Positions 1 to 64,000 of a stretch of DNA of 64,000 bases are shown in pieces. Below the pieces are notes generated by a model that made no database searches, was not told where the DNA came from, and saw nothing but the letters and a program-made list of their open reading frames with translations. This stretch comes from a virus. The stretch spans positions 8,626 to 72,625 of IMG/VR virus record IMGVR_UViG_3300002835_000134. One strand, 5' to 3'. The translations under genes were made by a program, and so were the position numbers. Within the stretch, counting starts at the first letter, position 1; every line of letters starts with the position of its first letter.

Positions 1-1
1 T

Positions 2-1543
2 CCTGCCGTTCCAGAAAAACTAGAAAAATCAGATACTGTTATTGTGGTAGAAGATTCAAAACAGGGCTGGGCAAAAGCATACAGAGAACTTTTAGCACTG
101 CTTTGGACTGGACATATTCCAGCAATTGATGTTTCAAAGGTCCGTCCAGCAGGAGCAAGACTTAAAACTATGGGCGGAAGATCATCTGGCCCACAGCCAT
201 TGGTAAACCTTTTTGACTTTACGATTGCAAAGTTTAAGAATGCAACAGGAAGAAATTTAAAGCCAATTGAATGTCATGACATTATGTGTAAGATTGGTGA
301 AGTTGTTGTTGTAGGTGGAGTTCGTCGCTCTGCAATGATTTCTCTTTCTAATATTAACGATATTGAGATGGCTCAAGCAAAGTCAGGAAATTGGTGGGAG
401 CAAAGCCCACAACGTGCATTATCAAACAACTCTGTTGCATATTCACGCAAGCCAGAGATGGAGCAATTTATTGCAGAATGGAAATCTCTTTATGACTCAA
501 AGTCGGGAGAACGAGGTATATACAACGTGGCCGCAGCTCAAGCCCAAGCAGCCAAATTTGGAAGAAGAGATCCAGATATACACTACGGAACTAACCCATG
601 CTCAGAAATTATTTTACGTCCTTACCAGTTTTGTAACCTTTCAGAAGTCGTATTACGTGAAAATGATACAAAGAAAGATATTCAGCGCAAAGTTGAGCTT
701 GCAACAATTCTTGGAACGTGGCAATCAACACTGACAGACTTTAAGTATCTTCGCAAGATTTGGAAAGACAATACTGAAGAAGAAAGACTTCTTGGAGTTT
801 CTCTTACTGGACAGTTCGGTCATAAGTTCATGTCTGGCAAAGAAGATTTAATTGCTCTTGAAGCATTTCTTATGACTTTACGTGAGAAGGCAAGAGAAGT
901 AAATAGAGAAGAGTCTGGCAAGATTGGAATTCCTGAATCTGCAGCAATTACTTGCGTTAAGCCTTCAGGAACAGTGTCTCAATTGGTCGGTGTATCTTCA
1001 GGAATGCATCCATGGCATTCACCACATTATATTCGCACAGTTCGTGGCTCAAAGGGAGATCCCATTTCTACATTTTTGAAGGAAGTTGGAATCCCTGTAG
1101 AAGATGACGTAATGAAGCCAAACGATACATACGTGTTTTCGTTTCCAGTAAAAGCACCAGAAGGTGCAATTGTTAGAAATGATTTAACTGCAATTGATCA
1201 CTTAAACATTTGGCTTGTTTATCAGCGAGCTTGGTGTGAGCATAAGCCTTCTATTACTGTTTCCGTAAAAGAAGATGAATGGATGGAAGTTGGAGCCTGG
1301 GTTTATAAAAACTTTGACGAAGTTTCTGGAATCTCTTTCCTTCCTCATTCAGAGCACACTTACAAGCAAGCTCCATACCAAGAAGTTGAAAAAGCAGAAT
1401 ACGATGCTCTTGTTGCAAAAATGCCAACTAGCATTAGATGGGAAGACCTATCATTTTATGAGACAGAAGATGGCACATCTACAAATGCCACGCTTGCTTG
1501 CAGTTCAGACGGAAACTGTGAACTTGTGGATATCTCGGCATAG
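2..1543 (+). CDS. nrdJ: Class II (adenosylcobalamin-dependent) ribonucleotide reductase, 5'-truncated by window edge
   Basis: Frame open from base 2; VVGGVRRSAMI, catalytic GTNPCSEI...FCNLSE, TCVKPSGT and C-terminal ACSSDGNC redox pair typical of monomeric RTPR/NrdJ. Confidence 0.93.
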   Translation, partial: PAVPEKLEKSDTVIVVEDSKQGWAKAYRELLALLWTGHIPAIDVSKVRPAGARLKTMGGRSSGPQPLVNLFDFTIAKFKNATGRNLKPIECHDIMCKIGEVVVVGGVRRSAMISLSNINDIEMAQAKSGNWWEQSPQRALSNNSVAYSRKPEMEQFIAEWKSLYDSKSGERGIYNVAAAQAQAAKFGRRDPDIHYGTNPCSEIILRPYQFCNLSEVVLRENDTKKDIQRKVELATILGTWQSTLTDFKYLRKIWKDNTEEERLLGVSLTGQFGHKFMSGKEDLIALEAFLMTLREKAREVNREESGKIGIPESAAITCVKPSGTVSQLVGVSSGMHPWHSPHYIRTVRGSKGDPISTFLKEVGIPVEDDVMKPNDTYVFSFPVKAPEGAIVRNDLTAIDHLNIWLVYQRAWCEHKPSITVSVKEDEWMEVGAWVYKNFDEVSGISFLPHSEHTYKQAPYQEVEKAEYDALVAKMPTSIRWEDLSFYETEDGTSTNATLACSSDGNCELVDISA

Positions 1544-1609
1544 TGGTAGAATTATAGTATTGGGTAAAACCAAAATTCATGGGCACCCCGCCCACGAGGA
1601 GATGATAAT

Positions 1610-1849
1610 ATGGCTAAATTTGCAAAAGCAGATTTAAACAAAGATGGAAAGGTAACAATGCAAGAACAGATTCTAGCAGCGTTAGCAAGCTACGGAAGAG
1701 CATTTCTTTCAGCAGCGCTAGCCTTATACATGACAGGCAATACAAATCCTAGAGATTTACTACTTGGCGGCATCGCAGCTGTTGCACCAGTAATCCTGAA
1801 GGCACTTAACCCAAATGACAAGAATTTTGGGTTCGTTAATAAAGCTTAA
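1610..1849 (+). CDS. Small membrane protein, holin-like, with N-terminal EF-hand loop
   Basis: 79 aa, two hydrophobic segments, GAGGAG RBS; DLNKDGKVTMQE fits the 12-residue EF-hand loop. Confidence 0.55.
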   Translation: MAKFAKADLNKDGKVTMQEQILAALASYGRAFLSAALALYMTGNTNPRDLLLGGIAAVAPVILKALNPNDKNFGFVNKA

Positions 1850-1864
1850 TAAATAGTCGATTAA

Positions 1865-1900
1865 GAATACTCCTGTGCTAAAATTAGTACAGGAGTATTC
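1865..1900. promoter_or_regulatory. 16-bp inverted repeat with an extended -10 (TGcTAAAAT) at its apex
   Basis: GAATACTCCTGTGCTA-AAAT-TAGTACAGGAGTATTC, one G-T mismatch, no U-tract. Confidence 0.5.
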
Positions 1901-1921
1901 CTATTTAGGAGACTATGGCAA

Positions 1922-2269
1922 ATGGCAGGACAAAAGAACTTTGAAGTAGATCAAAATGCAACATTTAGCTTTATACTAGAATATAAAGACGATAATGGAA
2001 ATGCAATTGATCTTACAGGCGCATCCGCAAAGATGCAGGTTCGTGATACAAAGGGTGGAGCAAAATTAGCTGTTACCTTAACATCACCTTCTGGTGGAAT
2101 AGTAATTGACCAATTAAACGGAAAGTTAACTATCAAAATGACACCTACACAAACAAACAAACTCTTTTATCCTAAATCATCTTATGATTTAATGGTTGTC
2201 GATTCTAATGGGAACAAAATAAAACTCCTTGAGGGCTTTATGACGCTCAATAGATCGGTAACCATATAA
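1922..2269 (+). CDS. Virion structural protein (BppU/Ig-like baseplate-type domain)
   Basis: DQNATF..IDLTGASAKMQVR..YDL...KLLEG pattern common in phage structural proteins. Confidence 0.6.
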   Translation: MAGQKNFEVDQNATFSFILEYKDDNGNAIDLTGASAKMQVRDTKGGAKLAVTLTSPSGGIVIDQLNGKLTIKMTPTQTNKLFYPKSSYDLMVVDSNGNKIKLLEGFMTLNRSVTI

Positions 2270-2709
2270 TGACAGAATCAATAGTCGTAACCGAAGTAAT
2301 CAATGATGTAATAATCTCATCCCCAGGACCTCAAGGCCCTAGGGGTAAAACCATTTTAAGTGGCACGGGTGCACCATCAAATAACCTAGGGCTAGAAGGA
2401 GACTTCTACTATGATTCAGTTTTATCTAAATTTTATGGACCAAAGCTATCAGACCTAACTTGGCAAAATGCCAAGGTCATAACTCTTACAGCAAACACTC
2501 TATCGTACTCATGGGAATTGGCACAGCTAACTGGTCCAGTTGCTGGAATATATTCTTTATCAATAGAGCATAACTTGGGTTATCACCCAAACGTAACAAT
2601 CAAATCAAGCGCAGGGGATATACTTGAAACAGGTATAGACTATAACAATATAAACAAAATTACACTGACTATGGCACAGCCATTTTCAGGGACAGCATAT
2701 CTGTCATAA
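2269..2709 (+). CDS. Putative fibre-associated structural protein
   Basis: Short GPQGPRG collagen-like stretch, G.G.P....G..GDFY and HNLG.HP motifs seen in fibre proteins. Confidence 0.55.
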   Translation: MTESIVVTEVINDVIISSPGPQGPRGKTILSGTGAPSNNLGLEGDFYYDSVLSKFYGPKLSDLTWQNAKVITLTANTLSYSWELAQLTGPVAGIYSLSIEHNLGYHPNVTIKSSAGDILETGIDYNNINKITLTMAQPFSGTAYLS

Positions 2710-2721
2710 GGGGGAAAGACA

Positions 2722-3693
2722 ATGTCAAAAAAGTTTTTAGTTAGTATTGACCTCAATAAAAATGAGTTACTCAATGCTAGAATTCAAAATTTAGGATCAG
2801 CACCAAGCAGCCCAGTATCAGGTCAGGTTTACTACAATACTGGCGATAATATCATGTACTTCTGGAATGGAACAGAGTGGATTTCTACTTCTGGCTCATT
2901 AGAAGTTATTCAAGATGCAATTGGAGCATACGTAGAGGGCGGAGTAGGTCTTACAAGATCTTACAACGACACCACTGGTGTAACAACAATAGATTTAGAT
3001 AACACAGCAGTCACAGCTGGAACATATGGTTCAATTACCAAGGTTCCAACATTTACCGTTGATCAGCAAGGACGACTAACTGGAGCTAGCGAAGCTAATC
3101 TAGTTATTCCTCTAGATACACAAACAACAGGGGACTATGTAGCAACAATTGTTGGAACAGCCAACGAAGTTACAGTATCTCCAAATAGTGGTCATAATGC
3201 TGCAGTAACTATAGGTCTTCCAGATAACGTAGAGATTACTGGTAACTTACAAGTTGGCGGAAACTTAAATGTTATTGGAACAGTTAACTCTGTAAATACT
3301 ACACAGATTAACATTGAAGATAACAAGGTAAAGCTTAATAGCAATTTCACAGGAACTCCAACAACAGATGCAGGAATTGTTGTAGAGCGTGGAACACAGA
3401 CAGATGTTGAAATTCTATGGAATGAAACTTCAGATAAGTGGACATTAACAAATAATGGCACAAACTATCACGCAATTGCAAGAAAGTATGCAGAAGTTCT
3501 TTCAGCTGCATCCACAACCCACCCAGTACTTCACAGGTTGGGCACAACAGAAGTAACAGTTCAGATATTTGAAGCATCATCTCCATTTGCACAAATTGAA
3601 GCAGATGTAAAAATAACAGACGAAAATTCTGTAACTATTGATTTTGCCGTTGCTCCTACAGCAGGGCAATACAAGGTAGTAGTAGTAGGATAA
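2722..3693 (+). CDS. Putative fibre/structural protein
   Basis: P.SP..GQVYYNT, VTAGTYG...TVDQQGR and ITGNLQVGGNLNVIG repeats typical of phage fibres. Confidence 0.65.
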   Translation: MSKKFLVSIDLNKNELLNARIQNLGSAPSSPVSGQVYYNTGDNIMYFWNGTEWISTSGSLEVIQDAIGAYVEGGVGLTRSYNDTTGVTTIDLDNTAVTAGTYGSITKVPTFTVDQQGRLTGASEANLVIPLDTQTTGDYVATIVGTANEVTVSPNSGHNAAVTIGLPDNVEITGNLQVGGNLNVIGTVNSVNTTQINIEDNKVKLNSNFTGTPTTDAGIVVERGTQTDVEILWNETSDKWTLTNNGTNYHAIARKYAEVLSAASTTHPVLHRLGTTEVTVQIFEASSPFAQIEADVKITDENSVTIDFAVAPTAGQYKVVVVG

Positions 3694-3696
3694 TAA

Positions 3697-4158
3697 ATGT
3701 CACGTCAAATGAAGGTTGCATTAAACCTGTTAACAATACAGGATGATCCAGCCAATGCTCGTGAGGGTGACGTTTACTATAATGTCATTACAAAAAACTT
3801 ACGTATATTTAATGGTACAGTCTGGATAGAGCTTACACCCCCAAGCGATGACCCAACTCCATTTTATGAGCATACACATACATATGACGGAAAACTACAT
3901 ACAGTAGATGTTAGAAACCCAATAAGGTTTCAAGATTTTAATGAAAATGCAGGGCCTGCAGAATCTTTACCAATAGTTGCAGGTATAATAGGAGGAGGGC
4001 CAGAGGACGATTTGATAAATCCAAATTATACTCAATTAACTTTGTTTAGTGGTGGCGCTCCAGATTCAATACCAGAACCAGAAGAAGACTACACACTGTT
4101 AGAAGGAGGAGCTTCACAAGAACAAGACTCAACAGTTATTGATTTTGGAGGAGCATAA
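3697..4158 (+). CDS. Putative fibre-associated protein
   Basis: EGDVYYN....LRIFNGTVW motif shared with the preceding gene; acidic C-terminus ending DFGGA. Confidence 0.5.
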   Translation: MSRQMKVALNLLTIQDDPANAREGDVYYNVITKNLRIFNGTVWIELTPPSDDPTPFYEHTHTYDGKLHTVDVRNPIRFQDFNENAGPAESLPIVAGIIGGGPEDDLINPNYTQLTLFSGGAPDSIPEPEEDYTLLEGGASQEQDSTVIDFGGA

Positions 4159-4161
4159 ATA

Positions 4162-5991
4162 ATGTCAACAAAAATTCTATTTAGAAGAGATACATCTATA
4201 AACTGGACAACAGTAAACCCAGTTTTACTTTCAGGTGAAATCGGTATTGAAACCGATACATATAAATTTAAAATAGGTAATGGTTCTAGATGGAACCAGC
4301 AATCATTTTATGCATTTAAAGTAGGCGCAGCTAATGGTGTTGCAACGCTTGGCGCAACTGGAAAAGTTCCAATTTCTCAATTGCCAGATTATGAGTCAGT
4401 TAATACTGAAGTACAGGCAGTAGTTGATGCAAAGTTTAGCACTCAATCAACAAGCAATTTATCAGAAGGATCTAACTTATACTTTACAAATGCAAGAGCG
4501 CTTGCTGCTAATGCATCAGCAATTTCTAATGCTGCCACCGCTGAATCGGTAGCAAGAAGCTCAGCAATTGCAGCAGCCAAAGCAGAAGCAATTGCAGCAG
4601 CAGAAACTTCATCGACATCAGCAATTGCAGCAGCTAGAGCAGGAATTTTAACAGAAGCTTATTCAGATGCTACAAACATAGCAGGATCACTTGTTACACA
4701 GGAAGCAGCAGCAAGATCTTTAGAAATAACTGCAGCAATAGACGAAGAGGTGTCAGATAGAAATAGTGCAATAAATACTGCAATTTCTAATGAAATTATT
4801 AACAGAAATATTGCAATAAATTCTACGACTACAACTCAAATTGCAGAAGGAACTAATTTATACTTTACAGACGCCAGAGCAAAAGCAGCTGTTGCATCAG
4901 ATATTGCTACAGCCACAGCAAGCGTTTCCCTGACAGGGAAAACAACAAATCACCTTGCAGAAGGCACATTAAATAAATACTTTACAGATGCCAGAGCTTT
5001 ATCTGCAACAAACTCAAAGTTTACACAAGCAACAATTTACACAAATACGGTAGCAGAAGAATTAAGAGCAGAAATTGCAGCAGCCTATGTAACAAATCCA
5101 TCGTTATCTAACCAGCTAGGAGCATATGTTTCTGAAGGAGATAAAGATCAGCCAGGAGGATACGCTGGCTTAAACAATTCTTCTCAAATTTTAGAGTCAG
5201 TTATTCCATCAACAATTGCAAGAACGACAGACATTACAACAGCAATTGCAAATGTTGTTAATTTAGCCCCAGACTCACTAAATACTTTAGGTGAGCTTGC
5301 AACTGCTTTTCAGGCAGATCAAAGCGGTCTTGCAGCATTAGTAACTACAGTAGGAACAAAATTAGACTCATCCGTAGCTGCTACAACATATGCACCAAAA
5401 GCAAATCCAACCTTTACAGGAACAGTCGCTGGAATTACAAAGACTCACGTAGGCCTAGGAGATGTTGATAACACATCAGATATAAATAAGCCAATTTCAA
5501 CGGCAGTAAATACCGCTCTAGATCTCAAGGCTCCATTAAATAGCCCTGTATTTACTGGGGCTATAGATTTTACTGGAGTGGATGTAACTGGATTAACAGC
5601 AATTGCAGGACTTCCAGATCAGACATCACATTCTAATAAATTTTTAATGACTAATGGCTCTAGCCCTAGCTGGGAAACTTTAGACGTTTCTGCTTTAGCA
5701 CCACTAGCAAACCCAACATTCACAGGAACAGTTTCATTTACAAATGCCACTGTTAACTTTAGTGATTCTTCAATACCAAGCGCAGCATTAGAAGGCGTAA
5801 TCCCAAATACTAAATTAGAAAAATCTTCTATCGGTATTAACGGAAACGTGGTTTATCTAGGAGACGTAGTAACACTTGGAGGATATTCAAATGCCGCCAG
5901 CCCTAATGCACAAAACAAAATATTGTATGGAACTTCTGTTGATGCGCCAGCTGGCACATACGTAGCAGGAGACATTTACATTCAATACTAA
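4162..5991 (+). CDS. Fibre protein with Mtd_N/hyaluronidase-like N-terminal domain
   Basis: RRDT..NW...NPVL..GEIG.ETDT.KFKIGNG; EG.NLYFT.ARA repeats; P..LNTL.ELA motif. Confidence 0.75.
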   Translation: MSTKILFRRDTSINWTTVNPVLLSGEIGIETDTYKFKIGNGSRWNQQSFYAFKVGAANGVATLGATGKVPISQLPDYESVNTEVQAVVDAKFSTQSTSNLSEGSNLYFTNARALAANASAISNAATAESVARSSAIAAAKAEAIAAAETSSTSAIAAARAGILTEAYSDATNIAGSLVTQEAAARSLEITAAIDEEVSDRNSAINTAISNEIINRNIAINSTTTTQIAEGTNLYFTDARAKAAVASDIATATASVSLTGKTTNHLAEGTLNKYFTDARALSATNSKFTQATIYTNTVAEELRAEIAAAYVTNPSLSNQLGAYVSEGDKDQPGGYAGLNNSSQILESVIPSTIARTTDITTAIANVVNLAPDSLNTLGELATAFQADQSGLAALVTTVGTKLDSSVAATTYAPKANPTFTGTVAGITKTHVGLGDVDNTSDINKPISTAVNTALDLKAPLNSPVFTGAIDFTGVDVTGLTAIAGLPDQTSHSNKFLMTNGSSPSWETLDVSALAPLANPTFTGTVSFTNATVNFSDSSIPSAALEGVIPNTKLEKSSIGINGNVVYLGDVVTLGGYSNAASPNAQNKILYGTSVDAPAGTYVAGDIYIQY

Positions 5992-6005
5992 GAACGGAGA
6001 AATAA

Positions 6006-9000
6006 TTGCCATTTAAAATTTTTGACGGGTCCTCTTGGTTGCCGTCCAAAAAAATTAAAGTCGTAACGGGTGCAGGCCCACAAGACTATAAGAAGGCATT
6101 TATTTTTAACGGAACATCATGGGTAGAAATATTAGAAAAGCCAAAAAAGCTAACAGATCCAACTTTATCATATTCAAGAACAGATGAGTTTAAAGGAGTT
6201 GGACAAACAGTAACCTCTACAAATGGAACTTGGGAAGGTAGTCCAACATCTTACAAGTACCAGTGGGAAAAGGGAATATATGCTGGGGCAGAGATCAACT
6301 GGTCAGAAATTACTGGGGCAACACAAAATAGTTTCCTATTAACTGGAGATCTAGTTGGATATAAAATTAGATGCGCTATTATTGCTACAAATAATGCAGG
6401 TGACAGCGAAAAAGCTTATGGGACATCTGCATTCATCATGTTGCCTGAATTCATTCAAACAATAACTGCATTTGTGCAGCAAGATAGTGTCGGATATATA
6501 AACGGAAAAATTAGAGTATTTTGGGATATATCTGAAGGCGCAGACGGATATGAAATAATTTATCAAGGTCCAGGAATTCCAAATACTGTAGTAAGAATTA
6601 CAGGACAAGGAAACAACCTTTGGGACTTTGATTTCGGAGCTAATAATTTAGACGATCTTATTGGATTAACGACTGTTGGGATATCTATAGCTCCATATAA
6701 CAACACATCTTCTGCCGCTGCGGCATACAGAGCGGCAATTGGAAGCAATGAAACTGAAACCTTAAAGCTTTACCAAAACGCAAGCATTAATAATTTAAAT
6801 CCCTTATTGCCATCATTAACTGCAACTGTTTATCAAAATCCTGGAGGAGTAGATGATCAGGCTGGAATTATTGATTGGTCTTTGATTAATATAACACAGA
6901 CGAGATATGAAATTTACTCAGAGTGGCCAGACGGAAGTCCGTTTGGTCCATTTGCTATGGCAACTAGAGATGCCACATCAAGCTTTATAACAAATTATAC
7001 ACCAGGCTCAACGTCTGGACCATGGAAAGTTCGTGTATATGGAACATCACGAGGATATCGTGGAACACCTACAGTTGTAGACTTCTTTAATCCAACACAA
7101 GAATATTATTGGGAATCAGATTCAGGCTCATTCGTATCTTCTTCTGTAAAACCAGTTTCTAGCACTCCACCAACACTAACCCCTACTGGGGATGTAGGTT
7201 CTGGAATAACTATAACTGCAAATCAAGGAGAATGGACAAACACTCCAACCTCTTACAATATAAATATTATGAAGCTTAGCCCACTAACAATTGTAGCAAG
7301 CGGTACAACAAGTGCTACTTATACAACAACCCAGCAAGACCTTACAGACCAGGCAGAGTTTAAGGCATATGCTACTGCAACAAATAGTGCTGGTACAAGC
7401 TTAACAGCAGAGTCTACAACTACAACAAGATGCTTTACCGCAAGCACAATTCCAAGTGGAGGAGTAGCTAATATATTTGGTAGCGGACAAGTAGGCACTA
7501 CAATTTCAATGAGCACTACTGGATGGTCTACTGGTAGCGGTCTACCACTTGGTTACAATACAACTTTACAAAAAATGGACGGCCAGGCAAATTATGTTGA
7601 TATGGGAGTTACTTCTTATGTAGTAACAGCAGCAGATTTATCCAACTACATATCTAAAGGAGGAGGATCTTTTCCTCAAATGTTTAGAGCTAAAGCAAGT
7701 GCATATAACTCTGCAGGAACATCAGATCCAGTTTATTCTAGCTCCATTACTGCAAGTGCTTCAACCTTTATTGTTCCTAATTTTGTTGGAGGTTCAGTTC
7801 CTTCAAGCACCAGCCAATATACAATTTCTAATGGCGGACAAGGAAACTTTACATCTAACCTTTCTTCAGTTGGATTAGTATCATCACAGTCCCCAGCTGC
7901 TGGTACAACAGCAAATGTTGGATCAACAATTACTGTGTATACATACGCATACCAGGCAGCTGGAGTTGCTCCATCAGGAGGACAGGCATCGATATCTGGA
8001 ACTGGAGTTGTTGGAACAACTATAACAGCTGGAATTTTAACAGCAGCTACAGGAACTCCAACACCAACTTCATCAATTCAACTTCAAGCAAGTGATTCAA
8101 ACTTAAACTTTGTAGACACAGGAAGCACAAGTGTAACAGTAACACAGGCAGACGTAGAAGTATATATTAGCAAGGGTGGAGTATCAGCTCCAAGACAATG
8201 GAGAGCAAAGCTTGTTTCGACAAATGCTAGTGGTACAGAAACAGTCTACACTGGTTCTATTTCTGCTTCTGCTGCAGTTATATCACCTACTTTCCCAACC
8301 TTCCCAACCTTCCCAACTTTCCCAACCTTCCCAACATTTAAGGCGCCATCTTTCCCAACGTTCCCAACTTTCCCAACCTTCCCAACTTTCCCAACGTTCC
8401 CAACTTTCCCAACGTTCCCAACGTTCCCAACATTTAAGGCGCCATCTTTCCCAACGTTCCCAACATTCCCAACGTTCCCAACGTTCCCAACGTTCCCAAC
8501 GTTCCCTTACTTCCCTGCATTTAAGGCGCCATCTTTCCCTACTTTCCCTACCTTCCCTACCTTCCCAACGTTCCCAACATTCCCAACCTTCCCAACCTTC
8601 CCTGAATTTAAAGCAAGTAAATCTTGTTTAGAAGCAAATACCAGGTTGCTAACATTAAATAATGGTTATGTTGCAGCAAAAGATATATCAATTGGAGATA
8701 AACTAGTTTCTATTTCAGCAGCAGACTTCGGCAATCAATCAATGAAGTTCTTTAATGTCAATAAAGATGTAAATCTTGTAGGCGTTGAAGTTATTAAATC
8801 TGAAATGTCAACAAAGGATGTTCTTTCATTCAACGGAACAGAAAAGTATTTCTCTTACGGACAGCCAATATTTATTAAGCAAGACGGACTTGCAACATGG
8901 GTAGAAGCGGGATCGGTAAAAATTGGAGATACTCTATTAACAATAGACGGCTCTACAATAAATGAAGTTTTGGTTAACTCCATAGAGACAGATACTGATA

Positions 9001-9071
9001 AAGAAGTATACGATATCAGGACACTAGAAAACCAGTGGTTTATTGCAGAAGGATTTATTGTAATTAGTTAA
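6006..9071 (+). CDS. Large virion/adhesin protein: Ig-like repeats, PASTA-like domain, (PxF)34 repeat, C-terminal Hint domain
   Basis: TTG start after GGAG; GTWEGSPTSYKYQW-type Ig repeats; VPNFVG...VSSQSPAAGT; CLEANT...VYDI...FIAEGFIVIS. Confidence 0.75.
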   Translation: MPFKIFDGSSWLPSKKIKVVTGAGPQDYKKAFIFNGTSWVEILEKPKKLTDPTLSYSRTDEFKGVGQTVTSTNGTWEGSPTSYKYQWEKGIYAGAEINWSEITGATQNSFLLTGDLVGYKIRCAIIATNNAGDSEKAYGTSAFIMLPEFIQTITAFVQQDSVGYINGKIRVFWDISEGADGYEIIYQGPGIPNTVVRITGQGNNLWDFDFGANNLDDLIGLTTVGISIAPYNNTSSAAAAYRAAIGSNETETLKLYQNASINNLNPLLPSLTATVYQNPGGVDDQAGIIDWSLINITQTRYEIYSEWPDGSPFGPFAMATRDATSSFITNYTPGSTSGPWKVRVYGTSRGYRGTPTVVDFFNPTQEYYWESDSGSFVSSSVKPVSSTPPTLTPTGDVGSGITITANQGEWTNTPTSYNINIMKLSPLTIVASGTTSATYTTTQQDLTDQAEFKAYATATNSAGTSLTAESTTTTRCFTASTIPSGGVANIFGSGQVGTTISMSTTGWSTGSGLPLGYNTTLQKMDGQANYVDMGVTSYVVTAADLSNYISKGGGSFPQMFRAKASAYNSAGTSDPVYSSSITASASTFIVPNFVGGSVPSSTSQYTISNGGQGNFTSNLSSVGLVSSQSPAAGTTANVGSTITVYTYAYQAAGVAPSGGQASISGTGVVGTTITAGILTAATGTPTPTSSIQLQASDSNLNFVDTGSTSVTVTQADVEVYISKGGVSAPRQWRAKLVSTNASGTETVYTGSISASAAVISPTFPTFPTFPTFPTFPTFKAPSFPTFPTFPTFPTFPTFPTFPTFPTFPTFKAPSFPTFPTFPTFPTFPTFPTFPYFPAFKAPSFPTFPTFPTFPTFPTFPTFPTFPEFKASKSCLEANTRLLTLNNGYVAAKDISIGDKLVSISAADFGNQSMKFFNVNKDVNLVGVEVIKSEMSTKDVLSFNGTEKYFSYGQPIFIKQDGLATWVEAGSVKIGDTLLTIDGSTINEVLVNSIETDTDKEVYDIRTLENQWFIAEGFIVIS
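8286..8612 (+). repeat. 9-nt coding tandem repeat (CCN-ACN-TTY; Pro-Thr-Phe), 34 PxF triplets in blocks of 6/10/9/9, each followed by Lys-Ala
   Basis: Read directly from sequence and translation. Confidence 0.95.
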
Positions 9072-9117
9072 TAAATAATGCTGTATAATATACACATAGG
9101 CAGTAAAAGGAGGAAAA

Positions 9118-9666
9118 ATGGCTACCAGCTTTCCAACAAGTAAAGATAACCTCTCTAATCCATCTGCAAATGATGAGCTTACGGGACATGCGGCACAACA
9201 TACAAATGCCAATGATGCAATTGAGGCACTAGAAACAGTAGTAGGTGTAACTGGATCAACAGATTCAAACTCTATCACATATAAGGTTAACCTTATAAAT
9301 GACACACTGGTTTCAATGACAAATGCAACAGATGCAATTTCAACCCTTTTTGGCCTTGAAGGCAACAACGACCTAACAGTCAATGGAATTGAGAATAAGA
9401 CAACTATAGATAGCTTCCAGGCGTCAGACTATAGAACAGCTACCTATTCTCTTCAGATAAGTCGTGGAACAGAGTATTATTTCTCTAATATCAGCGTTCT
9501 ACACGACTCCACAAACATATACGTTTCAGAATCAGACATAGTCTCAAATACGAACAACAATCTTGCCAACGTATTGTTTGAACAATCCAATGGTATAATT
9601 AATCTAACGGTCACACCAGTTTCAACGGCTGTAACGGCTAGATATTTTAGAACGGCATTAAAGTAA
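9118..9666 (+). CDS. Putative virion structural protein
   Basis: MATSFPTSKD.L.NP...HA.QH.N.NDAIEALE N-terminus; C-terminal YRTA.Y..QI domain shared with the next gene. Confidence 0.6.
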   Translation: MATSFPTSKDNLSNPSANDELTGHAAQHTNANDAIEALETVVGVTGSTDSNSITYKVNLINDTLVSMTNATDAISTLFGLEGNNDLTVNGIENKTTIDSFQASDYRTATYSLQISRGTEYYFSNISVLHDSTNIYVSESDIVSNTNNNLANVLFEQSNGIINLTVTPVSTAVTARYFRTALK

Positions 9667-9693
9667 ATAAAGCAGTAAGAGGAGTCATAAAAT

Positions 9694-11133
9694 ATGGCAA
9701 TTGTAAATAAAAACTTTAGAGTAAAGAATGGTCTTATTGTCGACGGTTCCGTCGCAACAGTAAATGGCTATAATGTATTAACAGAGGCATCAACAGCTTT
9801 TATTATCTCAACAATTGGCGGATCAGCAGATAGCGCAAACACTCCTAATTCTGTTGTTAAGCGTGATGGAAATGGAAACTTTGCTGCAGGCACAATTACA
9901 GCAACCTTCCTAGGCAACGTAACTGGTGACGTAACAGGTACAGTTTCAAGCATTTCAAATCATGACACAAATGATTTAGTAGAAGGAACAGGCGCAGGTT
10001 CAAATCTATATTTTACTAATGCAAGAGCATTAGCAGCCACAGCAGCAGCATACGATGCAGCAGGTTCAGCAGCAGCAGCACAAGCAAATGCAGCAACAGA
10101 TGCAACATCAAAGGTTGCAGCAGAAGCTACAGCACGTACTTCAGCAATTGCATCAGCAATTGCTACAGAGGTTGCTGATAGAAATACCGCAATTGCAACT
10201 GCCAAATCAGAAGCAATTTCTGCAGCAGCAGCAGACGCCACAACTAAGGCTAACGCAGCGCAAGCAGCAGCATCAGCAGACGCCACAACTAAGGCTAACG
10301 CAGCGCAAGCAGCAGCAGAGGCTACCGCAGCAGCAGCTCTTTCAACTGCAATATCAACAGAAGTTTCAGCTCGTAATACAGCAATTTCAACTGCAGTAGA
10401 TTCATTAGTAGATGGAGCACCATCTCTTCTTAACACATTAAATGAATTGGCAGCAGCAATAAATGACGACGCTAATTACACAACAACTCTTACATCAGCA
10501 TTAGCTACAAAGGCTAATTCAACTGATGTTACAGCATCAATTGCAACCGCAGTAAGCACTGCATCATCTGACGCTACAACCAAGGCTAACGCAGCCCAAG
10601 CAGCAGCAGAGGCAACAGCAGCAGCAGATGCTACAGCAAAGGTTTCAGCAGAAGCAGCCCTAAGAGTATCTGGCGATTCAGCTTCAGTTGCAACAGCAGC
10701 AGCAGATGCTACATCTAAGGCTAACGCAGCGCAAGCAGCAGCAGAGGCAACAGCACAATCTGCTCTAAATGCAGTCAAGGATGGAACTACAAAGTTTACA
10801 GCAGTAAATGTAAACGATGTGGCTGTAGTAAAAGCAGCAACCACAACAGTATCATCAGCAAGCACTGTAAATGCTCTTACATGGGCAGCAGCAGATTATC
10901 GTACAGCTAAGGCTCTTGTTAAGTTCAAGAATGGAGCAAATACTCAAGTTTCTGAGATCTTGCTCACACTTGATACCAGCAATAACGTGGCAATAACAGA
11001 ATTTGGTTCAATTGGAACCAACGGAGATCTAGGCTCAATTTCAGCAGCCTATGTTTCAGGAAATGTTTCAATATCAGTAACCACAGTATATGCCTCGACA
11101 GATGTCATGGTATATGCAACATTAATTAAATAA
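9694..11133 (+). CDS. Ala-rich fibre protein
   Basis: ADATTKANAAQAAA repeats, P.LLNTLNELAAA motif, C-terminal YRTAK domain. Confidence 0.7.
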   Translation: MAIVNKNFRVKNGLIVDGSVATVNGYNVLTEASTAFIISTIGGSADSANTPNSVVKRDGNGNFAAGTITATFLGNVTGDVTGTVSSISNHDTNDLVEGTGAGSNLYFTNARALAATAAAYDAAGSAAAAQANAATDATSKVAAEATARTSAIASAIATEVADRNTAIATAKSEAISAAAADATTKANAAQAAASADATTKANAAQAAAEATAAAALSTAISTEVSARNTAISTAVDSLVDGAPSLLNTLNELAAAINDDANYTTTLTSALATKANSTDVTASIATAVSTASSDATTKANAAQAAAEATAAADATAKVSAEAALRVSGDSASVATAAADATSKANAAQAAAEATAQSALNAVKDGTTKFTAVNVNDVAVVKAATTTVSSASTVNALTWAAADYRTAKALVKFKNGANTQVSEILLTLDTSNNVAITEFGSIGTNGDLGSISAAYVSGNVSISVTTVYASTDVMVYATLIK

Positions 11134-11199
11134 TTAAATAACAAGGTATGGGGTCCTTTCAAAACCCCAACAAAACAATTAGGGGATATGTGAACTTAA

Positions 11200-11571
11200 A
11201 TGGCAACAGTAGATAAAAACTTCAAGGTAAAAAATGGCCTTAATGTAGCAGGTGCTGCCACTTTTGGTGCAGCAGTAAATGTAGAAAACTTAGTCTTAAA
11301 TTCAACCCCCCTAGCTTTTGACTCTTCAACTGGACGACTAAAAATCCAGATTGGCGGAGTTTGGAAAGAAATTGCTCTATTAGTAGATGCACAAGAAGAC
11401 CCAACAGCACTGACATTCATGGACATTGGTTTGGCTATCGATTACGATGGCTCACCAGTTTATAGCGTCTTTGCCAATGGAGTAAACACCGTAGCAACAA
11501 AGTTTGCCGATGGTGGAAGCTATACAACAGATACATTTAGCTACACATTCGATTCTGGAACAATTGCTTAA
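11200..11571 (+). CDS. Putative fibre-associated protein
   Basis: N-terminus MATVDKNFKVKNGL nearly identical to that of 9694..11133. Confidence 0.55.
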   Translation: MATVDKNFKVKNGLNVAGAATFGAAVNVENLVLNSTPLAFDSSTGRLKIQIGGVWKEIALLVDAQEDPTALTFMDIGLAIDYDGSPVYSVFANGVNTVATKFADGGSYTTDTFSYTFDSGTIA

Positions 11572-11632
11572 TTGTTTTGGAATTATTGTGATGCTATAAT
11601 TACCAAATAAGTCTAAATAAGGGGTGGCATAA

Positions 11633-13828
11633 ATGTCAACAGTAAGAATTCAAGTAAGAAGAGGAACCGCCTCACAGTGGACCTCCGTAAATCCAATTTT
11701 GGCAGCGGGAGAAATGGGTGTCGAGTCAGACACAAACTTATTTAAGTTTGGTAACGGTACCTCAACATGGACCGCTCTTGCATATGCTAACAATTCAGAC
11801 GTAGCAATAGCAGAAATTTCACAGGATGCTATTAATAATGCCCTTTCATTAGGCGCAGGACTTTCAAAAACATACAATGACGGCGCAAACTCAATCACAA
11901 TAACTGTTGATTCAAATGTTGTTGCACTCAAGTCATATGTAGATGCAGCAGTAACAAGTTTATCAAACACAGTAGATGCAGATTATCTTCCAGTATCTGA
12001 TCGTGGTGTTGCAGGTGGAGTAGCTTCACTTAACAATAGCGCATTGATACCAGACAATCAAATCAATGAGTCATTCTGGGCAACAAAGCTTGATGTTGCT
12101 TCACTAAGCTCAGGACTTCAGATTAAGGGTTCAGTTCGTGTAGCATCAACAGAAAACTTTGCAGCAACCAGAGCAGCTGGAACAGCAGATGCATCAGGTG
12201 GAAACGGAGTAGGAGAAACATTAACAGCCTCTGCAAATGGAGCACTTTCAATTGATGGTGTTACAGTAAATGCAGGAGACAGAGTTCTTCTTAAGAATCA
12301 AACAGATGCAAAGCAAAATGGTATTTATACAGTAACAAACGCAGGTGGATCTTCAGCAGCAGCAGTTTTAACTCGTGCAACAGATTCAGATAACAGCGTA
12401 GACGGAGAAGTCAGAGAAGGCCTCTTTACCTTTACACAAGATGGAACTGCAAATGCTCGTGACGGATATGTTCTTCTAACAGAAGGCTCTAGAGCAGGAG
12501 AAATCTTCCAGCTTGGAACAGACTCCCTTAACTTCACACAGTTTACAGGAGCAATACCAGTAACAGTAGGAGCTGGCCTAACAAATTATAATGATCAAAT
12601 AATTGTAGATTTTGAAACAGTTGCTCAAAAGTCTACTCTAGATACATTTATTTCATCAACAGCAACTAACTTTACTAACAACACTTCAACACTTAACAGC
12701 TTAGATGCAAGACTTGATCAAGCCGAAACAGATATAGACGCAGTTCAGCTGTATGGCCCAAGACTAACAATAGCTGAAGAAGACATTACAGCTATCAAGG
12801 CTTTAAATGTTACACAAACTGATAATATTGCTAATTTAACATCAGTTAATGGAACCCAATCAACAGCTATCACAGCCATTGAAACAAAGAATACAGATCA
12901 AGATACTCTTCTTGCCACACATACAGCAGATCTTGCTACTAAGGGTGAGCAGATTACAGCAATTCAAGGAATTAATGCCACACAAGCTTCTGATATTACT
13001 GCAATCAACACATCAATAACATCAATTAATACAAACTTAGCTCCAAAAGCATCACCTACATTTACAGGAACAGTTGTTCTTCCAGAAACAACCTCAATTG
13101 GAAATGTTGATGCAACTGAGATATCTTATGTAAATGGTGTTACTTCAGGAATTCAGGCACAAATTGATACAAAGCTTGCAACAGCAACAGCAGCATCTAC
13201 ATATGAAACAATTTCAAATGTAGCGCTAAAAGCACCACTAGCAGATCCAACATTCACAGGAACTGTATCTGGTGTCACAAAAGCACATGTAGGGCTTGGA
13301 AACGTTGATAATACATCAGATGCATCAAAGCCAGTATCTACAGCTCAGGCAGCAGCGATTGCTACTGCAAAATCAGAAGCTCTTGCAGAAGTTACAGCAG
13401 TAATTGCTGGCGCTCCAGGAGCACTGAATACTCTTGATGAGCTTGCAGCAGCTTTAAATGATGATGCTAACTTTGCTTCAACTGTAACAACAGCAATTGC
13501 TACTAAGGTTAATTCATACACCACAGTAGTAAACAGAACAGCAAACTTCGGAATCAACGATGCAGACTACAAGGACGCATGGTTAGATGTAGATGCTACT
13601 GGAGACATTACAATTACAGTTCCAGCAGACGGAACAAACTCACGGACATATCCAGTTGGAACATCATTCGATATATTTAGAGCCAACACAGGAAATGTAA
13701 CAATTGCAGGTTCAGGAGCAACAGTTAATGGAACTCCAGGATTAAAGTTGAGAGCACGGTACTCTTCAGCAACATTGTTTAAGAGATCAGCAAACACATG
13801 GGTCCTTATCGGAGACCTAACAGCTTAA
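11633..13828 (+). CDS. Fibre protein with Mtd_N-like N-terminus
   Basis: QVRRGTASQW...NPILAAGEMG.E.DT..FKFGNG; IDGV....GDRVLLKNQTD.KQNGIY; terminal W.LIGDL. Confidence 0.75.
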   Translation: MSTVRIQVRRGTASQWTSVNPILAAGEMGVESDTNLFKFGNGTSTWTALAYANNSDVAIAEISQDAINNALSLGAGLSKTYNDGANSITITVDSNVVALKSYVDAAVTSLSNTVDADYLPVSDRGVAGGVASLNNSALIPDNQINESFWATKLDVASLSSGLQIKGSVRVASTENFAATRAAGTADASGGNGVGETLTASANGALSIDGVTVNAGDRVLLKNQTDAKQNGIYTVTNAGGSSAAAVLTRATDSDNSVDGEVREGLFTFTQDGTANARDGYVLLTEGSRAGEIFQLGTDSLNFTQFTGAIPVTVGAGLTNYNDQIIVDFETVAQKSTLDTFISSTATNFTNNTSTLNSLDARLDQAETDIDAVQLYGPRLTIAEEDITAIKALNVTQTDNIANLTSVNGTQSTAITAIETKNTDQDTLLATHTADLATKGEQITAIQGINATQASDITAINTSITSINTNLAPKASPTFTGTVVLPETTSIGNVDATEISYVNGVTSGIQAQIDTKLATATAASTYETISNVALKAPLADPTFTGTVSGVTKAHVGLGNVDNTSDASKPVSTAQAAAIATAKSEALAEVTAVIAGAPGALNTLDELAAALNDDANFASTVTTAIATKVNSYTTVVNRTANFGINDADYKDAWLDVDATGDITITVPADGTNSRTYPVGTSFDIFRANTGNVTIAGSGATVNGTPGLKLRARYSSATLFKRSANTWVLIGDLTA

Positions 13829-13852
13829 CAAATAAAATTATAGGAGATATAA

Positions 13853-15328
13853 ATGGCAAATAAAAGAGTAGGTATTCAATCTTCGGCTCAGGACAACTTC
13901 CTTGAGCCAAATGCAGTCACATCTTTAGCTTCCACTGCCGTAAATGGTGGAGCAAGCGGAAGTGGATCAGTAAACCTAACTTGGTCTTTACCAGCTGCAT
14001 CTCCACCAGCAACACTTTATACAATTACATCAACTCCAGCAACAACAACACAAAGTACCACAGGAACTTCTTTTACTTTTCCTGGCTTAACTGGAGGAAC
14101 TTCTTACACATTTACTGTAGTAGCATCAAATGCAGCAGGAAATAGCTTACCAGCTACTTCCCCTGCAGCTACTCCAACTACTTTGCCAAATGCGCCATCA
14201 GCGCCAACAGCATCTTCTCCAAATGCTAATCAGGACACAGTTTCCTGGGCAGCACCATCTGATTTAGGAGGAACTCCAAACACTGGATACATCCTTAAGT
14301 CTTCTGATGGACCAACATATAATCTTGGTGCAGGAGTAACATCAACAACAATTAATGAAACAGCTGGAACAGCTCAGACTTATCAAGTTCTTGCAAAGAA
14401 TGCAAATGGTGATGGCCCATATTCAACTTCATCAAATAGCGTTACTACAACAGCACCATACTTCCCACCGTTCTTCCCATTCTTCCCACCGTTCTTCCCA
14501 TTCTTCCCGTTCTTCCCACCATACTTCCCACCGTTCTTCCCATTCTTCCCGTTCTTCCCACCATACTTCCCACCGTTCTTCCCATTCTTCCCGTTCTTCC
14601 CACCATACTTCCCACCGTTCTTCCCATTCTTCCCGTTCTTCCCACCATACTTCCCACCGTTCTTCCCATTCTTCCCGTTCTTCCCACCATACTTCCCACC
14701 GTTCTTCCCATTCTTCCCGTTCTTCCCACCATACTTCCCACCGTTCTTCCCATTCTTCCCGTTCTTCCCACCATTCTTCCCGCCTGGGTTTGGACCGTTC
14801 TTCCCACCAGGGTTCGGACCGTTCTTCCCACCGTTCTTCCCACCAGGGTTTGGACCGTGGTTTAAGTCTAAGTTTTGTATTGAAGAAGACTCAGAGGTGT
14901 TAACTTCAAATGGATACATCTTAGCAAAGGATGTAAAGGTTGGAGATGTACTTCTCACAATTGATCCATCCGAACTAAATAATGGAGATATGACTTCAGA
15001 TATAGTTCTAAGAGATAAGGTAACACTTAGCGAGACAACTGTTGTCAAGCATGAATTAAGTCAAAAAGATTTAATTAAGTTCAACGGCTCTGAGACACTA
15101 TTCTCAGAAGGACAGCCAATCTTTGTAAAAGAAGGCGACTTAATTAAATACAAGGAGACTGGACAGGTTCAAGTTGGAGACATACTTGTAACCCTAAGAG
15201 TAGAATCTTGCGAGATAATATTCGAGACAGTTGACACTATTGAAAAGCTTCCAGCAAAGGATGTCTATGACATAAGATGCGAGCCATCACAATGGTTCAT
15301 AGCAGGAAACTACATAGTAATATCTTAA
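13853..15328 (+). CDS. Fibronectin type III x2, Pro/Phe repeat, C-terminal Hint domain
   Basis: LTW..P..GLT.GTSYTFTV.A.N..G FN3 pattern twice; CIEEDS...VYDI...FIAGNYIVIS. Confidence 0.8.
   Translation: MANKRVGIQSSAQDNFLEPNAVTSLASTAVNGGASGSGSVNLTWSLPAASPPATLYTITSTPATTTQSTTGTSFTFPGLTGGTSYTFTVVASNAAGNSLPATSPAATPTTLPNAPSAPTASSPNANQDTVSWAAPSDLGGTPNTGYILKSSDGPTYNLGAGVTSTTINETAGTAQTYQVLAKNANGDGPYSTSSNSVTTTAPYFPPFFPFFPPFFPFFPFFPPYFPPFFPFFPFFPPYFPPFFPFFPFFPPYFPPFFPFFPFFPPYFPPFFPFFPFFPPYFPPFFPFFPFFPPYFPPFFPFFPFFPPFFPPGFGPFFPPGFGPFFPPFFPPGFGPWFKSKFCIEEDSEVLTSNGYILAKDVKVGDVLLTIDPSELNNGDMTSDIVLRDKVTLSETTVVKHELSQKDLIKFNGSETLFSEGQPIFVKEGDLIKYKETGQVQVGDILVTLRVESCEIIFETVDTIEKLPAKDVYDIRCEPSQWFIAGNYIVIS
14456..14863 (+). 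repeat. Coding tandem repeat: six 42-nt units (PPYFPPFFPFFPFF) plus degenerate flanks and PPGFG units
   Basis: Unit CCACCATACTTCCCACCGTTCTTCCCATTCTTCCCGTTCTTC read directly. Confidence 0.95.
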
Positions 15329-15337
15329 AATAAATAA

Positions 15338-15375
15338 AATAAGGGGGCTAGCGAGAGCTGGCCCCCTTATTATTT
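15338..15375 (+). terminator. Intrinsic terminator (possibly bidirectional)
   Basis: AATAAGGGGGCTAGC-GAGA-GCTGGCCCCCTTATT followed by a T-rich tract. Confidence 0.8.
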
Positions 15376-15385
15376 GTATATAGGC

Positions 15386-15414
15386 TTGTATCTATAAATC
15401 TAAAATGCTATACT
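15386..15414 (+). promoter_or_regulatory. Sigma-70-type promoter for the oxygenase cluster (leaderless)
   Basis: TTGTAT-N17-TATACT with TG extension; ATG 6 nt downstream, no SD. Confidence 0.7.
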
Positions 15415-15420
15415 TGAAGC

Positions 15421-16167
15421 ATGACTAATATACAGGATGACTGGTTTGAAAAAGATAGGTCTGAAACTTCTTCAAATAGAAAAGCAGACGTAATGTTTGG
15501 GGACATTAAAGTAACCAATGAGGCGTTAGGCTTAGACCTATATAACAATGCATTAGACCAAACGAGAATACAGTGGTACATAGATACACTAGAAAAGAAT
15601 CTAAAGCCAGGAACTAAGTATCATTGGAACGAAGCCCGTGTAACAAATTCAGATCAGCCAATTAAAAAGGCTAGAGACTGTGTTGATTTTAAGATGAACT
15701 ACAGCACACTTGGCGGTAAACAGAATGAAGAAAATGCTGAGCTATGGCAAGTCTATGATGAAATTTATAAAAAGCTTAAGTCTTGTGTTGATCACTACTG
15801 CAGGTACTGGGGAATTAATGTAACATATTACGAGGTATTTAATTTTGTAAAGTATGAAGGCGAAGGCAAAGAGTTTAAGATTCATGCAGACGATGGCCCA
15901 ATGTACAAGGCAGCTGTGTCAGCAGTGATTTACTTAAATGACGACTATGAGGGTGGAGAGATCTATTACCCACGAATGGACAATAAGACAATTAAGCCAA
16001 AGCAAGGAGACATAGCAATCTTTCCTTCTAATTACATATATGAACATGCGTCTCTTCCTATAAAGTCTGGAACAAAATATTGCGTTGTTATAATGATGGA
16101 TTTAAATGATATGGCCCACCAGGGACATATTCAAAATGCTGCTGCTGCAGCATCTTCACCGTACTAA
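15421..16167 (+). CDS. 2OG-Fe(II) oxygenase, prolyl 4-hydroxylase-like
   Basis: HADD...YLNDDYEGGE...FPS..YEH...GTKY. Confidence 0.88.
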   Translation: MTNIQDDWFEKDRSETSSNRKADVMFGDIKVTNEALGLDLYNNALDQTRIQWYIDTLEKNLKPGTKYHWNEARVTNSDQPIKKARDCVDFKMNYSTLGGKQNEENAELWQVYDEIYKKLKSCVDHYCRYWGINVTYYEVFNFVKYEGEGKEFKIHADDGPMYKAAVSAVIYLNDDYEGGEIYYPRMDNKTIKPKQGDIAIFPSNYIYEHASLPIKSGTKYCVVIMMDLNDMAHQGHIQNAAAAASSPY

Positions 16168-16175
16168 GGAGAAAA

Positions 16176-16913
16176 ATGGAAACGATAGACCCAGCTCAAG
16201 AAATTAAAAAGCTGCAAGACCAAAAGTATATTAGCGAATGGGAAGCAGAGCAGCACAGACCAATCAAGCAGACCTGGACAGAAAAAATTGATCTAGGAAA
16301 CGGAATCTGGTGCTATAGAAATGTATTGCCAGCAGGTAGAAACATCCCAGAAAGACTTGAAGAAATCCTTGCAGCAAAAGATAATCAGTATGAGTGGATG
16401 CCAGCTTACGTGGGCTACCAAGAAAGAATGCCAGACTATAGAGATTGTGTTGACTTTAAATACAAGAAGACAGATATCTATGGAGAAAAAGAAGCAGACA
16501 ATAAGCTGAGAGAAATTTGGCAAGAGTGCTATGACCCTCAATACCAAGCAGTTCGTGACTATTGTAGAATATATAACATTCATAATTTAAGATACTGGGA
16601 AGCATTTAACTTTATTAGATACGAGCCTGGAAATCACTTTATGGAGCACCACGACCATGGCTATTCATACAACTGTACAGTTTCACTTGTAGGATATTTC
16701 AATGACGACTATGAGGGTGGAGAGCTTTACTTTAGACTGCAAAATCTAAACCTTAAACCACAAGCAGGAGACCTGTTTATTTTCCCTTCAAACTTTATGT
16801 ATCCTCATCAAGCTAAAAAGGTTGTATCAGGAACTAAATATTCAATAGTAACAATGCTAGACTATAGCGCCAAATTCCATACACAAGAAATGTTTATTGA
16901 GACAGGTGACTAA
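16176..16913 (+). CDS. 2OG-Fe(II) oxygenase, prolyl 4-hydroxylase-like
   Basis: HHD...YFNDDYEGGE...FPSNFMYPH...GTKY. Confidence 0.88.
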   Translation: METIDPAQEIKKLQDQKYISEWEAEQHRPIKQTWTEKIDLGNGIWCYRNVLPAGRNIPERLEEILAAKDNQYEWMPAYVGYQERMPDYRDCVDFKYKKTDIYGEKEADNKLREIWQECYDPQYQAVRDYCRIYNIHNLRYWEAFNFIRYEPGNHFMEHHDHGYSYNCTVSLVGYFNDDYEGGELYFRLQNLNLKPQAGDLFIFPSNFMYPHQAKKVVSGTKYSIVTMLDYSAKFHTQEMFIETGD

Positions 16914-17644
16914 TGAGTAATAAAATAAATGCCTACAGAACTTCTCCAACCGCTTTTGTTGTAGAACCTCTATCAGTAGTAAGAGACTGGATGGATGCGA
17001 CCTTTGATAAACACGCATACCATTGTTTTCCAGTAACCCTTGCAAACACTATAGGCTGGGGTATTTCTGCAAAAACTGATATTAAGTTTATTTGGGATGG
17101 AATTAATGACCACTCTGGAGATCATGTAAAGATACTAGAAGGAGAAGGTCTTTGCTATACAGGCAGGGGACAATCAACTTTAAGCTTTAATACAAACTTA
17201 AAATTTGTCACCGATAAAAATATAAGCTTGTTGGCTGTAAACCCTCCAAATTTCTTTAATAAAGATTTTGAAGTTATTTCATCTGTCATATCCACTTCTT
17301 TTTATCCACACCCATTGCCTCTTGCAATAAAAGCTTTAACTGCTAACAAAGAAATTACTATAAAAGCAGGACAAGTAATTGCAGCAATTATACCTCTGTC
17401 ATTAGGACAGCTAAAAGATTCTACTATAAACGTTGATGATTATGTTAGCGATCCAGTTGCTGAAAAAGCAGCTAAGGATTATGGAAATGCATCTGCAGTA
17501 AAAACTGCTTTAGGTGAGTGGACTGATTGGTATAGAGATGCAATAAATGAAAAAGGCGAATCTGTCGGAGAGCATGAAGTTAAAGCATTAAAGCTTAAGA
17601 CTGTATACGTTAAAGACGGGAAACAGTGTGGCACTAACGATTAA
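16913..17644 (+). CDS. DUF6065-like protein
   Basis: RDWMD....HAYHCFP...AN..GW N-terminal motif and I.AG..IA.IIP C-terminal motif, recognised from memory of the family. Confidence 0.6.
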   Translation: MSNKINAYRTSPTAFVVEPLSVVRDWMDATFDKHAYHCFPVTLANTIGWGISAKTDIKFIWDGINDHSGDHVKILEGEGLCYTGRGQSTLSFNTNLKFVTDKNISLLAVNPPNFFNKDFEVISSVISTSFYPHPLPLAIKALTANKEITIKAGQVIAAIIPLSLGQLKDSTINVDDYVSDPVAEKAAKDYGNASAVKTALGEWTDWYRDAINEKGESVGEHEVKALKLKTVYVKDGKQCGTND

Positions 17645-18356
17645 ATTCGTATCAAATAGACCATGGCTTAACAAAGACAGTAAATCAAAACCAGAACCAA
17701 TTATTAAAAGTATTCCAGACTGGTATAGAAAAGCTGACAGATTTGCAAAAAAGCCAGATGGAGAATACTGGGAAAATCCAGGGGGTGGCAAGATGCCTAC
17801 TTGGAAAGCATGTCCAGCAATATTTGACATAATGGGTACAGGTTATACATTAAAGACTCCATGCGATATAGAATTTTTTGAAGGAGACTTCGGCGCTATA
17901 AGCTGTAAAATTAAAGATAAAAAGTATGAAGATTTTTGTTCTGTAAGACCGCCTATGCCACAGTTTAAACATCCACAGGGATATCATGAAACACATTTTG
18001 CGTGGTTTTCAGATTGGGCTATAGAAACTCCTCCAGGTTATAGCGTATTGTATTCACAGCCTTTTAATAGATTTGAATTGCCATTCCTCACTACTTCAGG
18101 AATCATTGATAATGACAATGTTAATTTGCCAGGCTCAATGCCGTTCTTTCTAGTAAAGGGATTCTCTGGCATTTTGCCAGCAGGCACTCCTTATGCACAA
18201 ATGTTTCCCTTTAAAAGAGAAGATTGGCAACATGAAATAGTAATTGAAAAAGCATCTAATTTAAGAAAAAAGAATATGGATAATTCAGCAAAATATAGAA
18301 AGCCAGACGGCGGTATCTATAAAAATGAAGTTTGGTCTAAAAGGACCTACTCTTAG
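17628..18356 (+). CDS. DUF6065-related protein
   Basis: PDWY...TWKACP...D....GY; TPPGYS; GIID.D; AGTP.AQ.FPFKR..W; commonly sits beside phage oxygenases. Confidence 0.55.
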   Translation: MALTIKFVSNRPWLNKDSKSKPEPIIKSIPDWYRKADRFAKKPDGEYWENPGGGKMPTWKACPAIFDIMGTGYTLKTPCDIEFFEGDFGAISCKIKDKKYEDFCSVRPPMPQFKHPQGYHETHFAWFSDWAIETPPGYSVLYSQPFNRFELPFLTTSGIIDNDNVNLPGSMPFFLVKGFSGILPAGTPYAQMFPFKREDWQHEIVIEKASNLRKKNMDNSAKYRKPDGGIYKNEVWSKRTYS

Positions 18357-18373
18357 GATGGTATAATAAATAT

Positions 18374-19054
18374 ATGGATAAAAAAGCAGCCAGTAATTGG
18401 GGATGGGATGAAAGAGTTTCAATAACTCCTTCAGGTTTCTTTGGAAACTCTCCAGACAATATTCAATCTAGAGAAAACATAATGACTCTAGAAGAGCACA
18501 AGTTTCTTTTGGAAGCAGCTCGATCTATTGAAGAGTGGGACATAACAGAGACACATTACAATGAAAATGGAACAGTAATTTACGACTCAACCTACTGGGA
18601 TAATCGTGTTGCATCAAGACCGATCCTAGATAAAATTAATCCAGAGATATCAGTAGTTATTGAAAGAATAGTGGCAAGGCTTAAAAAAGAAGTTGATGAA
18701 TACTTTAATGTTGATGCACTCCCAACAAGCCCAGCAATCGTTAGATGGCTTCCAGGATACAGACAAGAGCCACACGCAGACAAAGAGTTGCACACTGGTC
18801 CAGATGCTGGCAAACCAAACGATTTCCCTTACTATGATCTTTCAGGATTGTTTTATTTAAACGATGATTATGAGGGTGGCGAACTTTATTTCCCAAATCA
18901 AGGCATAGAGTTTAAGCCTAAGCCTGCAGCAGGATACTTTTTCCCAGGAGACATGAATTATATTCACGGCGTAAAAGAAATAACAAGCGGAATTAGATAT
19001 GTAATTCCTTTCTTCTGGACCATATTGAAGCATACAGGAGATAAGCAGCCATGA
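18374..19054 (+). CDS. 2OG-Fe(II) oxygenase, prolyl hydroxylase-like
   Basis: HAD...YLNDDYEGGE...HGV...GIRY; leaderless start (TATAAT-N6-ATG). Confidence 0.88.
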   Translation: MDKKAASNWGWDERVSITPSGFFGNSPDNIQSRENIMTLEEHKFLLEAARSIEEWDITETHYNENGTVIYDSTYWDNRVASRPILDKINPEISVVIERIVARLKKEVDEYFNVDALPTSPAIVRWLPGYRQEPHADKELHTGPDAGKPNDFPYYDLSGLFYLNDDYEGGELYFPNQGIEFKPKPAAGYFFPGDMNYIHGVKEITSGIRYVIPFFWTILKHTGDKQP

Positions 19055-28625: not shown

Positions 28626-29675
28626 ATGAGTAATGAATTATTAGAAAAGGCCGCAGCAGCAGGTACAACAGTATCAACTGGTTTTGGCTCATCAACTGGT
28701 GGTACAGGCGTCCACGTTGCTTCAGAAAATGGCAACGGTGGTCTTCTTAACCCAGAACAATCAGCAAGATTCTTGGACTATATGTTCGACGCTACCGTAA
28801 TTGGTAAGGTTGCACGTACAGTTCGCATGAAGTCTGACACAACAGAGATTGATCGTATGTCAGTAGGAGAAAAGCTTGTAAAGCTTGCATCCGAAGGAGA
28901 AAACACAGCCGTAAATCAAGGCGTAACATTCTCAAAGATCTCTCTAACAACAAAGAAGCTCCGCATGGACTGGGAACTTTCAACTGAGTCTCTAGAAGAC
29001 AATATCGAAGGTGCAGATCTTGAAGATCATATTGCACGTATGATGGCAACACAAGCTGGAAATGACATCGAAGATCTTATTCTTAACGGTGACACATCAC
29101 TTTCAGCCGATGCTCTGTACAAGTCATTTGACGGTGCAGTTAAGAAGGCAAAGACACACGGTCGTGTAGTCGATGCAGCAGGTGCGGGAATTTCCCGTGA
29201 AATCTTCAACAAGGCTCTTAAGGCAATGCCACGTAAGTACAAGCAACGTCGTACAGACCTTCGTTTCCTTTCTGGATCAAACTTGATCCAAGATTACTTG
29301 TTCTCTAACTCACAGAACATTCAGAACGTTACTCCACAAGATATTGCCTCTGGCATCATCCGTGGTGACGTTCCTGTTCTTGGAGGTCCAGCAGGATATG
29401 TAGCTCCATACGCATTTGGTATTCCAATCGTTGAAGTTCCATTGCTTCCTGAGACACAGACAGGTACATACGCAACTCCATCAGGTTCACACGGAGACGT
29501 CCACTTGACATTCCCAAATAACGTAGTTATTGGTATCAAGCGTGATGTAACCGTTTACCGCTTCTTCCAGCCACGTAAGGACACAATCGAGTACACAATG
29601 TATACCCGTGTTGGCGTTCAAATCGAGCAGGCAGACGCTTGGGTAGTTGTAAAGAACGTTAAGGTTGCTTCTTAA
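28626..29675 (+). CDS. Major capsid protein (HK97 fold)
   Basis: GGLL.PEQ, ELS.E.LEDN, ILNGD, FGIPI; highly biased codon use; position. Confidence 0.9.
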   Translation: MSNELLEKAAAAGTTVSTGFGSSTGGTGVHVASENGNGGLLNPEQSARFLDYMFDATVIGKVARTVRMKSDTTEIDRMSVGEKLVKLASEGENTAVNQGVTFSKISLTTKKLRMDWELSTESLEDNIEGADLEDHIARMMATQAGNDIEDLILNGDTSLSADALYKSFDGAVKKAKTHGRVVDAAGAGISREIFNKALKAMPRKYKQRRTDLRFLSGSNLIQDYLFSNSQNIQNVTPQDIASGIIRGDVPVLGGPAGYVAPYAFGIPIVEVPLLPETQTGTYATPSGSHGDVHLTFPNNVVIGIKRDVTVYRFFQPRKDTIEYTMYTRVGVQIEQADAWVVVKNVKVAS

Positions 29676-29696
29676 TTAATTAAGAATTAAACTACC

Positions 29697-29733
29697 GAAA
29701 GGCCCCCAATTAATTTTGGGGGCTTTTCATTTT
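29697..29733 (+). terminator. Intrinsic terminator after the capsid gene
   Basis: GAAAGGCCCCCAA-TTAATT-TTGGGGGCTTTTC plus T-rich tail. Confidence 0.8.
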
Positions 29734-29781
29734 AATTTATCAATGCTATAATTAAAGGACCTAGAAAGAGGAGAACTAAAT

Positions 29782-30174
29782 ATGTCATTTGACACATTAA
29801 CAGTAGCTGAATTAAAGGAAATTGCAACGGAGTTTGCAGTAGACACAGAAGGCCTAAAAAATAAAAAAGAAGTAATTGCTGCCATGGCAGAAGAGGGCGT
29901 AACCTATTCTGTATATCAAAAGACAGTTAAAGCAATTGAAGAGGCTACAGAAGAAATTGAAATTTTACCAGTTTTTGATCCGAAGGCTCAGCCAGAAGAT
30001 ACTATCTTGGTACGTATGACAAGAGATAATCATAGATATGATATTCACGGATACAGCTTTACAAAGACTCATCCCTTTGTAGCAATGTCTGAAGATGATG
30101 CTCAAAAAATCTTTGATACAGAGGAGGGTTTTCGTTTAGCGACACCAAAGGAAGTTCAGGACTTCTACAACTAA
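29782..30174 (+). CDS. Hypothetical protein with Rho-N/SAP-like N-terminal helix-extension-helix
   Basis: LTVAELKEIA.......GL.NKKE.I. Confidence 0.55.
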   Translation: MSFDTLTVAELKEIATEFAVDTEGLKNKKEVIAAMAEEGVTYSVYQKTVKAIEEATEEIEILPVFDPKAQPEDTILVRMTRDNHRYDIHGYSFTKTHPFVAMSEDDAQKIFDTEEGFRLATPKEVQDFYN

Positions 30175-30190
30175 ACGTTAACATAAGTTA

Positions 30191-31114
30191 ATGGAAATAT
30201 TAGCAGGAACAAACTCACCAATACAGCACAGGGTATTTTGGAAAGGCGAATCTGCAGTTGCAGATAGCATACCCACAGTATCTTTATTACGAGCAGATGT
30301 ACCAGCACAAACAGTTTTATACTCTGGCACTGCAGTTCAATCAGAGACCGATACAGGGGTTTACAATTTTTATGCACCACAAACCACTAAGCTTCCAGGA
30401 TCTCTTATTGCAAGATGGCAATATGCGGTTGAAGGTTTTTCTATATCATATGATCAAAATGTTGATGTAGTTAAGCCATACGTAGACTTGTCACAAGTGA
30501 TTAATGGTTTAGGTTTGGGCTCTGACTACAATGATCCAAATAGCAGAACTTATCAAGAGCTAGTTGATGCCGAGAAGTACTCTCGTAAAGTAATTGAAAA
30601 TTACACTCAGCAAAAGTTCTACAGCTATCTTTCATCAGAGATTGCTTATGGGTCTGGTAACGATATTCTTCCTTTATCTAATAAGATAAACACTCTTCAA
30701 GCAATAGAAGTAAATGATATCCCGCTTACAGGAATGCCATTTGAAGTTGCTGAAAGTGGATTTTCAATTAGATTAAATCGTGCAGATATGCTTGACAACG
30801 TAACATATGTTGCTAACGGCTTGATCCCACCAACTATCAATGACTACTCAGGAATCTTTAATAAAGATGCTAGATATAAAGTCACGGGATACTTCGGCTG
30901 GGAAAAAGTTCCAAATGAAGTTGAGATGGCAGCTATTGAACTTATGAAAGACTATTTCTCTAAAGACAAAGTATGGAGAAACAAGTATATAAAGAGCATA
31001 TCCACATTCGACTGGCAGTTTGATTTTAACTCAGCCACCTTTTCGGGTACTGGTAATAACTACGTAGACCAATTGCTTTTGCCTTATGTAATAAGCAAAA
31101 TGGTATTGATATAA
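30191..31114 (+). CDS. Head-tail adaptor
   Basis: IE.YT.Q.F, V.G.FGWE.VP.EV.MA..L, GN..VD.LL.PY; position. Confidence 0.7.
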   Translation: MEILAGTNSPIQHRVFWKGESAVADSIPTVSLLRADVPAQTVLYSGTAVQSETDTGVYNFYAPQTTKLPGSLIARWQYAVEGFSISYDQNVDVVKPYVDLSQVINGLGLGSDYNDPNSRTYQELVDAEKYSRKVIENYTQQKFYSYLSSEIAYGSGNDILPLSNKINTLQAIEVNDIPLTGMPFEVAESGFSIRLNRADMLDNVTYVANGLIPPTINDYSGIFNKDARYKVTGYFGWEKVPNEVEMAAIELMKDYFSKDKVWRNKYIKSISTFDWQFDFNSATFSGTGNNYVDQLLLPYVISKMVLI

Positions 31115-31115
31115 A

Positions 31116-31541
31116 ATGAATAATCTTGTAGACTCCATCCTAAGCATGAAGATGGATGTGTATGTGCAGCAAGACGTACAGGACCAGGATACAGGCGCTA
31201 TAAAAAAAGAATGGCTTTATTCAAAAACTGTTGCCTGCTATGCAAGAGGAATAATCACTAGCAGCGGAGCCAGATCTTCAGATGTCCAAACCATGAGTAA
31301 TAGATATACTAACAAAGAAAATATTGAAATTAGAACTGAAGCAAGAGTAACCCTAAGAGACAAGATTACAAATATTAGAGACTCATCAGATAATGTTATT
31401 TGGGCCGAGCTAAATTACCCAACAGAAACTCCAACAGTCTTTGAACTAATTGGAACTACACCAATCACTGACCCATTCGGCGGAATACTAGGATACAACT
31501 GTTCAGCCCGTAGATCGGAGAATCAGGTAATTGGACTCTAG
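31116..31541 (+). CDS. Head closure/stopper protein
   Basis: QD.DTG.I..W; size and synteny. Confidence 0.6.
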   Translation: MNNLVDSILSMKMDVYVQQDVQDQDTGAIKKEWLYSKTVACYARGIITSSGARSSDVQTMSNRYTNKENIEIRTEARVTLRDKITNIRDSSDNVIWAELNYPTETPTVFELIGTTPITDPFGGILGYNCSARRSENQVIGL

Positions 31542-32319
31542 TGTTGCTTTACTACAAACCGCAAGCGGCCTTGAACGACCAATGGCTGGAAACAAGCCTG
31601 GGATAATTAAAGATTCCTCTGTAGCACAAATATCTGCATTCCTTTATTACCAAGCAAGTGTCCTTGGAAAACTTACAGCAAACAAAGCCTTTCAAAGTTT
31701 ATTTAAACAAACTATATTTAATCAGATAAATAAAGATTTTGGGGACTATATAGATTCATCTGCAAGAGTAAAGCCAACTGCATTGCACCATGTTTATGAA
31801 TGGAATAAAACGGGGCAAGAGACATCTAGACTATTTAAATTAAACAGGATGGATGCAGATGGACTTTCATTTAGAGTAACATATGACTTTAAATTATCTA
31901 AGTCTTCTGTCCCGTCTAAAAATAAAAAACAAAGAAAGAAATATGTATTTGCAACAAAGGCTTCTGTGATGGAAGCTGGAATGCCCGTAATAATCCGTCC
32001 AAGGTCCGCTGAGCGCTTAGTATTTGAGTTAGATGGTATTACCGTGTTTATGCCCAAAGGGTCCTCAGTGACCGTTAAAAGCCCAGGAGGACGTGCCTCA
32101 TCAAATCAATTTAGACTACACTACGGAAGATATTTTGGGGGGCAGCTTGTTAATAATTCAATCAAGGCCTCTGGGTTTCAGAATATATTTAACGCCAAAA
32201 TGAGCAAGGCATTAGATACACCAGCAAGTATTCGAAAAGTGCAATATAGCTTCACAGCTGGTAAAATTAGGTTGGAAGCAGATATGGAATTACAAACGGC
32301 ATTTGGGGGAGCACTATGA
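31531..32319 (+). CDS. Putative neck/tail completion protein
   Basis: Basic protein between stopper and tail terminator; synteny. Confidence 0.5.
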   Translation: MDSSVALLQTASGLERPMAGNKPGIIKDSSVAQISAFLYYQASVLGKLTANKAFQSLFKQTIFNQINKDFGDYIDSSARVKPTALHHVYEWNKTGQETSRLFKLNRMDADGLSFRVTYDFKLSKSSVPSKNKKQRKKYVFATKASVMEAGMPVIIRPRSAERLVFELDGITVFMPKGSSVTVKSPGGRASSNQFRLHYGRYFGGQLVNNSIKASGFQNIFNAKMSKALDTPASIRKVQYSFTAGKIRLEADMELQTAFGGAL

Positions 32320-32825
32320 CAGTAGATTATAAGATAGATGCAGTATTTGAACTACGCAAGTTCCTCTGGAATGAATTAAAGACTACAAAGATATTTGATC
32401 CTACAGAATACTACAGCGATAATATTAATATGGAGATTATTCCAATTATCCCAGTTCAGCAACAGCCAGAACTCAATCAATTTTTAAGCGGGAAGAAGCA
32501 TATTGTCTATGACAAGATTGGCCTATCCTATGAGGACATATGGCTACTATGCTGCGAGAAGGTTTTATTTACAGTGTATTCCACAGACGTATCCGACATA
32601 TATGAGATCCGAAATTTGATGACAGACCTATTCAGAAGAATGGACGATTCTGCCAGAGATATTAATAAATTTAAGGATGAGCCAAAGATTAAATTTCACA
32701 GTATACAGGTTGTTGAGACCTCACCCATAACCCCGTCAGAGGAACTTCAGGGCTTCCTATCGTCCGACATAATCCTAGAAGTAAAATATTCAAGAATCAC
32801 TGGCCCAGATGGACGTTTTATCTAA
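32316..32825 (+). CDS. Putative tail terminator
   Basis: Acidic 169-aa protein immediately before the major tail gene. Confidence 0.55.
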   Translation: MTVDYKIDAVFELRKFLWNELKTTKIFDPTEYYSDNINMEIIPIIPVQQQPELNQFLSGKKHIVYDKIGLSYEDIWLLCCEKVLFTVYSTDVSDIYEIRNLMTDLFRRMDDSARDINKFKDEPKIKFHSIQVVETSPITPSEELQGFLSSDIILEVKYSRITGPDGRFI

Positions 32826-32826
32826 G

Positions 32827-32855
32827 TTGCGTTTGGGGTCATTATACACTAAAAT
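32827..32855 (+). promoter_or_regulatory. Putative late promoter TTGCGT-N17-TAAAAT
   Basis: Matches 27214..27242; precedes the major tail gene. Confidence 0.65.
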
Positions 32856-32945
32856 TAGCTTAGAGGAAAAAGCCTAGCCAGCTTTGATTTAGATTTAAAA
32901 CGTAAGTCAATATATATATATTTATTTAACAGGAGGTTTTACAAC

Positions 32946-33686
32946 ATGGCACAAAACACAGGTAATGCTAGAAATATTCTTGTTGGTGCGTCACCATTGT
33001 TCCTTACAACACTTGATATCACATCTGGGCAATATGCAGATTTTGAAGCAGGAGTTTTAAGAGCAGGCACAGCAACAAAGAACGATAAGGTACCAGCATT
33101 CGTAGCACCAACAACATCAGCAGCGGGAACATCTTACACAGATACACTTAACGCACTAGATGCAGGTGTAGGACAAGATGGAGCCTACCGTAACGTAGGT
33201 TACACAAATAACGGTCTTCAGGTTACATACAACCCATCATACGGTTCAGTAACAGTAGATCAGCTTCTTGACTCAGCAAAGCTTTTCAAGGAGACAATGG
33301 AAGTTATGATCGCAACAGAAATGGCAGAAGGTACTCTTGAGAACGTTCTTGCTGTATTTGGTCAGCGCTCAGACACATTAGATTCATCAGTTGCAACAAA
33401 GAAGACTCTAGGTCTTGCTGGTGGAGCACTAGGTGAGGCTCCAACAGAGCGTCAGCTAATTGCAGTTGGACAGGCTCCAACTTCAGATACAGTTTCAGCT
33501 TCTGAGCGTGTATATTATGCACGTCGTGTTCTTTCTGTACAACAGTCACAGTTCTCTTTGGCTCGTAACGCAGCATCAACATTCCCAGTAACATTCCGTT
33601 TGCTACCATCAGGTGCATCGACTCACGCTGGTAAGGAATATGGTTTCATTGTAGACCGTGTTCTCTCAAAGCTACCAACACCATAA
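32946..33686 (+). CDS. Major tail (tube) protein
   Basis: NILVGA, VGYT..GL...Y.P....V.VDQ, E.TLEN; AGGAGG RBS; biased codons. Confidence 0.85.
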   Translation: MAQNTGNARNILVGASPLFLTTLDITSGQYADFEAGVLRAGTATKNDKVPAFVAPTTSAAGTSYTDTLNALDAGVGQDGAYRNVGYTNNGLQVTYNPSYGSVTVDQLLDSAKLFKETMEVMIATEMAEGTLENVLAVFGQRSDTLDSSVATKKTLGLAGGALGEAPTERQLIAVGQAPTSDTVSASERVYYARRVLSVQQSQFSLARNAASTFPVTFRLLPSGASTHAGKEYGFIVDRVLSKLPTP

Positions 33687-33709
33687 TTAATATAATTAAT
33701 TAATAGATT

Positions 33710-33736
33710 ACCCCCCAAGCAATTGGGGGGTTTTCT
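33710..33736 (+). terminator. Intrinsic terminator
   Basis: ACCCCCCAA-GCAA-TTGGGGGGT followed by TTTCT. Confidence 0.8.
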
Positions 33737-33795
33737 ATTGCCATTGTATTTTGAATATGATACAATAATTAAGACTAGATCCTAGGAGGATTAAA

Positions 33796-34128
33796 TTGGC
33801 AACTACAGTATATGATGTTGAAGAAATTCAGCTACAGAATGGCGCTACAGTTAAGCTTAAGCCTTTAACAATTAAAGAGCTACGTGAGTTTATGAAGGTC
33901 ATTAATAAGACACAAGAAGTAACAACAGAAGACGAAACATTAACAATCCTTATTGAGGCTTGTGGAGTGGCTTTACAGAAGCAGCTTCCAGACTTAGTAG
34001 CGGACAAAGACGCATTTGAAGACACACTTGACGTTCCAACTATCAATCGCATTCTTGAAGTTTGCGGAGGAATTAAGATGGACGACCCAAACCTACTAGC
34101 GGCAGCAGTACTGGCTGGTCAGAACTAG
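33796..34128 (+). CDS. Tail assembly chaperone (gpG-like)
   Basis: Between major tail and tape measure genes; AGGAGG RBS, TTG start. Confidence 0.8.
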   Translation: MATTVYDVEEIQLQNGATVKLKPLTIKELREFMKVINKTQEVTTEDETLTILIEACGVALQKQLPDLVADKDAFEDTLDVPTINRILEVCGGIKMDDPNLLAAAVLAGQN

Positions 34129-34460
34129 ATCTAGCCGCTTTAGAAGGGGAAGTTTTTCTTCTTGGTAATTGGATAAATTACGAACAGTTAGAAGAAAGTC
34201 TTTCAATGCCAGAATTAGTCCAGACTTTTAAATCAATGCAAAAAACTGAATCGGAAAAAAGAAAATTCTTAGCTTCAATTCAGGGAGTAGATTTAAATGA
34301 AAGCAGTAATGAAAATAAGGAGGGGTCATCCTTCGAAGATGTTAAAAGAAGAGCACTTGGAATTACGGCATCAGCAAACGATGTTGTATCATTACAAGGG
34401 TCATTCGCCAGCGAAGCTGGTTTTGGCATTGGAGCGGGATTAGGATACTCTATAGAGTAA
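34086..34460 (+). CDS. -1 frameshift extension of the tail chaperone (gpGT-like)
   Basis: Slippery heptamer C-CCA-AAC at 34086..34092; -1 frame open (KPTSGSSTGWSELDLAALEGEVFLLGNW...) through the 34206..34460 ORF. Confidence 0.8.
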   Translation, partial: PKPTSGSSTGWSELDLAALEGEVFLLGNWINYEQLEESLSMPELVQTFKSMQKTESEKRKFLASIQGVDLNESSNENKEGSSFEDVKRRALGITASANDVVSLQGSFASEAGFGIGAGLGYSIE

Positions 34461-34469
34461 CATAGTAAT

Positions 34470-37400
34470 ATGGCAGATAATAATTTAACCACGTTTATTA
34501 CCGCCAACGCAGACTTTACGAGTTTAAGAACTCAGCTAGCTGCGGTTACTGCCCAACTCGTAAAATTACAAGAAACAACTGCTGGCACAAACGCTAAACT
34601 TGCAAATCAAATTGCAGTGATGAACAAGTCGTTTGCCACGACACTTACTTCAACAGGGCAATTTTCACAACACTTTGTATCTCTAACTTCAGACGTAGAC
34701 AAGTTTGGAAGAAATTTAGATAGAGGCCGACTCAAGCTCAACGAATATTATAATGCTTGGAGCGGCCATACAAAGAAAACAAGCAATTTAGTTAGAGAAC
34801 TTGCTAAGCAGCAAGTAATGCTTCAGCAGGCTATAGTTCAGCCTGTAGGTAAAAACGCACAAGGCTTAATGCAATACAATGTTATGGTTGCAAAGGGTCT
34901 TGATGAAGTAAAGAACAAGATGGCTATTGCTACACAGCAAGCGGCAATTATGAACAAGGTCATGCTTGACGGATCAACAGGACTTATTAACTGGGGTAAA
35001 AATACTCAGTGGGCTGGACGTCAATTAACAGTAGGACTTACTGTTCCACTTATTGCATTTGGCGCAGCAGCACAAAAAGCATTTAAAGAAGCAGACCAAG
35101 AACTAGTAAGATTAACAAAGGTTTATGGCGGATTAGCTGCAACATCTTCAGCAGATTTGGCTCAAGTTAGAAAAGATATTAGCGCAACCGCAAAAGAAAT
35201 TGCAAGCTCTTATGGAGTTGCATACAAAGAAACAATTGCATTAGCGGCTGATCTTGCAGCAACAGGACAACAGGGCAACGACTTAATAGCTGCTACACAA
35301 CAAACTACAAGGCTAGCGGTTCTTGGTGAAGTTGATAGACAAGAAGCAATGAAAGCAACTCTTGCAATTCAAAACGCATTTAAACAAAGCACAGACGAAC
35401 TTACCGCATCAATTGACTTTCTTAACGCAGTTGAAAACCAGACATCAACAAGCCTTGCAGATTTAACTGAAGCTATTCCAAAGGCAGGGCCAGTAGTTAA
35501 ATCACTAGGTGGAGATGTAAAAGATTTAGCGCTTTACCTTACAGCAATGAAAGAAGGCGGAGTAAACGCTTCTGAAGGCGCAAACGCAATTAAGTCTGCA
35601 ATGGCATCATTAATTAACCCAACAAAAGTTGCAACCGAACAATTTATGGGGTTTGGAATTGACCTTAAGGGAATAGTAAACGATAACGCTGGAAACCTTA
35701 CAGAAACTATAATGGACTTGCAATCAGCGCTAGACCAGCTTAATCCTTTAGATAAATCTAGAGCAATCGAACAGCTATTTGGAAAATTCCAGTATGCAAG
35801 AATGTCTGCACTATTTGAAAACCTCGGGAAATCAGGGTCACAGACATTGCAAGTTATGGACTTAATGAAAGCAAGTGCGGTTGAACTTGCAGGTATCTCT
35901 GAGCGAGAATTAAAGATGATCACAGAGTCAGCCTCTGGACAGTTTAAGAGAGCATGGGCTGCAGTACAAGCAGACCTTGCTACAGTAGGAGAGCAATTCT
36001 TAAGAATAAGCACAAAAGTTTTAAAGGTAGTAGATGCAATAATTAATTTCTTTAAAGCACTTCCAGGCCCAGTTAAAACATTCCTTAATGCATTAGGTGG
36101 AATAACAGCAATTGCTGGACCACTCATCATGATGGCTGGTGTTATGGGTAACTTTATTGGTTATGTTGTAAAGGGCATATTCCATTTAAGACAACTTGCT
36201 AAGGGTGGGCAGGGCTTTAGGTTATTAACTCCAGAAATCATTGCAGCAGATGCTGCAGCAAAGGGATTAGCAACATCTTTTTATTCAGACTCAGAAGCAA
36301 CTATAGTATTAAAAAATGCAGTAGACACTCTTGCAGCATCTTTCACAGGACTTGAGACAAGAGCCAACGCAGCTAAGGTTGCAGTTCAACCAGCAATATC
36401 TACAGTCGCAGGAAGTGTACTTGCAGCAGGCGGAGTGGGACAAAGAATAGTGGACAAGAGCAACCCACTAATTGGAGAGCCATACTCAAGAGATATGTCT
36501 CATATGATTCCAGCACAAACAAATCAGCCAGGAACTATATTTGGAACAGTTCCAGGTGCAGCTCCAGTTAATATTAGAATTGGTAAAAACCCACAAGCAT
36601 ATATGAACGCAGATATGCCAAAGATTCCAGGAGTTACATCAGTAAATGGAATATCTACTGGAGTAGTTGCAGCAGAAGCCGCAAAGTGGCATGCAATGAC
36701 TGCAGCAATTGCAATGCAATCAGAAGCAGAAATTAAATTATTAAAGACAGAGGTAATGGCAACTGGAACAGTTACATCAAGCCTATCGGATTCCTATCAA
36801 GCTTTACTACCACAATTTTCCGAAATTACTCAACTTGCAGCAGCTGAAACACAAGCAATTGTTCAACAGCTTCAGGCAAGTAAAATAACAGTAGAGCAGG
36901 CAAGAGCAAAAGTAATTCAGTTAAATGCAACAGTAGAAGCAATGCTTGCAGAAACAACAGCACTTACAGCCCAATCAATGGGAAGAACTGCAAACTTAAC
37001 TACAGTGCCATTTACATCTCAGCCAGTAGTTGACCCAGCCACTGGGAAATCAAATATGAAAGAAATGTTCCATAAAGGATCAACAAAAAATCTTGTAGAT
37101 AAAATTGCTAGAGCTCTCGGAGGAGTTAGAACTTCGGGCGCAGGGTATAACATTCAAACAACAAAACCTAAGTTTGCTGACGGCGGAATCGTACCAGGAA
37201 CAGGTAATACAGATACATATCACACAACAGCAGAGGCTGGATCTTTTGTAATTAATAAGAAGTCTACTCAAGAAAATATGCCAATAATAAGCAGTCTGCT
37301 AGGTGGAACTCCTAAGTTTGCTGACGGTGGTCAAGTACCTGTTGTTCTGACTCCTGGAGAAGCAGTAATACCTGCAGAAGTTGCACAAAAGAATATGCCT

Positions 37401-40400
37401 TTGATGTACGAGCTAAATGGTGGCCCAGGAAACACATCTGGAAGCGGAATGCATCTTCGTGGCGGATCAATTGCATCTATAATTCGTGGAGTTACGCAAA
37501 GAGGAAGACACTATAAAGCAAAAGCATTGCTAGATGATGCTGGAATTCCTATTAACAAATTACAAAACTCTGTTTATCCATTCTCACACTCACTTAATTT
37601 AAAAATAAGAGGTGGCGGAACAGCGTCAGCAAGAGAGTTTATAGACGTATTTGAATCACCAGACTCACTTAGATTAGCTAATGTTGTTTTAGATAGAAGT
37701 GGCTTAAAGCCAATAACTTCAATACAGCATCAAGCTATTAGAAAATATTTAAATGATCCTACCAAGGTAGATCCATCTAAAGAATTAACAGAAGCTGGTT
37801 TTGGTTCTGAGTTAACAAAAGCATACCTATCTGCTGGAGTTAGCAAAGATCAGATAAGTGCAATTGCAGCAAAGCATACAATGAGATTTGCTTTCCCAGG
37901 CACTGGAACAATTGTTGAAAGAAGAGACGCTTTGATTAAAAAGCTTCAAGATAAATATCCAGATGCCTCATTCTCGATAGATAAAAGATCAAATAATAAT
38001 ATAGTTGTAAAAATACCAGGACAAAAAGCATTTAAAATTGAGCATGAAGCTACAAGATCTATACACGGTGCAACTGGAGGAGTGTCTTATGAAACATTAA
38101 GACAGGATATTCCAGCAGGCGCTACTGCAGATGGAAAACTTGCATATGGGCATATTCCGTTAGACGAAACATTGTTAAATGCAGGAGGAATGGTACCTGG
38201 GAAATTTGCAAAAAGACTATTTGGCGGAGGAAGATTATTCCTTGGAATGCCTAAAACACTTAAGCAGGTAGAAGCCCAAAGAGCTCAAAAGGCTGCAATG
38301 GAAAAAGCAAGCGCTGCAGTAAATAATTCTAGATTTGCAAAAAAGCCTATTACACAATATGGAGATTTGTTAGAGCCAACTTCAGGTAGAAGCTTCCCAG
38401 TTCAAGGCATAGGAGGAGTTTATTCAAAGAACGGAGATAAGGTTTTTGTAAAGCCTGTCTTAGATGAAAAGGCTGCATTGGCTGAAATGAGAGCTACTCA
38501 AATTGCTCGTGAAGTACATGGATTAAATGCTCCAAACCAAAAAATTGTAGTTATGAGAGACCCTTCAGATCCAACAGGCAAGCGTAAACTTCTTGCACTT
38601 GAATCAAAGTATGACGAAGCATTTGCAAAGCAAGATGGTAAATTTGACGAAGACCAATATTTTAGACAGCTAACAGCTTCAGCATTACGTGGAGACAAAG
38701 ACCTAGGAAGAGGAAATCTATCAGGTAATGTTCTAGCGGATGTAGGTACAGCTGGAGTTTTTGCAACCGCCTCTGGTGTTAGAGATTACTCTGCAACAAT
38801 GCCATCATTTAAAGATCAAGCTGTAATTAATTTGTTGGGTAAAAAAGGAAGCTCTGCAAAAAGATTCTTTGCAGAATCTACATTGGATATACCAAAGGGA
38901 ATGACTGCAGAACAGTATAATGATCGCATGCTTAAAGAGATCAACGATGCTTTGCCTAAGCTCAAGCAAACTGTTGCAACTTTCCCTGATTTAACTGCAG
39001 AAGAAAGAATTATATATCATGCAATGATTAAAAGACTTTCTGATGCAAGAAAGCCAAATGCAAATTATGCAGATCTACATGGCATACATTCTGCAGTACA
39101 AATATCTGAGCCAAAATCACTCACTCCTGCAGCAATTGCTAAAATGATTGCAGCAGATGAATTAAAGCGCAGACAGTCTGGACATTCAGTAAGCTTATCA
39201 GACGCTAGCTTTAAAACAGCTAGTAACGGATTTGCAATTGGTGGATTAATCGGCAATGTGCTTAAGGGCAGGGCAATGCATAGAATTGGTGCAGGCTTTG
39301 GACCAACAGGGGCACCTAAGCCAAGCATGTATGAGTCAGCTCCCTGGGGAGTAAATTCATTATCTATTGAAATGGCTGACAAACTATTTGCAAATACAGG
39401 GCTAAGAAAGCACACTCAAAAATTATTTTACGATAAGTTTGCAGCAGCATTAGCAAAAGAAAAACCTTACGGATATGTAAAAATGCCAGATGGTACATTA
39501 AAGAACGGACTTGAGCCAGACGTATTAGATTCCGTTATAAGATCAGCAGCATCAGATTTAATCGGGGATAGAAATGTATTAAAGCAATTATCTCCAATTG
39601 ATAAAGACATCTTAAGGCAAAAGTATCTGAACTGGGATTCTAAAAAAGATACTCCACTTACAGATTCTTTAAAGAAAATAATATTTAGTTTAGAGGGCAG
39701 AGAAAAGGGAGGACCAGTAAATGCTGGACAAGCATATGTAGTTGGAGAAAAAGGACCTGAGCTATTTGTTCCTAGAAATTCAGGCGGAATTGTTCCTAAT
39801 AAAGCTACAATGGCACAAGGATATAACACAGGTGGATTCATTAAGATGATGCTTATGCAGATGCTTGGTTATCAGGGCGGAATGACTTTAGGAAAGATGA
39901 GCGGAATTCCTGGCGGAGATATTATTGGTGGAATGTTAGGTGGTATGCTAGGCATGGGCTCAATGGGTGGCGGAGGAAAACAAACTCCTATGACATCAAA
40001 GAGTAAATGGACAGCTCCTATGGGTGCAACAACCCCAGGAGCAAAAGTTCCATTTGCAGATGGACTTAAAGAGACAAAGAATTTAACTGCATACGGAACC
40101 AGACTAGAAGCACTTTCTAATAGCACAAATAAGTTTGCCAAGTTTGGAGGCTTTGCACTCAAAGCTGTAACTAGATTAAACCTTGCAGTAGGACTTGGTG
40201 CAACAGCAATATATCTTGCAAATAAAAGATGGCAAGATCATAGAGAGCATCTTAGAATTGGCGCACTTCAATATGGCCTAACAGAAGAAGCTGCTAAAAA
40301 AGCAGGCCTTAAATTTACTGACTATAGCTCAAAGCTTGCAGATACAGCGGCAAACATAAAAGCATTAAGAGAAAAGAATCAACTTCTTTATGAGAGCATG

Positions 40401-42500
40401 CAACTTGCTGGAACCCCAATAAAGCTTACAATCGAAGAATACAAAAAATTGAGAGCAGAAGTTAAATCTTCCTATGCAGATCAAATTAAATTAATTAATC
40501 AGACTAAGGGTGACGGAAATACAAAGAAGCTTGCAATGGACCTAAAGGTTCAATTAATGGCTGCGGGAATGTCTGCAGAAGAGGCAACTAAGAAAATTTG
40601 GGCAATGTTTAAAATGTCTGAAAAAGCTAAAGATGCTGGAGCGTTTACATTAGGAAACGCAGGATTTAATAAAATTGAAACAAAGCAAGACGCTGCAGCA
40701 AATGCAGTAGCAAGATATAGAACGGCAGCAGCGGAAGGCGGAGTAGAAGGAGCTAACCAGGTAAACACTGGACTAACAGCAATTGATACAGGAATACAAG
40801 ACTTAATTGATAAGAGCAAGGCGGAAAATAAAAAAGATAAAAGCAAGCCAATACTAACTCAATACGAAGCTCAAGAAAAATTAATGAAGAGGCTTAATGC
40901 CCTAGAGTCTTCAAAGATTAAGCTTACTGCAGCAACTAGAGCGGAAATGATTAAGCAAAACCCTGCTCTTGAAAAGGTACTCAATCCAGCAGACACACTT
41001 GTAAGCTTGTTTGAAAAAATGAATCTCGCATCTAAAGGATTCACTGGCAACCTTTCAGAGCTTGGCTCTGAGGCTGTATCGGCTTTATCTAGAGTTGCAG
41101 ATGTTGCTGCTGCAACAATTGAATCACAGAATAAAAATGGAGCATTAAAAACACAGTATGCCGAGCTAGGAAGACTGGAAAGTCGATATAAATCATTGGC
41201 TCAAGCGGCTAAGGGACAATCTGTTGCACAGCAAATAAGCACAAGAGATCAGTTAAAGGGATTGCAAAAGCAAATTGATGCAAACAATAAGCTTGCAGAC
41301 TCAAGACTAAAAGCACTTGATGCTGCAAAACAAGAAGGCGACCTAGCAAATGAAATTGCTAAAAAGAAAATTGAGTACGACTCTGCAATAGCAAGAGGAG
41401 ATACAGCTACCGCTCAACAAGCAGGTCTAGATGTAAAGCAGCTTGAGTCAACAATGCAATACAACTCACAGAAAAAATCAATTGAAGATTCTAGAGATAG
41501 AATTAATGCAAAAATTCAACTTAAGATTGATGGAATTAACGATGCACAAGAAAAGCTGGGAGACAAAGCCAACCTAGCTGGAGAACAGCTTACAAAGCTT
41601 GCAACTACAATTGAAACAAAGAGACAAAAAATTGAAGACTATAATAAAGCAATGCTAACTCTTACACTAAATGCACTTGCGCTAAACAAAACAGTTGATC
41701 AATATATTAAAGATACAAAAGCTGGAAAGGGCGATGCAGCAAGTCTTCTAACAACTGGCAAAGCAGTTGGCGCTTACAAGGGAGATCTTAAGGGAATAGA
41801 TGTCGGAGCAGAAGCAAAGAAGCTAATGGGCGAAACCTCATCTGGAATTGCGGCAGCATTATCTTCAAAGGGAATCGACATGAAGGGTGGAGACATTCTT
41901 ATTAACAACAAGAAGGTTGATTTTAAGAATGAATCAAAAAATACAGAATTTAAAGCATCTGTGTCACACCCAGGAGTACAATCTAAAACTTTTGGCAAGG
42001 GTCCTAAAGCCAAAACAATAATGACAGTAGACTCAATGTCATTACACGCACAAGGTATTGATGCTTCAATAGGAAGTGTATTTACACAAGGAACTCAAAA
42101 ATACAAGATTACTGGGGTAGATAACGCCTACCTTAGAACCATGAGAGTAGAAAAAGCTGGTTACGGAACAACAAAGCTTAATCCAAATATTCCTACAATC
42201 GTAGGAGATCGTGGCCCAGAAATGGCGTTTGGCGGAATGGTTATTCCTAACATGTCTAAGATTCCATTTGCTTCCCCAAGATACGATGTAAACCAAGCTG
42301 CAAAGATGTTTGAGCCAATGCAGCAAAGCAACAAAGCTGGTGTAATTAATCTTACTCAAAACATATACCCATCTGAAGGAATGAATACAGATGCATTTGT
42401 TAGACAAGTTGTTTCAATGACAAAGCAAGCTATTGGACAAGATAGTAAACTAAATGCTAAAATGGTAGGAAACCCAATGAATGTGAGTATTAAAACATGA
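34470..42500 (+). CDS. Tape measure protein (2676 aa) with internal cargo domains
   Basis: TP901-type TMP core (GR.LTVGLTVP, EN.T..SL.DL.EAI), helical repeats, FADGG/GE.GPE modules. Confidence 0.92.
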   Translation: MADNNLTTFITANADFTSLRTQLAAVTAQLVKLQETTAGTNAKLANQIAVMNKSFATTLTSTGQFSQHFVSLTSDVDKFGRNLDRGRLKLNEYYNAWSGHTKKTSNLVRELAKQQVMLQQAIVQPVGKNAQGLMQYNVMVAKGLDEVKNKMAIATQQAAIMNKVMLDGSTGLINWGKNTQWAGRQLTVGLTVPLIAFGAAAQKAFKEADQELVRLTKVYGGLAATSSADLAQVRKDISATAKEIASSYGVAYKETIALAADLAATGQQGNDLIAATQQTTRLAVLGEVDRQEAMKATLAIQNAFKQSTDELTASIDFLNAVENQTSTSLADLTEAIPKAGPVVKSLGGDVKDLALYLTAMKEGGVNASEGANAIKSAMASLINPTKVATEQFMGFGIDLKGIVNDNAGNLTETIMDLQSALDQLNPLDKSRAIEQLFGKFQYARMSALFENLGKSGSQTLQVMDLMKASAVELAGISERELKMITESASGQFKRAWAAVQADLATVGEQFLRISTKVLKVVDAIINFFKALPGPVKTFLNALGGITAIAGPLIMMAGVMGNFIGYVVKGIFHLRQLAKGGQGFRLLTPEIIAADAAAKGLATSFYSDSEATIVLKNAVDTLAASFTGLETRANAAKVAVQPAISTVAGSVLAAGGVGQRIVDKSNPLIGEPYSRDMSHMIPAQTNQPGTIFGTVPGAAPVNIRIGKNPQAYMNADMPKIPGVTSVNGISTGVVAAEAAKWHAMTAAIAMQSEAEIKLLKTEVMATGTVTSSLSDSYQALLPQFSEITQLAAAETQAIVQQLQASKITVEQARAKVIQLNATVEAMLAETTALTAQSMGRTANLTTVPFTSQPVVDPATGKSNMKEMFHKGSTKNLVDKIARALGGVRTSGAGYNIQTTKPKFADGGIVPGTGNTDTYHTTAEAGSFVINKKSTQENMPIISSLLGGTPKFADGGQVPVVLTPGEAVIPAEVAQKNMPLMYELNGGPGNTSGSGMHLRGGSIASIIRGVTQRGRHYKAKALLDDAGIPINKLQNSVYPFSHSLNLKIRGGGTASAREFIDVFESPDSLRLANVVLDRSGLKPITSIQHQAIRKYLNDPTKVDPSKELTEAGFGSELTKAYLSAGVSKDQISAIAAKHTMRFAFPGTGTIVERRDALIKKLQDKYPDASFSIDKRSNNNIVVKIPGQKAFKIEHEATRSIHGATGGVSYETLRQDIPAGATADGKLAYGHIPLDETLLNAGGMVPGKFAKRLFGGGRLFLGMPKTLKQVEAQRAQKAAMEKASAAVNNSRFAKKPITQYGDLLEPTSGRSFPVQGIGGVYSKNGDKVFVKPVLDEKAALAEMRATQIAREVHGLNAPNQKIVVMRDPSDPTGKRKLLALESKYDEAFAKQDGKFDEDQYFRQLTASALRGDKDLGRGNLSGNVLADVGTAGVFATASGVRDYSATMPSFKDQAVINLLGKKGSSAKRFFAESTLDIPKGMTAEQYNDRMLKEINDALPKLKQTVATFPDLTAEERIIYHAMIKRLSDARKPNANYADLHGIHSAVQISEPKSLTPAAIAKMIAADELKRRQSGHSVSLSDASFKTASNGFAIGGLIGNVLKGRAMHRIGAGFGPTGAPKPSMYESAPWGVNSLSIEMADKLFANTGLRKHTQKLFYDKFAAALAKEKPYGYVKMPDGTLKNGLEPDVLDSVIRSAASDLIGDRNVLKQLSPIDKDILRQKYLNWDSKKDTPLTDSLKKIIFSLEGREKGGPVNAGQAYVVGEKGPELFVPRNSGGIVPNKATMAQGYNTGGFIKMMLMQMLGYQGGMTLGKMSGIPGGDIIGGMLGGMLGMGSMGGGGKQTPMTSKSKWTAPMGATTPGAKVPFADGLKETKNLTAYGTRLEALSNSTNKFAKFGGFALKAVTRLNLAVGLGATAIYLANKRWQDHREHLRIGALQYGLTEEAAKKAGLKFTDYSSKLADTAANIKALREKNQLLYESMQLAGTPIKLTIEEYKKLRAEVKSSYADQIKLINQTKGDGNTKKLAMDLKVQLMAAGMSAEEATKKIWAMFKMSEKAKDAGAFTLGNAGFNKIETKQDAAANAVARYRTAAAEGGVEGANQVNTGLTAIDTGIQDLIDKSKAENKKDKSKPILTQYEAQEKLMKRLNALESSKIKLTAATRAEMIKQNPALEKVLNPADTLVSLFEKMNLASKGFTGNLSELGSEAVSALSRVADVAAATIESQNKNGALKTQYAELGRLESRYKSLAQAAKGQSVAQQISTRDQLKGLQKQIDANNKLADSRLKALDAAKQEGDLANEIAKKKIEYDSAIARGDTATAQQAGLDVKQLESTMQYNSQKKSIEDSRDRINAKIQLKIDGINDAQEKLGDKANLAGEQLTKLATTIETKRQKIEDYNKAMLTLTLNALALNKTVDQYIKDTKAGKGDAASLLTTGKAVGAYKGDLKGIDVGAEAKKLMGETSSGIAAALSSKGIDMKGGDILINNKKVDFKNESKNTEFKASVSHPGVQSKTFGKGPKAKTIMTVDSMSLHAQGIDASIGSVFTQGTQKYKITGVDNAYLRTMRVEKAGYGTTKLNPNIPTIVGDRGPEMAFGGMVIPNMSKIPFASPRYDVNQAAKMFEPMQQSNKAGVINLTQNIYPSEGMNTDAFVRQVVSMTKQAIGQDSKLNAKMVGNPMNVSIKT

Positions 42501-42958
42501 CAATGACTTTGCCAGTAGGATCAGTTCTATACCTTGATACCTCTTTAACAGATACCCCAACTTGGGTTAAGCTTTCAGAACATAATAGGTCACCAATTTC
42601 AATTGATACTGAGAGGATTGAAAAGACTCAAAGAATGTCTGGCGGGACACTTAGAAAAGTATGGATTGCTGATAAGAAAACTATAAATACTAGTTGGAGC
42701 ATGCTGCCAACAAATGACGCCATGACTGTTGATGGCGGATATGGAGCGGCTTCTATTAGAGCGTTTTATCATGGAGACAAGGGAAAGAATACATTTAAGG
42801 TAAAGATATCATACAATGGAGTTGCGGCTAGAGACGAGATACTATTAATGTCATTTACATCATGTTCATTTACCGTGGTTAAGAGAAATGTAAAAGAAAA
42901 GACTGCTGATTCTCCACAAGAATTTTGGGATGTTTCTATAGGCCTGGAAGAAGTATAA
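42497..42958 (+). CDS. Distal-tail-like protein
   Basis: First gene after TMP; RM.GG.LR....ADK......W..LP. Confidence 0.6.
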   Translation: MTMTLPVGSVLYLDTSLTDTPTWVKLSEHNRSPISIDTERIEKTQRMSGGTLRKVWIADKKTINTSWSMLPTNDAMTVDGGYGAASIRAFYHGDKGKNTFKVKISYNGVAARDEILLMSFTSCSFTVVKRNVKEKTADSPQEFWDVSIGLEEV

Positions 42959-45900
42959 TGTTAACAGCAGCACCTGAAACAATAACTACTCTAAATCAAT
43001 CTCAATCAATATCTATGCAAAATGGATGCTGGGTTGAATATAATATGAATGCATTGATTGATGGGGCAAAGATTGATGATCCAAACGGTGTACTCACTGT
43101 AACAAAAACAGACCAAACATCAGGATACACATACAAGCCATTTGAAAAGCTATTCCCAGTATCATCAATTCTTGATCCAAGAAGACCAAAATTTGCGGGA
43201 ATTAAATATTTAATCCTAGATGACCCAAGCACAGCAAAAGATAAAGCTTCAGGAGTTATAGGTAAGTATAATACTGCAGCAAATTTTCCAGCTAGATTAT
43301 ATTTCTCTGGCTCTAAAATGGTTTATAAATACTGGGTAACTCCACAAGCAGCAGCGGGATCAACATCATTATCTAATTGCGTATTGACTGCAGTATACCC
43401 AGCAGGCAAAACTGCAGTTACAAATAAGATAGTAGTTAAATTTGAAACGTCACACTCAAAACCAGTTAATTGGTCTCTTAAATTAATAGGACTTACTGGG
43501 ACTGAAGTTCCCGTGGTATCGAACATTACAGTCACAGATGACATGAAGGGCGTAGTAAACCTATACTGGAACGGAACAGCATGGACAACAACAGAATTTA
43601 CAACTCCCTCTGCAGGAGTTGATTTAAGCGGACTTAAACTAGAAATATCTTCATTAGATACAGCAGGCGGGTTTGTGGGAGTAATAGAGCTATCACCTAG
43701 ATATGTAGTAGATATCACAAGCAGATTAGTTTCAATGACTATAAACAAGTCTTCATCAGACGACGTATCTGGAATAATTCCAGTAGGAGATGTCACATCC
43801 AACTCTATATTCTTAGATATAAATGGATACGACAGAGCATACGAATCTTATGACAAAAGCGTAGCATTTAATAAAAACAAATTTAATTTATACAAAGACG
43901 TAATAATCAAGCCATTTGTAAAAATTGGATCAGACAAGATTAGTCTAGGCGTGTTTTACACAGAATCATTTTCAGTAAGCGAGTTTGGAGATATCAGCCT
44001 AACAGGTCTTGATGGAGCCAAAGAGCTACAGTACATTAAGCCACCAGATATTGTTTGCAACGATATGACATCGGTTGCTATTATAAGAAGGCTGCTAGAT
44101 TCAGTTGGGTTTACTAATTATAACTTTAACCTTACGACTACAGATACAACTGTTATAACACCATATCACTGGTATACAGATAATAGCAAGACGGTATGGC
44201 AACACATACAAGATCTTTGTAAAGACACACAGATGATAGCAACGTTTGACGAATTTGATGTTTTACAATTTTACCCAAGAGACTATATATTTAAAGCAGA
44301 CAAGCAAACTAGCTTTAAACTAAGAGACAGAAATATAGGATCTAATCTTGCAAATATTTCTTCTATTTCAATTGAAAATGTTCCATCAGTTAAAGCCGTT
44401 AAGATAGTTTACACACCTCAGCTTGTAAGTTCATACAGAGGAACAGGAGAAAATTTATATGATGCCCCAGTCATAACACTAGGAGCATCTGCTATAGTAA
44501 ATAACATTCTGCCAACACAGCCGTCTTATACAAACAACTCAGGAGAGGTTGCAAGCAAGGGAATAGTCTCTTGTGAACCAGTAGTAATTTCTGGACTAGG
44601 TTCAGCTCAATATACATTTAGCGGGTATCTTGTTATAGAAAAAGAAATAATAGAATATGATGCCATAGAATACAGCTACACAGAGATAGGCACTGGAACT
44701 ACAAAGTATAAGTGGATAGCAACAGATTCCGATGTTGCTAAATTTCAGGGGCTTGCTACTCCATCATCATTTAAACCAACTAACAATTATAGAATTAAAA
44801 CAAGAAATGCATTCGGTGTACTTGGTCCAGTAACCGCTTCTTATACACAAGCAGCAATGGATAAAGACATGACACACCTTTTAGGAAACTCCGATGACGG
44901 CTGGACACAAAAAGAATGGAACTCGGAGACTGGAGTGTTTACAGATAGTCCAGGATCAATGTTAACCACAAGCATTCCTCAATATGATCCAAAAGGCTCA
45001 GATGGGCAAAGACTTTTATATAATGGTGTTTCTAGATCTATGGCTACAATATTTGCTAAAGACGTTAAGTACGTGCCAAGCCCTGATCCAGCAAAACCAA
45101 CTGATGACAAATACATTCCAAATAAAATATATAAAATTGCAACAGCTGAAGCTCAGTATAACTCTAGCCCTGATAAAGCATTTGTAATTGGCGCCAATAT
45201 GTATTTTCCATTAATGGTAGATAAAGATACAAAGAAGCAAACGGGCAACCAGATGACAATTGCTGGAATTGCATTTTCATTAAGCGCAGATAATAAAAGC
45301 GGCTACCTACTGTCTATTGGAACTTCTCAGAATAACAACGGAGATAAGACATACAGAGATGTTAATTTCTATAAGATAGTTGCTGGCAAGCCTGTGGCCA
45401 TGATAACAAGCCAAAAAGACGCAGACGGAACTATTATAACAAACATAAATGGCGGAGATTTATATAAGGTTGAAATTAAAGCAATGACTATTATGAATGG
45501 CTCTACAGAAAATAGAGTATTTAAAATTTCATTAAATGGAAAGATAATAGGAGTTACAGATTCTTCACCACTTACCCTTACAAATAAAATAGGAATAGCC
45601 TCACTACAGGGAACAACATCATTCGATTATGTTTACACAGCAAGCCTTACAAAAGAAGAATTTGGAGCCACTACTTCATTTGATGCTTATGCAGGATTTC
45701 TTTCAACCAACTCGTCCATGGTAAAATCATTTAGCGATTTTATATTTAATAAGAGTGATAAGCCAAAGACAGATGTATGGCTAAGGGAGTTCGGTCCAGT
45801 CGCCCGTGAGCTAAGAAGAATAACTGGAAGATACACAAACTCTCCAGGCTATCCCCTATATCCAGTAATAGTTCAAAACAATGACGTAACCCTAGTAGGA

Positions 45901-46374
45901 TCTTCCCTTGACCCATTTACAATGGATGTATTTGTTATGAATAATACTGGAACGTTTACCGACCTTGCCAATGGCCAGCAAAAATCATTTGTTATTGTGG
46001 GTAATCAAATAACCCCATCAGACTCATTTGAATACATTGACCCTAAGCTTACCGATGCAGATAGGGCGGAAGAAATTGCATTTGATTCCCTATGGATACA
46101 AAAAGAAACAGAGGCAGCCAAGCTATCTGAATGGATTACAAAACAATGGGCTAAGCAACAAAGGGTTGTCAGCATAGAGACATTTATTAATCCTTTAATA
46201 CAGATAGGCGATGTAGTTGAAATATCATATCCTAAAAACCAGCTTTATTCCTCAGAAGACGTAAACCCCCCATACCCAGTAGGGAAATATGTTGTTCTCA
46301 CAGTAGAAAATAGCTATGACGACCAAAGCGCACCTGTTACAAATTTAATGTGCAGATCGATTTATACTGGATGA
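42958..46374 (+). CDS. Tail tip/baseplate hub protein
   Basis: ~1140 aa; C-terminal NPLIQIGD.V.I motif; TAATG coupling. Confidence 0.65.
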   Translation: MLTAAPETITTLNQSQSISMQNGCWVEYNMNALIDGAKIDDPNGVLTVTKTDQTSGYTYKPFEKLFPVSSILDPRRPKFAGIKYLILDDPSTAKDKASGVIGKYNTAANFPARLYFSGSKMVYKYWVTPQAAAGSTSLSNCVLTAVYPAGKTAVTNKIVVKFETSHSKPVNWSLKLIGLTGTEVPVVSNITVTDDMKGVVNLYWNGTAWTTTEFTTPSAGVDLSGLKLEISSLDTAGGFVGVIELSPRYVVDITSRLVSMTINKSSSDDVSGIIPVGDVTSNSIFLDINGYDRAYESYDKSVAFNKNKFNLYKDVIIKPFVKIGSDKISLGVFYTESFSVSEFGDISLTGLDGAKELQYIKPPDIVCNDMTSVAIIRRLLDSVGFTNYNFNLTTTDTTVITPYHWYTDNSKTVWQHIQDLCKDTQMIATFDEFDVLQFYPRDYIFKADKQTSFKLRDRNIGSNLANISSISIENVPSVKAVKIVYTPQLVSSYRGTGENLYDAPVITLGASAIVNNILPTQPSYTNNSGEVASKGIVSCEPVVISGLGSAQYTFSGYLVIEKEIIEYDAIEYSYTEIGTGTTKYKWIATDSDVAKFQGLATPSSFKPTNNYRIKTRNAFGVLGPVTASYTQAAMDKDMTHLLGNSDDGWTQKEWNSETGVFTDSPGSMLTTSIPQYDPKGSDGQRLLYNGVSRSMATIFAKDVKYVPSPDPAKPTDDKYIPNKIYKIATAEAQYNSSPDKAFVIGANMYFPLMVDKDTKKQTGNQMTIAGIAFSLSADNKSGYLLSIGTSQNNNGDKTYRDVNFYKIVAGKPVAMITSQKDADGTIITNINGGDLYKVEIKAMTIMNGSTENRVFKISLNGKIIGVTDSSPLTLTNKIGIASLQGTTSFDYVYTASLTKEEFGATTSFDAYAGFLSTNSSMVKSFSDFIFNKSDKPKTDVWLREFGPVARELRRITGRYTNSPGYPLYPVIVQNNDVTLVGSSLDPFTMDVFVMNNTGTFTDLANGQQKSFVIVGNQITPSDSFEYIDPKLTDADRAEEIAFDSLWIQKETEAAKLSEWITKQWAKQQRVVSIETFINPLIQIGDVVEISYPKNQLYSSEDVNPPYPVGKYVVLTVENSYDDQSAPVTNLMCRSIYTG

Positions 46375-46391
46375 AATGGTAGAATGTTAAT

Positions 46392-46754
46392 ATGAGCAAC
46401 CAAAAACAACAGGCAGCTAAATCACCTAAAGCCAAGAAGTTATTATTATTTCCAGGAGATAAGCTTATAGAGGTCCTTAACCCAGACCTGTATCTAATTG
46501 TAGATCCGTCTACTTTAACTCAAGCAGAGATTCAAGGAATCCAAGATGATATAGAAGACTTCTTGGATGATGTTGAGGAAGAAATTGAAGATGACCCACT
46601 TGCTGGTCTTGGTGCTCCAAACCTAGAGGATATAACTTTAATAAGTAAAACGCTTGTAACAGATGGAAATAAAAATCAATACGTAGAATTTAAATTTAAT
46701 GTAAAAAATCATGTCGGAGCAGAAGTAGTAGGAGTAAATGGATATGGACAATAA
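46392..46754 (+). CDS. Hypothetical tail-region protein
   Basis: ORF with leaderless TAGAAT-N6-ATG start. Confidence 0.55.
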   Translation: MSNQKQQAAKSPKAKKLLLFPGDKLIEVLNPDLYLIVDPSTLTQAEIQGIQDDIEDFLDDVEEEIEDDPLAGLGAPNLEDITLISKTLVTDGNKNQYVEFKFNVKNHVGAEVVGVNGYGQ

Positions 46755-47700
46755 ATTGTTGTTACAAGGAGAGTACCGCTTTTATGAAGACGGGAAAGAA
46801 ATTTATAGATCTAAAAACATTCTCACCAAGTTTGGTAAGAGATATATAACCCAGTACCTGGCGGGGCAAGCAACAACAAACAATAAAGACATAGCTGTTG
46901 GAATAGGCTCAACCGTTGCATCAGAAAACAATACAGGATTAGATTTTGAATTTTATAGATCGCAGGTAAATATTTCAAGTGTTGATATACAGACAAGCAC
47001 AACATCAGGATTAAGCACCTATGGGGTTGTTTACAAAACAACCCTACCAGTAGATGTTTCTGGAATTGTTTCTGAAATTGGTTTATTCCCAAGTGTCACA
47101 CTTGGGTCAACAGACTATGCAAGCAAATCTATATCAACATTTTCAGATTATCAGCAATGGACAAATGATGACGGATCCTATTCAACAGCAGTTACTTCTC
47201 CAACTCCAAGAATTGGAGCAAATCATTTATCATTAACAGCAGCAGCTTCAAATAGTAAACAGTATTCATCCAGCATAGATATAGACATAAATGGGTATAG
47301 TCCAAATGACAGTCTTACACTTGCATATGTTCAAAGCGATTTAAATCTAGACTATGTATTTGTTAGATTCTATAGCTCTTCTACTAATTATTATGAAATC
47401 AGATATGCTGGAGACCCAGCAATTGGAAGCAAGATTAAACAATTAACTTTAAACAACCTGTACTCAAGTGGGTTTGGCGCTGGAACTCCAGACAAATCTT
47501 CAATAATTAAAGTATCGGTTGGAGCAAAAGCAAAATCTTCAGGCTCAACAAATGTATTATTTGATGGGCTTAGAATTAATGATGAAGATTCATTTAGATC
47601 AGATTATGGTCTTATTAGCAGATCTGTTCTTACAGACCCAATAAGAAAATCAATCGGAAGACAGATGGATATAGAATACAGATTAGGGTTAAACTTCTAA
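46738..47700 (+). CDS. Minor tail protein
   Basis: N.LT..G...I..YLAG, IAVG.G, L.FE..R, EIGLF motifs. Confidence 0.65.
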   Translation: MDMDNKLLLQGEYRFYEDGKEIYRSKNILTKFGKRYITQYLAGQATTNNKDIAVGIGSTVASENNTGLDFEFYRSQVNISSVDIQTSTTSGLSTYGVVYKTTLPVDVSGIVSEIGLFPSVTLGSTDYASKSISTFSDYQQWTNDDGSYSTAVTSPTPRIGANHLSLTAAASNSKQYSSSIDIDINGYSPNDSLTLAYVQSDLNLDYVFVRFYSSSTNYYEIRYAGDPAIGSKIKQLTLNNLYSSGFGAGTPDKSSIIKVSVGAKAKSSGSTNVLFDGLRINDEDSFRSDYGLISRSVLTDPIRKSIGRQMDIEYRLGLNF

Positions 47701-47701
47701 A

Positions 47702-50521
47702 ATGCCAACAACAGCTTCTTGGAAAGGATATACTCCGCCAGATTTACAGACTACTCCAACAGCATCTGCTGAAGCTGCCAAAACTGCACCTACAGGATCT
47801 TACGATAAAATAATTAGACTTCCTCTTGTTAAAGACAAGAAGTACAGATTTTGGTTTACATACTTATATGAAGATGCAGAAACAAAAGAATTAACTGAAG
47901 GTCAGCGCTCTCCAGTCATAGAGCTTGGATTTGATATACCAAACCTTACTAAGCCAGTTATTAATTTAAGTGTTACTCAAGGATATAGAGCCTACTCAGT
48001 TAAATTTGATATGGATCCTCTAAGCGTACAAGAAGATGTTGTTATTTTCGAAAGCCTATCTGCTGACTTTTCAAATCCATATATTGTTTACGTAGGAACT
48101 TCTACAAACGTAACAATACAGACGGGAAGTACCGCACAAAGATGGATTAAGGTTGTAGTTAGAGATAAGTGGCTTGATACAAATAGATCTGAATCTGCCA
48201 TACTAACAGTTACACCATTAAATCCAGATCCCGATACTACCTTTACTGTTGCAAATCCAACAACTACTTCAGCTTCAGCATCAATTGATCCAAAAGATTT
48301 AAGTGGATTTAGCGTAGTATCAAATTTAACTTGGGCCGTATCAACAGACACTAAGACAGCAGGATATGCAATAAGATGGTCAACAACTAACCCTTCAACA
48401 GGTACGCCTCTATGGGAGTACGCTTCAGTTGATGGCAGAACAACAAATACCTTTACCGCAACAGGATTAATTCCAAATACGACATACTACTACCAAGTCG
48501 CTGGCGTTACGCCATATGACGTCGTTAACTGGACTGGAGCAGCAACAAGTACATTTATAGCATCAGATGCAGACGGCACTGCTGTAGGAGCACTAGCAAG
48601 ACTTAAATCTTTTATAGCAATTGGAGGAGCCACACAAGACCTATTTAAGATAGGAACTGGAATTGCTCAAAGCATTAATTTAAATACAGGGCCTTTGGCA
48701 AACCCAACATTAACAGCGGGAACCTACCATGGCATAATATTAAACAAATCAACAACCAATGTTGGAAATAACTTCTGGCTAACTACTGGACAGTTTAGGG
48801 TTGGTAATTCGACAGAGTTTATGTACTGGAATGGAACAGATTTAAATCTTACTGGAAATATTGAAGCAACTGGTGGAAAATTTACAGGTAACGTTCAGCT
48901 TGCAATTCCAACAGGAGGCACTACAAGCGGAAGCCTTTATGCAGGAGCATCCGCAACATCAGGAGCTCGCTTAAGATTAAATAACGAAGGCTTATTTGCA
49001 TATAACGGACTAGTCACAGATGCAACAGTTGCAATTACAAAAGACGGAACCATTGATGCCCGCAAGGGATTTATCGGAGGATGGACAATTGATGGAAGTG
49101 CACAAACTGTAGGAACTATTTCAAAAAATAATACTATACTAGACAGCAACGGTAACATATCAGTTGGAGATAAAACTGGAACATTAGGATCTGCGGTTAG
49201 ACTCAGCGCAACAGATCCAACTTATCGAATTTGGGTTGGCTCTACATCATCATCAAATGCTCCTTTCAGAGTTTCTACAACTGGAGTTCTAACAGCAGCT
49301 GGAGCAATATTTACAGGCTCTCCACAAATTGAGGGCTATGCAAAAACATCAGATCTAACAACTCTAAGCACATCTTTAAGTACTTCGGTTGGAGCAAAGA
49401 ATGCTACATTTGCACAAGCAACTACACCTACTGCAACAAAGGTAGGAGACATATGGATCGATACTGGTCAGGGCAATATAATAAAAACTTGGACAGGATC
49501 TGTATGGACACAAAGAACTGATACTTCATATGCAACCAAAACAGCTTTAGACACAAAGCTAACTGCAGGTGGATATCTTGTTGCTAATGCTCAAAATCAA
49601 GTTACATCTATAACAGCTAATGGTATTACAATAACTTCAACAGGGTTTAAGATAAATACAGATACTACAGCTACAGCAGGTGCAAATATGGTTATATTAA
49701 ATAGCCAAGGCATTGCTTCGTATAACAGCGCTGGAGCAGTAATGTTTTCAATCAACTCCAATGGAAACGCAGAATTTAAGGGTAACATTTCTGGAGCATC
49801 AGGAACATTTAGCGGAAGAGTAGCAATCAATACTTCTTCAGACACTGCTGCTTATTTTGATTCAGCAGGAAGTCTTGGCGGAGTTACTGCTGGACTAGTG
49901 GTTGGCTCAATTGGTTTTAAGAACACCTCTATTGGAGGATGGACATCTCATTGTTATCCATACATGCCAGGTGCCCCGAACATTGATTTAGGAACAAGAA
50001 CTTACAGATGGAATGACGTAAGAATCAGCGGAAACGTAATGGTTGGTCACAACGGCTCCGATAATGATGACAACGGAACCACAGTAAAAACTAAACTACT
50101 TTCTGGCGGAAATATATACGCTAATACATTAGGTACGGCAACTACCGCAAACTTTATAACACAGTCAAGCGGATTTTTAAGAGTAAACACATCTTCAAGT
50201 AGAAGGTACAAAACTGATATTGTTGATATAGATACCATAGACGCATTGAATCCAGAAAATCTATTAAGTATTCCAGTTAGAGCTTTTAGGTATAACGCAG
50301 AGCATCTTTCAGAATCTGATCAAAGGTCTGGAGTTCTGATGCCTGGATTTATAGCAGAAGAAGTTGAATCAGTATATCCTTCAGCGGTAGATTATAATGA
50401 CGATGGGCTTCCAGAGAGATGGAACACCAACATTATAATTCCAGGAATGCTTTCCCTAATACAAAAACAAAGCCTGGAGATCAGTAATTTAAAACAAAGA
50501 CTTGACGCTATAGGTGCTTAA
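47702..50521 (+). CDS. Tail fibre/receptor-binding protein with FN3 and C-terminal S74 chaperone
   Basis: TGLIPNTTYYYQV; G.IGGWTI; SSRRYK..I...PGFIAEEV. Confidence 0.8.
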   Translation: MPTTASWKGYTPPDLQTTPTASAEAAKTAPTGSYDKIIRLPLVKDKKYRFWFTYLYEDAETKELTEGQRSPVIELGFDIPNLTKPVINLSVTQGYRAYSVKFDMDPLSVQEDVVIFESLSADFSNPYIVYVGTSTNVTIQTGSTAQRWIKVVVRDKWLDTNRSESAILTVTPLNPDPDTTFTVANPTTTSASASIDPKDLSGFSVVSNLTWAVSTDTKTAGYAIRWSTTNPSTGTPLWEYASVDGRTTNTFTATGLIPNTTYYYQVAGVTPYDVVNWTGAATSTFIASDADGTAVGALARLKSFIAIGGATQDLFKIGTGIAQSINLNTGPLANPTLTAGTYHGIILNKSTTNVGNNFWLTTGQFRVGNSTEFMYWNGTDLNLTGNIEATGGKFTGNVQLAIPTGGTTSGSLYAGASATSGARLRLNNEGLFAYNGLVTDATVAITKDGTIDARKGFIGGWTIDGSAQTVGTISKNNTILDSNGNISVGDKTGTLGSAVRLSATDPTYRIWVGSTSSSNAPFRVSTTGVLTAAGAIFTGSPQIEGYAKTSDLTTLSTSLSTSVGAKNATFAQATTPTATKVGDIWIDTGQGNIIKTWTGSVWTQRTDTSYATKTALDTKLTAGGYLVANAQNQVTSITANGITITSTGFKINTDTTATAGANMVILNSQGIASYNSAGAVMFSINSNGNAEFKGNISGASGTFSGRVAINTSSDTAAYFDSAGSLGGVTAGLVVGSIGFKNTSIGGWTSHCYPYMPGAPNIDLGTRTYRWNDVRISGNVMVGHNGSDNDDNGTTVKTKLLSGGNIYANTLGTATTANFITQSSGFLRVNTSSSRRYKTDIVDIDTIDALNPENLLSIPVRAFRYNAEHLSESDQRSGVLMPGFIAEEVESVYPSAVDYNDDGLPERWNTNIIIPGMLSLIQKQSLEISNLKQRLDAIGA

Positions 50522-50554
50522 TGGTATCCTTAATCTAAATAGAAAAGGAATAAA

Positions 50555-50713
50555 ATGGATAAAGTAGAACTAGTAGTACAGGCATTACAACAAAGAATTG
50601 GTGAGATCGTCTCACAATATGAGACTCATATTGCTGTTCTTCGTGCTGAGATTACTCAGCTAACAATAAGAATTCAAGAAATGGAAGCTCCAAAGGAGCA
50701 ACCAAAGGAGTAA
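50555..50713 (+). CDS. Small coiled-coil protein (not in ORF track)
   Basis: MDKVELVVQALQQRIGEIVSQYETHIAVLRAEITQL..., 52 aa, AAGGA RBS. Confidence 0.65.
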   Translation: MDKVELVVQALQQRIGEIVSQYETHIAVLRAEITQLTIRIQEMEAPKEQPKE

Positions 50714-50715
50714 AA

Positions 50716-51162
50716 ATGGTACAACTTACACCAACCAAGATATCAGCAGGAGATCCAGTAACCTCTGATTTGATTGCTGCAATGATTCAAAATATAAATC
50801 TCCTTGCAGCACCTACAGCACCTACTGTTATTAATATAGAAAACGCTGGTGCCAAGACTCCACCAGCCGCAGTATCTTCTACAATAGTTGCTATTGCAGG
50901 AAGTAAGGCAATAAAGTCGGCAGGCGCTGGTACTACAACTACGGTATCTTTTGGAAAGGGTGTTGAATTTACTTCAACTCCTAATGTGTGGGTTCAGATA
51001 AATACAATTGGACAAACTTCTCCATCCTGGGCAAACTCACAAGTTTTTCCACAAATAGAAAGCGTAACCTCAACAAGTGCAGTCATTAGATTTAGAACTG
51101 CTACTGCAAACACTACAGTTAAATATACATTGTTTGCTGCAGGAACATTAGTTACAAAATAG
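50716..51162 (+). CDS. Minor tail/fibre-like protein
   Basis: V.F...FT..P.V motif of H-type-lectin/gp53-like fibre tips. Confidence 0.5.
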   Translation: MVQLTPTKISAGDPVTSDLIAAMIQNINLLAAPTAPTVINIENAGAKTPPAAVSSTIVAIAGSKAIKSAGAGTTTTVSFGKGVEFTSTPNVWVQINTIGQTSPSWANSQVFPQIESVTSTSAVIRFRTATANTTVKYTLFAAGTLVTK

Positions 51163-51166
51163 CCTC

Positions 51167-51194
51167 TTGACAAGCTAGGCCAATATGTTACAAT
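51167..51194 (+). promoter_or_regulatory. Sigma-70 consensus promoter for the replication module
   Basis: TTGACA-N16-TACAAT with TG extension. Confidence 0.7.
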
Positions 51195-51206
51195 AAATGT
51201 AACATC

Positions 51207-51231
51207 AAAGTCACGTACCCGTGACTTTTTT
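51207..51231 (+). terminator. Terminator-like hairpin
   Basis: AAAGTCACG-TACC-CGTGACTTT plus TTT. Confidence 0.6.
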
Positions 51232-51248
51232 ACGTATTAAGGTAGACA

Positions 51249-52049
51249 ATGAGCAACGATTTAAAATGGATGCTTTCATCCGATCAGCAGTTCCCGTATC
51301 AAGATGATAAGATGATTGCCCTATGGTTTAAAGTAATGAAATGGTTTAAGCCAGACGTTGTTGATTACCTAGGCGATACAGATGATCAGGCGTGTTATAG
51401 CAAGTATACAGAAGGAAGATCTGCAGAGTTCTTAAATTATCATAAGACTGAAAGCGGAGATTTAATTGTTCCAATGATGCGTCATGAAGCAAAGGGCGCT
51501 AGAGATTTCTATGCAAAGACAAGAGAGATGCTTCCAGATGCTCAACTGTTTTCTGCATTAGGCAACCATGACATTAGAGTCTTTAATTATGTAGATGCCA
51601 AGCTTCCAGAGTATATCAGTGAGGTTACACCAGAATCTTTATGGAGCCTAGACTCTTTGGGGTATGAATATATTTATTATAATGAACTACCTAAGCGACG
51701 CTTTGGAGACATACACGTACACCACGGTATTTCAATTGCAGCTACAGGATCAGTTAGAAAAGATGTAGAAGACCTACAGGTTTCTTTGATTCGTGGACAC
51801 TCACACAGAATTGCTTCCCATATGGTAACATATGAACTTAGAAACAACGGCGAAGGAGAAACACTTCGTGGATATGAAATCGGCCATATGTGTGATGAAA
51901 AGAGTGATGGAATGAAATACAGTCAGCACCACGACTGGCAAAAGGGATTTGCGGTAGCACATATTGTCAACGACTATCCTCATATTCAAATGATTCATAT
52001 TGCACCAGACTACTCTTGCGTTGTAGATGGAAAGTTGTTTACTTTATAA
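51249..52049 (+). CDS. Calcineurin-like metallophosphoesterase
   Basis: SD.Q, LGD, GNHD, HHG, GHSH motifs. Confidence 0.85.
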   Translation: MSNDLKWMLSSDQQFPYQDDKMIALWFKVMKWFKPDVVDYLGDTDDQACYSKYTEGRSAEFLNYHKTESGDLIVPMMRHEAKGARDFYAKTREMLPDAQLFSALGNHDIRVFNYVDAKLPEYISEVTPESLWSLDSLGYEYIYYNELPKRRFGDIHVHHGISIAATGSVRKDVEDLQVSLIRGHSHRIASHMVTYELRNNGEGETLRGYEIGHMCDEKSDGMKYSQHHDWQKGFAVAHIVNDYPHIQMIHIAPDYSCVVDGKLFTL

Positions 52050-52234
52050 TGTGGTGTGGAAAATGCAGCGGTAGAGTTTTTGTAGATAGAGTTTTTTCTC
52101 AGAAACTACATATGGAATTATTCTGTATCATGTGCGGCAAACGCTGGATGTGCAATAAAGAAACGAGTGCTTTCGGGAAATGGCTAGATCAAAAAGAGAC
52201 AGCAAACCAAAAGTTTTACGGTATTTCTTCTTAA
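52049..52234 (+). CDS. Small zinc-ribbon protein
   Basis: CGKC...CIMC; TAATG coupling. Confidence 0.7.
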   Translation: MWCGKCSGRVFVDRVFSQKLHMELFCIMCGKRWMCNKETSAFGKWLDQKETANQKFYGISS

Positions 52235-52665
52235 ACGATAAAATACACAAGGTGCTAAGCTCATCTAGATCCAAGGATGAGATAGTTGCTTGGTGCTACC
52301 CAGATAAAAAAAGAGTTATGTATCCATACTCCCAAGTTAAAAAGAATATGGAGACGGCATATACAATCGTACAAGTATCTGCTATGCTGAATAAACATAG
52401 AGTTACAATACAGGATTATATTTTAGAGGGTAAAGTAATTACTCCAACTAAAATATATCCAATAGGAGAACCAGACAGCCAGTACTGGTCTAAGTATATG
52501 TTTAATCAAAAGAACATACTTGACATACATCAGCATATATTAGACTCAGGGCATTCTTCTGATCTTCCTTCAAAGGCAGAATTATTGGGGCTTCTCAAAA
52601 ACAACTTTATATTGTATACTAAGACAGACGAGGGAAAATTTGTACCTGTATGGAAGGCGGAGTAA
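52180..52665 (+). CDS. Putative DNA-binding protein (MerR/excisionase-like HTH)
   Basis: YTI.QVS.MLNKH..TI..YI..G.V..P. Confidence 0.6.
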   Translation: MARSKRDSKPKVLRYFFLNDKIHKVLSSSRSKDEIVAWCYPDKKRVMYPYSQVKKNMETAYTIVQVSAMLNKHRVTIQDYILEGKVITPTKIYPIGEPDSQYWSKYMFNQKNILDIHQHILDSGHSSDLPSKAELLGLLKNNFILYTKTDEGKFVPVWKAE

Positions 52666-52805
52666 TGAATTATTGTGAGGAATGCGGTAGGGATTTAGGT
52701 AAAAAGGCTAAGGTGTATCCAGTTATTATGGAGCCAGATGTTTTTGCTATTTGTGTTAAGTGTATTAATAAGTTTGAGTTCACTCCAATCTGGAAGGCGG
52801 AGTAA
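52665..52805 (+). CDS. 46-aa Zn-finger microprotein (not in ORF track)
   Basis: MNYCEECG...ICVKC...PIWKAE; TAATG coupling at both ends. Confidence 0.6.
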   Translation: MNYCEECGRDLGKKAKVYPVIMEPDVFAICVKCINKFEFTPIWKAE

Positions 52806-52942
52806 TGGCTGAAATGGCACGGTACACACTTGAGACTGGCGCTGCAAAAAAGCGTAAGCGTGAAGCAGAAGTCGAGTACTGGAATTCTTTAAACGGTCCA
52901 GTTGTTGTTACCAAAGTTGTTGGTGACAAAGATGGCAAGTAG
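52805..52942 (+). CDS. 45-aa hypothetical microprotein
   Basis: MAEMARYTLETGAAKKRKREAEVEYWNSLNGPVVVTKVVGDKDGK; coupled start. Confidence 0.55.
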   Translation: MAEMARYTLETGAAKKRKREAEVEYWNSLNGPVVVTKVVGDKDGK

Positions 52943-53042
52943 CCGAATAGTAATATGCCCTGAATGCAATAAAGAACTTGAAGTACGATCTGATTTTGCA
53001 CACATAACATTATCTAACCATATTAAGAAGGAGCACAAGTGA
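52932..53042 (+). CDS. 36-aa C2H2-type zinc-finger microprotein
   Basis: MASSRIVICPECNKELEVRSDFAHITLSNHIKKEHK; overlaps both neighbours. Confidence 0.6.
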   Translation: MASSRIVICPECNKELEVRSDFAHITLSNHIKKEHK

Positions 53043-53242
53043 CAACGAAGGTAAAGGTTGACCTATCATTTACTAGAAATCTAGGAAACTATGAGAGCAT
53101 TAAAATTGGAATAGGCGTTGAAGACGATGTCCGCCAAGGTGAGACGGTTGATGCTGCAACAGAAAGAGTATATGCTTTTGTTGAAAACAAACTTATTGAA
53201 AAGACGCAAGAAGTAGAAGAAGAGCTAAAGCGTGGCAAATAG
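53039..53242 (+). CDS. Hypothetical protein
   Basis: GTG start with AAGGAG RBS; T.NLGNYES.K motif. Confidence 0.65.
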   Translation: MTTKVKVDLSFTRNLGNYESIKIGIGVEDDVRQGETVDAATERVYAFVENKLIEKTQEVEEELKRGK

Positions 53243-53555
53243 CAAAGAGCCTTATATCCTTTTGACTCTGTATCAGAATCTATATAAGGATAAATACAAT
53301 AAGGCTGTGACAATTAATAAGTTCCGTGAAAAGTGGGCTATGCAAGATGTCATTGATAGTGTAGGATATACTCGTGCAAAAGAATTACTAGAGTATTATT
53401 TTGGGCTAACTAAGAATGGGCACCCACTTCAATTCTTCTTTTATAATTTTGACAAGATGGATTTAGTAAAGACTGAGATTGAAAAGGATAAAGAAAAGCG
53501 TCGTTTGTTACTGGAAGAAACGAAGAAGATGGTAGAGCAAGGCGGAATAGAATGA
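53232..53555 (+). CDS. Hypothetical protein (replication region)
   Basis: Coupled ORF directly before the helicase. Confidence 0.6.
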   Translation: MANSKEPYILLTLYQNLYKDKYNKAVTINKFREKWAMQDVIDSVGYTRAKELLEYYFGLTKNGHPLQFFFYNFDKMDLVKTEIEKDKEKRRLLLEETKKMVEQGGIE

Positions 53556-54814
53556 ATACAGAAGCAACATTAATATCTGCTGTATGTAAGAATAAAGATA
53601 TCAGTACGCTACTAGCAGACAATGTAGACGATCTATTCACCTCCCATAAAGATATTTGGGAAGGCCTAAAGTCATATTATTATAAGTTTAAGGCTGTCCC
53701 AGAAGTTGGGATCCTTCAGGAAAAGTTTAAAGACTTTGAGCCAGTAGAAACAAAAGCAGAGACTGGTTATTATTTAGACACACTTAAGAATGAATTTTTG
53801 TCTGCAAAGCTAAAGAACATTTTATTGAAAAGCGGCTCAGCATTAAAAGAAGATGCAGCTTCAAGAGTATTAGAACAAATGCAAAGCCAACTTGCTGGGC
53901 TAAGCCGATTTACTAATAACGTAAGAGACTTAGATATTACAGATGCGGATGCTGCAATTAGGCATATGGAGTTGCTTCGTGTTAGGTCTGCCGAAATGGG
54001 TGGTTCTCCAGGCATCAAGACGGGCTTTGAGGCCATAGATTTGGCATACCCAACAGGCATGGCCCCAGGACACCTAATCGTCGCTATCGGCTGGCCAGGG
54101 CGTGGTAAGACATGGTTTACTTCATACCTTGCCTGTAAAGCCTGGGAACAAGGATTTAAGCCAATGATTGTTTCCCTTGAAATGTCTCCAGAGAATATGC
54201 GTGACCGTATTTATACTATGCTAGGCTCTGGATTATTTAAAGCTTCTGATTTTTCAAAGGGTGATATTAATATAGATGACTTCCGTTCGTGGTCACAGAA
54301 GAAGTTCGAAAACAAGAACAGCTTTATTTTGATTTCAAACGAAGGAAATACTGAAGTTACTCCAGCAACTATTCAAGGCAAGATAGATCAGCATAAGCCA
54401 GACTTAGTTATTCTTGATTACCATCAATTGTTTAATGATAACAAGCGAAGCAATTCTGAAGTTGAGCGTAACCGAAATGTCTCTCGTGAATTTAAGATGC
54501 TGGCAGTATCTAACAATATTCCAATTATTGATATTACTGCTGCTACTGCAGACGATGTGTCAGATCAAGACAATCCTCCTATGATGTCTCAAGTAGCTTG
54601 GTCAAAGGCAATTGAATATGATGCCGATATGGCTATGGCAGTGCATCGATATCCAGGAACTAACATGATTGAGATTGTTTCACGCAAGAATCGACATGGA
54701 CACGAGTTTGGTTTATACTTAGATTGGGATATCAACAGGGGTATCGTCAAAGAGATTTATGAGAATCCATTCCAAAATAATGAATCACAAACCGATAAAA
54801 AGATTTCAAGTTAG
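53552..54814 (+). CDS. dnaB: Replicative DNA helicase
   Basis: Walker A GWPGRGKT, SLEM, ILDY.QL, IEYDAD, KNRHG. Confidence 0.92.
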   Translation: MNTEATLISAVCKNKDISTLLADNVDDLFTSHKDIWEGLKSYYYKFKAVPEVGILQEKFKDFEPVETKAETGYYLDTLKNEFLSAKLKNILLKSGSALKEDAASRVLEQMQSQLAGLSRFTNNVRDLDITDADAAIRHMELLRVRSAEMGGSPGIKTGFEAIDLAYPTGMAPGHLIVAIGWPGRGKTWFTSYLACKAWEQGFKPMIVSLEMSPENMRDRIYTMLGSGLFKASDFSKGDINIDDFRSWSQKKFENKNSFILISNEGNTEVTPATIQGKIDQHKPDLVILDYHQLFNDNKRSNSEVERNRNVSREFKMLAVSNNIPIIDITAATADDVSDQDNPPMMSQVAWSKAIEYDADMAMAVHRYPGTNMIEIVSRKNRHGHEFGLYLDWDINRGIVKEIYENPFQNNESQTDKKISS

Positions 54815-55070
54815 AGTTGAATTTCTAGACGACTCTGATATGGTTCGTATTAAGCATCAATATGAAAGTATGCTTACGCACCAGATGAGAGATAAGGGAT
54901 ATCTTAGGGTACTTGACATAGATACTAACTTTTCGGTAGAATTTGACGGTACAACATGGGTGTTCTTAATGACACTCTATGGAACATATGTGGGAAAGAG
55001 GAAGGCATGGCACTCAGAAGCAATTACGCAAGGAAAGCTGATTCCACGCAGTACGCTGTCTCGCAAGTAA
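54780..55070 (+). CDS. Hypothetical protein
   Basis: Fills the helicase-primase gap, overlapping both. Confidence 0.55.
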   Translation: MNHKPIKRFQVRVEFLDDSDMVRIKHQYESMLTHQMRDKGYLRVLDIDTNFSVEFDGTTWVFLMTLYGTYVGKRKAWHSEAITQGKLIPRSTLSRK

Positions 55071-55999
55071 AAGCAATTGTAAAAGCTCTAGGGCTACACG
55101 AAACTTCAGAGGCAAACAATAACCTATTATTGTATTGCCCGTTTCATTCTAATAGACATACGGCAAGCTTTAGCATTAGTTGTGAGAACGGAGCGTGGCT
55201 CTGCTACAACCCAGCATGCGGAGAGTCTGGAAACCTTGTTGAGTTAGTTAAAAGAATCTTGCACAAGAATGATTTTGAGGCCCTTAGATTTATCGGGTCT
55301 AAGCAAAACGAAGCTCTAGAAAACTTTGACGAATTGCTATCTGGGCTAATGGAAGAGAAACCAGACTTTGAAGAGTTCCCACAAGAGACTCTTGATAAAC
55401 TATACTCTGAGATTTCTTCAGCGGAAGAAGGCAAAGATTATTTTAAGTCTAGGGGCATAGAGTCACAATCAATTATTGATTTTAATCTAGGATACTCAAA
55501 GAATATGGGGATGGTTACTGTACCAGTTCACAGCCCAGACGGAATTGCAATTGGAATTGTTGGCAGATCTATCGAAGGAAAATCTTTTAAGAATAGTACA
55601 AATTTGCCTAAAAGCAAAACGATGTTTAATATACATCGTGCTAAAAAAATTGGCAGTAATGTCATAGTAGTAGAGTCCAGCTTTGATGCAATCCGTGTGC
55701 ATCAGGCTGGCTTTCCTAATGTTGTAGCCACTCTTGGAGGATCTCTGTCCTCAGAGCAGCAAAGGCTACTAAATAAATATTTCAGCACAATTGTAATAAT
55801 GACTGATGCTGATGAGGCTGGGCGTGAGCTTGGTCTAAGTATTGCAAATAGATTAAATACAAAAGACATCTTGTGGGCTTCCTATGACTATGGTAAGATA
55901 TACCCTCATGACGCAAAAGATGTAGGAGATATGACGGATCAGGAAATACAGCAATGTATAAAAAATTCTGTTTCTCATATTGAATATGTCAGTTGGTAA
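55007..55999 (+). CDS. dnaG: DNA primase (CHC2 zinc finger + TOPRIM)
   Basis: CPFH...C.NPAC; VVES.FD; D.D.AG; KDVGD; start uncertain. Confidence 0.9.
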   Translation: MALRSNYARKADSTQYAVSQVKAIVKALGLHETSEANNNLLLYCPFHSNRHTASFSISCENGAWLCYNPACGESGNLVELVKRILHKNDFEALRFIGSKQNEALENFDELLSGLMEEKPDFEEFPQETLDKLYSEISSAEEGKDYFKSRGIESQSIIDFNLGYSKNMGMVTVPVHSPDGIAIGIVGRSIEGKSFKNSTNLPKSKTMFNIHRAKKIGSNVIVVESSFDAIRVHQAGFPNVVATLGGSLSSEQQRLLNKYFSTIVIMTDADEAGRELGLSIANRLNTKDILWASYDYGKIYPHDAKDVGDMTDQEIQQCIKNSVSHIEYVSW

Positions 56000-56056
56000 T
56001 GCTATACTAATAACACAGATGGATTTATACCATCAACTATAAACTAAGGAGATACA

Positions 56057-56728
56057 ATGGGTATCGTTAAAGGACTAAAAGGCCTAAATAAGGTTATGGA
56101 TGCACCGCAACACTCAAGCGGAGATGGAGTGAAGGCTCGTTGGGCCAAGTTAGAAGATGCAGAAAGCGTGAAGGTTCGTTTCCTTCAAGAGCTTGATCCA
56201 GATTCTCCAACATACAACGAAAAGAATGGCTTAGGCTTTATTGCCGTAGAGCACACAAATCCAAAAGACTATCGCCGTAAGGCTTTATGTTCTATGGAGG
56301 ATCAAGGTAAGTGTTACGGATGTGAACAGCATCGTAAGGACTATAAGGCTGGGTGGAAAGGTCGTTCACGACTTTATACAAACGTTCTTATTGATGACGG
56401 CAAAGAAGATCCATACGTGGCAATTCTTTCTCAAGGTTCAAGCGGAAAGACAATTACACCTACACTAATTGAATACGCAGGAGAAATGGGTTCAATCACA
56501 AATCTAATGTGGCGTATCAAACGTTCAGGAACAAAGACGGACACAAGTTATACAATCATCCCACTCGCAAAAGATGAAACACCATTTGATTCATCATCAC
56601 TCGAACTGTACGATTTGGAAACAACTGCAGTTCGTGACCTACCTTACACAGAGCAAGAAGCATTTTTTGCTGGTGAAGGCGGACACACAGAAGAAGCTTC
56701 TGCATCAAGCAGCAGCGTAGACTGGTAA
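56057..56728 (+). CDS. Single-stranded DNA-binding protein
   Basis: VKVRFL, C.......C..C, I.R.G...DT.Y, acidic tail ending DW; between primase and polymerase. Confidence 0.7.
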   Translation: MGIVKGLKGLNKVMDAPQHSSGDGVKARWAKLEDAESVKVRFLQELDPDSPTYNEKNGLGFIAVEHTNPKDYRRKALCSMEDQGKCYGCEQHRKDYKAGWKGRSRLYTNVLIDDGKEDPYVAILSQGSSGKTITPTLIEYAGEMGSITNLMWRIKRSGTKTDTSYTIIPLAKDETPFDSSSLELYDLETTAVRDLPYTEQEAFFAGEGGHTEEASASSSSVDW

Positions 56729-56738
56729 ATTAATTAGT

Positions 56739-56772
56739 TAGGGGCAGTCTATTGACTGCCCCTATTCTATTT
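56739..56772 (+). terminator. Intrinsic terminator
   Basis: TAGGGGCAGTC-TATT-GACTGCCCCTA perfect 11-bp stem plus TTCTATTT. Confidence 0.8.
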
Positions 56773-56786
56773 AGTAGACTGTCAAT

Positions 56787-56993
56787 ATGAACACATACGA
56801 GATACCAGATCCATTTGAGACATTTGTTTCAAATAAGTATAAAAATTATGTAGGTGCAGTATACGATTTCTTTGCTAGAGAATGGCATATGAAATGTGGA
56901 TGCTGTAAAGAAGATTTATATGCACCAACAAAAAAGATATTAACTAAAATTAGGTTATATCACACTAGAAATGAATGCTGTGGCGGATACTAA
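56787..56993 (+). CDS. Small Cys-rich hypothetical protein
   Basis: CGCC and H...ECC; leaderless TAGACT-N6-ATG. Confidence 0.6.
   Translation: MNTYEIPDPFETFVSNKYKNYVGAVYDFFAREWHMKCGCCKEDLYAPTKKILTKIRLYHTRNECCGGY

Positions 56994-64000: not shown

What the first reader, a model, noticed from the sequence alone, without database searches (positions are those of the whole stretch)
8625..15328. Two terminal Hint domains with identical non-canonical catalytic substitutions
Seen: the domains at 8625..9071 (148 aa) and 14876..15328 (150 aa) keep Cys1, the block-A pattern (C....T/S.V/LLT..G...AKD+.+GD.L) and block-F VYD. Both carry S-x-G-Q-P where block B is normally T-x-x-H-P, Q-W-F where block F usually has H-N/T-F, and end in I-V-I-S-stop instead of V-H-N. 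Established: without the terminal Asn or a C-extein, splicing and C-terminal cleavage are impossible. Inference: this is a distinct Hint subfamily limited to N-terminal thioester formation (hedgehog-like adduct transfer, cross-linking to another virion protein, or triggered cleavage). Alternatively it is a folding/solubility chaperone for the hydrophobic repeat. The same changes in two diverged paralogues suggest selection rather than decay.
Basis: partly seen in the sequence, partly recalled or inferred. Interest (0 to 1): 0.75.

Follow-up and report, generated by a model that had tools for sequence, protein, structure and literature searches.

The report
Self-cutting Hint caps on phage fibres
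Two fibre-region proteins of an uncultured phage each end in a greasy phenylalanine/proline repeat capped by a real but unusual intein-like (Hint) domain that most likely cuts itself off; the family is large and I found no paper on it, but no chemistry has been shown.

Summary
Window 8625-9071 and 14876-15328 encode the last 148 and 150 residues of two ORFs (1021 and 491 aa). They are 42% identical (E 4e-39). Both start with Cys, have S-x-x-Q-P where inteins have T-x-x-H, and stop at the position of the intein terminal Asn.

AlphaFold2 gives a confident model (pLDDT 90.4). Foldseek matches it to inteins, Hedgehog HhC and BIL domains.

The domains belong to a large phage family that no Pfam Hint model reaches at its cut-off:
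- 385 cluster representatives at E<=1e-3.
- 62 IMG/VR loci.
- Nearly always the order is variable N-terminal domains, an aromatic/proline repeat, a short linker, then a terminal Hint.

In a sample retrieved through the N-terminal FN3 part alone, 81 of 81 Hint caps keep a position-1 nucleophile (75 Cys, 6 Ser). Twelve of 93 orthologues have no Hint; five of those end at the repeat. dN/dS is 0.06-0.07.

Gln at block B is the family norm (40 of 60). Q-W-F and I-V-I-S are clade features; relatives end V-H-N-K.

Best reading: a self-removing BIL-like cap. Cleavage has not been shown. This is a new variant of a known kind.

The parts
6006..9071 (+). ORF of 1021 aa (P0001): N-terminal fibre-like and Ig-like region with one PASTA match, an FPT repeat, a linker and terminal Hint domain d1
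   Evidence: PASTA E 4.1e-5, 23.9 bits against a cut-off of 23.2. Homologues of 932-976 aa with the same architecture.
8289..8611 (+). Tandem DNA repeat (units of 9, 18 and 87 nt) encoding (FPT)n with interspersed FKAPS
   Evidence: Tandem Repeats Finder; translation.
8625..9071 (+). Hint domain d1 (148 aa plus stop): Cys1, S-Y-G-Q-P at block B, VYDIR, QWF, ends IVIS
   Evidence: Sub-threshold Pfam matches to Intein_splicing (E 1.7e-4) and PT-HINT (E 5e-4). dN/dS 0.068 against L013.
13853..15328 (+). ORF of 491 aa (P0002): conserved N-terminal peptide, two FN3 domains, an aromatic/proline repeat, a linker and terminal Hint domain d2
   Evidence: fn3 E 8.8e-13. In the full-length AF2 model, residues about 20-200 and 341-491 are confident, and the repeat (201-340) has pLDDT of about 40.
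14453..14875 (+). Aromatic/proline tract (residues 201-341; FFPFFPFFPPYFPP-type units), ending in the linker ..PWFKSKF before Cys1
   Evidence: Translation. Low-confidence coil in AF2.
14477..14781 (+). Near-perfect 42-nt tandem repeat, 7.3 copies at 99% identity. It is the variable-copy core of the tract.
   Evidence: Relatives with >=91% identity over the queried Hint region are 397-449 aa long, in steps of 7 or 14 aa for the main series (407, 414, 421, 435, 449).
14876..15328 (+). Hint domain d2 (150 aa plus stop): Cys1, S-E-G-Q-P at block B, VYDIR, QWF, ends IVIS
   Evidence: AF2 pLDDT 90.4, pTM 0.84. Foldseek PDB matches to inteins, Hedgehog and BIL at probability 1.00. dN/dS 0.06 against L005.
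15421..16913 (+). Two 2OG-Fe(II) oxygenase genes (15421-16167 and 16176-16913) directly downstream. They are possible modifiers of the proline-rich tract; this is inferred, not shown.
   Evidence: PF13640 E 4e-12 and 3.2e-13. Homologues lie within the locus in 42 of 62 related loci, typically starting under 100 nt after the Hint gene's stop.
18374..22129 (+). Five more PF13640 oxygenase paralogues: 18374-19054, 19051-19926, 19926-20690, 20587-21534 and 21500-22129

Best explanation
Each domain is a BIL-like, Hedgehog/intein-fold autoprocessing module fused to the C-terminal end of a phage fibre-region protein.

Proposed mechanism:
1. Cys1 attacks the peptide bond that links it to the last residue of the aromatic/proline repeat (an N-to-S acyl shift).
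2. The conserved block-B Ser, with Gln taking the place of the usual His, assists this step.
3. The resulting thioester is resolved, most likely by water.
4. The 16-kDa Hint cap is released, and the mature protein ends in the repeat with a free C-terminus.

There is no C-extein and no terminal Asn, so splicing and C-terminal cleavage are excluded.

The cap's purpose is probably to keep the very hydrophobic repeat soluble or unassembled until the protein is folded or mounted. This would be a removable cap, analogous in logic to the Peptidase_S74 chaperone on the collagen-like fibre of the same phage.

Shown: the fold, the residue pattern, conservation, selection, architecture, and the existence of cap-less orthologues.
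Inferred: that cleavage happens, that water is the acceptor, and the purpose.
For: Fold:
- AF2 pLDDT 90.4, pTM 0.84.
- Foldseek against PDB gave 60 matches at E<=0.001. The printed matches are inteins, Hedgehog HhC or BIL domains: 6rpq E 1.4e-7, 1at0 TMq 0.74, 4o1r TMq 0.76, 2lwy, 6y75.
- The domain profile hits the C. thermocellum BIL sequence 2lwy at E 9.9e-7.

Catalytic nucleophile:
- Among 150 best representatives, all 98 alignments that reach profile position 1 have Cys.
- All 63 domains in 62 IMG/VR loci start with Cys.
- In a sample retrieved through the FN3 N-terminus only, so not biased by the Hint, 81 of 81 Hint caps have Cys (75) or Ser (6) at position 1. An exchange between the two competent nucleophiles is what catalysis predicts.
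- Block-B position 7 is Ser or Thr in 59 of 60.

Selection:
- dN/dS is 0.06 for d2 and 0.068 for d1, against 0.126 for the FN3 part.

Dispensable in the product:
- 12 of 93 tract-bearing orthologues lack the Hint. Five stop at the end of the repeat (..PPRFGFRY) and six carry a short Cys-rich tail instead.

Parallel in the same phage:
- ORF 22137-23390 is a collagen-like fibre with a C-terminal Peptidase_S74 chaperone domain (E 8.1e-13).

Literature (passages read):
- The block-B His can be dispensable.
- Tko CDC21-1 lacks it, and bulky -1 residues can compensate. The -1 residue of d2 is Phe.
- Type A and type B BILs mostly cleave rather than splice.
Against: - No experiment or proteome shows cleavage for any member.
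- His B:10 is described as the most conserved intein residue and is essential in many inteins (passages). Here it is Gln, which cannot act as a general acid.
- The block-F Asp is kept in the window's clade but in only 22 of 60 representatives.
- Whole Hint cassettes have been swapped, leaving an intact displaced copy downstream in G001 and in L065.
- The two caps within one genome tend to resemble each other: 59-80% identity in five of eight genomes, against about 30-35% between lineages.
- That pattern is more typical of a specificity-bearing tip than of a throw-away cap.
- I could not inspect model coordinates, so the active-site geometry around Cys1 and Gln80 is unchecked.
Confidence: 0.6

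Rival explanations
1. Thioester transfer. The Hint domain forms the thioester, but the acyl group (the fibre's C-terminus) is passed to a specific nucleophile. Candidates are a lysine of another virion protein, a host envelope amine or hydroxyl, or a lipid. The fibre would end up covalently attached, as Hedgehog is attached to cholesterol.
For: - The same residue evidence for thioester formation applies as in the best explanation.
- Cassette swapping with displaced orphans suggests a type-specific partner.
- The two caps within a genome are similar to each other.
- G001 carries the same new cassette type on both proteins, although the two copies differ by dS 0.8.
- Six orthologues replace the Hint with a Cys-rich tail, another chemistry able to cross-link.
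- Gln instead of His could slow spontaneous hydrolysis (inference).
Against: - Five orthologues end at the bare repeat with no reactive group.
- The protein stops at the end of the Hint fold, so there is no extra acceptor-binding region such as the Hedgehog sterol-recognition region (the comparison with Hedgehog is recalled knowledge).
- No acceptor candidate was identified.
Confidence: 0.15
2. A non-cleaving tip domain. The Hint fold has been co-opted as a permanent distal knob of the fibre, for example for receptor binding or assembly, and stays attached.
For: - C-terminal position on fibre-region proteins next to Mtd_N-type fibre genes.
- Cassette exchange with displaced copies, as is common for receptor-binding tips.
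- The canonical His and HN are lost.
Against: - The position-1 nucleophile is kept in 81 of 81 caps, including Cys-to-Ser exchange.
- Ser/Thr at B:7 is kept in 59 of 60. A binding knob has no need for either.
- Orthologues without any cap exist.
- The most conserved positions are those of Hint blocks A, B and F.
Confidence: 0.15
3. An eroding remnant of a BIL or intein with no present function.
For: Loss of His B:10, of the block-F His and of the terminal His-Asn.
Against: - dN/dS 0.06-0.07.
- 385 cluster representatives.
- Conserved architecture in 62 of 63 domains in the loci.
- Even the displaced G001 copy shows dN/dS 0.19.
Confidence: 0.03

Closest known systems
Type A bacterial intein-like (BIL) domains, e.g. 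Clostridium thermocellum BIL (PDB 2lwy)
   Same: - Best sequence match among solved structures (E 9.9e-7) and a Foldseek match (TMq 0.69).
- N-terminal Cys, a Hint fold of about 140-150 aa and no +1 nucleophile.
- Cleavage dominates over splicing (passage in PMC4031507).
- More distant family members end in V-H-N plus 1-25 residues, as type A BILs do.
   Different: - The window's domains have no His-Asn and nothing after the domain.
- Block-B His is replaced by Gln.
- They are always terminal, follow an aromatic/proline repeat, and are phage-encoded.
- They are not reached by the Pfam Hint models at their cut-offs.
Hedgehog C-terminal autoprocessing domain (HhC, PDB 1at0)
   Same: - A C-terminal Hint with Cys1 and no C-extein, acting only on the N-terminal junction.
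- Foldseek E 9e-7, TMq 0.74, TMt 0.76.
   Different: - No region after the Hint fold that could bind an acceptor. The sterol-recognition region of Hedgehog is recalled knowledge.
- Gln replaces the His of T-x-x-H.
- 11% sequence identity.
- The setting is bacterial-virus, not metazoan.
Type B BIL domains and the Tetrahymena BUBL BIL2 (PDB 6y75)
   Same: - Hint domains without intein block G that carry out cleavage uncoupled from splicing (passage).
- Foldseek TMq 0.68-0.69.
   Different: Membership by sequence motifs was not tested, because no type-B model was at hand. The context differs: bacterial secreted proteins or ciliate polyubiquitin loci.
CDC21-1 inteins (PDB 6rpq, the top Foldseek hit) and the engineered Ssp DnaB M86 H73A / G-1F intein (PDB 6fre)
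   Same: - Precedents for an N-S acyl shift without the block-B His.
- Tko CDC21-1 uses a compensating Lys, and bulky -1 residues can compensate (passages in PMC4031507 and PMC6333167).
- Both 6rpq and 6fre are among the Foldseek hits.
   Different: - These are true splicing inteins inside host proteins.
- The Pho CDC21-1 chain itself aligns a His to Q80.
- No natural family with conserved Gln at B:10 was named in the passages I read.
Peptidase_S74 intramolecular chaperone auto-cleavage domain of phage fibres
   Same: Same logic: a C-terminal self-removing domain after a repetitive fibre segment. It is present in this very phage on the collagen-like ORF 22137-23390.
   Different: Unrelated fold and chemistry. 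The Ser-Lys cleavage and trimeric chaperone role are recalled knowledge. The window's domains show no S74 match.
Pretoxin HINT (PT-HINT, PF07591) of polymorphic toxins
   Same: Weak Pfam similarity (d1 E 5e-4, 20.8 bits). Cassette displacement with downstream orphans resembles polymorphic-toxin loci.
   Different: The score is below the gathering cut-off of 27.7. No toxin domain follows, because the Hint is the last domain.

Membership tests
Hint (Hedgehog/intein) fold superfamily | All-beta Hint fold of about 140-150 residues | tested here: met
   AF2 pLDDT 90.4, pTM 0.84. Foldseek probability 1.00 to inteins, HhC and BILs, TMq 0.64-0.76.
Hint (Hedgehog/intein) fold superfamily | Nucleophile (Cys, Ser or Thr) as the first residue of the domain | tested here: met
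   Cys1 in d1 and d2. 81 of 81 caps in an independently drawn sample have Cys or Ser.
Class 1 intein | Block B T-x-x-H with His at B:10 | tested here: not met
   S-x-x-Q in both domains. Q80 aligns to the His of 2lwy, 2jmz and 6rpq.
Class 1 intein | C-terminal (His-)Asn followed by a C-extein that starts with Cys, Ser or Thr | tested here: not met
   Both ORFs stop after ..IVIS at the position of His-Asn.
Type A BIL | N-terminal Cys/Ser, C-terminal His-Asn, and no +1 nucleophile | tested here: not met
   The window's domains lack His-Asn. 31 of 60 family representatives keep HN followed by 0-25 residues, for example VHNK. The family is therefore related, but the window's clade is a derived form.
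Type B BIL | Hint domain without an intein-like block G, with the type-B sequence motifs | tested here: inconclusive
   The lack of block G is met. No type-B motif model was available to test. The definition is taken from a passage in PMC4031507.
Hedgehog Hog domain | Hint module followed by a sterol/adduct-recognition region | tested here: not met
   The protein ends at the last Hint strand. PF01079 does not appear among the Pfam hits.
PT-HINT (PF07591) | Pfam gathering score, and a toxin domain downstream | tested here: not met
   20.8 bits against a cut-off of 27.7 for d1, and no hit for d2. Nothing follows the domain.
Peptidase_S74 intramolecular chaperone | A match to the S74 domain | tested here: not met
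   No PF13884 hit on P0001 or P0002, while ORF 22137-23390 has one.
Autoprocessing activity (any Hint) | Demonstrated cleavage at the X|Cys1 bond | not testable with these tools
   This needs expression and mass spectrometry. No isolate carries the family: tblastn of d1 and of P0058 against 50,697 phage records gave no match.

The most novel reading that the evidence does not exclude
The Hint cap is a ligase-like warhead rather than a throw-away cap. The Gln-for-His active site would hold a slow, poised thioester at the fibre's C-terminus. That thioester would then be captured by a specific nucleophile on the virion or on the host envelope, making a covalent bond. Phages would thus use Hedgehog-type chemistry for covalent assembly or irreversible adsorption. 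Matched cassette types on the two fibre proteins of one genome would reflect a shared acceptor.
Probability: 0.13. Interest if true: 0.9.

Novelty: new variant of a known kind. Interest (0 to 1): 0.6.

Why it matters
For Hint and intein biochemistry:
- This is a large natural family, under purifying selection, in which the residue described as the most conserved in inteins (His B:10) is usually Gln, sometimes Glu, and in one subclade His.
- That makes it a ready-made natural experiment on how the N-S acyl shift is catalysed.
- The domain is small (148-150 aa), needs no C-extein and has no Asn to mutate. If active, it could serve as a compact C-terminal cleavage or thioester-generating tag.

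For phage biology:
- It would be a second, chemically unrelated route, besides Peptidase_S74, to self-removing caps on fibre proteins.
- It is tied to an undescribed aromatic/proline repeat with variable copy number.
- It sits beside an array of seven prolyl-hydroxylase-like oxygenase genes in phages of what are probably abundant freshwater actinobacteria.

Tried and rejected
- **Trimer test.** Complex prediction with three copies of d2, to test a trimerising-chaperone reading, returned 'no answer' (score 0.00, controls not run). It says nothing either way.
- **First alignment for the exhaustive search.** It mixed whole proteins with domains, and hmmbuild would have modelled 665 positions. I dropped it for the domain-only alignment A3.
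- **Isolated phages.** tblastn of d1 and of P0058 against the phage-record collection gave no match.
- **Cellular genomes.** The genome-contig scan failed with A4 because no stretch was conserved enough. With A3 it matched 600 patterns, but none encoded a relative. No prophage or cellular copy, and no host, was found that way.
- **Names.** The listing of cluster members gave no names or accessions for four members.
- **Decay.** Rejected by dN/dS.
- **Recent gene conversion between the two G001 cassettes.** Rejected, since their dS is 0.8.
- **Internal Cys1-Gln80 thioester, as in complement or TED adhesins.** Considered, but I could not measure distances because model coordinates are not exposed. 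There is nothing to support it.
- **Root of the family tree.** The tree has a weak backbone (29 of 61 inner branches open), so I draw no conclusion on whether the HN-less state arose once.
- **Literature.** Searches found no paper describing terminal Hint domains on phage fibre or proline-repeat proteins. One further search failed on syntax and was not repeated. Supplements were not consulted.
Full report
**1. The observation**

ORF 6006-9071 (1021 aa, P0001) and ORF 13853-15328 (491 aa, P0002) both lie on the + strand.

Each begins with Cys directly after a long aromatic/proline repeat and a Lys-rich linker:
- P0001: (FPT)n ... FKASKS|C.
- P0002: FFPFFPFFPPYFPP-type units ... WFKSKF|C.

Each has F-S-x-G-Q-P-I-F, V-Y-D-I-R and Q-W-F-I-A, and ends I-V-I-S-stop. 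The two domains are 42% identical over their whole length (BLASTP E 4e-39). They are the only copies in the window and in the 72.6-kb virus record that holds it. The description is accurate, and the similarity is far beyond chance.

**2. It is a Hint fold**

- Pfam gives only sub-threshold matches. For d1: Intein_splicing 21.9 bits against a cut-off of 35.8, and PT-HINT 20.8 against 27.7.
- AlphaFold2 on a seven-row alignment of d2 relatives gives pLDDT 90.4 and pTM 0.84, an all-beta model.
- Foldseek against the PDB returns 60 matches at E<=0.001. Those printed are inteins, Hedgehog HhC or BIL domains:
  - Pho CDC21-1 intein 6rpq, E 1.4e-7.
  - HhC 1at0, TMq 0.74.
  - Npu DnaB 4o1r, TMq 0.76.
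  - C. thermocellum BIL 2lwy.
  - Tetrahymena BIL2 6y75.
- A profile of the domain hits the 2lwy sequence at E 9.9e-7.
- The printed alignments place S77 and Q80 on the Thr and His of block B in three solved chains. They place Q-W-F on block F.
- The best BFVD matches are uncultured Caudovirales proteins named after FN3, PASTA or 'Hint domain'.

**3. Family survey**

Word-indexed searches found only close relatives of each protein. The exhaustive profile search found 385 cluster representatives at E<=1e-3, and 83 at E<=1e-10.

I aligned the best 150 to the profile:
- 98 alignments reach profile position 1, and all 98 have Cys there. This count is biased towards Cys by construction.
- 60 of the 98 have at least 40% F/Y/W/P in the 30 residues upstream. 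This is a lower bound, since several others score 30-37%.

Among these 60:

| Position | Residues |
|---|---|
| Block B position 7 | Ser 53, Thr 6, gap 1 |
| Block B position 10 | Gln 40, His 12, Glu 7, gap 1 |
| Following residue | Trp 30 |
| Block-F Asp | 22 of 60 |

The C-terminal ends of the 60 are:
- 19 stop at the end of the fold without His-Asn (18 of these have Gln at B:10).
- 12 end His-Asn plus 0-2 residues (typically V-H-N-K).
- 19 end His-Asn plus 3-25 residues.
- 10 are truncated or other.

So only the block-B Gln is a family trait. Q-W-F and I-V-I-S belong to the window's clade.

Other points from the survey:
- On a quick tree rooted with four canonical BIL-like hits, end type needs 3-5 changes against a shuffled mean of 17-21. 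B:10 needs at least 9 changes. His is concentrated in one subclade that also has the longer tails. The backbone is weak, with 29 of 61 branches open.
- Ten family members scanned against Pfam gave no Hint model above cut-off. The exceptions were the two distant canonical hits, P0097 and P0134.
- In IMG/VR, one degenerate block-B pattern retrieved 62 loci. Their 63 domains all start with Cys. 62 follow an aromatic/proline tract, as printed.
- No match was found in 50,697 phage records.
- No match was found in one scan of GTDB species genomes.

**4. A sample not biased by the Hint**

I searched with residues 1-200 of P0002 (the N-terminal peptide plus two FN3 domains). The search returned 230 proteins at E<=1e-10, of which the best 120 were listed. 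It covered lengths of 270-860 aa only.

- 93 of the 120 have an aromatic/proline tract. The other 27 are ordinary cellular FN3 proteins without a Hint.
- Of the 93, 81 carry the Hint cap:
  - 64 align from position 1 with Cys.
  - 11 more have Cys1 followed by an insertion of about 15 residues (C-I-D-G-E-T...).
  - 6 have Ser at the inferred position 1.
- So 81 of 81 keep a competent nucleophile.
- 12 of the 93 have no Hint:
  - Five end exactly at the repeat (..PPRFGFRY). One of these, on a 115-kb contig, has four member sequences.
  - Six carry a tail of 17-29 residues with four to eight cysteines in the last 40.
  - One looks frame-shifted.

This is the strongest argument that the finished protein does not need the Hint.

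**5. Selection and cassette dynamics**

| Comparison | dN/dS |
|---|---|
| d2, window vs L005 | 0.06 |
| d1, window vs L013 | 0.068 |
| FN3 part, window vs G001 | 0.126 |

In a related 69.6-kb contig (G001), both proteins carry a different Hint type (C-I-D-G-E-T ... S-x-T-Q-P ... K-W-F ... I-V-L-G). The old d2-type domain sits intact in a 193-aa ORF just downstream. blastn shows that homology to the window resumes exactly at the old Cys1 codon, after an insertion of about 630 nt. That orphan has dN/dS 0.19.

A second intact orphan follows the Hint gene in L065. Weak remnants follow it in L035 and L036.

They are 59-80% identical in five others. Between lineages the figure is about 30-35%. The two G001 cassettes differ by dS 0.8, so this is not recent gene conversion. 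I cannot explain this matching. It is the main point in favour of a type-specific partner.

**6. Context**

- The window is a phage structural region, with all genes on one strand:
  - Two Mtd_N-type fibre proteins, at 4162-5991 and 11633-13828.
  - Portal, protease and major capsid genes.
  - A collagen-like fibre with a Peptidase_S74 chaperone domain, at 22137-23390.
- The protease is 45% identical to those of Streptomyces and Rhodococcus phages. With 38.7% GC and a PASTA match, a low-GC actinobacterial host is plausible but not shown.
- Directly after P0002 lie seven PF13640 2OG-Fe(II) oxygenase paralogues, together with a DUF6065 gene (PF19541) and a further phrog_7084 paralogue. Oxygenase homologues lie in 42 of 62 related loci.
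- The tract of P0002 holds a 42-nt repeat of 7.3 copies at 99% identity. Relatives with >=91% identity over the queried Hint region are 397-449 aa, in steps of 7 or 14 aa for the main series.
- In the full-length AF2 model the tract is a low-confidence coil, with pLDDT of about 40.

**7. Mechanism and literature**

From passages of PMC4031507:
- Tko CDC21-1 lacks it and uses a compensating Lys.
- Type A BILs have His-Asn and mostly cleave.
- Type B BILs lack block G and only cleave.

From passages of PMC6333167:
- Bulky -1 residues can compensate for a missing block-B His.

The -1 residue is Phe in d2 and Ser in d1. Across the family it is mixed.

I therefore commit to Cys1-dependent N-terminal self-cleavage, with hydrolysis as the likeliest outcome and a removable-cap role, at 0.6. 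Transfer to a nucleophile and a permanent tip domain are each at 0.15.

Searches found no description of this family. I read only search listings, and passages of PMC3556154 and PMC5259590. Those passages concern terminase inteins.

**8. Earlier notes of this scan**

Eight AI notes on other genomes describe the same kind of module and reach the same reading. I saw them after forming mine. They are not independent evidence.

Noticed in passing
window 15421-22129: Seven tandem PF13640 2OG-Fe(II) oxygenase paralogues (prolyl-hydroxylase-like) sit directly after the proline-rich P0002, together with a DUF6065 gene (PF19541, 16913-17644) and a further phrog_7084 paralogue (17628-18356). The oxygenase at 19051-19926 also has a sub-threshold CDGSH zinc-finger match. 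Homologues follow the Hint gene in 42 of 62 related loci.
   Followed up: partly
window 22137-23390: A collagen-like fibre protein with a C-terminal Peptidase_S74 intramolecular chaperone domain (E 8.1e-13). The same phage therefore uses the classical self-cleaving cap on another repetitive fibre.
   Followed up: partly
L014 927-1508 (-) and L065 4466-4996 (+); weak remnants in L035 and L036 from 4486: Displaced but intact Hint cassettes with a short new leader, lying just downstream of a fibre gene that has acquired a different Hint type. This resembles the orphan C-terminal modules of polymorphic toxin loci.
   Followed up: partly
proteins P0213, P0246, P0248, P0263, P0267, P0274 (relatives, not in the window): Orthologues of P0002 in which the Hint cap is replaced by a tail of 17-29 residues with four to eight cysteines in the last 40. 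P0196 and P0198-P0201 end at the bare repeat.
   Followed up: partly
window 14477-14781: A 42-nt tandem repeat of 7.3 copies at 99% identity. Repeat copy number differs among relatives that are >=91% identical over the Hint region (397-449 aa, against 491 aa here).
   Followed up: partly
window 4162-5991 and 11633-13828: Two fibre proteins with an Mtd_N (major tropism determinant N-terminal) domain flank the first Hint-capped gene. I did not look for a diversity-generating retroelement.
   Followed up: no
window 9118-9666: A 182-aa ORF with no Pfam or PHROG match lies directly after P0001. Homologues occur in 14 of the 62 related loci; as far as I checked, these are the loci of the long-type Hint protein.
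   Followed up: partly
window 34470-42500: A 2676-aa ORF, possibly a tape-measure or other giant structural protein. Not examined.
   Followed up: no
window 10222-10318: A 45-nt alanine-rich tandem repeat inside ORF 9694-11133, a fibre-like protein.
   Followed up: no
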